Origin: Rubripirellula sp.
GTDB taxonomy: Bacteria > Planctomycetota > Planctomycetia > Pirellulales > Pirellulaceae
Direction of reading: 5' to 3'
NCBI GenBank assembly: GCA_965216875.1
Contig: OZ244207.1
Span: 5,696,001 to 5,760,000 of the forward strand
DNA: 64,000 nt
Both the position numbers and the translations under genes were made by a program. Shown in pieces: positions 1 to 64,000 of the stretch. Numbering within the stretch: the stretch's first letter is position 1; each line of letters opens with the position of its first letter. The notes beneath the pieces are model-generated. The model was given only the letters and a program-made list of their open reading frames with translations, was not told the DNA's origin and made no database searches.

Positions 1-1
1 C

Positions 2-736
2 GTTGGTGAAGCAACCGAAATCATTCGCCGCGGCGACGCCGACGTGATGCTTGCCGGTGGCACTCACAGCATGATTCATCCCTTTGGCGTGACCGGCTTT
101 AACCTGCTGACAGCACTGAGCGAAAGCAACGACGAACCGACCAAAGCGAGTCGCCCCTTCGACCGATTGCGAGACGGATTCGTCTTGGGTGAAGGCTCGG
201 CGATGGTGATTCTGGAAGAACTTGAAGCAGCCAAAGCACGCGGCGCGACGATCTATGGCGAAATCGCAGGCTACGGTACAACGGCCGATGCGTACCGAAT
301 CACCGACATCCCACCGGACGGACACGGCGGTATCGCAGCGATGCGAATGTCGATTGCCGATGCGGGCTTGAACCCTTCCGACATTCAATACGTCAACGCT
401 CACGGAACCAGCACGACCGTTAACGACAAAGTCGAATCGAAAGCGTGCAAAGAAGTTTTTGGTGACAACGCTACCAATGTTCCCGTCAGCAGTACGAAAA
501 GCATGATGGGACACCTGATCGCAGCCGCCGGCGTGACCGAAATGATCGTCTGTTTGATGGCCATGCGTGACTCCGTCCTGCCACCAACGATTAACTACGA
601 AAACCCCGATCCTGAATGCGATCTCGATTACGTGCCCAACGAAGCGCGTGACGCCGAGATTCAATACGCCCTCAACAACAGCTTTGGGTTCGGTGGACAA
701 AACGTAACGCTTTGTTTGAGCCGCTTTGCTGGGTAG
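2..736 (+). CDS. fabF: beta-ketoacyl-ACP synthase II-like protein (5' truncated by window edge)
   Basis: Frame is open from base 2 (VGEATEIIRRGDADVMLAGG); motifs SRPFD, GEG, NAHGTST, GHLIAAAG, NNSFGFGG. Confidence 0.9.
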   Translation, partial: VGEATEIIRRGDADVMLAGGTHSMIHPFGVTGFNLLTALSESNDEPTKASRPFDRLRDGFVLGEGSAMVILEELEAAKARGATIYGEIAGYGTTADAYRITDIPPDGHGGIAAMRMSIADAGLNPSDIQYVNAHGTSTTVNDKVESKACKEVFGDNATNVPVSSTKSMMGHLIAAAGVTEMIVCLMAMRDSVLPPTINYENPDPECDLDYVPNEARDAEIQYALNNSFGFGGQNVTLCLSRFAG

Positions 737-746
737 ACCCATCGTC

Positions 747-1151
747 ATGAGCGAATTCACCGACGCCGAACTCGCTGCCTTTCTTGATGAAGCTCTTACA
801 CCAGAGCGCTGCGCCGATCTCGAAAACGAGCTGCGCACCAACGACGAACTTCGTAACCGATTGATCGAAGTACGTGGTCGCGAAACCGCCGGGCTCCACA
901 CGATCGGTGCCATTTGGCGACGCTCACGTTTGTCCTGTCCGAGCCGCGAAGAGCTCGGCCAATACTTGCTTGGCACTCTCGAAAAAGAACCGCACCAATA
1001 CATCCAATTTCACCTCGAAGAAATCGGGTGCAGGTATTGCCAGGCCAACTTGGCCGACTTGCAAGCCGCGTCCCAATCAGACGACCAACCTGCAAAGCGA
1101 CGTCGACGCTATTTTCAAACCAGCGCTGGCTATCTCAACAAAGACGAGTAA
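747..1151 (+). CDS. hypothetical protein with anti-sigma-like zinc-finger motif
   Basis: ATG 10 bp after the fabF stop; CPSREELGQYL...HLEEIGCRYC resembles zf-HC2 (Hx3-4CxxC). Confidence 0.7.
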   Translation: MSEFTDAELAAFLDEALTPERCADLENELRTNDELRNRLIEVRGRETAGLHTIGAIWRRSRLSCPSREELGQYLLGTLEKEPHQYIQFHLEEIGCRYCQANLADLQAASQSDDQPAKRRRRYFQTSAGYLNKDE

Positions 1152-1165
1152 TCTTCGCTTGAAGA

Positions 1166-1465
1166 TCACGCCGCACGGTACAACATCGACTCCAGTCGAT
1201 CGAGCGTGGTCACCATCTCATTCCACTGCGACATCACATCAAGTGTTGGCAGAGTCACGGCGTCGTCGCGATCGTAACCTTGCTCACTCACTCGAATGGT
1301 TCGTGACAAGACGGTTTCGTCCGCAGACGCTTCTGATTCGCAGTCATCTTCCATTGGCAGGACTTGTTGCATCGTGCGATGCACTGCCCAAACTGCCGCC
1401 TTTTGCGTCGACTCCGCTTGAACGATGCTGCGGAAGGTTCCCGATTGAACGTAGAATTTGGCCAT
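1166..1465 (-). CDS. hypothetical protein (99 aa, MAKFYVQSG...)
   Basis: AAAGGAA Shine-Dalgarno just upstream of ATG at 1465; protein-like composition; fills the gap between neighbours. Confidence 0.7.
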   Translation of the reverse strand: MAKFYVQSGTFRSIVQAESTQKAAVWAVHRTMQQVLPMEDDCESEASADETVLSRTIRVSEQGYDRDDAVTLPTLDVMSQWNEMVTTLDRLESMLYRAA

Positions 1466-1624
1466 GATGATTCCTTTCGTTTTTGCAGTGGTTGGTGAGG
1501 TTGCTCTTGCGATAGTCTTCGTATCGCAGGTGCCTGGACACGTTAGGTCCCACGCTGCAGAAATTGCCAAAAACACGCAGAATCCAATCCGCATTCCATC
1601 CTGAGATCCGTCACGGGCCACTTC

Positions 1625-2959
1625 ATGAAACTGATTCACCACGGCGCACATGAAGGGGTCACCGGTTCCTGTCATCAGTTGCGATGGGACAAAGAACACA
1701 GCTTGCTGGTCGATTGCGGGACGTTCCAAGGCGATGATGCTCGCCGAAATCCCAACCCTGAGATCAACTTTTCGCTCTCTGGCATCGAGTGCCTGTTGTT
1801 GACCCACGTGCACATCGATCACGCTGGTCGTATCCCCTATCTGCTTGCGGCCGGATTCGACAAACCGATCTATTGCAGCTATCCGACCGCGCGATTGCTT
1901 CCGCTGGTCATGGAAGACGCTTTGAAGATTGGCTTCACGCGGTCACGCCGACTGATTGAAAAGTTTCTCAAGCGGATCGGCAAACTGCTACGCCCGATCG
2001 AATATGGCACGTGGCATTCCATCGCCGACGGCGTCAAGATTCGATTGCAGACGGCGGGCCACGTTCTTGGATCGACCGTGTTTGAAGTGGAACTGCCTGA
2101 CGGAAAACGGGTCGTCTTCTCGGGTGACATCGGATCGGGCAACAACCCGTTGCTAAACAAACCGACCAGCCCGACACGTGCCGACTTGCTGGTTCTCGAA
2201 AGCACCTACGGCGATCGTTTCCATCAAACGCACCAGGACCGCCGCGACACGCTTGAACGAGTCCTTCGCAAAACGCTCGAAGACAAAGGCGTGACGATCA
2301 TTCCCGCGTTCAGCCTCGGACGTACTCAAGCACTCTTGTACGAGATGAACGGGATCTTTGAACGCGTTCAACAGACCGACGGGCGATCGCTCATGAAGCA
2401 GGTTGATGTCATCGTCGACTCGCCGTTGGCTTCAAGATTCACACAGCTCTACAAAGAACTGCAAGACTACTGGGGACTCGAGGCGCAGCATGCGGTAAGC
2501 ATGCAAGACCAGCCACTTGTCTTCGAAAACCTCACCACCGTCGGTGGCCACCGCGAACATCGAGACACATTGGATTACATCGATCGGCATCAGCTTCCGG
2601 CAATCGTGATCGCAGGAAGTGGCATGTGCACCGGTGGTCGCGTGGTCAACTATCTAAAACGGTTCATCGAAGATCCCAAAGCTGACATTGTGTTTGTTGG
2701 CTATCAGGCGGGCGGAACGCCGGGTCACTTCATCAGTCGTGGCAGCGATTGGGTCCGTTTGGACGGGCGCAAATACAACATTGCCGCAGACATTCATCGC
2801 ATCCATGGCTACTCAGCCCACGGCGACCAAGCCGACCTGATCGAATTCGCCGAATCGATGGAAAAGCCTCCCGGCGAAATCCGACTCGTCCACGGTGAAT
2901 ACCAGCCGAAACAAACCCTTGCCGAAAAGCTGACCGAGCGTGGCCACCGCGTCATCTGA
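1625..2959 (+). CDS. MBL-fold metallo-hydrolase, beta-CASP RNA-specificity family
   Basis: GVTGSCH, VDCG, THVHIDHAG, AGHVLGS, FSGD, ESTYG, SGMCTGG, YSAH, LVHGE motifs. Confidence 0.92.
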   Translation: MKLIHHGAHEGVTGSCHQLRWDKEHSLLVDCGTFQGDDARRNPNPEINFSLSGIECLLLTHVHIDHAGRIPYLLAAGFDKPIYCSYPTARLLPLVMEDALKIGFTRSRRLIEKFLKRIGKLLRPIEYGTWHSIADGVKIRLQTAGHVLGSTVFEVELPDGKRVVFSGDIGSGNNPLLNKPTSPTRADLLVLESTYGDRFHQTHQDRRDTLERVLRKTLEDKGVTIIPAFSLGRTQALLYEMNGIFERVQQTDGRSLMKQVDVIVDSPLASRFTQLYKELQDYWGLEAQHAVSMQDQPLVFENLTTVGGHREHRDTLDYIDRHQLPAIVIAGSGMCTGGRVVNYLKRFIEDPKADIVFVGYQAGGTPGHFISRGSDWVRLDGRKYNIAADIHRIHGYSAHGDQADLIEFAESMEKPPGEIRLVHGEYQPKQTLAEKLTERGHRVI

Positions 2960-3078
2960 CCAGACACTCGCCTGACGTCGTAACCTCGCTCCGCGTAGTC
3001 ATGCCGTTTGTAGTCCAGCCTTTAAGCGGTTGATGAGCCGAACGCGTGGTCTCGCACTCTTCGCACACCGCGCTCCCC

Positions 3079-3118
3079 GTAGGCCGGATCAAGGAGCGAC
3101 AGCGACGCGGATCCGGCA
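3079..3118 (+). repeat. REP element family A (GTAGGCCGGATC...GATCCGGCA)
   Basis: GTAG foot plus GCCGGATC/GATCCGGC stem; near-identical copies at 27967-28006 (-) and 34835-34874 (+). Confidence 0.85.
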
Positions 3119-3212
3119 TGTCGCCTGACCATCCGCGCAACGTCGGATCTGACCAGACGCTCGCCGAGTCGCTATAGTCCAGCAATCGAATATCGATCGA
3201 ATATGGGAGCGA

Positions 3213-4475
3213 TTGCGGGTGGCGGAAAGCGAACAACTAGATGTAGTGATCGTTGGGGCGGGACTTGCCGGCTTATCATGCGCCATCGCCCTGAGCAAAG
3301 CCGGAAAGTCGGTAGCGATTCTCGAGGCATCCGACCGTGTGGGAGGCCGTGTGCGCAGCGATGTCGTGGACGGCTTTACGCTCGATCATGGTTTTCAAGT
3401 CCTGCTCACGGCCTACCCGGCTTGCGAAGAATTGCTCGACTACGATTCCCTTCGCCTGCGGCCATTCGCACCGGGCGCACTCGTTCGAAAAAACGGGGCC
3501 TTTGCTGTGCTCGCCGACCCGTGGCGATCACCTAGTCAGACCTTTGCCACTGCATTCAACTCGGTTGGCACATGGAAAGACAAACTGCTTGTCGCCAAAC
3601 TTCGCAGCGCCGTCCAATCTGGCAGTCTCGATAGCCTCTATCAAAACGAATCTACAACCACAAAGGAATTCCTCGCCCAGTTTGGTTTCTCGGAGCCCTT
3701 TGTCGAGCAGTTTTTCCGACCCTTCATCGGCGGCGTCTATCTTGATGAATCACTTGAAACATCGAGCCGAATGCTGAAATTCGTTTTTCGCATGTTCTCG
3801 GCCGGCGATGTGGCGGTTCCAGCCGAAGGAATGGGAGCGATACCGAGGCAATTGGCGGAACGTTTGCCGCGGGGAACCATCCGGTTGCAGTCGTCTGTGA
3901 CATCGATCGACGGCAACAGACTAACGCTTGCCGACGGCACGACCCTGGCGGCCAACTCGATTGTGATCGCAACCGAAAGTGGCACTGCGGCCCGGTTGTT
4001 GAAGCAAGAATCGATCGCGACCGAATGGAATCGAGCGACAACCTTTTACTACGCCGCCGACAGCGCGCCCGATGCCCGCAAGATGTTGGTACTTCGTGGT
4101 GACGAATCGGGGATCATTCAGACGGCAACCATCCTCAGCAACGTCGCACCCGAATATGCACCCACCGGCAAAGCACTTGTCTCGGTCAGCGTCTCCGGTC
4201 AAGCCGAGGTCGATATCGACGAAGCAGACAACCAGATCCGTGGCCAATTGAAATCCTGGTACGGTGATGCCGTCACGAGCTGGAAACGCCTGCGTGTCTA
4301 TGACATCCCCTTCGGTGTTCCCAATCGCGATCTTGAGCCAGTGATGTTGCCCATCGACGGACGATCAGTTGGATCCGACGCAAACACCTATCTGTGCGGC
4401 GACCATAGAGAAACGCCCAGCATTCAAGGCGCAATGAACAGTGGCCTTCGCGTAGCCAACGCGATTCTGCGCTAG
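3213..4475 (+). CDS. FAD-dependent oxidoreductase (amine oxidase/protoporphyrinogen oxidase-like)
   Basis: VVIVGAGLAGL, EASDRVGGR, LDHGFQ, CGD...IQGAMNSG; start uncertain (TTG 3213 or GTG 3219). Confidence 0.88.
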   Translation: MRVAESEQLDVVIVGAGLAGLSCAIALSKAGKSVAILEASDRVGGRVRSDVVDGFTLDHGFQVLLTAYPACEELLDYDSLRLRPFAPGALVRKNGAFAVLADPWRSPSQTFATAFNSVGTWKDKLLVAKLRSAVQSGSLDSLYQNESTTTKEFLAQFGFSEPFVEQFFRPFIGGVYLDESLETSSRMLKFVFRMFSAGDVAVPAEGMGAIPRQLAERLPRGTIRLQSSVTSIDGNRLTLADGTTLAANSIVIATESGTAARLLKQESIATEWNRATTFYYAADSAPDARKMLVLRGDESGIIQTATILSNVAPEYAPTGKALVSVSVSGQAEVDIDEADNQIRGQLKSWYGDAVTSWKRLRVYDIPFGVPNRDLEPVMLPIDGRSVGSDANTYLCGDHRETPSIQGAMNSGLRVANAILR

Positions 4476-5725
4476 TTGAAACTGCTGCCAAAGTTGTAGA
4501 CACCTGTGACGGGCACGACCCCGTAGACGCCATCAGTAAAGACTTGGCGAACAAAGTTGTTGAACAACTTGATCGGCGCACTTGGCAGGACAATGACATC
4601 ACCGTCGCGTATCCAAATCTCGTCGCACGGCTGAGCCTCACGTCCCAAGATCGCGCCTCGTACATCGAGCAACGTCGAGATCAACTCGAAGTTGTCACCA
4701 CGTCGAAAGACAACCACCTGGCGTAAGTTCGCGCCCACAACGTGGCCTCCGCCCATGGCGATCGCCCCCAGCACCGTTGTGGGAGTGTCCATGTCGTAGC
4801 GGCCAGGTTGCTTGACCTCGCCGAGAATATAGAAATGGTGCGGTGCTTCTTCGGCAAGCGAAGGTTCGACTTCCAGACCGCCCACGATTTCGTCGTATCG
4901 CAGATTGATCTCTTGCTTCAGTTCTTCGAGCGTCAGGCCCTGTGCTTGCACGCTACCGATTCGCGGCAGACGAATCTCGCCCGAGGGCGTGACGCGTTGG
5001 TCGGTCTGCTGGGGATCAAAGCCACCAACACCGCTGATGGCCTCGCGAATCTGGCGAGCAGCCGTTCCCGTGTTGACCGGCGTCACATCAATCGCCGGTT
5101 CAGGATAGAACTGTTTGTAGCGTCGTTCGAGCACTTCGCGTAATTGCTGGATTGTCTGGCCTGCGGCGTGAACTTGACCAATCAAACGCAATGTGATCGT
5201 TCCGTCGGGTTGAATCTTGAGCCCCTTCTCGAGCGTCCCCCGTGTCAGTTGCTCGTCGGCTTCCGATTCGATCAGCAATTCGTCTCCAACAACAAGACGA
5301 TAGCTGCCTTCCGTTTTCAAAGCGGTCAACAAAAAGGTGAGTTCGATCGTATCGCCGGTCCGCAATCGATATTCGGGAACGCGAAACGTTCGAGAGGGCC
5401 CTGCGTATTCGCCAGGCCCAAGCTGATCGAATGGCGAGTGATAGGGACACTGCCAGCATTGACAATCGTGGGGATGGTCAATCGGCCCAATACCGAGTTT
5501 CATCCCCGTGCCGCCAATCAAACCATCCCCGCTACGATTGACGCAGGTTCGATGATGCGCAAACGAATGCCCGTCTTGAACGTACGTCGGCGCGTTTTGC
5601 TGGACAACCGTTTCGCTGGTTTGAAAGGCGACGACAGGTTCGTCGCCGCGCGTTTGTTGCGACATCGTGAACGCGGCGACCAACAGCGCGAGTGTTCGAG
5701 TCCGATTGCGAAGACTTTCCAACAT
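4472..5725 (-). CDS. polysaccharide export protein, Wza/OPX family
   Basis: Signal peptide; two Poly_export-like segments (IQPDGTITLRLIGQVHAAGQT; VTPSGEIRLPRIGSVQAQGLT); SLBB (ILGEVKQPGRY...AIAMGGG); IRDGDVIVLP. Confidence 0.85.
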   Translation of the reverse strand: MLESLRNRTRTLALLVAAFTMSQQTRGDEPVVAFQTSETVVQQNAPTYVQDGHSFAHHRTCVNRSGDGLIGGTGMKLGIGPIDHPHDCQCWQCPYHSPFDQLGPGEYAGPSRTFRVPEYRLRTGDTIELTFLLTALKTEGSYRLVVGDELLIESEADEQLTRGTLEKGLKIQPDGTITLRLIGQVHAAGQTIQQLREVLERRYKQFYPEPAIDVTPVNTGTAARQIREAISGVGGFDPQQTDQRVTPSGEIRLPRIGSVQAQGLTLEELKQEINLRYDEIVGGLEVEPSLAEEAPHHFYILGEVKQPGRYDMDTPTTVLGAIAMGGGHVVGANLRQVVVFRRGDNFELISTLLDVRGAILGREAQPCDEIWIRDGDVIVLPSAPIKLFNNFVRQVFTDGVYGVVPVTGVYNFGSSFN

Positions 5726-5782
5726 GATGGTACGATGTGCTTTTTGAGGGGGTGATCGATAGGTTGTCCGTTTGGCGCAGCG

Positions 5783-5830
5783 TTGGCTACCGCCCGAATG
5801 AAAGCCTTGGCTACCGCCCGAACGAAAGCC
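5783..5830. repeat. 24-bp tandem duplication spanning the stop codon of the TPR gene
   Basis: ttggctaccgcccgaaYgaaagcc x2 (5783-5806, 5807-5830). Confidence 0.9.
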
Positions 5831-7853
5831 ATGACTTCGCTTTGCTGATCAGCGCGTTGGGTTTCTTTTTTAGCTTCTGCTTTTCGGTGACTGGAAGCCT
5901 GGTTTGTTTCGGCTGGATCGCAGGTTTGTGAACCTTTGTGGGTTGATGCGTTTTCGCGAACTGCTCGGGCGCCATTTGGTTGACCGGAATCACCGATTCC
6001 TGCTTGAGCTTTGCCAAAGCCTCAACGCATGACTTGGCGCCTTCGATGTCGTCGATTCGCAACGAGGCATCGAGCAACTGATGATAGGCGCGAGGCGTTG
6101 GCCGAACGGTGACACTCTGCTTAAGCATCTTGATCGCCGACTCAATCAGGCCCTGATTGAGGAGCGAGCTGCCGAGTTCTTGCAGTGCGGTCGCGTTGTC
6201 CGGAGCAACTTCCACTGCAGCTCGGTGCAGCGTCAATGCGACAGCGGCGGCGTGTGCATCCGAGTCGCCTGCGATTTTTTGCTCGACCTTGCCAAGCATC
6301 ACCAAAGCGTCGCTCGCTTCGCGGCTTCCGCCCGATGCGATGACAAGGTCTTTGCGAGCCTGCGCGAGGTAAAGTTCGGTCGCTCTCAGCGGTGCGAGCT
6401 TGCTAAGGTCGACGCCTTGCAACGCATCCGTTTCGTGGACAGCGACCATCCGTTTAAGTGCGGCGTTATTCACTGGCCCGAATCGTCCAGCAAAGTCCTC
6501 CGACTCACGAATCGCATTCAGAGCGGCATCAAGTTTTTGGCCGTGAACGGAGGAACTCGAGAGGGCATCGTGCATTGCGACGATACCGCGAAGCGATTGC
6601 AACGTCATTTTGCGAGCCGAATGATAGGCGCCTCGCTGGTACCGTTGGTGGGCACTATACAGCGATTGCCTCGCGAGTTCGCGTTGTCGTGTCGCGTGAA
6701 TCGTCGCCGTGACCACATCACCAGGCTCCGTCGTCGAACCTGCCGCGGGTAGGGCGTGTCGCGTCGGCTTTGGCTTCGAAACCGGCTGAGCCTTGACCCT
6801 GTTTGCGAGTGGCAGCTCCATCGTGACCGGTTCCCGCTTGTTGACGGCTGCGGGCTTGCTTGCGAATTCGGGCATCACCAACGTCGACGTTGGTCGGCTG
6901 GTCGCGATGTCGACGTTTGGATCGGCCGCATACGTTGGAACATGACTTTGCTTGGGTGCCAGCGTTTTCTCTTGCAACGTCGGGCCAGCTTGATCGCCAG
7001 CGACGTCCTCGATCATCCCCAGATCTGCCGCAAGTGCACCACCGATGGCCTTCGGAATTCTCGGCTGTGGTGTAGCGGTGACAGGTTTCACATCGTCAAG
7101 CGGTCGGATGTCGCCTCGCTGTTGGAGCGTCAAGCGTTGCACCTTCGGCGCTGCTGACGGCGCAGCCACTTCGCTGGCGTCGTTCGACTCAAGCCATCGC
7201 CGAGACTTTTCCCAGGAGGCGTGGGTATCCTGAGCGGCACGCGTAGGCCGATCCACATTCCGCTTCATGACGTCCGCGAAGCTGTCTTCGGCGGAAACAT
7301 CGACGTTCCCGACGGCCGAAGGCAAGCGAGCAGGTTGGCTCGGCTGGTCGACGACCAACACGCGAGGAAGGCGTTTGATCGTCGTGATCTCTCGCGACGG
7401 GGTTTGCTCGATGCCTCGCGACGGTTTTTGCTCAATGTCTCGCGACGTTTTTTGCTCGATTTCTCGCGACGGGGTCTGTTCCGGTTCCGCTGCTTGGACC
7501 TTTGGAGACTCGACCACTTGAGCGTCGTCGATCGGGACGATCTCTTGAGACTCAATCACGATCGGCTCGGGAACGATCACCTCGGGCACGGCTTTTAAGA
7601 TCGAGGGTTGATCATCATGTGGCGTCAGAACGCGGACCGACCGCTTGGGAGCTAATTTGCGGTGCAGTGGTTGCAATTCGGACCGCTGCCAACCTTGCGA
7701 CAGCATCGATCGCATTGGACTCGCGTTGACTTCAACATCCTTGTCATCAGCATCCAACGCGACTTGGCCAGCACAGACAATCGTTGCGGCAAGTGCGAGG
7801 CGTTTGGCCAACCGCGGGCGACGGCGAGACTCTTCCATGAGACAGCTTTGCAT
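5811..7853 (-). CDS. secreted protein with Pro/Ala-rich disordered N-half and C-terminal TPR-like helices
   Basis: Signal-like RLALAATIVCAGQVALDA; TPR-like AVEVAPDNATALQELGSSLLNQGLIESAIKMLKQSVTVRP; directly upstream of and co-oriented with the OPX gene. Confidence 0.75.
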   Translation of the reverse strand: MQSCLMEESRRRPRLAKRLALAATIVCAGQVALDADDKDVEVNASPMRSMLSQGWQRSELQPLHRKLAPKRSVRVLTPHDDQPSILKAVPEVIVPEPIVIESQEIVPIDDAQVVESPKVQAAEPEQTPSREIEQKTSRDIEQKPSRGIEQTPSREITTIKRLPRVLVVDQPSQPARLPSAVGNVDVSAEDSFADVMKRNVDRPTRAAQDTHASWEKSRRWLESNDASEVAAPSAAPKVQRLTLQQRGDIRPLDDVKPVTATPQPRIPKAIGGALAADLGMIEDVAGDQAGPTLQEKTLAPKQSHVPTYAADPNVDIATSRPTSTLVMPEFASKPAAVNKREPVTMELPLANRVKAQPVSKPKPTRHALPAAGSTTEPGDVVTATIHATRQRELARQSLYSAHQRYQRGAYHSARKMTLQSLRGIVAMHDALSSSSVHGQKLDAALNAIRESEDFAGRFGPVNNAALKRMVAVHETDALQGVDLSKLAPLRATELYLAQARKDLVIASGGSREASDALVMLGKVEQKIAGDSDAHAAAVALTLHRAAVEVAPDNATALQELGSSLLNQGLIESAIKMLKQSVTVRPTPRAYHQLLDASLRIDDIEGAKSCVEALAKLKQESVIPVNQMAPEQFAKTHQPTKVHKPAIQPKQTRLPVTEKQKLKKKPNALISKAKSWLSFGR
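7387..7480 (-). repeat. intragenic 24-bp tandem repeat, about 4 copies (QTPSREIE-like octapeptide)
   Basis: ctcgcgacg recurs at 7391, 7415, 7439 and 7463. Confidence 0.85.
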
Positions 7854-8285
7854 CGAGAAGGAATGGCGCGCCGCGTCCAGCAGCGCGCAACCTGAAATAT
7901 CCTGTCTCTTCGGATCGACGATCCCCGCGCACCAAGCTCACTGATTCAGATCGGATCGCGGTCGCATCGCGCAGACCGAAGATCAAAAGTGAAAAGACCG
8001 GCGAGGTTCCCGCAGCGATTACATTCCCGACCAGCGGGGTGACGGGCACAATCGCTACAGGCCGCAACCGGCGCGCTGCGAGTGTTTCACGGATCGTCTC
8101 GATCGAACTTTGACAATTAAATGGATCATCAGGGCGGTTTGAATCACCCCCCAGTGGTGAAACGACCGGTTTTGGTTGATCGCCAAAGGCGGGTGCATAG
8201 CGGCAACCTACAGTTCTGCGGAGGAATCTGCGTCCTCTCCCCACCACCGTTCCGTTGGTTGACTGCCAACAACAAGAACTGCTTC

Positions 8286-9947
8286 ATGAGCCAATCGCAG
8301 CCATCACCCGATTTTCCATCAATCGACGCCTCAACCGGGGCGTTTGAGCCGATGGCAATGTCGAGCAGCGACCCGGTGCTGGGCTACCCCGCAACCGAAC
8401 CGGCATCGATTGATCTCGGCCCCATCCCAAGCGGCGTGGGCGCGAAGCCATCAGCAAAATCAAAACCGGCCGAAACAAAGCCAAGCCGCAGCGGATCGAA
8501 GGCACCACCGATTCGTAAACCCGAAAAGCGATCGGGACCTCCACTTCCCAAGCGTCCGAAGGGTCGTCTCTTCATCGGCACCGTCTTCCTGGCAGTGATC
8601 GGATCGATCGGCTTTACGCTGTTTGATTCATTGCTTCGCTACACCGCATACGGCGAGGTAACGGGCCGCCGCTTAGAACTGGCTGTGCCTTGGCCCGGTG
8701 TCATCCAATCGATTCACGTTCGCGAAGGCGACCATGTTGAATTCGGTCAAGTGATCGCCACGATCGACAACTTTGAACTCAAGCAAAAGATCGAAGAGAT
8801 CGACGATTCACTTCGACTACAACGTGCACAGCTTTCGAGCGAGTTGGCGATGTTGCGTTGGGAGGCCGAAAAGATTCGTGACCTTCATAAACTGGCGCAA
8901 AGCGAGTTCTATGACAAATGGAGCGAATTGCTTTGGGAACAATCGCGATTGGCCGATTTACAAACCCAACTCAAACGGATCGAACCGATCTTACGCGAGG
9001 GTGCGGCCAGCAAAGAGCAGTACGATTCCCTTCAATTCCAAGTCGCTGGCCAAGAAAAACGCGTCGAACAACTGATCGAGGCGGTTCGAGCACTGAAGAA
9101 GCGAACCGATCAGTCGCCCGTCGAACTCGACATGGAAGACCGTATCCAACCGACACTGGCTCGAATCGAAAACCTGCAAGCCGAACTGCAGCGAACGCGA
9201 GACATGATCCAGCAGGGCGATATCCGAGCACCAGCTGGCGGTCGCGTTGTGCGAACTCACCGATTCGCGGGTGAATACGCCGAACCCACCACACCGGTTG
9301 TCGAACTGCTCGTCGACGGGTCAACCGAACTCGTCCTTTACTTGCCTCAATCGCGAGCTGAAGAGTTTCCGATCGGGCGAAGCGTGACGGTGAACGTCAA
9401 TCCAGCGAACACGAACGTTGCTTGCCAAGTTCACCGTGTCGCATTGGAAATGAAAAAGGCTCCCGAAAGCCTGGCTCGCTTTTACCAGAACGATGAAACC
9501 TTGTTGCCGGTCTACCTGCGCGTGACCGATTGGGGATCGACCGAAGGGGAACTGACCCTCGGCAGCCAACTTCGTTTGCCCCGCGCCGACAACGTGTCGG
9601 TGATTGCCAAACTGAAACGCTGGTGGACAGAAACCGCGCTGCCAAGTTTCACATCCGTTGATCACGCCTCCCAGGTGTTAGAACCGGAACCTTCGGTGCA
9701 AACCGTTTCCGAGCAAGAACCTGAGCACCATCCAGCCGATACTGAACAAAGCGAAATCGATGGGCGCACTGCTGGATGGATTCGAGAGTTTCAGAAAGCC
9801 GAACAACGGCGTATGAACCCCGCCCGCCAAGCTCGTGCCATGCCCGTGACCACTTGCGTCTTATCAGCGCCCGTGATTTGTTCGACGGTTGAATATGAAT
9901 CCATCTCCCAACGGAAATCTGAATCCGGAACTGTCTCCGCCAATTGA
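8286..9947 (+). CDS. HlyD-family periplasmic adaptor (membrane fusion) protein
   Basis: Single TM (LFIGTVFLAVIGSIGFTLF); lipoyl halves PWPGVIQSIHVREGDHV and IRAPAGGRV flanking a long coiled coil. Confidence 0.85.
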   Translation: MSQSQPSPDFPSIDASTGAFEPMAMSSSDPVLGYPATEPASIDLGPIPSGVGAKPSAKSKPAETKPSRSGSKAPPIRKPEKRSGPPLPKRPKGRLFIGTVFLAVIGSIGFTLFDSLLRYTAYGEVTGRRLELAVPWPGVIQSIHVREGDHVEFGQVIATIDNFELKQKIEEIDDSLRLQRAQLSSELAMLRWEAEKIRDLHKLAQSEFYDKWSELLWEQSRLADLQTQLKRIEPILREGAASKEQYDSLQFQVAGQEKRVEQLIEAVRALKKRTDQSPVELDMEDRIQPTLARIENLQAELQRTRDMIQQGDIRAPAGGRVVRTHRFAGEYAEPTTPVVELLVDGSTELVLYLPQSRAEEFPIGRSVTVNVNPANTNVACQVHRVALEMKKAPESLARFYQNDETLLPVYLRVTDWGSTEGELTLGSQLRLPRADNVSVIAKLKRWWTETALPSFTSVDHASQVLEPEPSVQTVSEQEPEHHPADTEQSEIDGRTAGWIREFQKAEQRRMNPARQARAMPVTTCVLSAPVICSTVEYESISQRKSESGTVSAN

Positions 9948-10788
9948 TGGTGGTGATCCGATTCCGTTGGATGATCTGATGGATCGGCGTCAGCTGAATC
10001 GGCGCGAATCAACGCGTCCGATCGCGGTGGTCCCGGTCTTGCTTGACGGTGGTCCCGGCGAACTTCAGTGGGCCGAGGCTATCACCGAAGATGTCTCAGC
10101 GACCGGCCTCTCGCTACGGATGCAAAGTCAATCGACGCTTCCATGCCGCAATGTGGTGGTGGGCGCCGAGTCCGCCGCGGGTGGACGTGCCTTCGGCACA
10201 CTTCAAATTGTTTCGCAGACTCAATCCGACGACGGTGTCTTGCGAATCGGCGGCAAATGGGTGATCGGATCCTCTGAAGACATTCTCGTCCCCGACAAGC
10301 TCCGTCCACGCGTGGACCCCCGCACGTTGTCGTTTGTGTACGGATGGTCCGAAGAAACGCTCAAGAAATGGACGCGGCTGGGCGTGCTTCGCCAATACCT
10401 CGTCGACCGAGTGCTGCTGTGCGATCGTTGCGGATCGATTCCGTCTTGGCGAAATGGATGCCACGTTTGTGGTTCGGGCCGGATCCATCGCGACCGCCTG
10501 ATTCATCACTTCGCCTGTGCTCACGTCGATCGAGCCGCCGACTTCGAAACCGCCGATGGACTGCAATGTCCCAAATGCCGAACGAACAATTTGATCGTTG
10601 GGTCGGACTACGAGTTCATCGAAGGTCCCGTTGAATGCTACGACTGTGGCGCCCGCGGCGGGCAACCCACGATGGCGGCGATGTGCCACCGATGCCACCA
10701 CCGCTTCAGCATGGAAGAAGCAGAAGAACGCATGTTGTACGCCTACCACGTCGAGCGTCTCGACCCGGTTACCTTCTACGCATCCTAG
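9895..10788 (+). CDS. PilZ domain fused to TackOD1-like multi-cysteine zinc-binding domain
   Basis: RQLNR (RxxxR) and DVSATG (DxSxxG); C-terminal CDRC, CHVC, HHFAC, CPKC, GSDY, CYDC, CHRC. Confidence 0.75.
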   Translation: MNPSPNGNLNPELSPPIDGGDPIPLDDLMDRRQLNRRESTRPIAVVPVLLDGGPGELQWAEAITEDVSATGLSLRMQSQSTLPCRNVVVGAESAAGGRAFGTLQIVSQTQSDDGVLRIGGKWVIGSSEDILVPDKLRPRVDPRTLSFVYGWSEETLKKWTRLGVLRQYLVDRVLLCDRCGSIPSWRNGCHVCGSGRIHRDRLIHHFACAHVDRAADFETADGLQCPKCRTNNLIVGSDYEFIEGPVECYDCGARGGQPTMAAMCHRCHHRFSMEEAEERMLYAYHVERLDPVTFYAS

Positions 10789-10803
10789 CCACGAGCATCC
10801 GCC

Positions 10804-12087
10804 ATGATTTCGGATTGGCTGCGCTGGTTAACGCAGTTGCAGACCGCTGAATTGCTCTGGCTTCTGGCGCCCATTCTCTTGCTCGATGCGCCGCGGTACG
10901 CTCTGGGAACGCTCACACTTTGGTTGTGGGACTTTCTCGAAGACACCTACAAATCAATTCGCGGTGAAGACGAAGTCCGTCCCTTCAGTCACCAACCGCG
11001 TTGCTGCGCGATCGTCGCCGGATTGAACGAAGCCGATTCACTTGGCCAGACACTCGATTCGCTTGCCGGCTCCTATCCAGACCTGCAAATCGTGGTGGTC
11101 GACGATGGAAGCACCGATGGCATGTCCGAAGTTGCGTGTGAGTTCGCCAAGACGCATTCGAAGACAACGGTCGTTCGCAAACCGGCGCGCGGTGGTAAAA
11201 GCAGCGCGCTCAACGCTGCCCTTCCCTTCACCGACGCCGAGATTCTGGTCTGTGTCGACAGCGACTCGCACTTGGGCGATGGTGCCGTCTGGGAAATCGT
11301 GCAACCCTTTGTCGACCCCAACGTGGCCGCGGTCAGTGGTACGGTGCTTGTTCGCAAACCCTTTATCAATTTGCTGACTTGGATCCAGGCCCTTGAGTAT
11401 TACCGCTGCATCTTTCTCGGTCGCATGTTCACCAGCCGACTGGGAATCCTAGGGATTGTTTCGGGCGCCTTTGGTGCTTACCGTCGCGAAGCAATCTTGC
11501 AGGTGGGCGCTTGGGATGTCGGTCCGGGAGAAGATGGTGACTTGACGTTGCGGTTGCGTCGCTCGGGCTACGACGTCGTCTTCGCCCCCTATGCCCAATG
11601 CTTTACCAATCCAGTCCAACAGATGGGTCGTTTGTCCAAACAGCGGCGTCGCTGGGAATGGGCTGTCATCACGTTGGAATGTCGCAAGCACATCGAAATG
11701 GCGAACCCGTTTCGAGCCGACTTTCGCTTCAGCAATTTCGTGATGCTGGTCGACCGATGGCTTTACAGCGTCGTGCTTCAATACGCCTTCTTGGGGTACA
11801 TGTTCTGGTACCTCTTTCACATCCATGCCTTCGCCCACTATCAGCTCATGCTGTTCTATGTGGTTTACCTTGGCATGGAAATCCTGCAACTGATGATCTT
11901 GTTGTACTACTGTGACAACAAGCGACGTGTGATGATGATCGGTGCGGTCTTTCCGCTGATGCCCTTCTACTACATCTGGATGCGATTCGTGACGCTGTGG
12001 GCAATCACCGAAGAATTGCTGACGCGACGAAGCTACAAAGACAACTTTGTTCCCGAACACGTTCGCAACGTGACGTGGCACTGGTAA
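10804..12087 (+). CDS. processive GT2 glycosyltransferase (PgaC/IcaA/HasA-like synthase)
   Basis: DDGSTD, GGKSSALN, VDSD, SGAFGAYR, GED, QRRRW; N-terminal and several C-terminal TM segments. Confidence 0.9.
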   Translation: MISDWLRWLTQLQTAELLWLLAPILLLDAPRYALGTLTLWLWDFLEDTYKSIRGEDEVRPFSHQPRCCAIVAGLNEADSLGQTLDSLAGSYPDLQIVVVDDGSTDGMSEVACEFAKTHSKTTVVRKPARGGKSSALNAALPFTDAEILVCVDSDSHLGDGAVWEIVQPFVDPNVAAVSGTVLVRKPFINLLTWIQALEYYRCIFLGRMFTSRLGILGIVSGAFGAYRREAILQVGAWDVGPGEDGDLTLRLRRSGYDVVFAPYAQCFTNPVQQMGRLSKQRRRWEWAVITLECRKHIEMANPFRADFRFSNFVMLVDRWLYSVVLQYAFLGYMFWYLFHIHAFAHYQLMLFYVVYLGMEILQLMILLYYCDNKRRVMMIGAVFPLMPFYYIWMRFVTLWAITEELLTRRSYKDNFVPEHVRNVTWHW

Positions 12088-12132
12088 CAATGCGAATTGG
12101 CACGGGTAACATCGTGGCTTGGCACGGGTAAC
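12076..12132 (+). repeat. three 13-bp direct repeats with exact 22-bp period
   Basis: tggcac[t/g]ggtaac at 12076, 12098 and 12120; the first copy contains the GT2 stop codon. Confidence 0.85.
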
Positions 12133-12233
12133 GGGGTCGACCAGGAACCTCGTGCCGAATCGGCTCTTCGCATTATCCACAGGTTTTCGCCCCGGCATTC
12201 TTCAGTCAAAATGGTTGCTTCCTCCTGGAGTGA

Positions 12234-13241
<1,008 letters not shown>

Positions 13242-13250
13242 GTTTCCATC

Positions 13251-13994
13251 GTGTCAACAACACCACCGCAACACGACATCAGTATCGACGCGGCTCAAGC
13301 ACTCACCGATGACCCAACATCCGAGCTCGGGCAAATGGCGACCTTGGCCAATGAGCGCATCGAGTGGCACTGGGAACCAACCGTGATCGCTGGGCACGTT
13401 CGGCCGCTCGCCGTTGCCACCGATCCTGATGGCATGTTGATCGAAGCCTGTGAGCGGCAAGATGCCGGCGAAGAGGGTGTGATCGATCCTTTTTGGGCGA
13501 CAACCTGGCGCGCTGCATCGGGCTTGGATCGCTACCTCGACAGGTTCGACTTGGTCGACAAACGTGTTCTTGAGCTTGGATGTGGCACGGGCCACGCGGG
13601 CCTGGCTGCCGCTCTACGTGGCGCCAAGGTGGTCCTTACCGACGGGGTCGAAGATCCGTTGCGGTTGGTGCGCATGAGCACCTGGTTTGTTCGCCAGCAC
13701 TGCGAGGTCCAGGTGCTGCGATTTGGTATCGACCGCTTGGACCAACCTTCCTACCCGATGATCCTGGGAAGCGACGTCACCTATCTGCGAACGCTTTGGC
13801 CCGAGCTCGATCAGTGCTTGAAAGAGCATCTTGCCGATGACGGAATCGTGCTTCTAAGTGACCCGTTTCGCATCATTGCCAACGAGTTTCGCGACTGGAT
13901 CCAAGAGCGCGGCTGGAAGTACAGCGAAACGAGCGTCGACCTTGAAGATGGCAACAAACATCCGATTCGCGTGATGCAACTCGAACGCGGTTAG
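13251..13994 (+). CDS. class I SAM-dependent methyltransferase (protein-lysine methyltransferase-like)
   Basis: PFWATTW, VLELGCGTG, VVLTD, ILGSDVTY. Confidence 0.85.
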   Translation: MSTTPPQHDISIDAAQALTDDPTSELGQMATLANERIEWHWEPTVIAGHVRPLAVATDPDGMLIEACERQDAGEEGVIDPFWATTWRAASGLDRYLDRFDLVDKRVLELGCGTGHAGLAAALRGAKVVLTDGVEDPLRLVRMSTWFVRQHCEVQVLRFGIDRLDQPSYPMILGSDVTYLRTLWPELDQCLKEHLADDGIVLLSDPFRIIANEFRDWIQERGWKYSETSVDLEDGNKHPIRVMQLERG

Positions 13995-14000
13995 CAAGCG

Positions 14001-14456
14001 TTAGGCGGTCACCAAATCGTCGCTGGCGATGTCGAATGCATCGATGGTTGGATCGTGTCGATGCACCAAGCTCGCACCAATCTCGTAGCACTTGCTTGTG
14101 ATCCGTCTTGCTCGCACGACGTGCAATTGCACCCAGAACGTAGGCAGGACAATCCGCACACTTTCTTCGGGATAGATCTCGAAGGGTGTCAGAAAGCCGC
14201 AACCGTGCCGTGAAAAGTCGCGGGTGTAGATTCCCACCGCCTTGTCGCCGCGTGACAGAAACGGCAGGCAGTCGTCGAACCACATCACACCGTGGGTACG
14301 CACCTTCAAACGCTGGTTGTTACGTTCATCTTCGACGAACGAAGGAACTTCACCACGCTCCTCGAAATAGTCAGACCATTCGACCGGCAATTCGATGTCG
14401 AAGCCGATCGATTGGATCAGTTCGCCAAATCGCGTTGAATAATCGACTTCCAGCAT
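14001..14456 (-). CDS. PilZ domain protein
   Basis: RNNQR (RxxxR) and DFSRHG (DxSxxG) followed by beta-strands. Confidence 0.8.
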   Translation of the reverse strand: MLEVDYSTRFGELIQSIGFDIELPVEWSDYFEERGEVPSFVEDERNNQRLKVRTHGVMWFDDCLPFLSRGDKAVGIYTRDFSRHGCGFLTPFEIYPEESVRIVLPTFWVQLHVVRARRITSKCYEIGASLVHRHDPTIDAFDIASDDLVTA

Positions 14457-15373
14457 TGGAACATCTCCGGATCAAAAGCAGTCCCACAGTCACGTTGCTG
14501 AAGCGTCAGTGCTTTGCTTCGCGGCATCGGGGTGCGGTAAGGTCGGTGGCTTGTAAGCGCTTCGAAAACATCAACGATCGCGCAGATTTTGGCCCAAGGG
14601 TGGATATCGTCGTCAACACAACCGACGGGATAACCTTTGCCATCAAGTCGCTCGTGGTGCTGGTAGGCCATCATCAGTTGGCCTTCATTCAGGTCGACGC
14701 GATGCGCCATCTTGCGAAAGCCGAGCAAGGGATGCGTGCGAATCGTTCGGAATTCCCATTCGTCCAAACGTCCGGGTTTGCACAGGATTCTCTCGTCGAT
14801 ATCCAGCTTGCCCAAATCGTGAAGCAAGCCGCCAGTGGTGATTTGTTCGATTTCGGTGCGATCGAATCCTAAGCCGGCTCCCAACATGCCACAGTAAAAG
14901 GCGACATTGGCTGAGTGGGTAAAGGTTGCGTAATCATGATGCAACACTTGAAACAGGTCGCCGGCGGCGAATTCGTCTTTGGTGACGATATCAGCTGCGA
15001 GCAGACCCAGTTTTTCGGCAGCCGAAACCGTTTCGTCCACATCATTGTTGTGGAAGGCGGACTGCAGCACATCGCGAACAACCTCATTGAGTGCACCGGC
15101 GCGAGCGGCGAGAGGAATTGATGTGTTGTCCGTTCCAATCGCAATGCGGCGCAAGTACTTCTGATAAAGCGATCGCGACTCTTGCGAGATATAGAGGCGA
15201 TGGATTCCTCTGGAACGCAAGCGATCCAAGTCATCCAAGGTGATTGGATATTCTTCGCCTCGATAGAGAACCAACCGTTCCGAGTCAGCCTCCTGCTGAT
15301 ACAGATTCAGCCCCACTGCTTCCGTGGGAAGCAGCGTTGCGACGCTGATCGGGATGAAATCGACTCCGGACAT
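14417..15373 (-). CDS. HD-GYP domain c-di-GMP phosphodiesterase
   Basis: HSANV, LLHDLGK, HP, HHERLDGKGYP, DVFEALTSHRPYR; start chosen at MSGVDF. Confidence 0.92.
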   Translation of the reverse strand: MSGVDFIPISVATLLPTEAVGLNLYQQEADSERLVLYRGEEYPITLDDLDRLRSRGIHRLYISQESRSLYQKYLRRIAIGTDNTSIPLAARAGALNEVVRDVLQSAFHNNDVDETVSAAEKLGLLAADIVTKDEFAAGDLFQVLHHDYATFTHSANVAFYCGMLGAGLGFDRTEIEQITTGGLLHDLGKLDIDERILCKPGRLDEWEFRTIRTHPLLGFRKMAHRVDLNEGQLMMAYQHHERLDGKGYPVGCVDDDIHPWAKICAIVDVFEALTSHRPYRTPMPRSKALTLQQRDCGTAFDPEMFQCWKSIIQRDLAN

Positions 15374-15601
15374 GGTCGTGTTAGGGCAAGTTGTTGGGCG
15401 GGGGACGTTCTTATGGGGGGCGACAATCGGATGTCCCTGGAGAAATCTAGTGCGCAGGGGAGCACGTGCCACCAAGAAATGGGTGAAACGCGCACTGTTG
15501 TGAGAGTGTGAGTGCGCAAGAGAAAGTGCTGGCCCAAATTGGCCAGCACTGTCGTTACAGCCGTTACAGATAGAAGGAAATTGCCGACGGGGTATCGTCA
15601 A

Positions 15602-16663
15602 TTACACGGCGCCGATGCCCAGTTTTTTTTCCTCGGCAGCGATCATTTGCGAGATAATGTCCTGCAAATCGACGCGAATGTCCCACTCGGGATAGTGCGA
15701 GCGGAGTTTTCCGAGATCACTGATGTAGCAGATGTGGTCGCCCTTTCGATTGTCATCCGACAGGGTGAAGTCGACCTTGTGCCCCCCGATCTCTTCGATC
15801 ATCGAAATACACTCGAGAACGCTGGCAGCATTCTGACGCCCGCCGCCAATGTTGTAGACCTCGCCGGGGCGAGGATCGCCGGCAAAGGCTTCGAACGCTT
15901 TGACCACGTCGCTACATTCGATTTGGTCGCGAACCTGCTTGCCTTTGTAGCCAAAGATCGTGTACGGCTTGCCTGCGACGGCGACATGGACCAAGTAACT
16001 CAGAAATCCATGCAATTCAACGCCGCTATGACTCGCCCCCGTCAAACAGCCGCCACGGAATACGCCTGTCTTGAGACCGAAGTACTTGCCGTACTCTTGA
16101 GCCACGATGTCGGCTGCGGTTTTTGATGCTCCGAAAAGCGAATGCATCGTCTGGTCGATGCGGCACGACTCGTCGATGCCTTCGAAATCTTCGTCACGCG
16201 AATATTCCCAACGCGTCTCCAGCTCATCCAGCGGCAGCTCATTCGGTGCGTCACCGTAAACCTTGTTCGTGCTCATGTGACAGAACACGGCGTCGGGAGC
16301 ATGCTGACGCGTCGCTTCGAGCAGATTCAGCGTGCCGTTCGCATTGACTTCGAAATCAAGGAACGGGATCGCCGCTGCCTTATCGTGCGAGGGCTGCGCG
16401 GCACAGTGAATGATCAAATCGGGCGTTTCATTCTTGAACAGATCAAAGATGCGTTCGCGGTCGCGAATATCGATGGACTCTGTACGAAAGTGATTCGTTT
16501 CCGATTCCAATCGAGACTGATTCCATTGAGTGCTTCCGTCGGGACCAAAGAAGGTGGCTCGCATATCGTTATCGATACCGATCACCTCGTCGCCCAGAGC
16601 ATCCCAATGTCGAACCGCCGCGGATCCAATCAAACCGCTGGATCCCGTAACAATCACACGCAT
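15602..16663 (-). CDS. NAD-dependent epimerase/dehydratase (CDP-paratose 2-epimerase-like)
   Basis: TGSSGLIG, AAQPSHD, STNKVYGD, FGASK, GKQVRD, YNIGGG. Confidence 0.9.
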   Translation of the reverse strand: MRVIVTGSSGLIGSAAVRHWDALGDEVIGIDNDMRATFFGPDGSTQWNQSRLESETNHFRTESIDIRDRERIFDLFKNETPDLIIHCAAQPSHDKAAAIPFLDFEVNANGTLNLLEATRQHAPDAVFCHMSTNKVYGDAPNELPLDELETRWEYSRDEDFEGIDESCRIDQTMHSLFGASKTAADIVAQEYGKYFGLKTGVFRGGCLTGASHSGVELHGFLSYLVHVAVAGKPYTIFGYKGKQVRDQIECSDVVKAFEAFAGDPRPGEVYNIGGGRQNAASVLECISMIEEIGGHKVDFTLSDDNRKGDHICYISDLGKLRSHYPEWDIRVDLQDIISQMIAAEEKKLGIGAV

Positions 16664-16724
16664 CGATTTCTATCTACCAACAAATGCCAAGTTGTCAATC
16701 AAGTTGTTCATTCAAGTGGCGAGG

Positions 16725-18059
16725 CTATGCCGTCACCGATGTATCTTCGCCGGCCCCCACGGGACGACCAATGCTGTAGTACACAAACCCCTGATCCACC
16801 ATGCGATCGGGTTCATACAAGTTGCGTCCGTCAAAGATGACGTGCCCGTTCATACGCGTACGCATCTCGCTGAAGTCGGGATTGTGATACACCTTCCATT
16901 CGGTGTTGATCGCCAAGGCATCGGCACCGTTTAGAGCGTCCATTGCCGATTCGCAATAGATCAGCTGATTCCCGTAGATTTCGCGGATATTCTCGATCGC
17001 TTCGGGGTCATGCACCTGTGGAACAGCGCCCTTTTCGAGCAAGTAGTTCAAAAGCGTCAACGCGGGTGCTTCGCGGATGTCATCCGTTCGCGGCTTGAAA
17101 GCGAGGCCCCAAATGGAGACTCGTTTCCCGGCGAGGTTCCCGTCAAAGTGTCGGTCAACCTTTTCAACCAGTACTTTCTTTTGCTCGCGGTTGACATCGT
17201 CAACGGCGTCCATGATTCGTGGCGAGAGACCCAAGTCGCGTGCCATGCTCGCCAATGCGCGAACGTCTTTGGGGAAACAGCTTCCACCGTAGCCAACACC
17301 AGGAAACAAGAAAGCGAAACCGATACGTTGGTCGTGTCCGATACCGCGACGCACATCATTGATGTCGCCGCCCATACGCTCACAAAGGTTCGCCATCTCG
17401 TTGATGAAAGAGATCTTTGTACTCAGCAACGCGTTGGCAACGTACTTGGTCAGTTCTGCTGACTGAGGGCTCATCGACAAGAACGGTTTGTCGGTTCGCA
17501 AGAAGGGACGATACAGCTCGTGTAAAACATCGGCGACTTCTTGACGCCGCACGCCGACCACCACTCGGTCGGGCTTCATGAAATCTTCGATCGCCGCGCC
17601 TTCCTTCAAGAACTCAGGATTGCTTGCGACGTCCACATCGCGATTGAGCGTTTCTCGCAGCCGATCAAAAATCCACTGATTCGTTCCAACCGGCACGGTG
17701 CTCTTGGTGACGACGATTGCATCGTCCGTCAAATGAGGTGCCATCGAATCGACAACCGCTTTGAGCGCGGTTAGGTCGGCCGATCCGTCATCCGAAGGAG
17801 GTGTGCCGACCGCCAAGTAGATGATGCGCGACGAACTCACCGCCTCGGCCAAATCGGTCGTGAAGGTCAGTTGGCCGTTTTCACTGTTGCGAAGCACCAG
17901 CTCCTTAAGACCAGGCTCGTAAATCGGAATCACACCTTGCCGCAGGCCATTGATTTTGGCTTCGTCGATATCGACACACGCAACGTCGTTACCGCTGTCA
18001 GCGAAACAGGTACCAGTCACCAGCCCAACATAGCCGGTTCCGATCATCGCGATTTTCAT
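16725..18059 (-). CDS. ugd: UDP-glucose 6-dehydrogenase
   Basis: [53 protein letters not shown] before ATG at 18059. Confidence 0.95.
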
Positions 18060-18302
18060 TTGATTCTCACCTTTGACATACCAACTGAGGTATTTGCTCT
18101 TTCGTGACCTTGATTGTAGTTCGGTAGGGGGTGAGTCATACCTTCGCTGCAGCGGATTCACCATCCTGCAGCCAACGGCGTCACCCAAGCCGTAAAACCG
18201 GAATCAATGCTATTGTCGATACGACAGTCTAGCCAGCCAGGTCATCCTGGCGGCTGGAGTTAGGGAACGCGGATTTCGCAGTCACGGCCCGCAATTCGAC
18301 GA

Positions 18303-21300
18303 TTACGGATCGACCTTGAATTCGCGTGGTAGCGTGTATTGTTTGGTTGCCGCCGCGGCTCGAGTCGTGATCAAAATCGCCTTGCCTCCCGACGCTTGCG
18401 GGTCATCAGCGACCACCCAAATCAACGCCTGCTTGGGGTCGCTGGGGCCTGTTGCCGTCTTGTCGGGATTGGCCCCCAAGACCAAGTCGGTAAGCACCGT
18501 ACGCAACGGAACATCTGATTTGGAAAAATCGCGAATCTGTTGATTCTGGGTAATGCCGCCAGCTTCAAGGTCGCCACCGACGATTCGCACCGGAGGTAAC
18601 TCCGATCCGCCGGGCAGCGATCGCTTGAATTCGTCGACCACCGTATTGATCCCAAACTCGAGCGACTCTTGGTCGAACGAAACGGACATCTTGCGATCAA
18701 GCATCTCATCCATCGTAAGCGGCTTGGCCTGGGGCGTCGCGGCCACCGTGCTTCCCGAACCTGGTTTTGTATTGAGTGCATAGAGCAGCGCAACGGAAAC
18801 TTGCGATGCCGCTCGCGATGGCAAGTAGACGTTCGCCGTTGCGGCGCCATCGGAGATTCCGAATCGAGCTTGCCGACTGACGAAGGACATCATCTGCTCC
18901 AATCGCGACCAAAGTAGTCGCCAAGACGCATCGGGAACCGAATCAAGCATGAATCCACTGGCCCAATCGGGCCACGCGTTCACGGTTTCCGACAAACGTT
19001 TCATCAAAGCAGCTTCAGAGATCCCACCGCTGGGCGCCAAACGCAGTTCCGCGAAAACGTTGTCGTCGCTGATGTCGGCGATCAAAAGTGCTGCAGCAAC
19101 ATCAGGAATCAATAACGACTTCATCGGCGCGACCAACTGGGGCGCCGATGTTGCCAACAGTTCTCGGCCATCAGCCACAAGAAAATTGGGGGTCAGCAAG
19201 ACGGCAAGATCCGACTCGATGCTCGTTGCCTTCCACAGGTTTTGCAACGAGCGAGGAAGTGGAATGGCGCCCCCTTCGTTCTCGGCGACTTCGCTCACCC
19301 TTGGAATCGAACCGACCGCAAATCGAGCCACGTTACCGGCGTCATCTTTGTCATCGGGAGCAATGTAGTAGGCATCCGTTCCCTCCTCGTCACCGGCGTA
19401 GATGGTCGCGCCTGTGCGCGTCTTTGATTCAAACGCATCCCAATCTTCGGTCAGTTGTTTGAGTGGTTTCGGGCTTACCAGTTCGATCGCAAGCGAAACA
19501 TCTGGCCAGCCGTCTTTGCCCGGATGCAAAGCGACACCACATCGCTTGATCTCGCTCGCATCAACCTTTGCTCGAGTTGCAACTTGGCTAAGCAGTTGAC
19601 CGAGCTCGGGCGAAAAGGCGTCGACCAAGGAGTCTCCAACGGGCGATTGATTGATGCTGGCGAGGTTGACCGACATGACAACACCCGGTCCAGGAGGCAG
19701 CAGTTCGAGCGATGCCGATTTGGAATCGGTGCCGTAGGGTGGCACCCAAAGCAGGCGGTCGTCTTCAATCAATTCGTAGCCAGCCACGGCGGGCATCGGA
19801 TCAACAGGATCGGATTCTTGTGCCGTCGAACGCCCCGTCACCGACGGAATCACATCGGGAATGGGTGGACGTGTGCGCGGCTTTTTCTCTTCTTCACCGC
19901 CACCACCGACGATGAGAAACATCAGCATTAAGAGAATGGGCACACACATGGCCCCTAAGATGATCGGAGCGCGGCTCTTCTTTTTCTTTCGCCGACGAAC
20001 CGTACGCGCCGGTGCAGAGGCACTGGCCGCAGAGGTACTGGCCGCAGAGGTACTGGCCGCAGAGGTACTGGCCGCAGAGGTATTGGCCGCGGGTGGACCA
20101 GTGGATTCTCCGGATGCGTCATCGGTAGTGATGGCAACGTCGCTAGCAGCGACGACAGGAGGCTCGGCGGGCGACTCGATTGGCGGAGCCGCCGCGGTTT
20201 CGCCTTCCCCGTTCGTTGTCGTTTCAGTTACCTCGGCCGCGGTCGCATCTGCGTCTCGCTCTTTTGCCGCCGACATCGATGGGGCGTCGTTCGTCTCGGC
20301 TGGTTCGGTCGGTTTTGTTGCCGCCTGAGGGTCACCCGTGGATGCTTTGGCGTTCTTGGGTTGAGAGGACGTCGACGCCTTTGTCACTGGCGGAGCCGTT
20401 GGTTTCGACTTCGACTTTTTAGACTTTGGCTGCTTCGTCGCGGGTCGCGAAGACTCGGCTTTACTGGATGGAGTCGTAGGTTGAGTTGCTTTGGGCTTTC
20501 GCTGTGATAGCGAGGGTTTTGGCGGCGCGGGTTTGGTTTTGGCTTTTTGGTTCTCGGCCTTTGGCGGAACCGCATTCTCTTCCACCGCTGGGGGCGCTGC
20601 GATCGGCGGTGGCTCTGGCGTACTCGTCTCAGTGGCTGCCACCGTTTCGGCTGCAGGTTCATCTTGAATGATCGCAGCGACGGGTGGCTCCGCTTCATCG
20701 ATCAGCGGCAGGGTCGCCTGCAAGGCTTCGCAAAACTGTTGGCTCGTGGCAAATCGTGAAGCTGGATTCTTGGCGACCGCAAAGCCCAGGACGCGAAACA
20801 ACGGGTCACCTGTTTCGCCCTTTTGAACGGCGTCTACGATTTCGGCTGGGGTTTGCTCAGCATGAGCGGCGAGCAACTCGGCTTGAGTCGAGCCCTCCGC
20901 GGGCATGCGGCCGGTTGCTAAGCAATAGATCAAACAACCGAGCGCATAGATGTCGCTGGCTTGGTCGCACGCTGCACCCTCAACCGCTAGCTCGGGTGCG
21001 CAGAAGGCGAGTGGCGACGTTGATGGATCGAGCCAACCATGTGGGTCTTGCGCGAGGGGACTTGAAGGAGGTCCCGATGGATCTCGCAAGAGAAGCGTTT
21101 CACCAGCGCTGCCAAGCCAAATCCGATCAAGACGGACCGAGCCATGAACGAGGTTGCGAGCATGCAATGCTGCAATCGCCTCGGCCACTGCGATCCCGAC
21201 TTCACAGGCACGTCGTTTTCCGAGGGCCGAAGGGGTGGCAACACATCCTTCGGGCAGCGGGGCAAAGACCGTTGTCTGTTCGCCAAGATTTTCGATCACC

Positions 21301-21692
21301 GCGGACTGAAGCGATCTGGCGACCACTTCGGCGTGAGCTGCTAGCCATTGGTCGCGGCCGCCAACTAAATGCTCGGGCGTGGCAAGGAAAAGCACACCGT
21401 TGCTGCCGTCATCCAAAGTCTTGGCGGCAAGCCAGCGGGCGAAGGGACTTGGCCCACTGTCGATGACGACATAGCGGCCAACCTTCAAGCTGCGCCCCTC
21501 CAGAATCGAGCCGGCTTGGTATTCGCTCAGCTGACCGTTCTTGATCAGAAACTTCGCCAACGAAACGGCTTCGCTTGGGGGAGTTCCGCCGTTTGCATCA
21601 CAGAACGCAGCCGCAATCTTCTTGCACCCATCGGGGTCGGTGATGCCACTTTCAACGAGACGGGTCCAAAACTCGCTAAGGGCGATCGACAT
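18303..21692 (-). CDS. membrane-anchored Ser/Thr kinase-like protein (probable pseudokinase) with large extracytoplasmic domain
   Basis: LHARNLVHG, FCAPE, SDIYALGCLIYCLATG, KNPASRF; Pro/Ala/Thr linker; RRRKKKK then a TM helix. Confidence 0.85.
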   Translation of the reverse strand: MSIALSEFWTRLVESGITDPDGCKKIAAAFCDANGGTPPSEAVSLAKFLIKNGQLSEYQAGSILEGRSLKVGRYVVIDSGPSPFARWLAAKTLDDGSNGVLFLATPEHLVGGRDQWLAAHAEVVARSLQSAVIENLGEQTTVFAPLPEGCVATPSALGKRRACEVGIAVAEAIAALHARNLVHGSVRLDRIWLGSAGETLLLRDPSGPPSSPLAQDPHGWLDPSTSPLAFCAPELAVEGAACDQASDIYALGCLIYCLATGRMPAEGSTQAELLAAHAEQTPAEIVDAVQKGETGDPLFRVLGFAVAKNPASRFATSQQFCEALQATLPLIDEAEPPVAAIIQDEPAAETVAATETSTPEPPPIAAPPAVEENAVPPKAENQKAKTKPAPPKPSLSQRKPKATQPTTPSSKAESSRPATKQPKSKKSKSKPTAPPVTKASTSSQPKNAKASTGDPQAATKPTEPAETNDAPSMSAAKERDADATAAEVTETTTNGEGETAAAPPIESPAEPPVVAASDVAITTDDASGESTGPPAANTSAASTSAASTSAASTSAASASAPARTVRRRKKKKSRAPIILGAMCVPILLMLMFLIVGGGGEEEKKPRTRPPIPDVIPSVTGRSTAQESDPVDPMPAVAGYELIEDDRLLWVPPYGTDSKSASLELLPPGPGVVMSVNLASINQSPVGDSLVDAFSPELGQLLSQVATRAKVDASEIKRCGVALHPGKDGWPDVSLAIELVSPKPLKQLTEDWDAFESKTRTGATIYAGDEEGTDAYYIAPDDKDDAGNVARFAVGSIPRVSEVAENEGGAIPLPRSLQNLWKATSIESDLAVLLTPNFLVADGRELLATSAPQLVAPMKSLLIPDVAAALLIADISDDNVFAELRLAPSGGISEAALMKRLSETVNAWPDWASGFMLDSVPDASWRLLWSRLEQMMSFVSRQARFGISDGAATANVYLPSRAASQVSVALLYALNTKPGSGSTVAATPQAKPLTMDEMLDRKMSVSFDQESLEFGINTVVDEFKRSLPGGSELPPVRIVGGDLEAGGITQNQQIRDFSKSDVPLRTVLTDLVLGANPDKTATGPSDPKQALIWVVADDPQASGGKAILITTRAAAATKQYTLPREFKVDP
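20014..20090 (-). repeat. intragenic 15-bp tandem repeat x5 (AASTS)
   Basis: gcagaggtactggcc repeated. Confidence 0.9.
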
Positions 21693-22177
21693 ACTTGCCT
21701 TCAACAGGGTGGGATCGAGGAGGAGAATCGGCGAAATTCGGGTGCCTACGGCACCTCGCTGGTTTACCAATCACGGGCTGCTCTACCAGTCATCGGGTCG
21801 GCGGGGACTGGTCGTACGGCGAGCCTCTTTCAGGTAAAGGCTGTGGTAGCCGCCGGTCGTCCTGGGCGTGCGGTCATTTGTCGCCAGAACCGGCAAGACG
21901 GCACCACCTAATTCTAGTCTGACATCGAAGGGTTGCGGAGGCAGCGACAAATGCTGCCCGGTTCTCCCCCGTTAGAACCAGTTCGCGGCCCGAATGTCAC
22001 ACCTCAAAGATTGCCGAGACCTTAGGGCCTAACAAGGCAACGCGAAATCGAACAAAAAGAGCGTGTCACAACTCGTCCCCGAAGCCGGTTCCAATGTGGT
22101 CCTGCCCAGGCGCGATGACTAAACTCGATGCCACAATAAAGATTCGCCCCCATGATGCCCGCAGCTCGAGACCCAGC

Positions 22178-23680
22178 GTGAACGTCGTTTACCTCACCTC
22201 AGAAGCCGTTCCTTTCGCAAAGACGGGCGGTCTTGCCGACGTTTGTGGAACGTTGCCAGCTCGGGTCGCAGCGATGGGTCACCGCGCCACGATCATCATG
22301 CCCGCCTTTCGCAGCATTCGAAACGGTGGCGTGCCAGTTGAATCGACCGACATCAGTTTTGCGGTACCAATGGGAGACCAGAAACTGATTGGTTGCCGGT
22401 TGCTCAAGAGCAAGTTGCCAGAAGGCGACGTTACCGTCTGGTTCATTGATCAACCGCAATACTTCGACCGCGATTCGATCTACGGAACTTCGGCGGGAGA
22501 CTACCCCGACAACGCAGAGCGATTCGCCTTTTACTGCCGCGCGGCCATCCAAGCCATCCGCCGCATCGGATGGACGGTCGACATTGTCCATTGCAACGAT
22601 TGGCAATCGGGGCTCGTGCCCGCATTGATGGCCGCCGACCCAAGTCCACAACCGTGGATGCATCGCGCGGCCACCGTCATGACCATCCACAACCTGGCCT
22701 ATCAAGGTCAGTTCCCCAAGTCAGCGTTTGCGTGGACAGGACTTGGGTGGGAGCACTTTCGACAAGAGTCGTTCGAGTTCCACAACCAACTGAATTTCTT
22801 GAAGACCGGCATCATTAGCGCCGACGCAATCACAACGGTCAGCCCCAAGTACGCCGAAGAAATACGCACATCACAACGTGGCTGCGGACTCGAATCGGTC
22901 CTTGAATATGTCTCACACCGATTGACGGGCATCACCAACGGCATCGACAAAACGATCTGGAATCCCAAGACCGACTTGAAGCTCAGCCATCACTACGACG
23001 TCGACAACTGGCGTGAAGGCAAAGCAGGCAACAAACATTCGTTGCAAACACAATTCGGATTGGAAGTCAGCAACGATGTGCCTTTGATTGGACTTGTCGG
23101 TCGGCTCGCCCAACAGAAGGGATGGGACCTGATCGTTCCCGCGATTCGCTGGCACCTCGAACAGAATCGCCCCACCCAGTGGATCGTGCTTGGCAGCGGC
23201 GACGCTCACTACGAACAACAACTGCGCGAGCTCGCAGCCGAGTACCCACAACGATTCGCATTGCATGTTGGCTTCCATGACGCGCTTGCTCATCGGATCG
23301 AAGCTGGCTCGGATGTGTTCGTGATGCCAAGTCACTACGAACCTTGCGGGTTAAACCAACTTTACAGCCTGCGTTATGGCACTGTGCCGATTGTCACACC
23401 CACCGGCGGCTTGGCGAACACCGTTGTTGATTGCAGCGATGACACACTTGCTGACAAAACTGCAACAGGGTTTTACATCAAAGACTTCACACCCGAAGCG
23501 CTCGACGATGCGATCGGACGTGCGCTTCATTTGCGCTACCATCGTCCCGACGACTGGGCTCAGTTGGTAGAGACCGGCATGACGCAAGATTGGTCGTGGA
23601 CGAAGAGTGCGAGCGAGTACGTCCGTCTTTACGAGGAAACGCTTGCCCTTAAACGCCAGACAATGCCAAGCTCTCCGTAA
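22178..23680 (+). CDS. glgA: glycogen synthase
   Basis: KTGGLADV, HCNDWQ, TIHNLAYQG, GRLAQQKG, EPCGLNQ; GTG start. Confidence 0.95.
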   Translation: MNVVYLTSEAVPFAKTGGLADVCGTLPARVAAMGHRATIIMPAFRSIRNGGVPVESTDISFAVPMGDQKLIGCRLLKSKLPEGDVTVWFIDQPQYFDRDSIYGTSAGDYPDNAERFAFYCRAAIQAIRRIGWTVDIVHCNDWQSGLVPALMAADPSPQPWMHRAATVMTIHNLAYQGQFPKSAFAWTGLGWEHFRQESFEFHNQLNFLKTGIISADAITTVSPKYAEEIRTSQRGCGLESVLEYVSHRLTGITNGIDKTIWNPKTDLKLSHHYDVDNWREGKAGNKHSLQTQFGLEVSNDVPLIGLVGRLAQQKGWDLIVPAIRWHLEQNRPTQWIVLGSGDAHYEQQLRELAAEYPQRFALHVGFHDALAHRIEAGSDVFVMPSHYEPCGLNQLYSLRYGTVPIVTPTGGLANTVVDCSDDTLADKTATGFYIKDFTPEALDDAIGRALHLRYHRPDDWAQLVETGMTQDWSWTKSASEYVRLYEETLALKRQTMPSSP

Positions 23681-23806
23681 TAGCGGAAAACACGAGGTTT
23701 TTTGACACTTTCAGCTCGGAAAAAACCTTAGATGCGGTACGATTGCCACGCTACGCGCAACGCAACTTGACGCGTTTGATTCCGCTTCTGGTGAGACGAG
23801 CCACCG

Positions 23807-24946
23807 ATGATTGAAGCCGCAAAACCCAAACCGGTATCGAGCCAAACGGACCAAGGTTCTATCGAGGGAAGTGCTCAATCAAGGCTTGATCCCATCACCG
23901 GTGACTGGACGATCTTTGCACCCGATCGAGGCAAACGGCCCGACGACTTCAAGGTCACCGAAACGGTCACGAGCGAGCCGGTCGCTTGCCCCTTCTGCCG
24001 CGGACACGAAAACGACACGCCACCGCCAGTATGGACCGGTAAGGTGGTCGACGATCGCCTCGAAATCAACAAGAGCGGCGGAACCCATTCACAGTCGTGG
24101 AACGTGCGTGTTGTTCCCAACAAGTTCCCAGCGGTCACGCCCGCAGACAACCTCGCTCCACCCAACGCATTCGGCGCACCGCAACCAAGCATTTTTCAAA
24201 GCCACCCGCTTGCTGGTGGACACGAGGTGATCATCGAGTCACCCGAGCACGTTCAATCGCTCACGCAACTCGATGTCGCCGAAACCAACCTGGTCTTTCA
24301 CGCGTATCGCGATCGCATTCGTTACTGGCGCGACCAACCGAACATTCAATCGATCAGCGTCTTCAAGAACGTAGGTGGACAAGCGGGCGCGTCGCTGCAG
24401 CACTCGCACAGTCAACTCATTGCACTTGACCGCATGCCCAAATCGGTTGCGGGAACGATCGAACGACTGCAACACCACCAAGCAACGACCGGCTGCTGCC
24501 TGCAATGCGATCTGATTCGTGCTGAATTGAAATCGAAACAGCGGGTGATCACACAAACCGATGACCTGATCGCCTTCTGCCCCTTTGCAAGCCGATTGCC
24601 CATGCTGATTCGCGTCACAAGCAAAGCCCACCAAGCTTGCTTTGAAGATCTCGAGAGCGAGACGATCGAATCGGTTTCCCGACTGGTCACGCGTGCCGTT
24701 TCCTGGCTCGAAAGCCTCCACCGCGGTGTTTCCTACAACCTGCTGCTTCACACTCGACCGCCAGCGGCCCCGGGCGGCAATGAACCCTACCAATGGTCGA
24801 TCGACATCTTTCCACGACTGACCCAGATCGCGGGCTTCGAGTGGAGCACCGATTGCATGATCAACCCCGTCCTGCCCGAAACCGCGGCCGCGCGATACCG
24901 AACCTGTGTCGCGGCGGAAAACCCACGGCACATCCTACGTAGCTAG
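23807..24946 (+). CDS. GalT-like nucleotidyltransferase (HIT superfamily)
   Basis: R.DPITGDW, CPFC, VVPNKFPA, HEVIIESP, FKNVG.AGASLQHSHSQ, AGFE, INPVLPE. Confidence 0.88.
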   Translation: MIEAAKPKPVSSQTDQGSIEGSAQSRLDPITGDWTIFAPDRGKRPDDFKVTETVTSEPVACPFCRGHENDTPPPVWTGKVVDDRLEINKSGGTHSQSWNVRVVPNKFPAVTPADNLAPPNAFGAPQPSIFQSHPLAGGHEVIIESPEHVQSLTQLDVAETNLVFHAYRDRIRYWRDQPNIQSISVFKNVGGQAGASLQHSHSQLIALDRMPKSVAGTIERLQHHQATTGCCLQCDLIRAELKSKQRVITQTDDLIAFCPFASRLPMLIRVTSKAHQACFEDLESETIESVSRLVTRAVSWLESLHRGVSYNLLLHTRPPAAPGGNEPYQWSIDIFPRLTQIAGFEWSTDCMINPVLPETAAARYRTCVAAENPRHILRS

Positions 24947-24998
24947 GACGATTCGGCAGGCGCGTCCACCAGCAGAAATCCTTGCCCAAGTTCACTCA

Positions 24999-25211
24999 AC
25001 TGAGCCGCGATCGCGTAAGCGGCTGGGCCTTGCTCGCCTTCACACTCGCTGCGCATCGGCAAGGGCACGAGGCCTGACGGCCGGCGGCTCACAGGCACTG
25101 CGCAAGAAGTTGCCCTGATGGCACCAAGATTGCAATCCGCAGCACTAGCGTGTTCGGCTCACGTAAACGCGCAGCCCCAGCTTTCAACCACGCCCTGGCG
25201 AGCGTAGCCAC
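24999..25211. repeat. cluster of short palindromic extragenic repeats
   Basis: gagccgcgatcgcgtaagcggc (related copies at 27781, 27911); aagggcacgaggcctgacggccggcggctca (reverse complement near 34885); ctagcgtgttcggctcac (cf. 58864); half of REP family C at 25188-25211. Confidence 0.7.
25119..25134 (+). promoter_or_regulatory. putative sigma54 -24/-12 promoter
   Basis: TGGCAC-CAAGA-TTGCA, an exact match to TGGCAC-N5-TTGCW. Confidence 0.5.
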
Positions 25212-25605
25212 GACCCTACGCACGCCTGTTTCCCCCGTGAAACTTGACGTGACGAAATCCGTTGGACTTTGCTGCCAACTTTGGCCGATAGAACCAAGTG
25301 CACGGTCGACTCTAAGGATTGGGTTGTCCTATTGGATCATGACGATGATCCCACAAAACCTCCCCTATTTTCGATCCTAACTGCATTCGTTCCGCTCCCG
25401 ACACCATTCGGAAAATCGCACGAACACCCTACAATCGGTCGCTCTTCGTTGACCCGCACGCACCGAAGGCTCAACAATTGCAGCAATCGGTAGGGTTCAA
25501 CGGCGACGTTCCGTGCGACTTGGCTATCTAACGATTGCCATCTCCGAATCATCGATAGCGACTCCAAACCTTTTGCGGTCACCCCCAGCGACAACCAATA
25601 GATCA

Positions 25606-27768
25606 ATGAATCACGTTCATCTGTGCCTGGTTCTGCATAACCACCAACCCATCGGCAACTTCGACGGGGTTTTCGAACAGTCGTACCAAGACAGCTACCT
25701 GCCGTTCTTGGATGTGTTCGAACCCTACGAGCATTTGCAGATCTCTTTGCACACATCGGGGCCACTGATGATGTGGTTGGCCGAGCGTCATCCCGACTAC
25801 CTTGACCGTGTGCGTGCTCTGGTCGAAATGGGTCGCATCGAAATCATCGGCGGGCCGCAATACGAACCGATCATGACCATGTTGCCTTCACGCGACCGAG
25901 TCGGCCAAATCCAAGCCTACGCCAATTGGCTCGAACGCAACCTCGGCAGTCGCCCGACCGGTATGTGGACTCCTGAACGTGTTTGGGAGTCGTCGCTAGC
26001 CAACGACGTTGTCGAAGCGGGTATCCAGTACACCGTCCTGGACGACTTCCACTTCAAAGCCGCCGGTCTCTCCGACGAACAATTGACGGGCTACTTCCTT
26101 ACCGAAGACGCCGGGCGTGTGCTGCGAATCTTCCCTGGTTCGGAACACCTGCGATACACCATTCCGTTTCGTCCCGTCAGTGAAACAATCGACTACTGTC
26201 GCAAGGTCGCCGAAGAACATCCCGGCGCTGTGTTGACCTTCGGCGACGACGGCGAAAAGTTTGGCACTTGGCCCGATACCAAAAAGCACGTTTACCAAGA
26301 CGGCTGGTTGCGTGGATTCTTTGACGGCTTGACCGAAAACGCTGATTGGTTGCACACCATCTCGCTCGCCGAAGCGACTCGCAAGACCGCACCGGCTGGC
26401 AAGGTCTACTTGCCCGATTGCAGCTATCGCGAAATGACCGAGTGGTCGCTGCCGGTCGAAGCTCAGGAAACGTTCGACGATGTTGTGCACGCGATGGATG
26501 ACCACCCGCGTTGGGGTGACTTGAAGTCGTTTGTCCGTGGCGGCTACTGGCGCAACTTCAAAAACAAGTACGAAGAAACCAACGAAATGTACGCGCGGAT
26601 GATGAACGTCAGCGCGCGATTGGCCGAGGCGGAAGCTGCTGGTGTCGATGCAGGCGAGCTTGCCGAAATCCGTGACCACCTGTATCGCGGCCAATGCAAT
26701 TGTCCGTATTGGCACGGTGCGTTTGGCGGCATCTACCTGCCACACCTGCGCAACGCGATCTTCACCCATTTGATCGAGGCTGATACCCGACTTGATCAAG
26801 CAACCGGCACCGACCCGGCCACCGTCCAAGCAACCGCTGACGATTACAACTTCGATGGCCAGCAAGAAGTTCGCATGAGCAACGATCGGCTGTGTGCTTG
26901 GATCGCACCCGGCCGCGGCGGACGCCTGTACGAACTTGACGTGCGCGGCATCAGTCACAACCTGCTCGCCACGTTGCAACGTCGTCCCGAAAGCTATCAC
27001 CGCAAAGTCCTTTCGGGACCGAGCGACAGTGGCGACGATGTCGCGAGCATTCACGATCGCGTCGTCTTTAAGCAAGCTGACCTCGACCAACGCTTGCACT
27101 ACGACCAATTCCCTCGCAAGAGCTTGATGGATCACTTCTACGACAACGAAGCGACCCTCGAATCGGTCCAGCGCGGCGAAGCTCTCGAGCGGGGCGATTT
27201 CGTCGACCTTCCGTTCGAAACGAAACTCCGGCGCGGGTCCGATCGTGTCCAAGTGCAAATGCGTCGCGACGGCAACGCCTGGGGCATTCCCATCACGTTG
27301 ACCAAAGCGGTCACGATGGTCGCCGGCAGCGAGAAGTTGTCAGTCACCTATCTGCTAGAGAACTTGCCACCAGGGCAACCGTTGCACTTTGCGATCGAGC
27401 TGAACTTCGCTGGCCTTCCCGCTGGCGCTGATGACCGTTACTTCAGTGACGGGGATGGCAACAACCTCGGACAGCTCGGCAAGCAACTCGACTTGCAGGA
27501 CGCCAAGTTCCTGAGCCTGTCCGATCGATGGCTCGGGATCGATGTTTCGCTCGAGTTCGATCGCCCAAGCGGATTGTGGGCATTTCCAATCGAAACGGTC
27601 AGCCAAAGTGAAGGCGGTTTCGAACTTGTCCACCAGAGCGTTTGCGTTCAGCCTCACTGGATCGTCACCGGCGATGCCGACGGGCGCTGGGTTGTTCAAT
27701 TCGACATGACGACCGCGTGTGAACAACAAGCCGAAACGGTTCACGAAGAACAAGCGATCCAGCTTTAA
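25606..27768 (+). CDS. GH57 alpha-amylase/4-alpha-glucanotransferase
   Basis: HNHQP, WTPERVW (nucleophile Glu), GDDGEKFG (acid/base Asp), SYREM, QCNCPYWHG. Confidence 0.92.
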   Translation: MNHVHLCLVLHNHQPIGNFDGVFEQSYQDSYLPFLDVFEPYEHLQISLHTSGPLMMWLAERHPDYLDRVRALVEMGRIEIIGGPQYEPIMTMLPSRDRVGQIQAYANWLERNLGSRPTGMWTPERVWESSLANDVVEAGIQYTVLDDFHFKAAGLSDEQLTGYFLTEDAGRVLRIFPGSEHLRYTIPFRPVSETIDYCRKVAEEHPGAVLTFGDDGEKFGTWPDTKKHVYQDGWLRGFFDGLTENADWLHTISLAEATRKTAPAGKVYLPDCSYREMTEWSLPVEAQETFDDVVHAMDDHPRWGDLKSFVRGGYWRNFKNKYEETNEMYARMMNVSARLAEAEAAGVDAGELAEIRDHLYRGQCNCPYWHGAFGGIYLPHLRNAIFTHLIEADTRLDQATGTDPATVQATADDYNFDGQQEVRMSNDRLCAWIAPGRGGRLYELDVRGISHNLLATLQRRPESYHRKVLSGPSDSGDDVASIHDRVVFKQADLDQRLHYDQFPRKSLMDHFYDNEATLESVQRGEALERGDFVDLPFETKLRRGSDRVQVQMRRDGNAWGIPITLTKAVTMVAGSEKLSVTYLLENLPPGQPLHFAIELNFAGLPAGADDRYFSDGDGNNLGQLGKQLDLQDAKFLSLSDRWLGIDVSLEFDRPSGLWAFPIETVSQSEGGFELVHQSVCVQPHWIVTGDADGRWVVQFDMTTACEQQAETVHEEQAIQL

Positions 27769-27966
27769 TGCTCAAGTGTTCCGTGATCGCGCGAGCGGCC
27801 GGGCTTAGGAAGATCGATTGAATGAGCCACCGAGAGCACGGAGTAAGAATCCCATGGTGAATTCTGCTCGTGCTCGTGCTCGACCGCAATGAACCGGCGT
27901 CTTGCTACTAAGCCGTGATCGCGTAAGCGGCCGGGCCCCCTCTGCGCGTGGCCGGGTCTTGTCGCC

Positions 27967-28006
27967 CGCCGGATCTGCGTCGCTGTCGCTCCTTGATCCG
28001 GCCTAC
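27967..28006 (-). repeat. REP element family A copy
   Basis: Near-identical reverse complement of 3079-3118, starting 2 bp after the histidine kinase stop. Confidence 0.85.
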
Positions 28007-28008
28007 GC

Positions 28009-28734
28009 CTACCCCAAGCGTTTGGGCACGGGGAACTCGAGCACGAACTTCGTCCCCACTCTCAGCTCGCTTTGGACGCTGATGCGGCCACCGTGAGCTT
28101 CGATGATCTTGCGAGCGGTGGGCAATCCGAGCCCTGAGCCGCCTTCTTTGGTGCTGTAGAACGGTTCGAACATGTGCAGCACGGTGTTGTCGTCAACACC
28201 GCTGCCCGTGTCGATTAACTCGAGCGCCACTCCGGTCCGCGTCGAATACGTTCGCACCGAAAGGCGATCGTCACGCTCCATCGCTTCGAGCGCGTTTTTG
28301 ACCAAGTTCATCAGTGCCGCTTGCAGCGAATCGCTGTGCAACAAAATCGCGGGTAGGTCGGGGTCGAGCAGCCGAACGATGTCGATCCCGTCGGCGTCAG
28401 CCTGAGCCTGGTAGGCCCGAAGCACGATCTCAATCTGGTCGTTCAGATTTCCAGGCAACAAATCGATATCGCGCAAACGCGCGTAACGCAGGAAATCCCT
28501 CAGCAGGGCCTCCATCCGCTCGCACTGCCCGCGCACGATATCAACACGCTCTTGTGACCGCCGGCTGATCGGCGAATCGATCTCGCCCAGATCCTCGCTT
28601 AGCAGGTCGATGTTCATGTGAATCACCGACAGCGGGTTTTTGATCTCGTGAGCAAGCGAGCCCGCAAGTTCCGCCAGCTCCTCGTACTGCGCACGAATCG
28701 GATCGATATCGGCAGATGATTCGGAGGGAGACAT
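28009..28734 (-). CDS. minimal histidine kinase (HisKA + HATPase, no sensor domain)
   Basis: LAHEIKNPL, NLVKNALEA, DTGSG, FEPFYSTK, GSGLGL. Confidence 0.92.
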   Translation of the reverse strand: MSPSESSADIDPIRAQYEELAELAGSLAHEIKNPLSVIHMNIDLLSEDLGEIDSPISRRSQERVDIVRGQCERMEALLRDFLRYARLRDIDLLPGNLNDQIEIVLRAYQAQADADGIDIVRLLDPDLPAILLHSDSLQAALMNLVKNALEAMERDDRLSVRTYSTRTGVALELIDTGSGVDDNTVLHMFEPFYSTKEGGSGLGLPTARKIIEAHGGRISVQSELRVGTKFVLEFPVPKRLG

Positions 28735-29107
28735 GGGCAGACAATCTTTCGGGGTACCGATCACCGACGACAAACAGCAGCGGTGGGGTGGGTTGGACCA
28801 ATCGCCCGCGACAAGCAGTGGGGCTCGATCCGCCGGTGCGACCACCTAGAATTGTAGCGTCGGCGTGGGAAACCGAAATGACATGGGCGCACCCGCCCCA
28901 ACGCCGGCACGGCTGGCTAACACGGCTGGCTGGAGCCGCGACGAGCCGGCGATGGGCCGACCGCCGGGCGCGTGCCGATTTGCGGGTCTGGCGGCCACCA
29001 ACGGGACTCAAGCCCTTGCCGAGTGAACCATCGGCAAACTACCCTTCTCTGTCCAGAAAGAAACCTTCGACCGCATCCCTCGAACCCCAGCCGACGGGCC
29101 ATCCGAT

Positions 29108-30367
29108 ATGTCGACCGCGACGAACGAAAACGATACCGCCGATCCTTATTTCCAAACCCTTTTTGCCGAGCGAATCGGCGGGGCGAACTACGGCAAAGAC
29201 ACCGAGATCTATAAGTTCGCCAAGATCAAGCAGGCCAAGCGAAACGCGCTCGAGTCGCACCCCGACCGCAAGCTGCTTGACTTCGGGATTGGCGAAAACG
29301 ACGACATGGCCGACCCCGCGGTCCGCGACGTGATGGCCCAGGAGGTCAATAAGACCGAAAACCGTGGCTATGCCGACAACGGCGTGATCGAGTTCAAAGA
29401 GGCCGCCGCTCGCTACATGCAACGCAATTTTGGCGTCGCACTCGATCCGGCAACGGAAATCAACCATTGCATCGGCAGCAAGCCAGCCTACGCGATGTTG
29501 CCCGCCTGTTTCATCAATCCCGGCGACGTCACGCTGATGACCGTCCCGGGCTATCCGGTCGCGGGAACGCACACCCGTTACTACGGCGGCGAAGTCTTCA
29601 AACTGCCGCTGCTTCCCGAGAACGACTTCCTGCCCGATCTCGATTCGGTTCCCGACGACATCTACCGCCGCACCAAGCTGTTGGTGTTGAACTACCCGAA
29701 CTCGCCCACCGGCCGCACGGTCGCACCCGAGTTCTACGAAAAGGTTGTCGCGCTGGCCAAGGAAAAGGAATTTGTCGTCGTCCAAGATGCCGCGCACATC
29801 ATGTTGACCTTCGACGGAAAACCACGCAGCTTCCTGGAAACCCCCGGTGCGAAAGACGTCGGTGTCGAAGTCCACTCGATGAGTAAGGGCTACGACATGA
29901 TCGGTTGGCGAATGGGATTCGTTTGCGGTCACCCCCGAATCGTCTCGGCCTTCTCGGACGTCAAGGACAACAGCGACAGCGGCCAATTCATCGCCATCCA
30001 AAAGGCATCGGCTGCGGCTCTTGACGATGAGTCGATTCCCGAGCGAATCAACACCAAGTATCGTCGTCGCCTCGAAAAGCTCGTCACGGCGCTGCGTGAA
30101 TGCGGTTTCGATTGCGAAATGCCAGGCGGAACGTATTTCCTGTACACCAAGTCGCCAACCGGCACCAAATCAGGCGAGACCTTTGCTGCCGCCGAGGATG
30201 CAACGCGTCACTTGATCGAACAATTCGGCATTGTCACTGTGCCTTGGGACGACGCCGGATCGTACCTCCGATTCAGCGTCACCTATGTGGCCGATACCGA
30301 AGCCGAAGAAGACGCTTTGATGGAAGAGACCAAGAAGCGTCTCGGAGATGCCGGCCTGGTTTGGTAG
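29108..30367 (+). CDS. dapL: LL-diaminopimelate aminotransferase
   Basis: FAERIGG..YGK...YKF, GSKPA, PGYP, NYPNSPTG, QDAAH, HSMSKGYDMIGWRMG, DSGQF. Confidence 0.88.
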   Translation: MSTATNENDTADPYFQTLFAERIGGANYGKDTEIYKFAKIKQAKRNALESHPDRKLLDFGIGENDDMADPAVRDVMAQEVNKTENRGYADNGVIEFKEAAARYMQRNFGVALDPATEINHCIGSKPAYAMLPACFINPGDVTLMTVPGYPVAGTHTRYYGGEVFKLPLLPENDFLPDLDSVPDDIYRRTKLLVLNYPNSPTGRTVAPEFYEKVVALAKEKEFVVVQDAAHIMLTFDGKPRSFLETPGAKDVGVEVHSMSKGYDMIGWRMGFVCGHPRIVSAFSDVKDNSDSGQFIAIQKASAAALDDESIPERINTKYRRRLEKLVTALRECGFDCEMPGGTYFLYTKSPTGTKSGETFAAAEDATRHLIEQFGIVTVPWDDAGSYLRFSVTYVADTEAEEDALMEETKKRLGDAGLVW

Positions 30368-30465
30368 CTCCGAAGAACTGAACTGCCTCTTACGAACCCT
30401 CCCGCTTGCGGGAGGGTTGGACGCAAAGTTCGTGGAGGGAACGAACAGCGACTCACTCGGCCGCT

Positions 30466-30541
30466 GTAGCCACGCTCGCCAGAGCGTTGGGCAATCGACA
30501 GCGCCCCGTCGACAGAACCACCTTCTGGCGAAGGCAGCTAC
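30466..30541. repeat. REP family C inverted doublet (REPIN-like)
   Basis: GTAGCCACGCTCGCCAGAGCG...CCACCTTCTGGCGAAGGCAGCTAC; same family at 51410, 58575 and 58766. Confidence 0.8.
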
Positions 30542-30562
30542 GAAGCCAGTTCAGCGCATAAC

Positions 30563-30602
30563 AAAAAAGCGAGCGGATCATTTTCCGCTCGCTTTCTTTT
30601 TT
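30563..30602. terminator. bidirectional intrinsic terminator between dapL and rpsT
   Basis: aaaaaagcgagcgga-tcattt-tccgctcgctttctttttt: stem with A-tract and T-tract flanks, between convergent genes. Confidence 0.85.
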
Positions 30603-30656
30603 GATCGTGGTTGAATCGCCCCGCTCAGCGGCGATCCGTTTGGTTCGTGTCAACGA

Positions 30657-30923
30657 CTAGCTTGCAGCTGACTTGACCAACTTGTTCAGACGGCTCTTGG
30701 TGCGTGCAGCAGCGTTCTTGTGGATCAAGTTCTTGCTTGCGGCACGATCGAGTCGCTTGGTTGCCAAGCGGAATTCCGATTGAGCCTTTTCCGAATCGCC
30801 AGCCTTCACGGCTTCGCGGACGCGGCGAATCTGAGTTCGCATTTGGCTCTTGAGCGCGCGGTTGTGTTGGCGGCGCTTGTCGTTTTGGCGGAGTCGCTTT
30901 TTGGCACTTGCTGTGTTAGGCAT
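30657..30923 (-). CDS. rpsT: 30S ribosomal protein S20
   Basis: MPNTASAKKRLRQN...IHKNAAARTKSRL. Confidence 0.98.
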   Translation of the reverse strand: MPNTASAKKRLRQNDKRRQHNRALKSQMRTQIRRVREAVKAGDSEKAQSEFRLATKRLDRAASKNLIHKNAAARTKSRLNKLVKSAAS

Positions 30924-31133
30924 ACTTCGTCGGGACGCCTACGGGCGTCAAAAGATGGATTTGAGTGTTTTGAGTTCTATTCTGATCGGGCTTCCGGCCC
31001 AACATGCATTCATTCGGCCCCACGTGCATTCCGGGCCGCCCCGTAGGTTTCTTCGGCCTTACCGGGCCGCGTAGTATGGCAATCTGTTCGTCCGCTGTCC
31101 AGAGTCACCCTTGAAAGCGCAAAATGTCTTTCA

Positions 31134-32660
31134 ATGAATGACTCAAACAACCCCGGAATGGCTTACCTGATCGGCGCAGGCCCCGGCGCGCCAGGACTCC
31201 TGACGCTGCGCGGAGCCGAGCTGCTCGGCAAGGCCGACGTCGTCCTGTACGACGGACTCAGCAACGCCCAATTGCTCGCTCACGCCCCCCAAGCAGAACC
31301 GATTTGCGTGGGAAAACACGGGCAATCTCGCATTTGGACCCAGGACGAAATCACAGCGGAGATGATCCGCCACGCCAAGGCAGGAAAGGTGGTGGCCCGC
31401 CTGAAAGGGGGAGATCCCGCCGTTTTCGCCCGCACGGCCGAGGAGGCCGAGGCGCTCAAGGAGGCGGGGATTTCTTTCGAGATTGTTCCGGGGATCACCG
31501 CCGCCCTGGCCGCCGGATCGTACGCTGGAATCCCGGTCACCCACCGAAAACTTGCCTCCGCGGTCGCCCTGGTCACCGGTCACGAGGAACCGGGCAAGGC
31601 GGAATCGGCCCTCGACTGGGACGCACTGGCCCGATTTCCGGGCACGCTGGTCATCTACATGGGCGTCACCACCGCAGGCACCTGGACCAAGGCCCTGCTC
31701 GATGCGGGCAAGGCTCCCGAAACGCCTGCCGCTCTGATTCGCCGCTGCAGTCACCATGACCAACAGACGTTGCATTGTCGGCTCGACGAAGTCGCCGAGC
31801 GGCTCACTCCAGCAAGTAAGTTTCGACCGCCAGTGATCGTGATCCTTGGCGAAGTCACCAGCGTCGCTGAAACGATGCGATGGCTCGACCTGCGTCCGCT
31901 TCACGGTCAAACCGTACTGGTCACCCGTCCGGCATCCCAAGCCGAAGCCTTGGCGGCACCTCTTCGCGAAGCCGGTGCAAATGTGCTGGTTCAACCGGCA
32001 ATCGAAATTGGGCCGCTGGCCGACAATGCGGAACTGGACTCCGCCATCGATCGAATCGACTCGTTCGATTGGATCACGTTCAGCAGCCGAAATGGCGTCG
32101 ACTACTTTATTCGCCGTCTCAAACAACAAGGCCGCGACCTTCGAGCCCTCGGCGGTGTGAAGATCGCCGTGGTTGGCAAAAAAACGGCAATGGCACTCGA
32201 GCAATATCACCTCAGCGCCGACCTGGTCCCCGACGACTTTTGTGCCGAATCACTTGCCGAGCAACTTTCATCCAACGCCGCTTCGGGACAACGCTTCCTG
32301 CTTGTTGGTGCAAGTCGTGGGCGCGACGTGTTGGCAAGCCAACTTCAAAACGCCGGCGCCGATGTCACGGCGGTCGCAGCCTACGATCATCGAGATGTCG
32401 AACACGCCGATCCATCGATCGCTCAATCGCTTGAAGCAGGAAAGATTGATTGGGTCACGATCACAAGCAGCGCCGCGGCGCAAAGTTTGTACCAACTCTT
32501 TGGCGATCGCCTTAAAAGCGCGAAGCTTGCAAGTCTGAGCCCCATCACAACCCAAACGATCAAAGAGCTTGGCCACAACGTTGCCGCCGAAGCCGACCCG
32601 TACACCATGGACGCGCTGGTCAAGTCGATTCAGCATGAATCGATACAAGAGAACGATTAG
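31134..32660 (+). CDS. cobA: fused uroporphyrinogen-III C-methyltransferase / uroporphyrinogen-III synthase
   Basis: GAGPG.PGLLT, RLKGGDP, VPGITA, VTGHE, YMG; HemD half with VLVTRP, FSSRNGV, TSSAA. Confidence 0.93.
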   Translation: MNDSNNPGMAYLIGAGPGAPGLLTLRGAELLGKADVVLYDGLSNAQLLAHAPQAEPICVGKHGQSRIWTQDEITAEMIRHAKAGKVVARLKGGDPAVFARTAEEAEALKEAGISFEIVPGITAALAAGSYAGIPVTHRKLASAVALVTGHEEPGKAESALDWDALARFPGTLVIYMGVTTAGTWTKALLDAGKAPETPAALIRRCSHHDQQTLHCRLDEVAERLTPASKFRPPVIVILGEVTSVAETMRWLDLRPLHGQTVLVTRPASQAEALAAPLREAGANVLVQPAIEIGPLADNAELDSAIDRIDSFDWITFSSRNGVDYFIRRLKQQGRDLRALGGVKIAVVGKKTAMALEQYHLSADLVPDDFCAESLAEQLSSNAASGQRFLLVGASRGRDVLASQLQNAGADVTAVAAYDHRDVEHADPSIAQSLEAGKIDWVTITSSAAAQSLYQLFGDRLKSAKLASLSPITTQTIKELGHNVAAEADPYTMDALVKSIQHESIQEND

Positions 32661-32706
32661 CCCCAAGAAACTCGTCGCTACCGAATCCCACTCCGAGGAC
32701 AGAATC

Positions 32707-33021
32707 ATGATTCCCAAACCCTACATGCAAATGCATCAAGATCACCCCGATCTGATGAAGGCCTACGAATCGTTTGGTGAAGCAACCCGTATGGCCGGTC
32801 CACTGACGGCGCGCGAGGCCGCGCTGGTCAAACTGGCGATCTCCGTCGGCGCGGGTCTCGAAGGCGCCGCCCATTCGCATTGCCGCAAAGCACTTGAAGC
32901 CGGTTGCACACCGGGCGAACTTCGTCACGTCGCGCTGCTCTCGGCACCTACGATCGGCTTTCCAACCATGATGCGAGCTCGTTCGTGGGTCGAAGACGTC
33001 CTTGAAAAGCAATCGTCGTGA
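32707..33021 (+). CDS. carboxymuconolactone decarboxylase (CMD/AhpD-like) family protein
   Basis: GPLTAREAALVKLAIS...HSHCRKALEAGCT.GEL..PTIGFP; GAGGA RBS. Confidence 0.85.
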   Translation: MIPKPYMQMHQDHPDLMKAYESFGEATRMAGPLTAREAALVKLAISVGAGLEGAAHSHCRKALEAGCTPGELRHVALLSAPTIGFPTMMRARSWVEDVLEKQSS

Positions 33022-33599
33022 CGCGAACGTTGTTGGGTGCCGTCCTTTGTGGCGGTCGATCAAAACGTATGGGTCGCGACAAAGCGTTGCTCGAAACCGG
33101 CGACGGGATTCGTTTCATCGACCATGCCATCGATCGACTCGGGCCACTCTGCGACAAGGTCTGCCTTTCCGGGGCAAGTGACTACGACACAGGCTCGACC
33201 GTCGTGGCCGACATCGTTCCGGATCCACCGGATGCCCCCAATCCAATGGGGCCCGCCGTGGCGGTGATCAGTGTCTTGAAACACGGGACCGAAGAGAGCT
33301 TTGACGGTTGCCTTTTCACACCGGTCGACATGCCCTACCTGACCCGGCAAGATCTCATGTTGCTTCGCGACGCTTGGAAACAGGATCCCCAAACCCTTGT
33401 CTGTGGGATTAGCGATAACGATCGCATCCTCCAACCGCTCGTCGCGATTTACCCAGCGTCGTGTTGCAACCGATTGCAGGAAGCGGTCGTAAGTGGCCAG
33501 CGGTCGCTGCGACGGTGGATAAAAAATGAACCACACACTGAAGTCACGCTCTCGGATGATGCGTGCCGAAACCTCAATCGCCCCGAAGACTTGTCCTGA
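33018..33599 (+). CDS. mobA: molybdenum cofactor guanylyltransferase
   Basis: LCGGRSKRMGRDKA, PVDMP, QPLVAIY, NLNRPED; GTGA overlap with the upstream gene. Confidence 0.9.
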   Translation: MTRTLLGAVLCGGRSKRMGRDKALLETGDGIRFIDHAIDRLGPLCDKVCLSGASDYDTGSTVVADIVPDPPDAPNPMGPAVAVISVLKHGTEESFDGCLFTPVDMPYLTRQDLMLLRDAWKQDPQTLVCGISDNDRILQPLVAIYPASCCNRLQEAVVSGQRSLRRWIKNEPHTEVTLSDDACRNLNRPEDLS

Positions 33600-33638
33600 T
33601 CACGTGGACGCACCCTGCTTGCCAAACTGAATAGCCCA

Positions 33639-34838
33639 ATGCCTGGAAAGTTCAAATTCGATTCGCCAGAAACGGCACTTCACGCACTCGCCGCCAAACT
33701 TCACACGGTCGATTCAGCCGACGCGAGTGCTGACCCGACCGGACAAGCCCTGTTCGAAGATCTCGTTGCCGATCGGGACAGTCCTGCGGCAGACGTTTCG
33801 GCAATGGACGGATACGCCGTCGAACTCGATGCGCTGAACCAAGCGGGCGAGATTCAGGTCGTGGGTGAAAGTGCGCCCGGTGCCGCGCCCCCTTCGTTAC
33901 AAACGGGCACCGCCGTGCGGATCTTTACCGGCGCGATCGTGCCTGCTGAAGCGGACTTGGTCATCAAACGCGAAGATACCGACGAATCCGAAACCGCAAT
34001 CGTGCTTTCCAACGCCGCCAAACAACTCGGCACTGGCGAGAACATCCGTCGTGCAGGCGAAAACGCAAGGCAAGGTGCGATCGTCCTCTCAAGAGGCACG
34101 CAAGTCACCGCAGCCGTTCGCGCAACGATGGCGAACTTTGGTGTCTACCAAGCCAAAACGTTTCGACCGGTGCGCGTCAGCATCATCACCTCGGGCAATG
34201 AAGTCGGTTTGTTCGAAGACGCATCCCCCGAAGCGTGGCAACTGCGAAACAGCAATCGCTTTGCCATCGAATCGCTACTTGCCAAACCATGGATCAACCT
34301 CGTCGGTGCGCATCATTGTCGCGACGACCAACAATCACTTCACGAAACCGTCCAAAAATGCATCTCCGAATCCGATGCGGTTCTGTTGACCGGTGGCGTT
34401 TCGATGGGTGACTACGACTACGTGCCCGATGTGGTCGCGGGCGCCGGCGGCGAAATTGTTTTTCACGGCCTGCCGATCCGGCCAGGCAAACCGATCCTGG
34501 GAGCGGCCACGGGTGATGGAAAGCTGATCATCGGTCTGCCAGGCAATCCGGTCAGTGCCACCGTTTGTTGTCACCGCTTTGCCTTGCCGCTGCTTGCCAA
34601 GATGAATGGCCAAACCGATTGGAACCCGTCGCAAACAAAGATCCCGTTTGCGGGAGCGGGTGACAAAACGATCCCATTGCATTGGATGCGGTTGGCAAAG
34701 CTAACGCCCGACGGCGCCGTCGCGATTCAAAGCCAAGGCTCAGGCGACTTGGTTTCGCTAGGTCAAAGCACCGGGTATGTCGAAGTCGCCCCCAGTGAAA
34801 GCGGTCCCGGCCCCTGGCCCTACCGAGCCTGGCAGTAG
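33639..34838 (+). CDS. moeA: molybdopterin molybdenumtransferase
   Basis: SAMDGYA, RIFTGA, TGGVSMGDYD, RPGKP, GLPGNPVS. Confidence 0.93.
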   Translation: MPGKFKFDSPETALHALAAKLHTVDSADASADPTGQALFEDLVADRDSPAADVSAMDGYAVELDALNQAGEIQVVGESAPGAAPPSLQTGTAVRIFTGAIVPAEADLVIKREDTDESETAIVLSNAAKQLGTGENIRRAGENARQGAIVLSRGTQVTAAVRATMANFGVYQAKTFRPVRVSIITSGNEVGLFEDASPEAWQLRNSNRFAIESLLAKPWINLVGAHHCRDDQQSLHETVQKCISESDAVLLTGGVSMGDYDYVPDVVAGAGGEIVFHGLPIRPGKPILGAATGDGKLIIGLPGNPVSATVCCHRFALPLLAKMNGQTDWNPSQTKIPFAGAGDKTIPLHWMRLAKLTPDGAVAIQSQGSGDLVSLGQSTGYVEVAPSESGPGPWPYRAWQ

Positions 34839-34874
34839 GCCGGATCAAGGAGCGACAGCGACGCAGATCCGGCA
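34835..34874 (+). repeat. REP element family A copy overlapping the moeA stop
   Basis: The TAG inside GTAG is the moeA stop codon. Confidence 0.85.
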
Positions 34875-34961
34875 CGGTCTCCCCCTGAGCCGCTGGCCGT
34901 CAGGCCCCGGGCCCTTGGCCCTTGGCCCTTGGAACGCGTGCTAACGGTACAGGGTCCGACA

Positions 34962-36344
34962 CTACGCGATGATGTCGGTCATCACGTTTCCGTGAACGTC
35001 GGTCAAACGGAAATCACGGCCGGCGTAACGGTAAGTCAGTTGTTCGTGGTCGAGACCCAACAGATGCAGAATCGTGGCGTGCCAGTCGTGAATGTGGCAC
35101 TTGTCCTCGACCGCTTCATAACCATGTTCGTCGGTGTTGCCGTAGCTGAAACCACCTTTGACGCCTCCGCCAGCCATCCAGGTCGTGTAGCCCTTGTTGT
35201 TGTGATTTCGGCCATCGCCATTCTGGGCTGCCGGAGTTCGTCCGAACTCGCCGCCCCAAATCACGAGCGTGTCTTTCAACATGTCGCGTTGCTTCAAGTC
35301 TTGCAGCAAGCCGGCAATCGGTTTGTCACACGCCTCGGCACGCAGTTGATGATCGGTTGAAAGGTTGACGTGTTGATCCCAGTTGCCGTGCGTCACTTCG
35401 ACGAACCGCACGCCCGCTTCGATGAAACGTCGCGCGAGTAAGCACTGACGACCAAATCCAGCCGTTTCGCCACCGTCGGCTCCGTACATCGCAAGGGTTT
35501 CTTGCGATTCGTTTGACGTGTCCATCAATTCCGGCATCGCGTCCTGCATTCGGAACGCGAGTTCGTACGATTCGATTACCCCTTCGACGCCCGGTTGGTT
35601 CTTTTCGCGACGCAGCTTTTCGCGATTCAATGCTTGAACGAAATCAAGCTGGCTGCGTTGCTGCTTTTCCGACAGACGCGGGTTCTTGATATCGGGCACA
35701 GACTGACCACTCGCACCCGCGCGGGCGATTCGCTGTGCGGCTCGGCCACCACGGCCCACCTTGGTCCCTCCGTAGATTGCAGGCAGGAACGAACTGCCAT
35801 AGTTACGCGAACTCCCCGATGGCGGACTCAGCGAAACGAACCCTGGCAAGCTATCGTTTTCAGTCCCGAGTCCGTACAAAGTCCAAGCGCCGAGCGACGG
35901 ACGAATGAACTGAGCCGTTCCAGTGTGCATCTGCGTCATCGCACCCGGATGAACCGGTTGGTCACACTGCATCGAACGAATCAGACAGAGGTCGTCGGCG
36001 TGTCCAGCAACATTGGGAAAGAGATCGGAAATCCAAAGACCGCTTTCACCGCGCTGACGAAACTCCCAAGGCGACTTCAACAGCGTCCCGCCGTAGCGTC
36101 CACCTTTACCGTGGTCTTGTTTGAGCTGGGGTTTGTAGTCGAACGTATCGACGTGCGACGGGCCGCCCTGCATGCACAGGAAGATCACCCGCTTGGCCTT
36201 CGCAGGAAAATGCGGTGCCTTGGGCGCGAGTGGGTTGTTGTTGGCCGCTTCCTCGGTCGCCGACGCCATGCTGCTGAGTCCCGCGAACGCGAGGTACCCA
36301 AAACCAGCGGATGCGTTTTGCAAGACTTCTCGTCGAGTAAACAT
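34962..36344 (-). CDS. DUF1501 domain protein (Tat-exported)
   Basis: TRREVL twin-arginine; MQGGPSHVDTFDYKP, WDQH, GEFGRTP, GRNHN. Confidence 0.93.
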   Translation of the reverse strand: MFTRREVLQNASAGFGYLAFAGLSSMASATEEAANNNPLAPKAPHFPAKAKRVIFLCMQGGPSHVDTFDYKPQLKQDHGKGGRYGGTLLKSPWEFRQRGESGLWISDLFPNVAGHADDLCLIRSMQCDQPVHPGAMTQMHTGTAQFIRPSLGAWTLYGLGTENDSLPGFVSLSPPSGSSRNYGSSFLPAIYGGTKVGRGGRAAQRIARAGASGQSVPDIKNPRLSEKQQRSQLDFVQALNREKLRREKNQPGVEGVIESYELAFRMQDAMPELMDTSNESQETLAMYGADGGETAGFGRQCLLARRFIEAGVRFVEVTHGNWDQHVNLSTDHQLRAEACDKPIAGLLQDLKQRDMLKDTLVIWGGEFGRTPAAQNGDGRNHNNKGYTTWMAGGGVKGGFSYGNTDEHGYEAVEDKCHIHDWHATILHLLGLDHEQLTYRYAGRDFRLTDVHGNVMTDIIA

Positions 36345-36398
36345 GAACCAATCCTGTGGTGAAAATCCAAGGCGAAATGTATGACTGGCAAGCAGCGA

Positions 36399-39284
36399 CT
36401 AGTCGATGTACCGGAACTCGGCCGACGCGAACAAACTTTGACAAAGGGCGATGAGTGTTTCCTTACCGCGTGAACGCAACTGCGTCGTGGTTGTCGGCGC
36501 GAATGATTTAAAGAACGAAGCAGTCGCAGCGCGTTCGCCACTGGTCGGTGGACGTCCATAAGCGAGCACGAAAGCGGCGCGAATTTGATCACTCATGCGT
36601 TCGTTGTTTTCGACGATCCGATCGGCAAAGGCCTCGCTCTGCTGCAGGACGAACGGGTTGTTCATCATGTAGAGCGCCTGGTTGGCTGTATTGGAGGCTT
36701 CCCGCGTCCCTGTCACCGTACTCGCGTCTGCAAAGTCAAAAACTTCCATCGACCGCGGCAACTCATCGCGAACGATCGGCAGGTAGACACTGCGGAACTT
36801 GGCGTCTTGCATGTCGAGTTGGTTTTGCACTCGTTCCGCGATTGCTTGAAAATCAAAACCACTAGGGCGTTGACCGGGACGTCCCATGTTTTGTCCGGCC
36901 ATGTTTTGCCGTCCCATTCCGGGTCGACCTTGACTTTGTCGCCCCATTCCAGGACGCCCTTCGCCGCCAGCGAATCGGTTACGTTGTGGAGATTGGGCTT
37001 GTTGTTGACCGCGTCCGCCTTGCTGGTTTCCGCCACGGAAATTTCCTCGGCCGCCAAACTGCCCGCCACCGAACTGCCCGCCACCGAACTGCCCACCACC
37101 GGGGCGTCCACCCGCTTGCATGCGGCCACGCATGGAGGATCCACCTGCCATCTTGCTTGCCAGTTCCCGTGCCATTTCACGAGGATCTCGCAGGGCGCCA
37201 TCTCGCACACGTACGTAACCAGCTTTGGCCACTTCACTTCCGCGTGGCCGATCCAGTTCGATCTCACCACTGACGCTCAACATTGCGTCGCGAATCGCTT
37301 CGGCGTCCAACCGCCGCGGATTGGCTCGCCACACCAACGCGTTGTCGGGGTCATATTCAAAGCTGCGTTGATCAAACTCGCTGCTAACGCGATAGATATG
37401 CGAGGTAGCGATTTCGCGAACAATCGATTTGACGGACCAACCTGATTCCACAAACCGAACCGCCAAGTAATCGAGCAATTCTGGATGACTCGGCGCCTGG
37501 CCGGTCACGCCAAAGTTCTCGGTCGATGTCACCAGTCCTTGGCCGATCATGTGCTGCCAAATCCGATTGACCATCACGCGAGCGGTCAACGGATTGTCAT
37601 CGCTTCCGATCCAGCGAGCCAATTCCAAACGGCCACTCGAACTGGTACCGATCGTGGGCGAATGATCACAAAGTGCTTGAGGGAAACCACGTTTGATCAC
37701 CGGACCGCGTTGGTCGATTTCACCTCGAGCCAGCAGCGGAATGTCTCGAACCGATTCGCGATCCTGAACGCCCATGCAATAGCTTCGGGGGTTTCCATCG
37801 TTGTCGACGACCGAAAGCTTGGCTGAAATCGTTGCGAGCTGGTTTGCAGCACGCAGCCGTTGTTGTTGCGCTGTTCGCGCGTTGCCGGTATCGCTGCCTG
37901 CGTTTCGATTGCGACGCAGTTGGGCGAGCTGGTCCATCTGATCCCGCATCGAATCTTTCAGCTCTTGGAGCTCATTGGAGCTGTACCGCTTGTCGAAGGG
38001 ATTCGGATCCTCAACGGGCAGCAGAATCAAACTACTCGTGCGTCTCGCCTGCACTCCCGAGAAGTTGCCGTACTCGGAGGGCGGATTGCCAAAAAAGGTC
38101 TCCGTGCTGGCGAAGATTCCGGCCAGAGCGTAATAGTCCGTTTGCGGAATCGCGTCGAACTTGTGGTCGTGGCATCGTGCACATGCAACCGATGTACCAA
38201 GGAACACGCGAGTGGTCGCATCGATTTGTTCGTCAACGACATCCGCTGCAAACTGAACCGCATTCTGTTCGTTGACGTTTTTGGGGCCCATCGCCAGAAA
38301 ACTCGTGGCGACCAAGTTCTTCGCCCACTGCTGGTCGCTCTTGACGGGCAACAAGTCACCGGCGATCTGTTCTTGCACAAACTGATCAAACGGTTTGTCT
38401 TCGTTGAACGAGTCAATCACGTAGTCTCGATATCGCCACGCATGGGGGTAGGTCATGTTGACTTCGCGGCCCGTCGATTCGCCGTACCGTGCAACGTCGA
38501 GCCAATGACGTCCCCAGCGTTCGCCAAATTGTTCTTTTTGAAGAAGCTGGTCCACAACAAACGCGATCGCTTCTTGCGGGTCTTCGTCCCACTTCGATTC
38601 AAAGTACTTGATCTGCTCAGGACTCGGTGGCAATCCGACAAGGTCAAAGCAAAGTCGACGGAGCACTTTGTAGGCCGTTGCGTCTTCGCTTGGCGCGAGT
38701 CCTGATTGTTCCAGGTTGGCAAGAATGTGCCGGTCGATGTCGGACTGCACCCAAGTTTCGTTTTCGACTTGGGGTGCCTTGTTCTTTTCTGGTTTCTTGT
38801 ACGCCCAAAAGGTTTCTTTGGCGTGCTGAATGTCTTCTTCCGAGATCGTCGATTTGATCTCAGCAACTTTGGTTTGCCGCGGATCGGGTGCGCCCATTTC
38901 GATCCACTTGCGGAAGTCGGCGATCACTTCGTCCGACAGTTTGCGTTTGGGCGGCATCACGAAGTCTTCGTGAGTCATCGCGGTGTAGAGCAAACTCAGG
39001 TCGGGTTCACCTGGAACAACGGCTGGCCCGCTGCTTCCCCCAATGTGCGTCAACTCGCGCGTATCGAGCCGTAGTCCACCACGAACATTTCCAGCCTTGG
39101 TCGAATGGCAGCCGTAACACTCTTTGATCAAAACGGGACGAATCTTCGACTCGAAGAATTTCACCTCATCAGCGGTGAGCGCCTCTTCCGCACGCGCCGG
39201 CGTCACCGCCATCGTGGCCACCAAGACCAAACCCATAGCGATCGTGATGGCGTGAAGGTTCAAAGCGTGTGAATTTCGTTTCAT
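36399..39284 (-). CDS. planctomycete cytochrome c (PSCyt1) + DUF1549 + DUF1553 protein
   Basis: FFESKIRPVL..CYGCH, GERWGRHWLDVARY, CARCHDHKFD, TARVMVNRIWQH, PSHPELLD, SAEFRYID. Confidence 0.92.
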   Translation of the reverse strand: MKRNSHALNLHAITIAMGLVLVATMAVTPARAEEALTADEVKFFESKIRPVLIKECYGCHSTKAGNVRGGLRLDTRELTHIGGSSGPAVVPGEPDLSLLYTAMTHEDFVMPPKRKLSDEVIADFRKWIEMGAPDPRQTKVAEIKSTISEEDIQHAKETFWAYKKPEKNKAPQVENETWVQSDIDRHILANLEQSGLAPSEDATAYKVLRRLCFDLVGLPPSPEQIKYFESKWDEDPQEAIAFVVDQLLQKEQFGERWGRHWLDVARYGESTGREVNMTYPHAWRYRDYVIDSFNEDKPFDQFVQEQIAGDLLPVKSDQQWAKNLVATSFLAMGPKNVNEQNAVQFAADVVDEQIDATTRVFLGTSVACARCHDHKFDAIPQTDYYALAGIFASTETFFGNPPSEYGNFSGVQARRTSSLILLPVEDPNPFDKRYSSNELQELKDSMRDQMDQLAQLRRNRNAGSDTGNARTAQQQRLRAANQLATISAKLSVVDNDGNPRSYCMGVQDRESVRDIPLLARGEIDQRGPVIKRGFPQALCDHSPTIGTSSSGRLELARWIGSDDNPLTARVMVNRIWQHMIGQGLVTSTENFGVTGQAPSHPELLDYLAVRFVESGWSVKSIVREIATSHIYRVSSEFDQRSFEYDPDNALVWRANPRRLDAEAIRDAMLSVSGEIELDRPRGSEVAKAGYVRVRDGALRDPREMARELASKMAGGSSMRGRMQAGGRPGGGQFGGGQFGGGQFGGRGNFRGGNQQGGRGQQQAQSPQRNRFAGGEGRPGMGRQSQGRPGMGRQNMAGQNMGRPGQRPSGFDFQAIAERVQNQLDMQDAKFRSVYLPIVRDELPRSMEVFDFADASTVTGTREASNTANQALYMMNNPFVLQQSEAFADRIVENNERMSDQIRAAFVLAYGRPPTSGERAATASFFKSFAPTTTTQLRSRGKETLIALCQSLFASAEFRYID

Positions 39285-39524
39285 CGTCACTGCTCGTCTT
39301 GTCGTTGACGTCACGTTCTCTGCTCTCGCTAGAAATGTACCCCTCGCGGAATGTGAAACCGCGAAAAGATGCCTGATGTTTCGGAAGAAAACGCCGATTG
39401 CGGAGGAGGTAGGCCGGGTCAAGGAGCCACAGCGACGCTGATCCGTCATGATCCTCTCCGTCAGCGTCGTTTGCAGCACCACCTTGAGGTGGCTTGCGGA
39501 AGATTCCGGCCAAAGCCGGTCGTT

Positions 39525-39986
39525 TTAGACGTCGTTGCCAGGACGCTTTGGTCGCTCGCCACCGGGAACGCCAGCGTCGTCGCCTCGATTGCGTTTGCCG
39601 CCTGCTTTTCCACCGGGCTTGCCAGCACCCGCTTGGCCTGGACCGCCTGGGCGTCGACGCATTCCCTGGCCTTGCCCAGGTCCTTGACCCTGTCCACCAC
39701 GTTGTCGCATGGCGGTCATCGCTGCGCCCAACTCGGTTGCATCAAGTTTCTGGTCGCCGTCTTTGTCGAATCGTTGAATCATCATGCGAGCCATTTCCGA
39801 AGGATCTCGCGAACCACGTTGGCCTTGTCCTTGTCCGCGTTGTCCTTGACCGGCTCCCTTACCACCTGGGCCGCCGGCGCGTTGCCCTTTCTTGCCGCCT
39901 TCCCCTGCTCCGGGAGGTGCAGCAAAGCTTTCGGCGGTGAAGAAGGACATGGCGACGAACGCTGTCATCAGTGCAAACAGTCTCAT
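39525..39986 (-). CDS. secreted Gly/Gln/Arg-rich protein with one EF-hand
   Basis: Signal peptide; FDKDGDQKLDATE loop; low-complexity flanks. Confidence 0.8.
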   Translation of the reverse strand: MRLFALMTAFVAMSFFTAESFAAPPGAGEGGKKGQRAGGPGGKGAGQGQRGQGQGQRGSRDPSEMARMMIQRFDKDGDQKLDATELGAAMTAMRQRGGQGQGPGQGQGMRRRPGGPGQAGAGKPGGKAGGKRNRGDDAGVPGGERPKRPGNDV

Positions 39987-40244
39987 GGGAGTGCTTCCGG
40001 TTATTTGGATTATGTGGTTGAAACAAACCGCATGAGTCTTCTGCGGCTAGTCTGTCAAACGGAGCCGATCTCGAATTGAGGACACCCCTCGGTCAGGTTT
40101 TTCAAAAAAACGCGGATCGATCGGCAAAAAGCGAGGTTTCATAAGAAGGGTGGGATGCGTCCACTGGGAGGGTGAGGCTCCCGCCGAACCGAGTCTCCAT
40201 CCCGCAGGAGCGTACCCCTTGCCATTCTCATGACAGGTCGCGGA

Positions 40245-40266
40245 TGTCATGCGGAGCATGACCTAC
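40245..40266 (-). repeat. REP family B (GTAGGTCATGCTCCGCATGACA)
   Basis: GTAG foot plus perfect GTCATGC/GCATGAC stem; copies at 43898-43919 and 58897-58918. Confidence 0.85.
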
Positions 40267-40349
40267 GAGATCACGAACCCAAACCGAGCTCACGCCAAAA
40301 ACGTGACGGCGGGCTACAATCGTGTGATTCCCTTTTCAGCTAGTGTTTT

Positions 40350-40988
40350 ATGACCGACGTTCCCGAAAACATCTCGGACGATCTGTTACGCAATATGCGA
40401 GACGGCAGCGAAGAAGCGCTGGCGGAGGTCTTTTCGCACTATCGTGAGCGGCTGCGACGCATCATTCGGTTTCGGATCGATTACCGCGTGGCGGGTCGAA
40501 TCTCCGACTCGGACGTCTTGCAAGACACCTACATCGCCGCAGCAAAACGACTCGATCATTTTGTCGGCAATGATGAGATGCCACCGTTTCTGTGGCTTCG
40601 TTTGGTCGCATCCCAACAACTCGTTGACCTGCACCGCCAACACCTGCAAGCCGAGATGCGAGACGTCCGCAAAGAGGTGTCGCTTCAACATTCGCAACCA
40701 TCGCCACACACCTCGATGGCCATCGCCGCGCAACTGGCTGGCAAAGTCACGGCGGTCAGCGAAGTGGTTGCCCGAGCCGAACGAATCGAGCGTCTCGAAA
40801 AAACACTCAACGAAATGGATCCCATCGACCGCGAAGTCATCGCTCTGCGTCATTTCGAAGAACTCTCGAACGTCGAAACCGCTCGTGTGTTGGACATTGA
40901 AAAATCGGCAGCAAGTAAACGTTACGTCCGTGCCATGGCGCGACTTGGTGAACTGATGGCCGAGTTCGCTGCCTCGGAACAAGCGTGA
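40350..40988 (+). CDS. ECF sigma-70 factor (planctomycete, kinase-associated)
   Basis: YRERLRRII.FR, SDVLQD, WLR, DREVIALRHFEELSN.ETARVL. Confidence 0.92.
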   Translation: MTDVPENISDDLLRNMRDGSEEALAEVFSHYRERLRRIIRFRIDYRVAGRISDSDVLQDTYIAAAKRLDHFVGNDEMPPFLWLRLVASQQLVDLHRQHLQAEMRDVRKEVSLQHSQPSPHTSMAIAAQLAGKVTAVSEVVARAERIERLEKTLNEMDPIDREVIALRHFEELSNVETARVLDIEKSAASKRYVRAMARLGELMAEFAASEQA

Positions 40989-41004
40989 TGAAAGGCGCGA
41001 GATC

Positions 41005-43758
41005 GTGAGCGAAATCGACCAGAGTCAGCTCGATGAAGTTGCCGAAGCTTTCTCGGAAGCGATGCGTCGTGGTGAAAACCCAAGCGTGGATGCATACGTC
41101 GCCCGCTATCCAGAACTCGCCGAATCGCTCCGCCCGCTACTGACCTCGATCGCACTGATCGAGGGAATCAAAGTGGACTCCAAACGCAGCGGACCCGTCG
41201 TTGCCGCTCATCAACTGCGCATCGAACAACTGGATGATTATCGAATCGTTCGTGAAATCGGGCGCGGCGGTATGGGCGTCGTCTTGGAAGCGATCGATCA
41301 ATCGTTGCACCGGCGCGTCGCGATCAAGGTCTTGCCCGAAAGTCTGGTAAGCGAGAAACGCCACGTCGACCGCTTTCGTCAAGAATCAAAAGCTGCCGCA
41401 CGTCTAAGACATCCAGGAATCGTCTCGGTCTTTGGTGTCGGCCAATCAGGGCCCTATCACTACTACGTGATGGACTACATCGACGGGATCAATCTTCGCC
41501 AATGGATCGACGGCATCACCCAATCATCGTCCGAGATGGTCCCCACCCGGGATGACGTCTATTCGGGAACGGATGGCGATTTGCGAATGGGCGACACATG
41601 GCCCTCGACAAGTGACAGCACGAAAACTGATTTCGATGTTCAATCCCTGCCGACATCGACCGATTCCCCTTCCTACTATCGCTGGGTCGCCAAACTTGGA
41701 TGCACCATCTGCGATGCACTTGATTACGCTCACCAACAACACACACTTCATCGCGACATCAAACCGGCGAACCTTCTTATTGACGCCGCCGGCAATGTCT
41801 CCATCACAGACTTTGGACTTGCCAAAGTTGCCGAGCACCAACGCGTTACTCAAACGGGCGACGTTGTCGGCACACCCCAATACATGCCGCCCGAGTCCTT
41901 CGAAGGCACCTACGATGTTCAAAGTGAAGTCTATGCAGTCGCGTTAACCCTGTACGAACTGCTGACGCTGCGTCCCGCCTTTTCCTCGAAATCCCCCGCC
42001 GAGCTGATTCGCAAGGCTTCGGAGGGCGTCAAGCAACCGCCGCGAAAGCTGAACGCGAACATTCCCGTCCAGCTCGAAACGATCGTGATGAAAGCGCTCG
42101 CGTTGGAACCATCCCAGCGTTACTCGACCGCTGCGAAATTGCGAGACGACCTGAACAACTTCCTGTGCGACCTGCCAATTGAAGCCAAGCGGACTGGCGT
42201 CGTTGGCCGAACCCTCTTGTGGACTCGTCGACAACCGGTGGTTGCGTCACTGACGCTGGCAACCTTTGCCTCGCTTCTGGCGCTTGCCGTGGTATCGGCA
42301 GCCGCCTATTTCCGGACCCGGTCGGCACTCAACAGCGCCCAGGAAGCGAGCACGACTGCTCTGAACGCATTGAAGCAGCGCGGCATTGCTCTCGAGGCTG
42401 CCGAAACACAGCGACAGCGAGCCGAAGCGAACCTTGCTGTCGCAGTCGAAGCCTTCGAAAAGATCCGCGAAGAGATCTGGCAACGCGGCATGATTCCCGA
42501 TGCGGACGTCGTGGGTGAGATCGCCGAGACCGCCTCCGCCGATGTCAGTCCGGCCGACGCCGAAATCTTGCAATCCCTGCTCGGATTCTTCGACAAACTT
42601 GCCGCCAGCAACAGCAGTGACCTTCGCGCCCAATCCGCTGCTGCAGGGCGCTACGCCGGAGACATCTATCAACGTTTGGGCCAGCTTGGCGAAGCGGATG
42701 CCGCCTACAACGACGCGGTCAAACGCTACCAAGCGATCGCCAACGAGAATCCGAGTGATACCGAATCGGTGATCACTCAAGCCCGGATTCTCAATGAACT
42801 GATCGTCACGTCCAGTGTGCAAGGACAAATCCCGCGAGCATCGTCTTATTTTGACAAGTCCGTTCGCGTACTGGAGGAATCCGACGCGGCGATGCAATCG
42901 GCTGATGGGCGTTACGAGTACGCCCGCGCCCACATCCTGTTTGCATCGAGCTTGTCACGAGCAGGTGTCGAAACCCCCATGCGTCGATTGCGCCCACTGG
43001 CAAATCCACCGGGGCGGCGGCGCAATCCCGCTGGCCAAAGCTTGCGTTCCACCGCCCGTTCAGGCGAAGAGATTGTCGCGATCGTCGAAGGCATCGACCA
43101 AATGACGAGCCTGGTTGAAGACTTTCCTGACGAAACTCGCTACGCCGTCGCACTTGCTGCAGCCTATCGCGATCGATCGAAGGTCGCTTTCCGTGCCGGC
43201 ATGCGAGCCGAATCCGACAAAGCGATCAAGACTTCGATCGATCAATTCGAATCCTTGCTCGATCAAGACCGTCGGTCGAAGACGATTCGCTACGAACTCG
43301 CCAAGACTCTTTCAAGCAGCGAAGCGCTCAGCTTCAATCAAATGTTTCGCCTACTGCGAGCCGACACACTCAGCAGTGATCTCCTCGAACACGATCCTTC
43401 GCAGCCGCGTTACCAAACCCTTCGTGCCCATGTGCTCGAGCGTTTGGCACACTATCGCGGTCGGCTGGGCGGAAAACCGGACGTCGCAGAAAAGAACTTG
43501 CTGGCCGCACTCGAGCTGCACGACCAACTCGTCAAGACGTCGCCCGATTCACCAACATTCCGCGTACAACGCGCCCAAGCGCTCGATGCACTTGCCGACC
43601 TGAAGATCAAGAGCGGCCAACGCGAAGCTGGTCTACGCTACCTCGAACAAGCGATTCGTGAACTACAGACCGCCTCTCGTGGCAAACATAACTCGCCCAT
43701 CATTCGCCAAAACCTACAGCGTCTCCGTCAGAAGCAATCACGGATCAGCAATCCGTAG
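41005..43758 (+). CDS. Ser/Thr protein kinase with TM segment and TPR-like C-terminus
   Basis: GRGGMG, VAIK, HRDIKPAN, DFG, GTPQYMPPE; all catalytic motifs intact. Confidence 0.93.
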   Translation: MSEIDQSQLDEVAEAFSEAMRRGENPSVDAYVARYPELAESLRPLLTSIALIEGIKVDSKRSGPVVAAHQLRIEQLDDYRIVREIGRGGMGVVLEAIDQSLHRRVAIKVLPESLVSEKRHVDRFRQESKAAARLRHPGIVSVFGVGQSGPYHYYVMDYIDGINLRQWIDGITQSSSEMVPTRDDVYSGTDGDLRMGDTWPSTSDSTKTDFDVQSLPTSTDSPSYYRWVAKLGCTICDALDYAHQQHTLHRDIKPANLLIDAAGNVSITDFGLAKVAEHQRVTQTGDVVGTPQYMPPESFEGTYDVQSEVYAVALTLYELLTLRPAFSSKSPAELIRKASEGVKQPPRKLNANIPVQLETIVMKALALEPSQRYSTAAKLRDDLNNFLCDLPIEAKRTGVVGRTLLWTRRQPVVASLTLATFASLLALAVVSAAAYFRTRSALNSAQEASTTALNALKQRGIALEAAETQRQRAEANLAVAVEAFEKIREEIWQRGMIPDADVVGEIAETASADVSPADAEILQSLLGFFDKLAASNSSDLRAQSAAAGRYAGDIYQRLGQLGEADAAYNDAVKRYQAIANENPSDTESVITQARILNELIVTSSVQGQIPRASSYFDKSVRVLEESDAAMQSADGRYEYARAHILFASSLSRAGVETPMRRLRPLANPPGRRRNPAGQSLRSTARSGEEIVAIVEGIDQMTSLVEDFPDETRYAVALAAAYRDRSKVAFRAGMRAESDKAIKTSIDQFESLLDQDRRSKTIRYELAKTLSSSEALSFNQMFRLLRADTLSSDLLEHDPSQPRYQTLRAHVLERLAHYRGRLGGKPDVAEKNLLAALELHDQLVKTSPDSPTFRVQRAQALDALADLKIKSGQREAGLRYLEQAIRELQTASRGKHNSPIIRQNLQRLRQKQSRISNP

Positions 43759-43761
43759 GAC

Positions 43762-43856
43762 TTGGGAGGGCGACGCTCCCGACGCACGGGCTGCGACGCG
43801 CTTGATCTGGGAGGGCAACGCTCTTGATTTGGGAGGGCGACGCTCCCGCGGAGCCA
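43762..43856 (+). repeat. three TGGGAGGGCRACGCTC repeats after the kinase gene
   Basis: Copies near 43763, 43808 and 43830; related element near 40164-40190. Confidence 0.7.
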
Positions 43857-43915
43857 CACGCACGGATCGGCAGACGCCGCATCCTCCCTAGAGGATTTGT
43901 CATGCACAGCATGAC

Positions 43916-45763
43916 CTACCTTTGAACCTTCACAGGTTCCGACTGAACGTGCTGCAGATTCTGTTGAAACTCTTTGCCAATAAACGCGGCGAACTGAACG
44001 GTATCGGTTGCAATGTCCGCAGGGATGTCGAACGACACGGTCGCTTTCCCCGAACGTGAAACGGTCACCGCCTTGCGTTCGATACGACGACCGTTTCCAT
44101 CCTTGAGTGTGACCTGCAACATTTGCTCCCCCAGCTCTTGAGGAAGTTTGTGCGGCACCACGACATCGCAGGTCTGCCCCGCTTTCACCGCGTCGGGCAA
44201 TCGCAGCCGGATGGCATTGCGGAGTCTTTTCGTTTTTGGATTCGCTTGATTCTTTTGCTTTTGACGAGCCGCCTTTGCTGCTTTGGTCCGCTCGTCCTCG
44301 ACAGCCATGTAGACGTTGCGAATCTCGCTGTTTTCCACCTTTGCCAACACGGGCGCGACCGGATCGCCAAACGCCTGCAAAGTCTCCGCGAGTTGCTCGC
44401 GCATTGAGACGAGCGTCTTTTGGTGGTCGGTGTGACCCGCGAGGTTTTGCAGACAATCGGGGTCGTCGTCCACTCGGTAAAACTCTTCCAGCACGCGGTG
44501 GTCAAAAAGCTCTAATCGCGTCGCGATGTCGACTTCGCCCGGTGCGCGTTTGACCATCTGGCGGTAGGTCATCGTGCCAGTGGTTGCCGTGGCGAATTTG
44601 CGTTGGCCATCACTCCACGGATTGAACAGGTAAAGGTACTCGCGGGTTTGAATACCACGCATAGGGTGACGTGAACGCCCCGAGTTTTCGTTGTACTGCA
44701 GGATCACAAAGTCACGATCTTTTTGACGTTGGCCGCCCAGGATCGGCGCAAAGGAACGGCCGTGCAGCCGCTTGGGGTTTGGATGCTTGTGCTGCATCAC
44801 TTCCAAGATCGTTGGCAAAAAGTCGATTGCCGACACCATGTGATGCTCGTCGATCGCTCCCGCTTTCGTCACACCTGGCCATCGGACCATCAACGGTGTG
44901 TGCGTGCTATGGTGGTACAACTGCGTCTTCGCAAACGGCAGCGGCATACCATGATCGGATAGAAAGAGAACGAAAGTCTCATCAGCCTTGCCTGACTCAT
45001 CCAGTGCCGCCATCACTTCCGCGAAACAATCGTCCGCACGCCGCACGGATGAATAGTAGTGGGCCAACTCTTTTCGGATCACTTCATCGCTGGGCAGGAA
45101 TCCAGGCACAGGAACTTCCTCGGCGGTGAAGATACGACTGGGAACGTGTTTGTCTTCAACCGTTGTGCCTCCCTTGCCTTGTGCATAAAAGGGTTTGTGC
45201 GGGTCAGAAATATTGACCATCAAGCAAAACGGTTTCCCCGCTTCGGCGGCCAACGCAATGCCCTGTCGCGTCGACGCGCCGTAGCTCGCTGCGTCTTTGA
45301 TGTGGTGTTTGTTCCCTGCGTCGTCTTCATCAAGAACAGCATCCCACGCATAGGGATGAAAGGGAGTCGAATGCGTTACTTTGCCTCGAATGGCTGCGAA
45401 GTAACCCGCGTCTTTTGCTAGATCACAGAGCACGGGATAGTCAGGATTCTTGTTTTGCACGAACCCTTCAACACCATTGACATGCGAAAACATCCCCGAC
45501 CACATGATGTTGCGACCCGGCATACAGTTGCCGACCTGGACATGAGCATGTTTGAATCGCAATGACTGTTTTGCAAAGGCATCAATGTTCGGCGAAGTCT
45601 CTTTGAGTTTGCAACCAAATGCGCCGAGAGAATCGGCGCTCATGTCATCAACCGTGATGATCAAAACATTGGGAGGCCCGTCGGCGGACGAGTCCGCCGC
45701 GACCAACAAGCAAGAAAGTGCGGCGAACGCGCAGGCAAGTGCAAGCTTCGAAATCAGTCGCAT
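43916..45763 (-). CDS. sulfatase (sulfamidase-like) with C-terminal extra domain
   Basis: Signal peptide; PNVLIITVDD, CMPGR (CxPxR), DPHKPF, SDHG. Confidence 0.92.
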   Translation of the reverse strand: MRLISKLALACAFAALSCLLVAADSSADGPPNVLIITVDDMSADSLGAFGCKLKETSPNIDAFAKQSLRFKHAHVQVGNCMPGRNIMWSGMFSHVNGVEGFVQNKNPDYPVLCDLAKDAGYFAAIRGKVTHSTPFHPYAWDAVLDEDDAGNKHHIKDAASYGASTRQGIALAAEAGKPFCLMVNISDPHKPFYAQGKGGTTVEDKHVPSRIFTAEEVPVPGFLPSDEVIRKELAHYYSSVRRADDCFAEVMAALDESGKADETFVLFLSDHGMPLPFAKTQLYHHSTHTPLMVRWPGVTKAGAIDEHHMVSAIDFLPTILEVMQHKHPNPKRLHGRSFAPILGGQRQKDRDFVILQYNENSGRSRHPMRGIQTREYLYLFNPWSDGQRKFATATTGTMTYRQMVKRAPGEVDIATRLELFDHRVLEEFYRVDDDPDCLQNLAGHTDHQKTLVSMREQLAETLQAFGDPVAPVLAKVENSEIRNVYMAVEDERTKAAKAARQKQKNQANPKTKRLRNAIRLRLPDAVKAGQTCDVVVPHKLPQELGEQMLQVTLKDGNGRRIERKAVTVSRSGKATVSFDIPADIATDTVQFAAFIGKEFQQNLQHVQSEPVKVQR

Positions 45764-45928
45764 CGTGGTGGTGGCTCATCGTGCGGAGGGAGATGTGGGT
45801 GGGGCCAGCCGAAACTGGGCAAGCCCTGTATTGTAAACCAACCACCATCGCAACTTACGATGAGTTACGATTGTTATTCGACAGATTCACTTCCCCGCCC
45901 TCCCCTTCCCTCCACAACGCGTGCCAAC

Positions 45929-46948
45929 ATGAAGCCGACTCACGATTCCAACTCGCGTTCACCGATCGACCGCCGCCAACTTCTCAGTTATGCCGCATTT
46001 GGCAGTGCGGCGATCGCTGCGTCGGCCTCTGGAAACCAAACCCTTGCTGCCGCCCATCCTGAGCCGACGCCGCGCAAGTACAAGATGAAGAAATCGATCA
46101 ACCTCTGGGCGTTCCCCTATCCCGACAAGATGTCGCTCGAGCAGTGCCTTCGGCTCGCCAAGGATGCGGGTTTTGATGGAATCGAACTGAACTATGATCT
46201 CGACAGCGACCTTTCGCCCAAATCAGGAACCAAAGAGTTCCATGCGATCCGCGACATGGCGGAAAAGATCGGTATCGAAATCAGCGGCCTCTGCTCGTTT
46301 CTGTTTTGGCCCTACCCGCTTACAAGTAACGACCCAGCGGAGCGTGCCCGCGGCATGGAACTGGCCACCAAAATGACGCACGCCGCGCACGACCTCGGAA
46401 CAAAGAACCTACTCGTCGTGCCAGGTGCCGTGCACATGCCATGGCGCGAAGACCACGACCCAACGCCAAACGACGTTTGCGACCGCCGGGCGCGTGAAGC
46501 GATCGGCAAGCTGCTTCCAACAGCAGAAAAGCTGAAGGTATCGATGAACATGGAAAACATCTTCTTCAATGGATTTCTTTTGTCGCCGATGGAGATGGTC
46601 GATTTTGTCGACAGTTTCTCGAGCGAGTACGTGAACGTTCATTTCGACACGGGCAACATCATGGAATACCAATTCCCAGAGCATTGGATTCCGATTCTTG
46701 GGAAGCGAATTCGCAACGTCCACTTGAAGGAGTTCACCAAAAAAGGAACGGACCATTCACTCGAAGCCTTTCGGCCGCTCCTGGACGGAACGACCAATTG
46801 GCCCGCCGTCCTCGAAGCCTTTGACGGCATCGGCTATGACGGATACCTCACGTTCGAGTACTTCCATCCCTACCAGCACTTCCCCGAAGCACTGGTCTAC
46901 CAAACCGCCGACTCGCTCGACCGTATGCTCGGCATCAAGACGGCATAA
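45929..46948 (+). CDS. Tat-exported sugar phosphate isomerase/epimerase (xylose-isomerase-like TIM barrel)
   Basis: DRRQLL signal; GFDGIEL, MENIF, FDTGN, VHLKE, LTFE. Confidence 0.88.
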   Translation: MKPTHDSNSRSPIDRRQLLSYAAFGSAAIAASASGNQTLAAAHPEPTPRKYKMKKSINLWAFPYPDKMSLEQCLRLAKDAGFDGIELNYDLDSDLSPKSGTKEFHAIRDMAEKIGIEISGLCSFLFWPYPLTSNDPAERARGMELATKMTHAAHDLGTKNLLVVPGAVHMPWREDHDPTPNDVCDRRAREAIGKLLPTAEKLKVSMNMENIFFNGFLLSPMEMVDFVDSFSSEYVNVHFDTGNIMEYQFPEHWIPILGKRIRNVHLKEFTKKGTDHSLEAFRPLLDGTTNWPAVLEAFDGIGYDGYLTFEYFHPYQHFPEALVYQTADSLDRMLGIKTA

Positions 46949-47019
46949 GCACGTTACGCCAACGCATTTTTGGTCGCCTATCCCTGTGTTGTCGCCTTGG
47001 TGGTCTGTCCCCGTGCTAG

Positions 47020-47262
47020 TTGCTCTTAGGCCGGAGGCCGGCATATTTCTGCCGGTGGCGTGAGCCACCGGACTACAAGCAAACCAGATCTCAGCCCAGA
47101 GGGCGACAGATTCGAATTGCGTCGCCCTCCCATTGAACATGGGGGACAAAGCACTCTGGTTTCGGACTAAAGAATGCAGACACTAGGTCTTTACGACCCC
47201 CGTCCCCTTTTCTTCCCAGCAGCTTTGCTATCTGCGTCTATCAGTGTTCATCTGCGGTTCGA
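47020..47262. repeat. cluster of palindromic repeat remnants
   Basis: gccggtggcgtgagccaccggactac (GTAG-footed on -), gagggcgac...gtcgccctc, ggggac...gtcccc, tctgcgtctatcagtgttcatctgcggtt. Confidence 0.5.
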
Positions 47263-47335
47263 CGACCTTCACTCTCTACCCCAAAGACACAAGCCCTCTC
47301 AAAAGACTGAACGGCCGATGCCGATATGATCGCTC

Positions 47336-47590
47336 TTAAAGCAGTTCGACATCGCGTTTTGATTTCCGGGATCCGATCCGTACCGAATCCCACGCGGCTA
47401 CCACGGGGATCGAGGTTCCTGCGAACTCGCGAATGTACCGCCCCCGCTGCGCCGCTCGCGTGCTGGCCGGTGGAACTCGCATCGCCGATTCGACTTCCTC
47501 ATCAGTCACAATCCGCTGCACGATCCAAGTTTCGGCTAAACGATTGAAGTACCCTCGCGGCGAAAGTTCGTGGTACTTCAAGTCGATCAT
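47336..47590 (-). pseudogene. C-terminal fragment of a Pup ligase/deamidase (PafA/Dop) family protein
   Basis: IDLKYHELSPRGYF..L....VTDEEVESAM..PP.STRA..RG..IR.F....AAWDSV resembles the Dop/PafA C-terminus; in-frame TGA immediately upstream. Confidence 0.65.
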
Positions 47591-47886
47591 TCATGAACGA
47601 ACTTGTCGTTTTTTGATTGGGTAGTCAACATCGACACTCTCCGAAAAGGAATGCAGCCAATGGGCTGCAAATAAGTCTTTGGAAACAACGGCAATCGGGT
47701 GATTGCGCAGAAGCCAAATGGAACCGTCATTATAGAATGTCGCACTCGACTGGACAAATTTCGCAAAGAAACGTTTTCGGTAGCCGCAAGACAAATCGCA
47801 GATGACCGGTGAGGCAAAAGTCTGTGTCTTTTGCTTCTCACCGTTTCCATGAGGCTTCTCGGTGCTCGATGAGGTGTTGAAATCAC

Positions 47887-49671
47887 ATGCCCGATCCACT
47901 CGACGATCTAAAACGCAGCATCGAATCAGATGACAACGCTGCAATTGAAACACGATTAAGTGACCATCGTGAACTATGCGAGCGGCTCAACGAAGGCATC
48001 TTTCCCTATGGCATGCCGGCGATGGCGGCGGCGCAAAGCGTTGAAGTTGTTCAAACGCTGAAGCGTTTTGGGGCGACCTACGCGACGGTCGAGTCTTGGT
48101 GGAAACCTGGTTTCGCCGTCCGCAAGATGAAACCCGAAGTCGGGCGTTTCATTGCGGACCAAGGCGCTGAACTTTCACCCCATGCCGCGTCTGCCCTGGG
48201 GTTCGTCGATTCTCTCGCCGCGATGATCGACAACGATCCTCAAGTCGTTGATGCAAAAGGGGGTGACGATGCGACACCGTTGCACTTCGCTCGTGACATC
48301 GCGACAGCCAAGTTGCTCGTTGAGCGCGGTGCAAAACTCGATGCGCGAGACGGCGACCATGATTCGACGCCCACGCAGTGGTTGATCGGCGACGCACCGG
48401 AAGTCGCTAAGTTTCTGATTCAGCAAGGTGCCAAGCCTGACATCTTTGTCGCCGCGGCACTTGGCGATCAGTCACTGGTTGAGCGTGTCATCGCCGATGA
48501 ACCCGATTGCTTGAGCCTACGGATCGGCAAGAGCCCCGTTCACCCGATCGGATACAACGATCTTGGCGGAACGATTCTGCAATGGACCCTCGGTTTCAAC
48601 AGCTATGCCCATCAGATTGCTGCGAAGAAGGGGCATCGCCAATTGTTCGAGTGGATGTTCGAACGAAGTGACACGACGACGAAATTCCTTGTCGCCTGTT
48701 TGATGTCGATGCGAGACGACGCGGAAACGATGGCCAGAGAAAACCCGAACCTCGTTGAATCGCTTGAAGATGTCGACAAAGAACTGCTAGCCCGCTACTG
48801 CTGGGAAACCAATGTCGACATAAGCGCCGTCACCCTGATGCTCGACCTCGGGTTTCCGATCAACCACCCCGAAACGAGTCACGCGTACGCACCGCTGCAC
48901 AATGCCGCGTGGGGCGGCTATGGCGATCTGGTTGACCTCTTGATCGCGCGCGGCGCATCGCTGGATTTGAAAGATCCGACATTCGGCAGCACACCACTCG
49001 GGTTCGCGATTTATTGCTGTGTCGAAGATGGTCGTCACCCCGACGGTGAATATGGCCGCGTCGTGTCGGCACTCCTTGAGGCTGGATCCCCTTGGGACGT
49101 CGCCGACTATCCAACCGGCTCACAAGAGATCGATGATGTGTTGCGCCCGCGGCTTCGCGATTCATTGTCTGGCCTCGCTGCGTTGGGAGACCTTGAAGGG
49201 GTGCGGCAGTGGGTCGGCAGCAAAGCACCGGCGGCATCGGAGCTGACCCTGGCCCTTGTCTGCGCCGCCAAGGCGGGACAAACCGAGTTATGCGGTTACT
49301 TGCTTGATGCCGGAGCCGAGCAAGTTAAACCAGACGAACATTACTGGGCGCCCCTGCATGCCGCTGTCGCAGGCCACTCCACCGAGACGGTCGAACTGTT
49401 GCTACAACGCGGCGCCGACACGTCGGCGCTCAATAGCCGTGGCGGGACAGCATGGCACACACTCGGCGGCATGGGCTGTGACGACGAAATGATCGATCTG
49501 CTTGCCAAGCACGACGGTTTTGAACGCCTCAATCAAGAAAGTCATCACGGCCTGACCGCGCTTGATGTCGCCTATTTCTGCGGCAAAGAAGAAACCGCCC
49601 GGCGACTGGAGCGTCGCGGAGCGGTCGCAAGAGAGTACGGGCCAAACCCGACCAAACGACAAGGCGACTAG
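47887..49671 (+). CDS. ankyrin repeat protein
   Basis: TPLHFA, APLHNAAWGG, TPLGFA, APLHAAV, TALDVA repeats; GAGG RBS. Confidence 0.9.
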   Translation: MPDPLDDLKRSIESDDNAAIETRLSDHRELCERLNEGIFPYGMPAMAAAQSVEVVQTLKRFGATYATVESWWKPGFAVRKMKPEVGRFIADQGAELSPHAASALGFVDSLAAMIDNDPQVVDAKGGDDATPLHFARDIATAKLLVERGAKLDARDGDHDSTPTQWLIGDAPEVAKFLIQQGAKPDIFVAAALGDQSLVERVIADEPDCLSLRIGKSPVHPIGYNDLGGTILQWTLGFNSYAHQIAAKKGHRQLFEWMFERSDTTTKFLVACLMSMRDDAETMARENPNLVESLEDVDKELLARYCWETNVDISAVTLMLDLGFPINHPETSHAYAPLHNAAWGGYGDLVDLLIARGASLDLKDPTFGSTPLGFAIYCCVEDGRHPDGEYGRVVSALLEAGSPWDVADYPTGSQEIDDVLRPRLRDSLSGLAALGDLEGVRQWVGSKAPAASELTLALVCAAKAGQTELCGYLLDAGAEQVKPDEHYWAPLHAAVAGHSTETVELLLQRGADTSALNSRGGTAWHTLGGMGCDDEMIDLLAKHDGFERLNQESHHGLTALDVAYFCGKEETARRLERRGAVAREYGPNPTKRQGD

Positions 49672-49683
49672 AACCGAACCGCT

Positions 49684-51282
49684 TTAGTCTTCGTCGCGGT
49701 CACGACGTCGATCTTCGCGATCGCCATCGTCGTGGTCGTGATCGTCGTGCCTTTCTTCGTCATGATCCTCATCATGATGGCCTTCGTGATCATGATCGTG
49801 GTGATCACGGAAGAGATGCTCTTCTTCGTCGTGATCGTGGTGTGCATGGCGGTCGTGCCGCATTTCGCTTCGCAGTTCGGCAACCTCAAGACGAAGTTCT
49901 AAGATCATGCGGTACAGGATCGCTTCGCGTTCTGTGCGTGGTCGAAAACGGACCTCGGCGCGTTCCAGATCGCTTTCCTCATCAAAATCGTGATCGGCCC
50001 GCTCGTCATGTTCCCGCCGCTCGTCTCGTTCTCGGCGTTCTTCGTGTTCTCGGCGTTCATCAAGAACTGCTTCACGACGTTCATCATGGAGCTCTCGAAG
50101 CCGTTGGTGCTCTCGTTCGATCCGTCGCTCGTGTTCGACCTGGCGTTGATGCGCGTTCCGGACTTCGAGTTCGCGTCGCATCAGTTCGCGTTCGCGGTTG
50201 CGTCGCTCGTGCTCAAATTCTTCTTCGATGTCGCGGTCCCGAGTCGCATCGCGATCACGTATCGCATCGCGATCGTGGGCTTCATCGCGATCTCGTCGTT
50301 TTCGGAGTTCACCTTCGTCGTCATCGTCGAAAGCGGCGACGAGCGTCGCGCCACCGGAATCATCCTGGGACGCGGTGATTTGCAACAGCGACCGATCACC
50401 TCCGCCGTCGGCAGAAGAGACGGGGATGCTTCCCACTCCGAAAAGCAGCAGGCAAGCGGCGATCGAGCCGAGAAGCGGTTTGACGATAACGATTGGCATG
50501 AGACTGAGACTCCCGTTGGCAAGTTGAAGCGCGTTGCCGGTCACGTAGCCTGCGGCCGGTTGCCCGACAGCAAACTGAGTCCCAGCTTGCACAGTGGATG
50601 CAACCAGCGATGGAGCGACCGCCGCTCCCGCCGTTTGCTGAGATTGCAACCACAACGCCAACGCAACCGACAGCGAGACGCCACGCAGTGACAATCGTTG
50701 CCGGAGCATTGCTCGCCCACGTTCAAGCCGCCCTTTGAGCGAACCCAGCGACCAACCAAGTTGTTCGGCCGCTTCGTCGCGACTCTTGCCTTCAATGCAA
50801 CAAAGAAACAAAGGCAAACGAAACTTGCTCGGTAGTCGATTCAGTTCTTCGTCGAGAACCGTGCGTTGGTGTTCCGCCGTGATTTGCACCAGAGCGGGAT
50901 GACTTTCCAACATCACATCTTCCTCGAACTCTTGCTCACGTCGTTGTAGGCGTCCCGATCGCGCTCGCAGCGCAATGCGAAGTGCCGTGGTATGCAACCA
51001 TGCTGGTAAGGTCGCGGCATTTCGAATGGAGGACGCCTTGCGAGAAAGAACGAGGAACGTCGCTTGAAACGCGTCCTCGGCTTCCTGCTGGTCGTTCAGC
51101 ACTCGTTTGCACACGCCCATCACCAACGATCCATGCCGCTCGACCAAGCCCGCAAAGGCCAGATCGTCGCGACTGGAAACAAAACGACAGAGCAATTCGT
51201 CGTCCGACGCATCGGCCGCACTCCAACCGCCGCGCTGATTCGGCCCACTCGTTGGCCCAACAGTCGTCGATTTTTGCGGCAT
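49684..51282 (-). CDS. ECF sigma factor with TM-anchored C-terminal extension and His/Asp-rich tail
   Basis: SDDELL.RF..RD..AF..LVERHG..V.GVC.RVL, EAEDAFQATF, LGSLKGRLERGR; hydrophobic segment; E/R-rich coil; HDH repeats. Confidence 0.9.
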   Translation of the reverse strand: MPQKSTTVGPTSGPNQRGGWSAADASDDELLCRFVSSRDDLAFAGLVERHGSLVMGVCKRVLNDQQEAEDAFQATFLVLSRKASSIRNAATLPAWLHTTALRIALRARSGRLQRREQEFEEDVMLESHPALVQITAEHQRTVLDEELNRLPSKFRLPLFLCCIEGKSRDEAAEQLGWSLGSLKGRLERGRAMLRQRLSLRGVSLSVALALWLQSQQTAGAAVAPSLVASTVQAGTQFAVGQPAAGYVTGNALQLANGSLSLMPIVIVKPLLGSIAACLLLFGVGSIPVSSADGGGDRSLLQITASQDDSGGATLVAAFDDDDEGELRKRRDRDEAHDRDAIRDRDATRDRDIEEEFEHERRNRERELMRRELEVRNAHQRQVEHERRIEREHQRLRELHDERREAVLDERREHEERRERDERREHDERADHDFDEESDLERAEVRFRPRTEREAILYRMILELRLEVAELRSEMRHDRHAHHDHDEEEHLFRDHHDHDHEGHHDEDHDEERHDDHDHDDGDREDRRRDRDED

Positions 51283-51409
51283 CAGTCACCTCGAAAAGAA
51301 AATGTGCTCCTGTCACTATAAAAGAGACACGGGGCAAAGCGACGGCACGGAATTTCCCAAAATGGATTTGTTTTATTAGCTGACCGAACAAGCTTTCAGA
51401 CTGACACCC

Positions 51410-51469
51410 GTAGCTACCTTCGCCAGAAGGTGGTCCGCGATGCTCCCACGCTCTGGCGAGCGTAGCTAC
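51410..51469. repeat. REP family C inverted doublet
   Basis: GTAGCTACCTTCGCCAGAAGGTGG...CCACGCTCTGGCGAGCGTAGCTAC. Confidence 0.85.
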
Positions 51470-51499
51470 GAAGGGCAGCGGATTTCGGGCTAGATTTCA

Positions 51500-53794
51500 T
51501 CACGGCGTCAAATTGGCGACACCCAAAGAATTCCCAAATCCGGCTGCCAATTGATCGATCGACACGCCGTAGTTCTGCAGAATCGCCTCTTCGATCCCGA
51601 TACCCAGTTTCGTGTCGCGATAGAACTGGCCGAACGCGAGCGTGTCCTTGGCCACCAGAAAACGGACCAGCTGACCCGACATCGGCCACCGTGATTGGTC
51701 CAGCTTTGTCGCCTCGATGAGTCCCAACATCGACCCGTTTCGACGCAGGTCCGACACGACGCGATCACGCTGAGTCTTTTCCATTCGAGCGTTCGGAACG
51801 ACTGCGTACTGGACAAGGTTTGCGATCCCCATCTGCAGCCACGGCGTCGATTTCGAATCGGAGTGCAGTCGAGCGGCAAACCCGAGGCTATACCCCCAAC
51901 ATATCCCGCGTGCGAACGCTGGCGTCAACTCCGTCGCAATCGCCGTCTGCAAAAACCGAGTCCGCCCCGACCGAACGCCTGGGCGTCCAGCGTGGTTCGG
52001 ATTGTTCATGACACGTTCTTCGAACGCTGCAAACTTTCGTTTGGTGCTGAAAACGGCCAAGACCGCTTTCCCTCGCCAAATCGAATCACCTTCGGGAATG
52101 CCAAACAACTGATTCAACTGCAAATTGAGCGCATCGACGTAACTTGCCAGTCCACGCACACTCGCTTCGGGATGATCGGTAAAGATCAGCGTCGACTGAG
52201 TCTCCACGACATGAAAGGGACCATCACGCTGCAGCTTCTCGGCTGCCTCTTCCAAGAACTTCTTGTGCTCCGTCGTGGCCTCTTTCTGCTCGTCCTCTTC
52301 CAGCAAGACGCGAAGCGATCGATTGTTGGCGGCCAGCCGGTTGGCTGCCACGGTGTCCGCATCTTTCGAGTGAATCAGGAACAACTGTTTCTGCGGGGCG
52401 AAGTACCGCAGGTGGTACCGCGCAAAGGAACCACGCACACCGATATGAATCGAATAGAGATCGACCGCCTTCACAGTCACCACGCGTCCACTTTCCAACT
52501 CATACTTCAGAAACTTCAAACCGTGTCCGCGGCGATCAAATTGCAACGCTGCCAGCCGCGCTTTTCCAATCGACAACCCCGACTTCATTCGCAAGAAAAC
52601 CGGCATACCAACGAGCGGCGCAAGCTCTTTGTTTTGAACCAATCCATCGAGCACGACGCCTTTCGGGGGAACATTGTCGAGCGGATCGAAGGACTGCGGC
52701 GGGACACCGAGGGCTCTGTCGGCAGCCGGCATCGCCACCTTGGCCGGTTCCAACGCGCTGCGATCAAACGCAAACAAATTGATCTTTGTGCCCACGGCTG
52801 ACGCAATGATGCCTCGATGAACTAGCGCAGCGAGTTGAGAGGTTCCACCCGATTGGTCGACATCGGCAACGGGTTGTTGTGTTCCGCGACGCAATACCAA
52901 CACGCGGTCTTTTCCAGAAACGATCAATTGGTTGTCATCAAGGAATTCGCACCCCATTCCATTTTCCAAACCGGTCGTCCATTCGTGCAGCTTTCCTCGC
53001 GTGGGGGTATCCCAAAGCTTGACCACACCGTCACGATCGATTGAAGCAAGCGACGTTTCCGATGGCGAAAGTCGCAACCGTCGAACGATCGCACCGTGGA
53101 TCCCAAACTCCGCTTCGACCTCACCCGTGCCGGCATCACAGCGAAGGATCTTCGACGGCGCCATCTGCCCCTTGAAAGGCGTCGCAGCGACGTACAACGT
53201 TTCACCATCTCTTGAAAAAACGGCGCCGCCACTGGCCGGCAACGCGTGTCCCACAACAACAATCCGCTTGCCTGTTTCGGCATCGTACACCGCGGCTTTG
53301 CCAACCACACTCGAGGCTGCAATGCGTTTGCCGTCGGCCGAGAACGAAACACGCGTTGGGACGACAGGCGTTTCGACCTGCCAAACCTGTTTGTCACCAG
53401 CGGCGTCGTACAACGTCATCGTTTTCGGAAACGAAGCCGCCAGGACGTACGGTTTGTCGGGCGCAAACGCGACCGCGATCACGGTTGATTTTGATGGTTG
53501 CCACTGACGCAGCTGTGCTTGTTTCGCAAGGTCAAACAGCGTCAATTTCGCACCGGCGTCACCCACGGCGAGCAGCCGCTCGGACGAGTTCACTCGGCAA
53601 GCCACGATCGGACGGTCGGTCGCATCGATCGAGCGAAACGGCTTCAGTTCAAAGTCCTGGGCACGGAGCGAATGCCCAAGTGGAATCACGAGGATCACGA
53701 TCGCAAGACTTGCGATCGCCAGAGAGAGAACGCGAGCAACAGATGGGAGCCGTTTGAGGGCGGCGGCGTCACGATCTTTGGTCACTCGCGTCAT
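51500..53794 (-). CDS. secreted WD40 beta-propeller protein with C-terminal helical domain
   Basis: VAFAPD, VSFSADG, VFSRDG, DGVVKLWD repeats; N-terminal hydrophobic signal. Confidence 0.82.
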   Translation of the reverse strand: MTRVTKDRDAAALKRLPSVARVLSLAIASLAIVILVIPLGHSLRAQDFELKPFRSIDATDRPIVACRVNSSERLLAVGDAGAKLTLFDLAKQAQLRQWQPSKSTVIAVAFAPDKPYVLAASFPKTMTLYDAAGDKQVWQVETPVVPTRVSFSADGKRIAASSVVGKAAVYDAETGKRIVVVGHALPASGGAVFSRDGETLYVAATPFKGQMAPSKILRCDAGTGEVEAEFGIHGAIVRRLRLSPSETSLASIDRDGVVKLWDTPTRGKLHEWTTGLENGMGCEFLDDNQLIVSGKDRVLVLRRGTQQPVADVDQSGGTSQLAALVHRGIIASAVGTKINLFAFDRSALEPAKVAMPAADRALGVPPQSFDPLDNVPPKGVVLDGLVQNKELAPLVGMPVFLRMKSGLSIGKARLAALQFDRRGHGLKFLKYELESGRVVTVKAVDLYSIHIGVRGSFARYHLRYFAPQKQLFLIHSKDADTVAANRLAANNRSLRVLLEEDEQKEATTEHKKFLEEAAEKLQRDGPFHVVETQSTLIFTDHPEASVRGLASYVDALNLQLNQLFGIPEGDSIWRGKAVLAVFSTKRKFAAFEERVMNNPNHAGRPGVRSGRTRFLQTAIATELTPAFARGICWGYSLGFAARLHSDSKSTPWLQMGIANLVQYAVVPNARMEKTQRDRVVSDLRRNGSMLGLIEATKLDQSRWPMSGQLVRFLVAKDTLAFGQFYRDTKLGIGIEEAILQNYGVSIDQLAAGFGNSLGVANLTP

Positions 53795-53855
53795 CCTCGT
53801 TGGGGGCGTTTCGACAGCAACCCAACGAGTTTAACACGCCATCCGCGGCAATGCG

Positions 53856-55535
53856 TTATTTACCAGCCTTCTTGAGGCTCGCTTCGCGCCGCTCGCGGAA
53901 CTGCGACGAAATCGTGATCGCCTTTTGACGGTCGGCATCGTCGTAGTCCCAGAACTCTTGGACCACCTTTTCGCATTCCGGGTAGTGCGAACCGTCGTCG
54001 CCGACTTCCAAACGCAACTGTGCGAATTGAGCTTTCAATTGGTCGCGAATCACCGCGTGAGCAGGATCATCGTAAAGGTTGTTTAGCTCATCGGGATCGT
54101 TTTGAAGATCGTACAATTCCCAAGCGGGCGGCGTCTGATCTTTGCCGTCGTAGTTGCAGCCATAGAAATAGATCAGCTTGTGGGTCTTGGTTCGGATCGC
54201 CATCTCACCGGGATTGTCGTGGTGAGCCATGTGCATCCAATAGCGATAGTACGCCGCTTGTTTCCAGTCCTCGGGTTCTTTGCCCGTCTCGCAAATGCTG
54301 CGGAACGAACGCCCTTGCATCGACTCGGGAATTTCAGCGCCAGCGAAGTCCAACATCATGACGGGGAAGTCAACGTTTTCGACGATGGCATCACTTCGCG
54401 TGCCAGCCGGAATCGACTTGGGGTAACGAACAATGAGCGGCATCCGTTGTGATGGATCGTAGGCCCAACGTTTGTCCTGGTAGTCCTTTTCGCCCAGCCA
54501 GAAACCCTGATCGCCGGTGTAAATGATGACGGTGTTGTCATACAAGCCCTCGGCCTTGAGGTAATCAAACAGACGTTTCAGATTATCGTCGACACCTTTG
54601 ACGCAGCGAAGGTACTTCTTCAGGTAGGCCTGGTAAGCAAGACGCTTGACTTCGTCGTCCGAAAGGTTCGGGTCCTTGTGATCCCATTTAAACTCTTTCG
54701 GAAACTGTTTTGGCAAATCGACCGCATACGAACGACGTGGGTTGCGGCGTCCAATCGATGTGCCGATGTGAGGCACCAGCTCGTCGTTGTAGCCGCGTGT
54801 CGCAAGCGATCCCCAAGTCGGTGGCATGTGCCACAACGTCTCTGGCTCAGGAACCTCGATGTCGGCCAAATAGGAATCGTAGCGAGGATGACTTTCAAAA
54901 TAGTCGTGCGGCGCTTTGTATTGGTGACAGACAAAGAACGGCTTGTCGGGATCCCGATGGTTCTTGAACCACTCGAGCGTCGAATCGGTGATCACATCCG
55001 ACGAATGCGAACCTGGATACTTCACAACGTTCTTTGGCCAAGGCTTGTCGCCCTGGATGCGAAACTCGGTGTTGAAGTACTTTCCTTGGCCAGGCAAGAC
55101 TTTGTAGTAATCGAAATTCGGCGGCACTTTGAGATGCCACTTACCGATGATCGCCGTCTGATACCCAGCATCTCGCATCGCGATGGGCAACGCTTGTTTC
55201 TCGGGAACGATTTTGCCGCCGAGATCGAAGACACCGTTGATGTGGTCATATTGCCCCGTGATGATGCAAGCTCGAGACGGCGTGCAAATGCCGTTGGTGC
55301 AAAACGCATTGTCGAAACAGATGCCTTCGCGTGCGAGCGAATCGATCGTTGGTGTCGGATTCAACTCTTTCAACAGCGTCGCGTAGGCACCGACCGCTTG
55401 AGCGGTATGGTCGTCCGACATAATGAACAAGATGTTCGGTCGTTCGTTGGCGCCAGATTGTGCGTCATCGGCAAAGACACTCGCTGCAAACATCAGCGGC
55501 ATCAGTAGCACGGATAGCGGTCGGTACATCAGCAT
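53856..55535 (-). CDS. sulfatase
   Basis: RPNILFIMSDDH, CTPSR, GKWHL, KAPH, GDQG, DKRW. Confidence 0.95.
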   Translation of the reverse strand: MLMYRPLSVLLMPLMFAASVFADDAQSGANERPNILFIMSDDHTAQAVGAYATLLKELNPTPTIDSLAREGICFDNAFCTNGICTPSRACIITGQYDHINGVFDLGGKIVPEKQALPIAMRDAGYQTAIIGKWHLKVPPNFDYYKVLPGQGKYFNTEFRIQGDKPWPKNVVKYPGSHSSDVITDSTLEWFKNHRDPDKPFFVCHQYKAPHDYFESHPRYDSYLADIEVPEPETLWHMPPTWGSLATRGYNDELVPHIGTSIGRRNPRRSYAVDLPKQFPKEFKWDHKDPNLSDDEVKRLAYQAYLKKYLRCVKGVDDNLKRLFDYLKAEGLYDNTVIIYTGDQGFWLGEKDYQDKRWAYDPSQRMPLIVRYPKSIPAGTRSDAIVENVDFPVMMLDFAGAEIPESMQGRSFRSICETGKEPEDWKQAAYYRYWMHMAHHDNPGEMAIRTKTHKLIYFYGCNYDGKDQTPPAWELYDLQNDPDELNNLYDDPAHAVIRDQLKAQFAQLRLEVGDDGSHYPECEKVVQEFWDYDDADRQKAITISSQFRERREASLKKAGK

Positions 55536-55587
55536 CTCTCGCGGTTGGTCTCAAAGCGGTATTTGGGTAGCGATTGCGGTTGTGATT

Positions 55588-55911
55588 CTAATCGGGATCA
55601 GCGAAGCGTCCCAGCGGCGCCGCGACGACTCGGAATCCTTCCAAAGTCACCCCTTCCTCGGCAAGCCGCTCGGCCTGCAGACTCGGGTTGGCTGGTGGCA
55701 GGCGGCCGTCAGAGTAAACGACACGCCACCAGGGCAGATGAGCGGCTCCCGAAAGGACCGTTCCGGCGGCTCGCGACGCATTGGGGCGGCCCGCCAAAGC
55801 TGCAACGTCGCTGTAACTGACCACCTCGCCTTCGCGCAAGCTTTCGACGGCTTCGGCAATCTTGCGATGCAACTCCGTCGGCTCGGGCGATGGGCGTTTG
55901 GTCTTTTTCAA
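55588..55911 (-). CDS. alkyltransferase-like protein (MGMT DNA-binding domain, ATL/YbaZ type)
   Basis: GEVVSYSDVA.LAG.P..SRAAG, PWWRVV, LAEEGV; TTG start overlaps the upstream TGA. Confidence 0.85.
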   Translation of the reverse strand: MKKTKRPSPEPTELHRKIAEAVESLREGEVVSYSDVAALAGRPNASRAAGTVLSGAAHLPWWRVVYSDGRLPPANPSLQAERLAEEGVTLEGFRVVAAPLGRFADPD

Positions 55912-57254
55912 GCGTTTCTCTTTTCCTGGTCCGCAATCAGGAAAGCGATCTCCATCGCCTGCTCGTAATTCAAGCGAGGGTCGACGTTGCTTTCGTAGGC
56001 ACGTGCCAAGTCGGTCGGACTCAAGCCACCCGCACCACCGATGCACTCCGTCACGTTGTTTCCGGTCAATTCCAGATGAATGCCTCCAACAATCGTTCCT
56101 GCCGCCGCATGGATCGCGAACGACTCGCGGACTTCAGTCAAGATTTGATCGAAGTGACGCGTCTTGATGCCCTCGTCGGTGGTGATCGTGTTTCCATGCA
56201 TAGGATCGATTGTCCAAAGCACAGGATGTCCAGCCGCTTTGACCGTCTCGATCAATTGTGGCAAACACTCGCCAATGCGACTGGCGCCAAATCGGCAAAT
56301 CAACGTCATCCGCCCGAGTTCGCGATTTGGGTTGAGCGTATCGAGCAACTGTTTCAAGTTGTCTGGATCGCAGCTTGGACCAATCTTTAAACCGATCGGA
56401 TTCTTGATGCCGCGGAAGTACTCGACGTGGGCGCCATCGACGTCGCGCGTGCGGTCACCAATCCAAGGATAGTGCGTTCCCAGGTTGTACCAGCCGTCGC
56501 CTCGAATCCCTTGTCGAGTCAGTGATTCCTCGTACGGCAACAACAGCGCTTCGTGCGATGTGTAGAAGTCGACTCGTGAAAGATCGGCGCGCGTCACGCC
56601 GCCGATGACATCGATGAACCGAAGCGAGTCACCAATCCCGCGAACAATTTGATGATAGTCTTCGGAACGCGATGACTGCGTCACGAAGTCGAGTTCCCAG
56701 TTCTCGGGATGATGGATGTCGGCGAAACCACCTTCGGTCAATGCGCGCAGGTAGTTGAGGGTTTGACTCGATCGTTCGTAGGCACCCAACAACAACTCGG
56801 GGCGAGCCTTGCGATCTTCGGGAGTGAACGGACTGCGATTGACGCAGTCGCCTCGGTACGACGGCAGAGTCAGGCCATCTTTGGTTTCGGTGTCGCTCGA
56901 ACGTGGCTTGGCATACTGTCCCGCGATGCGGCCAACTCGGATGACGGGCTTTTGCATTCCATAGACAAGCACCAAGCTCATCTGCAAAAGCACCTTCAGC
57001 TTTTTCTCGATCGGCTCAGCACGACACGCTTTAAAACTCTCGCTGCAATCGCCACCCTGCAACACAAAAGCGCCGCCTTGTTGGGCGAGGGCGAGTTGGC
57101 TTTGCAAACGTTCTACTTCCCAACTGGTCACAAGCGGCGGGCGCTGGCCGAGTGTGTCGACCACGTCTTGCAACGCATTGGGATCGTCGTAGTTGGGCTG
57201 CTGTAGAGCTGTCTTCTTCGTCCAGGACGAAGGCTCCCAGTGATTCATCAACAT
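55908..57254 (-). CDS. class II DAHP synthase
   Basis: LQGGDCSE, RIAGQYAKPRS, SYRGD, SHEALLL, WIGDRTR, DPMHGNT, DPRLN. Confidence 0.95.
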   Translation of the reverse strand: MLMNHWEPSSWTKKTALQQPNYDDPNALQDVVDTLGQRPPLVTSWEVERLQSQLALAQQGGAFVLQGGDCSESFKACRAEPIEKKLKVLLQMSLVLVYGMQKPVIRVGRIAGQYAKPRSSDTETKDGLTLPSYRGDCVNRSPFTPEDRKARPELLLGAYERSSQTLNYLRALTEGGFADIHHPENWELDFVTQSSRSEDYHQIVRGIGDSLRFIDVIGGVTRADLSRVDFYTSHEALLLPYEESLTRQGIRGDGWYNLGTHYPWIGDRTRDVDGAHVEYFRGIKNPIGLKIGPSCDPDNLKQLLDTLNPNRELGRMTLICRFGASRIGECLPQLIETVKAAGHPVLWTIDPMHGNTITTDEGIKTRHFDQILTEVRESFAIHAAAGTIVGGIHLELTGNNVTECIGGAGGLSPTDLARAYESNVDPRLNYEQAMEIAFLIADQEKRNA

Positions 57255-57520
57255 TTTCGATTACGAAGGGTCGGGTGTTGGGGACGCTGAAATTGTCCCG
57301 GTTTGCGCTTCTCTGAATAGCCGTCTAAAAGGCTCTTTCCAGGCTCCAAAGCGGGGTCAGATCGCGCCCCATGGGGCCTGTCGGGATTCGACTCCACCGC
57401 AGAAGCGGTGTAGCAAAACGAAACAATTGTTCGATTTCGAACGACCGAGTGGCCTGGGGTGGGTGTCGCAAGAAGGCGAAAAGGGCGTGATCTACAACAC
57501 TGCAGCCATGAAAGGGCGTT

Positions 57521-57536
57521 TGGCACGGGGGATGCT
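57521..57536 (+). promoter_or_regulatory. putative sigma54 promoter
   Basis: TGGCACG-GGGG-ATGCT with correct GG/GC spacing, about 107 bp upstream of ATG 57643. Confidence 0.5.
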
Positions 57537-57642
57537 ACCCTTTCTTCGCGAAGTTTCGCCTCCAACTTCTCAACCAACGCACGCGCCATCCGGCCGACAT
57601 GCGTCTTCGCTTTATCGTAGTCAAAAGGTGAGATTTCGAGAG

Positions 57643-58491
57643 ATGAAACTAAGAGACTTGTTTTGCTTTTCTTTGACAGCATTCGTCCTGGCACCCCTGT
57701 CCGCCGGCGATTTCGCGGATGCCAAAGCGGCTCGGCAACCGATTCCGCATGACGTGACAGTCCAGGCGGCGGAATTGTTCGCGGCGATTGAAGCCGGGGA
57801 CGTCGAAGCCAAGTTCATCCCGCTTGGTGCCGAGCGTGCCAACGTGCTGCTGACCAACAAAACCGACCGAGTCCTCGGCATCGAATTGCCTGAAGGGATC
57901 GCGGCCGTCCCGATCCTGGGTCAATTCGGCAATCGGTTCGGCGGCAACGGCCTTGGCGGAAATGGTTTCGGGGGCAACGGTTTTGGGGGCAATGGCGCCG
58001 GCGGCAATGGATTTGGAGGCCAACAGTTTGGTGGCCAGCAGGGAGGTGGTGGAACGCAGGGTGTCGGCGGCGGCTTTGGTGGAGTCAACCAAGGTGGCAA
58101 CAATGGCTTCCTTCGTATCCCACCAGGCAAAATGCGCAAGGTCGCTGCGACAACCGTCTGCCTTGAACATGGTAAACCCGAACCGAACCCGCGGATCGAA
58201 TACCGCATGATGCCGATCACCGACTACACATCCGACACGCGTCTTCACAAGCTGTGCGCGAAAGTCGGCACCGGTGAGATCAAGCAAAACACCGGACAAG
58301 CGATCGCGTGGAACCTTGCCAACAACCTCTCCTGGGAACGACTCGCCAAAGAGAATCGCGTTGAATCGCGGTACCTCGGCAACATTCGGCGGTTCACCAA
58401 CAAAGAACTCGAGGATGCGAGAGCGTTCGTATTCGTCGAGTCCTTCAGCGACTTAGCAAACGACGAAACCGATTCCTCCGGCGGACTCTAG
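57643..58491 (+). CDS. secreted hypothetical protein with GGNGF glycine-rich repeats
   Basis: Signal peptide; about 5 GGNGF-type units; C-terminal VCLEHGKPEP...QAIAW. Confidence 0.8.
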   Translation: MKLRDLFCFSLTAFVLAPLSAGDFADAKAARQPIPHDVTVQAAELFAAIEAGDVEAKFIPLGAERANVLLTNKTDRVLGIELPEGIAAVPILGQFGNRFGGNGLGGNGFGGNGFGGNGAGGNGFGGQQFGGQQGGGGTQGVGGGFGGVNQGGNNGFLRIPPGKMRKVAATTVCLEHGKPEPNPRIEYRMMPITDYTSDTRLHKLCAKVGTGEIKQNTGQAIAWNLANNLSWERLAKENRVESRYLGNIRRFTNKELEDARAFVFVESFSDLANDETDSSGGL

Positions 58492-58511
58492 TCCGCGTGG
58501 GTATTACACCT

Positions 58512-58881
58512 ACCTCGTTACCACGCTCAGCGTGGTAACGCACTCTTGGACGCTCCGCGTCCTCATCGTAGGCGGTAGCTACCTTCGCCAGGAGGCGGTT
58601 TGCATCGGCGAAACGCTTGCCACGATCACCACGCTCTGGCGAACGTAGCTACGTTAGTTGTAAGGCCCGACGCTAGCGCGTTCGGCTCACAGATCAGCCC
58701 CCACCTCGTTACCACGCTCAGCGTGGTAACGCACTCATGGACGCTCCGCGTCCTCATCGTAGGCGGTAGCTACCTTCGCCAGAAGGTGGTTTGCATCGGC
58801 GAAACGCTTCCCACGATCACCACGCTCTGGCGAGCATAGCTACGTCAGTTGTAAGGCCCGACGCTAGCGCGTTCGGCTCAC
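58512..58881 (+). repeat. 179-bp near-identical direct repeat x2 (period 191 bp) built from palindromic REP-like units
   Basis: Copies at 58512-58690 and 58703-58881, each with cgttaccacgctcagcgtggtaacg, a REP-C doublet and gctagcgcgttcggctcac. Confidence 0.93.
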
Positions 58882-58926
58882 GTGAAAAGGCAAAATTGTC
58901 ATGCGGAGCATGACCTACGGCATCAA

Positions 58927-61900
58927 TTAATTCCGGTGGCAACTGCATCCGACGCCGAGTGTTCCGGTGACGTTGATACTAATGCCACTGGGGTTGCCTT
59001 CCCAATAAAACGGTTCACGCGGCGCACGCGCACCGAAACGGTTCATTCGATTCGTCTCGTAAACGTTACCGTTGGCGATCACGAGTTGAATCTTTTCTGA
59101 ATGGCGAATGTTCTCGGTTGGGTCGGCACCTTTCTTGATCATGATCAAATCGGCAAGTTTTCCCGTTTCGATTGATCCAAGGTCGCCATCGAGTCCCAGG
59201 TACTTGGCGCCGTGCAACGTCCCACTTCGCAGCGCTTCCATTGGCGTCATTCCGCCCTGAACAAAGCTCCACATTTCCCAGTGCGTGCAGATGCCACTGA
59301 GTTGCCCGTGACCACCAGCTTGAACAAGCCCACCATCATCAACCACTTGCTTGGCGATCTCTGCGACACGGATGTGGTTGTAGTCTTCTTTCGGCGACTT
59401 GTTGCGACGCCGAGAACGCGGATTCAGCACATGTGGCGGAATGAAAGTCTGCAATCGCGGGTGCAACCAAAGGTCATCCGTTTCATACCAGTATTGCTCG
59501 CCGGAGATACCACCGTAGGCGACGCTTAGCGTTGGCGTGTAGCCGACCCCGGTGTCTCGCCATAGGTCCATCACGTCGTCGTAGGCGGTCTGGACCGGCA
59601 ACGTGTGTTCGATACCGGTGTGACCGTCGACGATCATCGTCATGTTGTGCATGAAGGTCGACCCACCTTCCGGGACGACCATCATCTCGAGCTCTCGTGC
59701 TGCGGCAACCACTTGCTGTCGTTGATCGCGCCGCGGCTGGTTGTAGCTTTTGACACTGAAAGCTCCGACCGCCTTCATTCGCCTGAGATGAAACTTGGCG
59801 TCGTCCAAACTATCAATCTCGGCTTTGAAGTTACCGGCTGCCCCATAGAGAATCTTTCCTGTCGAAAAGGTACGCGGCGCGGCAATCATTCCTGCCTTGG
59901 TCATTTCGCTAGCCGCAAAGATGCTGTGCGTGTCATTGCTAGGATCATGAATCGTTGTCACACCGAACGCGAGTCGTGCCATGTCGACCCAACTTTGCTG
60001 TGGCGTCAAACCCGATGCCGCTTGCGGGCCGTGCGCGTGAGCGTCGACAAACCCGGGAATGACCACTTGCCCCTTTGCATTGATCACGTACGCGTCTTGC
60101 GGAGGCTTGACCTTGTTGGCGGGCCCCACAGCGGTGATCCGATTGCCTTCGATCACAATCGTTCCATTCTCGATGACGCCGGCTTCTCCCATCGTGACAA
60201 TCTTCGCGCCGACAATCGCGACAGAACCCGTCGGCTTGGCGTGGGCGTGCTTGAACCCGATGGCGACCGACTCCGGTTTGGGCTCATCTTCTTCTTTCGC
60301 TTTGTTGGCTTCGCCCGTCTCTTCTGCCGCGTTTTGCTTGGTCTGCTGCTGGCCCAAGTGCCACGTGTAAAGCGTTGGACCAAGCGCCCAGTGCAAACGT
60401 TGGGAGTCGCCTGAGAAGTGAATGAAGTCGCCCGCCTCCGCGCTCACCTTTTGCACCGGCAGCCCGCTTGCTTGCGGGCCAACCGAGATCGAAGTCCCTG
60501 TATCAACAAACGGCGCGATGTAGACGTTGAACCGCTCAATAAAGGCAATCCACTTTCGATCGGGCGAGATTCGATAGTCGGTTGCCCACTGACTCGTGTA
60601 ATGCTCGCGAACTTCGCCGCCATCGAGATTCATCGAGCAGAGTTTTCGGTTGTCAGCGTCATTGTCTGAGTTTTGCTTCGTGAAAAAGACGCGATCGTTT
60701 GCCGAGGCGAATTGCGGGTTGGCACCTGACGCCGAAACTCGCTCGGCCGTTCCACCGCGAGCCGCGATCCGGTAGATGCCCGTTTCACGAGACCACAGAG
60801 GCGACGTTAGGTAGCCGCCCGATTTCTTTTCGTAGACGACCGTTTCGCCATCCGGTGAAAAACAGGGATTGATGTAATGCCCCGGTTGACTGGTAACGAT
60901 CCAGTTTTCTGACGCATCAGGATCGACCGATGCGACGCGAATCGAGCCAAGGCTTTGGTCATCCCAGGTGCTGTAGACGAGGTAGCGACCGTCGCGTGAA
61001 AAGCTGGGGTAGAACTCAAAATGGTCTGTTTGGTTGGTCAAACGCTTCGGCTGGCCATCAGGCAAGTCGCGAACGTAGATGTGCCCGAGAGCCTGGAAGG
61101 CTACGCGGTCTCCCGCCGGCGCCACCGCGGTCCAACGCAGCATCTTGACGTCGAACTCATCTTCACCCACTGGAATGGGAAAACGCAGTGAGCGTGTGAT
61201 CTTGCGATCATCTTTGATGTGAAAGGGAATCTCTTTAGCTTCGCCCGACTCGACGTCGATGTTGCGAATCTTGCCTTTTGCCCAAACCACAATCGACTTG
61301 CCATCGGGCGTCCAATCGAACGCGCTATAGACACCATGTATCGCCCATGCTTCTTGCATGTCACGTTCAAGCAAGTCATACACCAGCCGTACGGCGCCCG
61401 ATTCGATGTCGAACAAATGCAAACCTGTCTTTGCACCGACGCGTCGGACAAACGCGATCGTTTTGCCATCTGGGGAGGGTGTTGGTCGACACGCTCCGCC
61501 CGGACCACTGATCAACGTCTCCGTCTCGCCCTTTTCCAGATCGAGGCGTTTGATGACGTAGATTCCCTTGTGTGAATCCTTGTCGTACTCAAACGTGTCG
61601 CCGGGCGTTGCGTCTTGCGAGTAGTAGAGGTAGCGACCATCCGGCGAATAGATGGGCTCGTTCACATCCTTTTGGTCATTGGGGCGTTTGGTCAGTTGCA
61701 AACCGCCGGTCGCCTTAAGCTCAACCGCATCGCGGTGAAACAACCACATCTCGCCAGCGCCGAGTGACCGTCGGCTCGTGAAGTGCTTGCGACCAACCAA
61801 ATACTTGCCATCGGGTGTCCAAGCCGGTCCGCTAATCAAACGAAACGTTTCGGTCGTGACTTGAGTGAACGATTCGCCGTCCGCTGTCACGTACCAAAGG

Positions 61901-62292
61901 TTGTCGCCTGCCTTCTTGTTGTCGCCGTGTCGATCGCTTGTGAATGCAACATGCTTGCCGTCGGGACTGTACCGCGGCTGCATATCCCAAGCGACTCCGC
62001 TGGTCAGTTTTTCGGGCGACCGCCCACCCGTCGCCTCGGTCCCATCGGCGCCGGTGATCGGCATGATGTAGAGGTCCCCCAACAGATCGAAAACGATCTC
62101 ATTCCCATCAGGACTGACGTCGACGTTGATCCAAGTCCCTTCGGTCGTATCGATCACTTGCGTGTGTGTCGGGCCGGGCGGCGACTCGATGTTCCACTCC
62201 GCTTTTTCTGAATCCGCTGATTCTTTTTCGTCGGCGATCGCGCAGTGTGCCAGAAGAAAACAGGCCGCAGTAACGAGGGTTTTGACGTACAT
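58927..62292 (-). CDS. amidohydrolase with N-terminal PD40/TolB-like beta-propellers
   Basis: Many SPDG repeats; PGFVDAHAH, FGVTT, GHGQ, GSIETGKLADL; signal peptide. Confidence 0.92.
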   Translation of the reverse strand: MYVKTLVTAACFLLAHCAIADEKESADSEKAEWNIESPPGPTHTQVIDTTEGTWINVDVSPDGNEIVFDLLGDLYIMPITGADGTEATGGRSPEKLTSGVAWDMQPRYSPDGKHVAFTSDRHGDNKKAGDNLWYVTADGESFTQVTTETFRLISGPAWTPDGKYLVGRKHFTSRRSLGAGEMWLFHRDAVELKATGGLQLTKRPNDQKDVNEPIYSPDGRYLYYSQDATPGDTFEYDKDSHKGIYVIKRLDLEKGETETLISGPGGACRPTPSPDGKTIAFVRRVGAKTGLHLFDIESGAVRLVYDLLERDMQEAWAIHGVYSAFDWTPDGKSIVVWAKGKIRNIDVESGEAKEIPFHIKDDRKITRSLRFPIPVGEDEFDVKMLRWTAVAPAGDRVAFQALGHIYVRDLPDGQPKRLTNQTDHFEFYPSFSRDGRYLVYSTWDDQSLGSIRVASVDPDASENWIVTSQPGHYINPCFSPDGETVVYEKKSGGYLTSPLWSRETGIYRIAARGGTAERVSASGANPQFASANDRVFFTKQNSDNDADNRKLCSMNLDGGEVREHYTSQWATDYRISPDRKWIAFIERFNVYIAPFVDTGTSISVGPQASGLPVQKVSAEAGDFIHFSGDSQRLHWALGPTLYTWHLGQQQTKQNAAEETGEANKAKEEDEPKPESVAIGFKHAHAKPTGSVAIVGAKIVTMGEAGVIENGTIVIEGNRITAVGPANKVKPPQDAYVINAKGQVVIPGFVDAHAHGPQAASGLTPQQSWVDMARLAFGVTTIHDPSNDTHSIFAASEMTKAGMIAAPRTFSTGKILYGAAGNFKAEIDSLDDAKFHLRRMKAVGAFSVKSYNQPRRDQRQQVVAAARELEMMVVPEGGSTFMHNMTMIVDGHTGIEHTLPVQTAYDDVMDLWRDTGVGYTPTLSVAYGGISGEQYWYETDDLWLHPRLQTFIPPHVLNPRSRRRNKSPKEDYNHIRVAEIAKQVVDDGGLVQAGGHGQLSGICTHWEMWSFVQGGMTPMEALRSGTLHGAKYLGLDGDLGSIETGKLADLIMIKKGADPTENIRHSEKIQLVIANGNVYETNRMNRFGARAPREPFYWEGNPSGISINVTGTLGVGCSCHRN

Positions 62293-62368
62293 GACGCAAG
62301 GCAAGTTGAAAGGCAGGGAGTCGACGGAGCGTCACCACGCGGGGACGCTCGTCATTTCGTGCCCAATT

Positions 62369-64000
62369 CTACTCGCTCGCAGTGTTCACTTCTGCAGTCA
62401 CTTCAGCGTTCACTTCTGCGGCATCAAGAAAGCCGTCTTGGTTTGCATCGAGCCGTTCGAACTGCTCGGCCGTCCCGATAAATTCGCGACGTGAGAGTTC
62501 GCCGTCGTCGTTGGCGTCCATGCTGGTCGCCCATCGAGGCATCTCGACGACCGTTTTTCCCGGCCGATGCTCGAATCGAAATGTTGTATTGTCCTGGCTG
62601 GGATCACCACGTGCGATCTGCAATACAAACACGTCAGTCAAATCGGCTGGTCGCACCGGCATCGTCTCTCGCCGCAGCCGCAATCCAGCGTCGGCGATTT
62701 CGCGTTCGGAAAGCAACAAATTGTGGTCGCAGTCTAGCATCGCAAAAACCGCGTCCGGGAACTCGGCGGCACGACCACGCACCTGCATGCTCCAAAACGG
62801 CTGTGCCCCGCGGCGACCGCTATTGATCTCTTCGAATGTCAGTTTGTCGTCGTCATCTTTGTCGAGTGCCTCGACCGAAAACTCATCGGGCGCGGCGTCT
62901 GGGATTTCGTCCTCTTCGAGGAAGCCATCCGCGTTGGCATCGAACATGTCGAATACTTCTCGCGGCACTTGGTTCTGACCGCTGCGCGCGTCGCGCACCG
63001 TGGCCAAGAACATCAAATTGCCTGACGCAACCGAAACCATGTCGCCGCGACGCGTCTTTGCAATCGCTGCCTCAAGCCCATCTGGAATCGAAACCAGCTC
63101 AACACTCGGCTGGTCCGCGACCTCCGAAAAATCGACTCGAATTCGCAAGTCAGCCGGGATCGTGCGAAGCGTCTTGGCCTCGGTCACCGACACCGTGCCA
63201 TCGCCATCGCCATCAAGTTTCGCGATCAGTTGGTTGTCGATTCCAAAGGGCTCGTTCGCATCGGAGGCATCGATGGAATAGGGCACGAGCGTCCAATCGA
63301 CATAGCCTTCCAAATCCATTGCGACTTCACCGCGACGATTGCTGCGTCGTCGGTTCCATGCTGGATCATTCTCGCTCTGCTCGATCGATGCCTCATCAAG
63401 ACTGATACGTGAATCTGCGTTTTGATCCAATCGCAACAGTGCCACCGCAGCATCGGTGAGTTCTTGATCATCAATCACCCCGTCGTCACTTGAATCGATC
63501 GCATGAAAGATCGGCGACTCACTTCGATTCAAATCGCGATGGTAGTCGGTACCGACCAACCGTAGCGGACCGGCGTAGCCCGAGTTGCGAAAAAGGAACT
63601 TGGCAACCTCCTCGCCTTCCGCCGTTCGATTTCGATTTTGGTCATATCGTCGAATGATCTCTTTGTATTGATTCTTGTTGATGGATTGGTTGCGACCAAA
63701 ACGCTCCGCGTCGCCCTGAACAAAATCAAGCAAATCGTCCCAAGCAAGCCTATCCGATTCGCCACGTGCTTCCGAAACAATCGCATCGACTCGTTGCTCG
63801 TAGTTCTCGGCAAGGGATTTGCCGTCGATCCGAACATCCAAGTCGACCAACAGGAGTCCCTGCGTCGTGGGCAAGAAGAGTCGATGGGCCGGTGGCAGCT
63901 CTTCTGCAACCACTTCTTCCATCGTCTCCTCATCATTCATCGAAGCTTCCGTCCGTTGCTGCTCCGCCGAACCCTCGGGCTCCGGATCGTCAGCAAGCGC
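62369..64000 (-). CDS. multi-EF-hand calcium-binding protein (5' end beyond window)
   Basis: Many DxDxDG loops (DQNADSRIS, DGDGDGTVS, DANADGFLE, DANDDGELS, DANQDGFLD); frame open to the window edge (ALADDPEPEG...). Confidence 0.85.
   Translation of the reverse strand, partial: ALADDPEPEGSAEQQRTEASMNDEETMEEVVAEELPPAHRLFLPTTQGLLLVDLDVRIDGKSLAENYEQRVDAIVSEARGESDRLAWDDLLDFVQGDAERFGRNQSINKNQYKEIIRRYDQNRNRTAEGEEVAKFLFRNSGYAGPLRLVGTDYHRDLNRSESPIFHAIDSSDDGVIDDQELTDAAVALLRLDQNADSRISLDEASIEQSENDPAWNRRRSNRRGEVAMDLEGYVDWTLVPYSIDASDANEPFGIDNQLIAKLDGDGDGTVSVTEAKTLRTIPADLRIRVDFSEVADQPSVELVSIPDGLEAAIAKTRRGDMVSVASGNLMFLATVRDARSGQNQVPREVFDMFDANADGFLEEDEIPDAAPDEFSVEALDKDDDDKLTFEEINSGRRGAQPFWSMQVRGRAAEFPDAVFAMLDCDHNLLLSEREIADAGLRLRRETMPVRPADLTDVFVLQIARGDPSQDNTTFRFEHRPGKTVVEMPRWATSMDANDDGELSRREFIGTAEQFERLDANQDGFLDAAEVNAEVTAEVNTASE

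Follow-up and report, generated by a model that had tools for sequence, protein, structure and literature searches.

The 64,000-nucleotide stretch of Rubripirellula DNA analyzed here (the window) carries a locus that consists of two modules, i.e., HlyD, TackOD1 and GT2 genes on the right arm and TPR and OPX genes on the left, rather than five genes forming one system. The trio of the right arm is, on sequence evidence, homologous to Shewanella mxdABC. The first-pass annotation had called the system undescribed, which is too strong, since the right arm has this studied homologue, which was not named there. We consider it probable that the right arm represents an mxdABC-homologous cassette with a PilZ-TackOD1-switched GT2 polymer and a TolC-type exit, the TPR and OPX genes being separate. 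In this scheme, the GT2 would polymerise sugars into a chain across the inner membrane, and the HlyD adaptor would hand the chain to a channel encoded elsewhere, while TPR and OPX would form an independent planctomycete gene pair adjoining the cassette. We infer c-di-GMP binding, TackOD1-GT2 contact, a matrix polymer and TolC exit as steps: the PilZ-TackOD1 protein would bind c-di-GMP and switch the GT2 on, with TackOD1 contacting the GT2, and the polymeric product may serve as a biofilm or aggregation matrix.

Table 1. Features of the locus (positions in the window)
Feature	Position	Strand	Basis or remark
Wza-like OPX, neighbour outside the conserved GT2 unit	4472..5725	-	Pfam Poly_export 96.9 bits + SLBB
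Planctomycete TPR-like protein, OPX partner gene, outside the conserved GT2 unit	5811..7853	-	Weak TPR matches
Divergent intergenic region	7854..8285	no strand	Left edge of the stretch missing at relatives' empty sites
HlyD/membrane-fusion periplasmic adaptor, MxdC-like	8286..9947	+	Pfam HlyD_3 39.5 bits
PilZ + TackOD1 zinc-ribbon regulator, MxdA homologue without GGDEF-like tail	9895..10788	+	Pfam TackOD1 102.2 bits
Membrane GT2 synthase of processive type, in the MxdB-like clade and lacking a PilZ domain	10804..12087	+	Pfam GT2 families above cut-off

Organization of the locus

All five open reading frames claimed by the first-pass annotation were found where it had placed them. The divergent arms are separated by 432 bp, the HlyD and TackOD1 genes overlap by 53 bp and the TackOD1 and GT2 genes are spaced by 15 bp, these overlap and gap sizes being provisional because they are set by the choice of start: the HlyD frame is already open from an ATG at 8121 in the ORF list, and an alternative in-frame ATG at 9979 of the TackOD1 gene would abolish the overlap. 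A sigma-70-type promoter scan returned no match inside the intergenic region, and the scan as a whole gave nothing usable (three sites versus 2.4 expected, and 14 terminators versus 9.6 +/- 3.2).

Consistent with the claim that Wzx, Wzy, Wzc and ABC transporters are absent from the locus, no Wzx, Wzy or ABC transporter was present among the 15 ORFs scanned with Pfam (window positions 726-18188), while the three Wzc-like matches of the genome are all located far from the window. The genome further contains ten ORFs with a GGDEF motif. A PilZ gene (14001-14456) and an HD-GYP gene (14417-15601), as well as the downstream epimerase and UDP-glucose dehydrogenase genes, were rejected as parts of the cassette, since they are present also at cassette-free sites.

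Conservation of the HlyD-TackOD1-GT2 trio

The conserved unit comprises the HlyD adaptor, the TackOD1 zinc-ribbon protein and the processive GT2. The trio is complete in all 39 related loci for which the sequence extends far enough upstream; the TackOD1 gene adjoins GT2 in 47 of 48 loci and HlyD does so in 45, every miss being at a contig or locus end. The same three genes occur in alpha- and gammaproteobacterial records, and among the Pirellulaceae the cassette was found in 46 of the 401 genomes searched (a contig search with a single GT2 query returned only two loci). For the right arm, the earlier proposal of a synthase-type GT2 and HlyD module under the control of a separate PilZ protein remains the interpretation that fits best.

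The HlyD adaptor exhibits a single hydrophobic segment (residues 93-118, by hydropathy) and low-complexity extensions at both its N- and C-terminus. It shares 25% identity (E 4e-6) with the adaptor of the mxd-type locus L052, and its gene provides the HlyD/efflux-type adaptor within the operon by which MxdC is recognized.

The link to Mxd is most direct for the regulator. MxdA of S. oneidensis (AAN57153.1) falls in a cluster of TackOD1 proteins and matches Pfam TackOD1 with 238.7 bits in addition to a weak GGDEF, while in hhalign the regulator and MxdA align (97.8%, E 1e-12) solely across the zinc region. Furthermore, 14 of the 15 metagenome loci found with MxdA possess, directly downstream, a GT2 matching the one described here. 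The protein in the MxdD position of L052 had no match in this genome and, across 90 loci, none besides itself; mxdD may not define the Mxd family, because it is also absent beside other MxdA-like loci. In the portions of the Mxd literature drawn on here (PMC7666153, PMC3691769, PMC13713693), MxdA is described as binding c-di-GMP and mxd mutants as failing to aggregate or to build a three-dimensional biofilm, the Mxd polymer itself being only 'proposed'.

The PilZ-TackOD1 regulator

The regulator N-terminus is supported as a PilZ domain by its motifs and its structure model, despite a Pfam PilZ (PF07238) score below the cut-off (14.6 bits, E 0.042, versus 22.5), a cut-off which three relatives pass. 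The PilZ consensus consists of RxxxR and (D/N)x(S/A)xxG, and both motifs are present, as R32xxxR36 and D66xS68xxG71, in a domain of about residues 30-124. The best structural matches (VIA) of the regulator model (pLDDT 90.9) are cellulose-synthase PilZ domains with Z scores of 11.3, 11.1 and 11.0, the first being 4i86 (rmsd 2.8, 91 aligned), and nearly all matches at ranks 1-17 are PilZ proteins, in keeping with the six-stranded PilZ barrel, while Foldseek with this model returned nothing at E <= 0.001 (best 5e-3 and weaker). The protein contains five CxxC motifs and one HxxC motif; its zinc-ribbon region had no structural match among those listed for the whole model.

This PilZ domain is predicted to bind c-di-GMP. 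Its motif residues are more conserved than those flanking them, R32 being retained in 53, R36 in 57, D66 in 53, S68 in 45 and G71 in 59 of 67 relatives. Gating by c-di-GMP would not be clade-wide, however, since only 27 of 46 family regulators keep both motifs, one or both being absent from the other 19, and many family regulators bear one or two receiver domains, some of them without a recognisable PilZ. These features would also suit a polymer made without c-di-GMP gating, in which TackOD1 would activate the GT2 in a structural role, the PilZ barrel would be a scaffold or relic, and the input would come from phosphorylation or transcription; indeed, the section of PMC5847659 concerned with TackOD1 describes it as a response-regulator output domain with an obscure function. 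For the present locus we regard this as unlikely, given that PilZ is the only evident input of a regulator with intact motifs and no receiver domain, that these motifs stand out from their surroundings in conservation, and that MxdA, its homologue, acts as a c-di-GMP effector.

No match to a GGDEF-like tail was found in the regulator, which stops seven residues past the zinc region. PilZ and such a tail occurred together in none of 97 TackOD1 rows, a count in which some loci recur and which is partly circular, as the local PilZ and GGDEF profiles were derived from the two groups that they separate. A seemingly natural regulator-GT2 fusion (L100, 1044 aa) was rejected because the usual C-terminus of the regulator runs on in another frame, as is typical when a frameshift joins two overlapping genes.

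The GT2 synthase

The synthase displays the D,D,D,QxxRW motifs (D100DGS, D152SD, E243D and Q280RRRW), which are unvaried in 106 relatives. Its best NCBIfam match, PgaC_IcaA, reached 135 bits against a cut-off of 422, and the best folds for its model (pLDDT 90.6) are hyaluronan synthase, an archaeal mannosyltransferase and BcsA. The product is guessed to be an N-acetylhexosamine-type polymer, because the GT2 is nearer to PgaC, IcaA and hyaluronan synthase than to BcsA or BgsA.

In a quick tree of 38 rows with SH-aLRT support only, the 29 TackOD1-linked GT2s form one clade (SH-aLRT 98) versus nine other, outgroup rows, and lie apart from PgaC, IcaA and NodC. In this tree S. oneidensis MxdB is represented by stand-ins, i.e., GT2s from loci with a regulator sharing 39-76% identity with MxdA. 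It replaced an earlier 76-row tree that gave long-branch warnings and had one stray row within the clade (support 86); the rebuild omitted redundant rows, BcsA and two short paralogues encoded by the present genome. BcsA and BgsA were excluded from the tree as too distant. Regulators without the tail correspond to a clade with support 100, and the tail state changed once on the tree when L050, whose tail is apparently a separate small ORF, is scored as bearing it. Membership of the MxdB-like group rests on the tree because the pairwise score (27.6% identity, 148 bits to an MxdB-like GT2) is equalled, at 148 bits, by two unrelated fused GT2s and cannot set these apart.

It is distinctly unlikely, in our estimation, that the GT2 yields a short oligosaccharide, a glycolipid or a protein-linked glycan instead of a long exported polymer. 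NodC-type enzymes share the same motifs and make oligomers, the archaeal membrane mannosyltransferase 6yv7 is both the second-best fold and the best PDB sequence match, and no conserved deacetylase, hydrolase or porin gene was found beside the family loci. A short glycan is nevertheless at odds with the retention of the HlyD adaptor in 39 of 39 loci, with hyaluronan synthase as the best full-length fold (TM about 0.70), and with the loss of aggregation and biofilm reported for mxd mutants, albeit for a polymer that is itself only proposed.

The TPR and OPX genes

The OPX contains two Poly_export stretches, SLBB and a Cys-rich N-terminus in which no lipobox is evident; it matches Wza in the PDB and, by alignment with E. 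coli Wza, possesses a Wza-type C-terminal helix. The TPR-like protein has a long low-complexity N-terminus and TPR matches at residues 534-594 only, both under the Pfam cut-offs (23.1 and 22.5 bits), and its Atlas clusters (0.94-0.98) consist of Planctomycetota hypothetical or TPR_17 proteins. A TPR gene is located upstream of OPX in 31 of 34 OPX loci, whereas a Wzc-like gene is near OPX in none of 37 (10-20 kb each); the three Wzc-like genes that the genome carries elsewhere could act with the OPX in trans.

The first-pass annotation envisaged a hybrid pathway in which the HlyD adaptor docks on the adjoining OPX, the TPR protein helping, to give the GT2 product its outer-membrane exit. The arms are adjacent and divergent here and in the two closest relatives, G002 and G616 (GT2 87% and 77% identical), the OPX combines a Wza-type helix with the lack of a nearby Wzc-like partner, and a related OPX is present somewhere in four of six GT2-bearing genomes, so that use in trans is possible. 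Against this, TPR and OPX genes lie beside the GT2 arm in only two of 48 related loci (two of 39 when 6.4 kb or more of upstream sequence is required); a wider OPX profile added two further OPX-like matches near GT2s, one weak (L070) and one of another paralogue type (L080), giving four of 48. Moreover, eight relatives, including one of the same genus (L113) and two of the genus of G616 (L158, L159), have empty sites at which OPX-TPR-(ThuA)-hemB is intact without the cassette.

The distributions of the two modules also differ, with OPX in 26 of 41 genomes versus GT2 in six. No GT2 match was obtained in 27 of the 33 genomes with a close OPX orthologue, and in three of the remaining six the two are apart, by 4.4 Mb in the single-contig G479. 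The second TPR and OPX pair of this genome has no GT2 nearby, no OPX match was found in 20 other-planctomycete and 21 proteobacterial or metagenome loci, and G024 and G028 (genomes 88% and 94% complete) carry the GT2 with no OPX match at E <= 1e-40. The synteny of OPX/TPR with GT2 in relatives, on which the annotation had staked the hybrid pathway, is thus not conserved, and we consider docking of HlyD on the OPX very improbable. Most likely, the position of the OPX and TPR genes beside the cassette is a gene-neighbour coincidence, and a new export architecture is not established by this locus. It is likewise very improbable that the orphan planctomycete OPX in the small linked clade recruited HlyD, such that an alpha-helical Wza-type exit would replace TolC for a synthase-dependent polymer under a PilZ-swapped MxdA homologue.

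Exit via TolC appears likelier than via the OPX. The GT2-HlyD system BgsAB needs TolC, according to the part of PMC13438883 that deals with export, and the present genome has 19 OEP matches. TolC-like genes on the same strand are found within the tail-type loci L141, L146 and L151 and near L047. This exit is argued by analogy because TolC-like neighbours are few (nine of 48 family loci) and seven of them are convergent and mostly of one genus; the convergent neighbour was set aside as proof of a TolC exit for the latter reason.

Implications

The obscure Pfam domain TackOD1 is now tied to a studied c-di-GMP effector, MxdA. Across phyla TackOD1 stays beside one GT2 clade while the input domain varies between degenerate GGDEF, receiver and PilZ, which suggests that it is TackOD1 through which the regulator communicates with the synthase, and that two unrelated c-di-GMP receptors may be used on the same machine. 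For Pirellulaceae, the cassette represents a candidate matrix or aggregation locus.

Comparison with known systems

The closest known system, as far as it is portrayed in the Mxd accounts (PMC3691769, PMC7666153, PMC13713693), is MxdABCD of Shewanella oneidensis, which likewise combines a TackOD1 regulator, a GT2 of the same clade and an HlyD-type adaptor in one tight operon, carries no outer-membrane exit gene in that operon and bears a cyclic-di-GMP-receptor-type domain on a separate regulator. MxdA, however, extends further at its N-terminus and bears a degenerate GGDEF at its C-terminus, whereas the regulator described here carries PilZ at its N-terminus and stops past the zinc ribbons. 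The gene order is HlyD-regulator-GT2 rather than regulator-GT2-HlyD, the GT2 is about 28% identical to MxdB-like enzymes, and the search for an MxdD-like gene gave none. Because its regulator has PilZ in place of the degenerate GGDEF, the right arm is classed as a variant and not as MxdABCD proper; what appears new is this lineage without the GGDEF tail of MxdA and with an N-terminal PilZ, arising by one change on the tree.

The mixed-linkage glucan system of Sinorhizobium, BgsA/BgsB with TolC, resembles the cassette, in the passages of PMC13438883 devoted to it, in its GT2 and HlyD adaptor, its c-di-GMP control and an outer-membrane channel encoded elsewhere. It differs as a bicistronic operon without a third zinc-ribbon gene. 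Moreover, its BgsA, recognized in pSymB (L136) from its position and Pfam matches, is a cellulose-synthase-type enzyme of 669 aa that can hardly be aligned with the present GT2 (E 0.095). In blastp against this GT2, BgsA scored 25.8 bits and BcsA 32 versus 148 for an MxdB-like enzyme, and against its profile BcsA and BgsA scored 38.6 and 18.6 bits; judged by these scores, the GT2 is not a BcsA/BgsA-type synthase. The cyanobacterial XcsA-XcsB(HlyD)-TolC cellulose system (PMC12430437) shares a synthase, an HlyD adaptor, a proposed TolC exit and PilZ as c-di-GMP input, but there PilZ forms part of the cellulose synthase itself, whereas the present locus encodes it in a protein of its own, the GT2 is of another clade, and no endoglucanase is present here. 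The PNAG synthases PgaC and IcaA are similar in size and motifs, but the GT2 falls under their equivalog cut-off (135 vs 422) and in a separate clade, and conserved neighbours resembling PgaA/B/D or IcaB/C/D were not seen at the family loci.

Finally, the OPX resembles the class 1 OPX (Wza) of Wzx/Wzy pathways, as defined in the relevant part of bioRxiv 10.1101/2022.02.11.480155, in Poly_export, SLBB and the Wza-type C-terminal helix. It departs from that class in its two Poly_export stretches, Cys-rich N-terminus, lack of an evident lipobox and upstream TPR gene, and from the OPX-PCP pathway in the absence of a Wzc-like gene near OPX in the 37 loci. Class 1 OPX proteins are listed in the same part of that source for 56 of 62 Planctomycetes genomes.

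The conserved gene trio

An ORF and Pfam check bore out the strands, spacing and motifs that the first-pass annotation had assigned to the five ORFs; the TPR and PilZ calls score under the Pfam cut-offs, so that other tests were needed for both. In GC content the genes (0.55-0.59) agree with the window (0.57), and among named sequences the GT2 is closest to those from Rubripirellula sp. (87%) and from Rhodopirellula sp. (81%).

Table. Genes and side features of the window and of compared loci
Feature	Position	Strand	Remark
OPX	4472-5725	-	
TPR	5811-7853	-	
HlyD	8286-9947	+	
PilZ-TackOD1 regulator	9895-10788	+	
GT2	10804-12087	+	
Short direct repeat, two copies	5785-5830		OPX-TPR gap
Short direct repeat, two copies	12099-12130		GT2-hemB gap
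Four imperfect 8-residue tandem repeats	7380-7480		low-complexity part of TPR protein
Stand-alone PilZ gene overlapping HD-GYP-type gene	14001-15601		2 kb past GT2
Second TPR+OPX pair, source genome	G000:C1:2083798-2086458		no GT2 nearby
Rearranged cassette	L107:7910-13287		HlyD and TackOD1 genes on opposite strand to GT2
Alisedimentitalea cassette	L050:5548-10202		regulator tail apparently split off as small ORF; galE directly after HlyD

GT2 distribution is patchy, with matches in 6/41 relatives, 46/401 family genomes and 8/251 class genomes. Across 48 loci (all 46 family loci outside the source genome, plus L011 and L013), a TackOD1 gene adjoins the GT2 in 47 and an HlyD gene in 45, the misses being loci with <1.8 kb of upstream DNA; both genes are present in every one of the 39 loci that have 6.4 kb or more of upstream sequence. 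A fourth conserved gene was not found around the family loci, for most of which downstream cover is 6 kb or less. The direct-repeat 23-mer has just two copies in the genome, allowing up to two mismatches, and the PilZ/HD-GYP pair also occurs at cassette-free sites. The galE gene of the Alisedimentitalea locus is a possible hint of a galactose or GalNAc precursor.

The TPR and OPX genes

The first-pass annotation had joined the OPX and TPR genes to the GT2 arm as one system, a synteny that few relatives share: the pair stands beside the cassette in 2 of the 39 loci whose upstream cover reaches 6.4 kb. These two carry the closest GT2s (87% and 77%), forming one clade with that of the window. With a broader OPX profile, two more loci gave hits, both to different OPX types (4/48 in all); this profile matched nothing in 20 loci of other planctomycetes or in 21 from proteobacteria or metagenomes. 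OPX matches occur in 26/41 relatives, and close orthologues (E <= 1e-128) in 33/401 family genomes; a GT2 was found in only six of these 33, apart from the OPX gene in three, the genomes being of mixed completeness and an absence meaning not found in those searched. Eighteen of 20 mapped OPX loci lack the arm, and eight of the 20 keep the window's own site, OPX-TPR-(ThuA)-hemB, with no arm between TPR and hemB; among the empty sites are one from the window's own genus (L113, whose assembly has several broken reading frames) and two from genomes congeneric with G616, a relative with the pair beside its cassette. TPR lies upstream of OPX in 31/34 loci (16/18 and 15/16). Because of the empty sites, the second, GT2-free pair and the TPR-OPX linkage, TPR+OPX is a module of its own, with the cassette present or absent at the adjoining site. 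That the OPX is the exit for the GT2 product, as at face value the two linked loci would allow, is thus very improbable. The OPX has a Wza-type C-terminal helix, two Poly_export stretches and a Cys-rich N-terminus, and no Wzc-like gene was seen in the DNA fetched for 37 OPX loci; the pair is classed as an orphan planctomycete gene pair.

The PilZ variant of the regulator

The window regulator stops 7 residues past its zinc region and lacks a GGDEF-like tail. Its N-terminal domain carries R32xxxR36 and D66xS68xxG71, which fit the PilZ consensus motifs; among 67 relatives, R32 is kept in 53, R36 in 57, D66 in 53, S68 in 45 and G71 in 59. Foldseek with the structural model, a confident one (pLDDT 90.9), returned nothing at E <= 0.001, with PilZ proteins ranked first, and a second structural alignment placed 91 residues on a cellulose-synthase PilZ domain (Z 11.3, rmsd 2.8), followed by BcsA PilZ domains. 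The aligned ranges extend to residue 297, which suggests that, in the model, the zinc ribbons are inserted ahead of the last PilZ helix.

PilZ and tail occur together in none of 97 TackOD1 rows (some repeated, and the test partly circular), and Pfam agrees on two subsets. Tail versus no tail requires one change on the GT2 tree, the tail-less clade (support 100) lying among tail-bearing groups, some of the same phylum; root and direction of this apparent swap are not firmly fixed. Both PilZ motifs are intact in 27/46 family regulators, others having receiver domains or a decayed PilZ. Receiver-(receiver)-PilZ-TackOD1 ORFs of about 600-725 aa (L071, L072, L075, L093, L095) may take input both from phosphorylation and from c-di-GMP within a single protein. 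Seven loci (L083-L085, L087-L090) have lost the first Arg and DxSxxG, and there a convergent TolC-like lipoprotein gene abuts the GT2 where the contig reaches. That the window's cassette works without c-di-GMP gating is considered improbable.

Proposed mechanism

Beyond gene content we infer, with reasonable confidence, that c-di-GMP would bind the PilZ domain of the regulator, that the zinc-ribbon module would pass this signal on to the GT2, that the GT2 would extrude a polymer and that the HlyD adaptor would deliver it to a TolC-type channel. GT2 motifs are invariant in 106 relatives and the model fold is nearest hyaluronan synthase; that the enzyme instead makes a short glycan is considered quite unlikely. 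The source genome holds 19 OEP matches and 10 GGDEF-motif ORFs, and TolC-like genes lie on the cassette's strand in 3/20 other planctomycete loci. TolC is required for BgsAB (PMC13438883) and is proposed, unconfirmed, for XcsAB (PMC12430437).

Relationship to Shewanella Mxd

In the literature searched, the papers that touch on planctomycetes, exopolysaccharide, c-di-GMP and PilZ together do not, judged by title and abstract start, deal with this locus. That literature, with most subscription papers outside it, yielded no account of MxdA with a zinc domain and degenerate GGDEF, or of mxd with Vibrio, glycosyltransferase, HlyD and diguanylate cyclase. MxdA of S. oneidensis (P0346) scores 238.7 bits for TackOD1 in a profile search, and its alignment with the window regulator is confined to the zinc region (hhalign 97.8%, E 1e-12). 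Its 'NVDEF' (358-362), cited as GGDEF-analogous, lies ~30 residues before an RxxD (387-399 region). R387 is kept in 107/109 relatives and D390 in 108/109, and in the Pfam alignment the decayed GGDEF position comes after RxxD; the RxxD, which resembles the I-site consensus, would be the likelier c-di-GMP site.

The one paper in the searched literature that mentions TackOD1 calls its function 'obscure' and notes the domain in some bacteria (PMC5847659); mxdB encodes a membrane GT2 and mxdC an efflux-pump-like protein, and mxdA and mxdB mutants show no aggregation and no 3D biofilm (PMC3691769); MxdA binds both c-di-GMP and CheY3 and is the probable activator of the machinery (PMC7666153, PMC11395469, PMC13713693). 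In plasmid records, the best hits to the window GT2 follow immediately on a TackOD1 gene and have an HlyD-type gene downstream. Of 15 metagenome loci found via MxdA, 14 have a GT2 matching that of the window (E 1e-35 to 1e-42) as the next gene after the MxdA match. A tree of 38 rows joins the 29 TackOD1-linked GT2s in one clade (SH-aLRT 98) against PgaC (2), IcaA, NodC and five other GT2s. Pairwise, MxdB-like enzymes score no higher against the window GT2 than two fused GT2s (148 bits each), while BgsA and BcsA are much more distant from it. The system had been proposed as undescribed; since its family has a studied member, Shewanella Mxd, that description is withdrawn.
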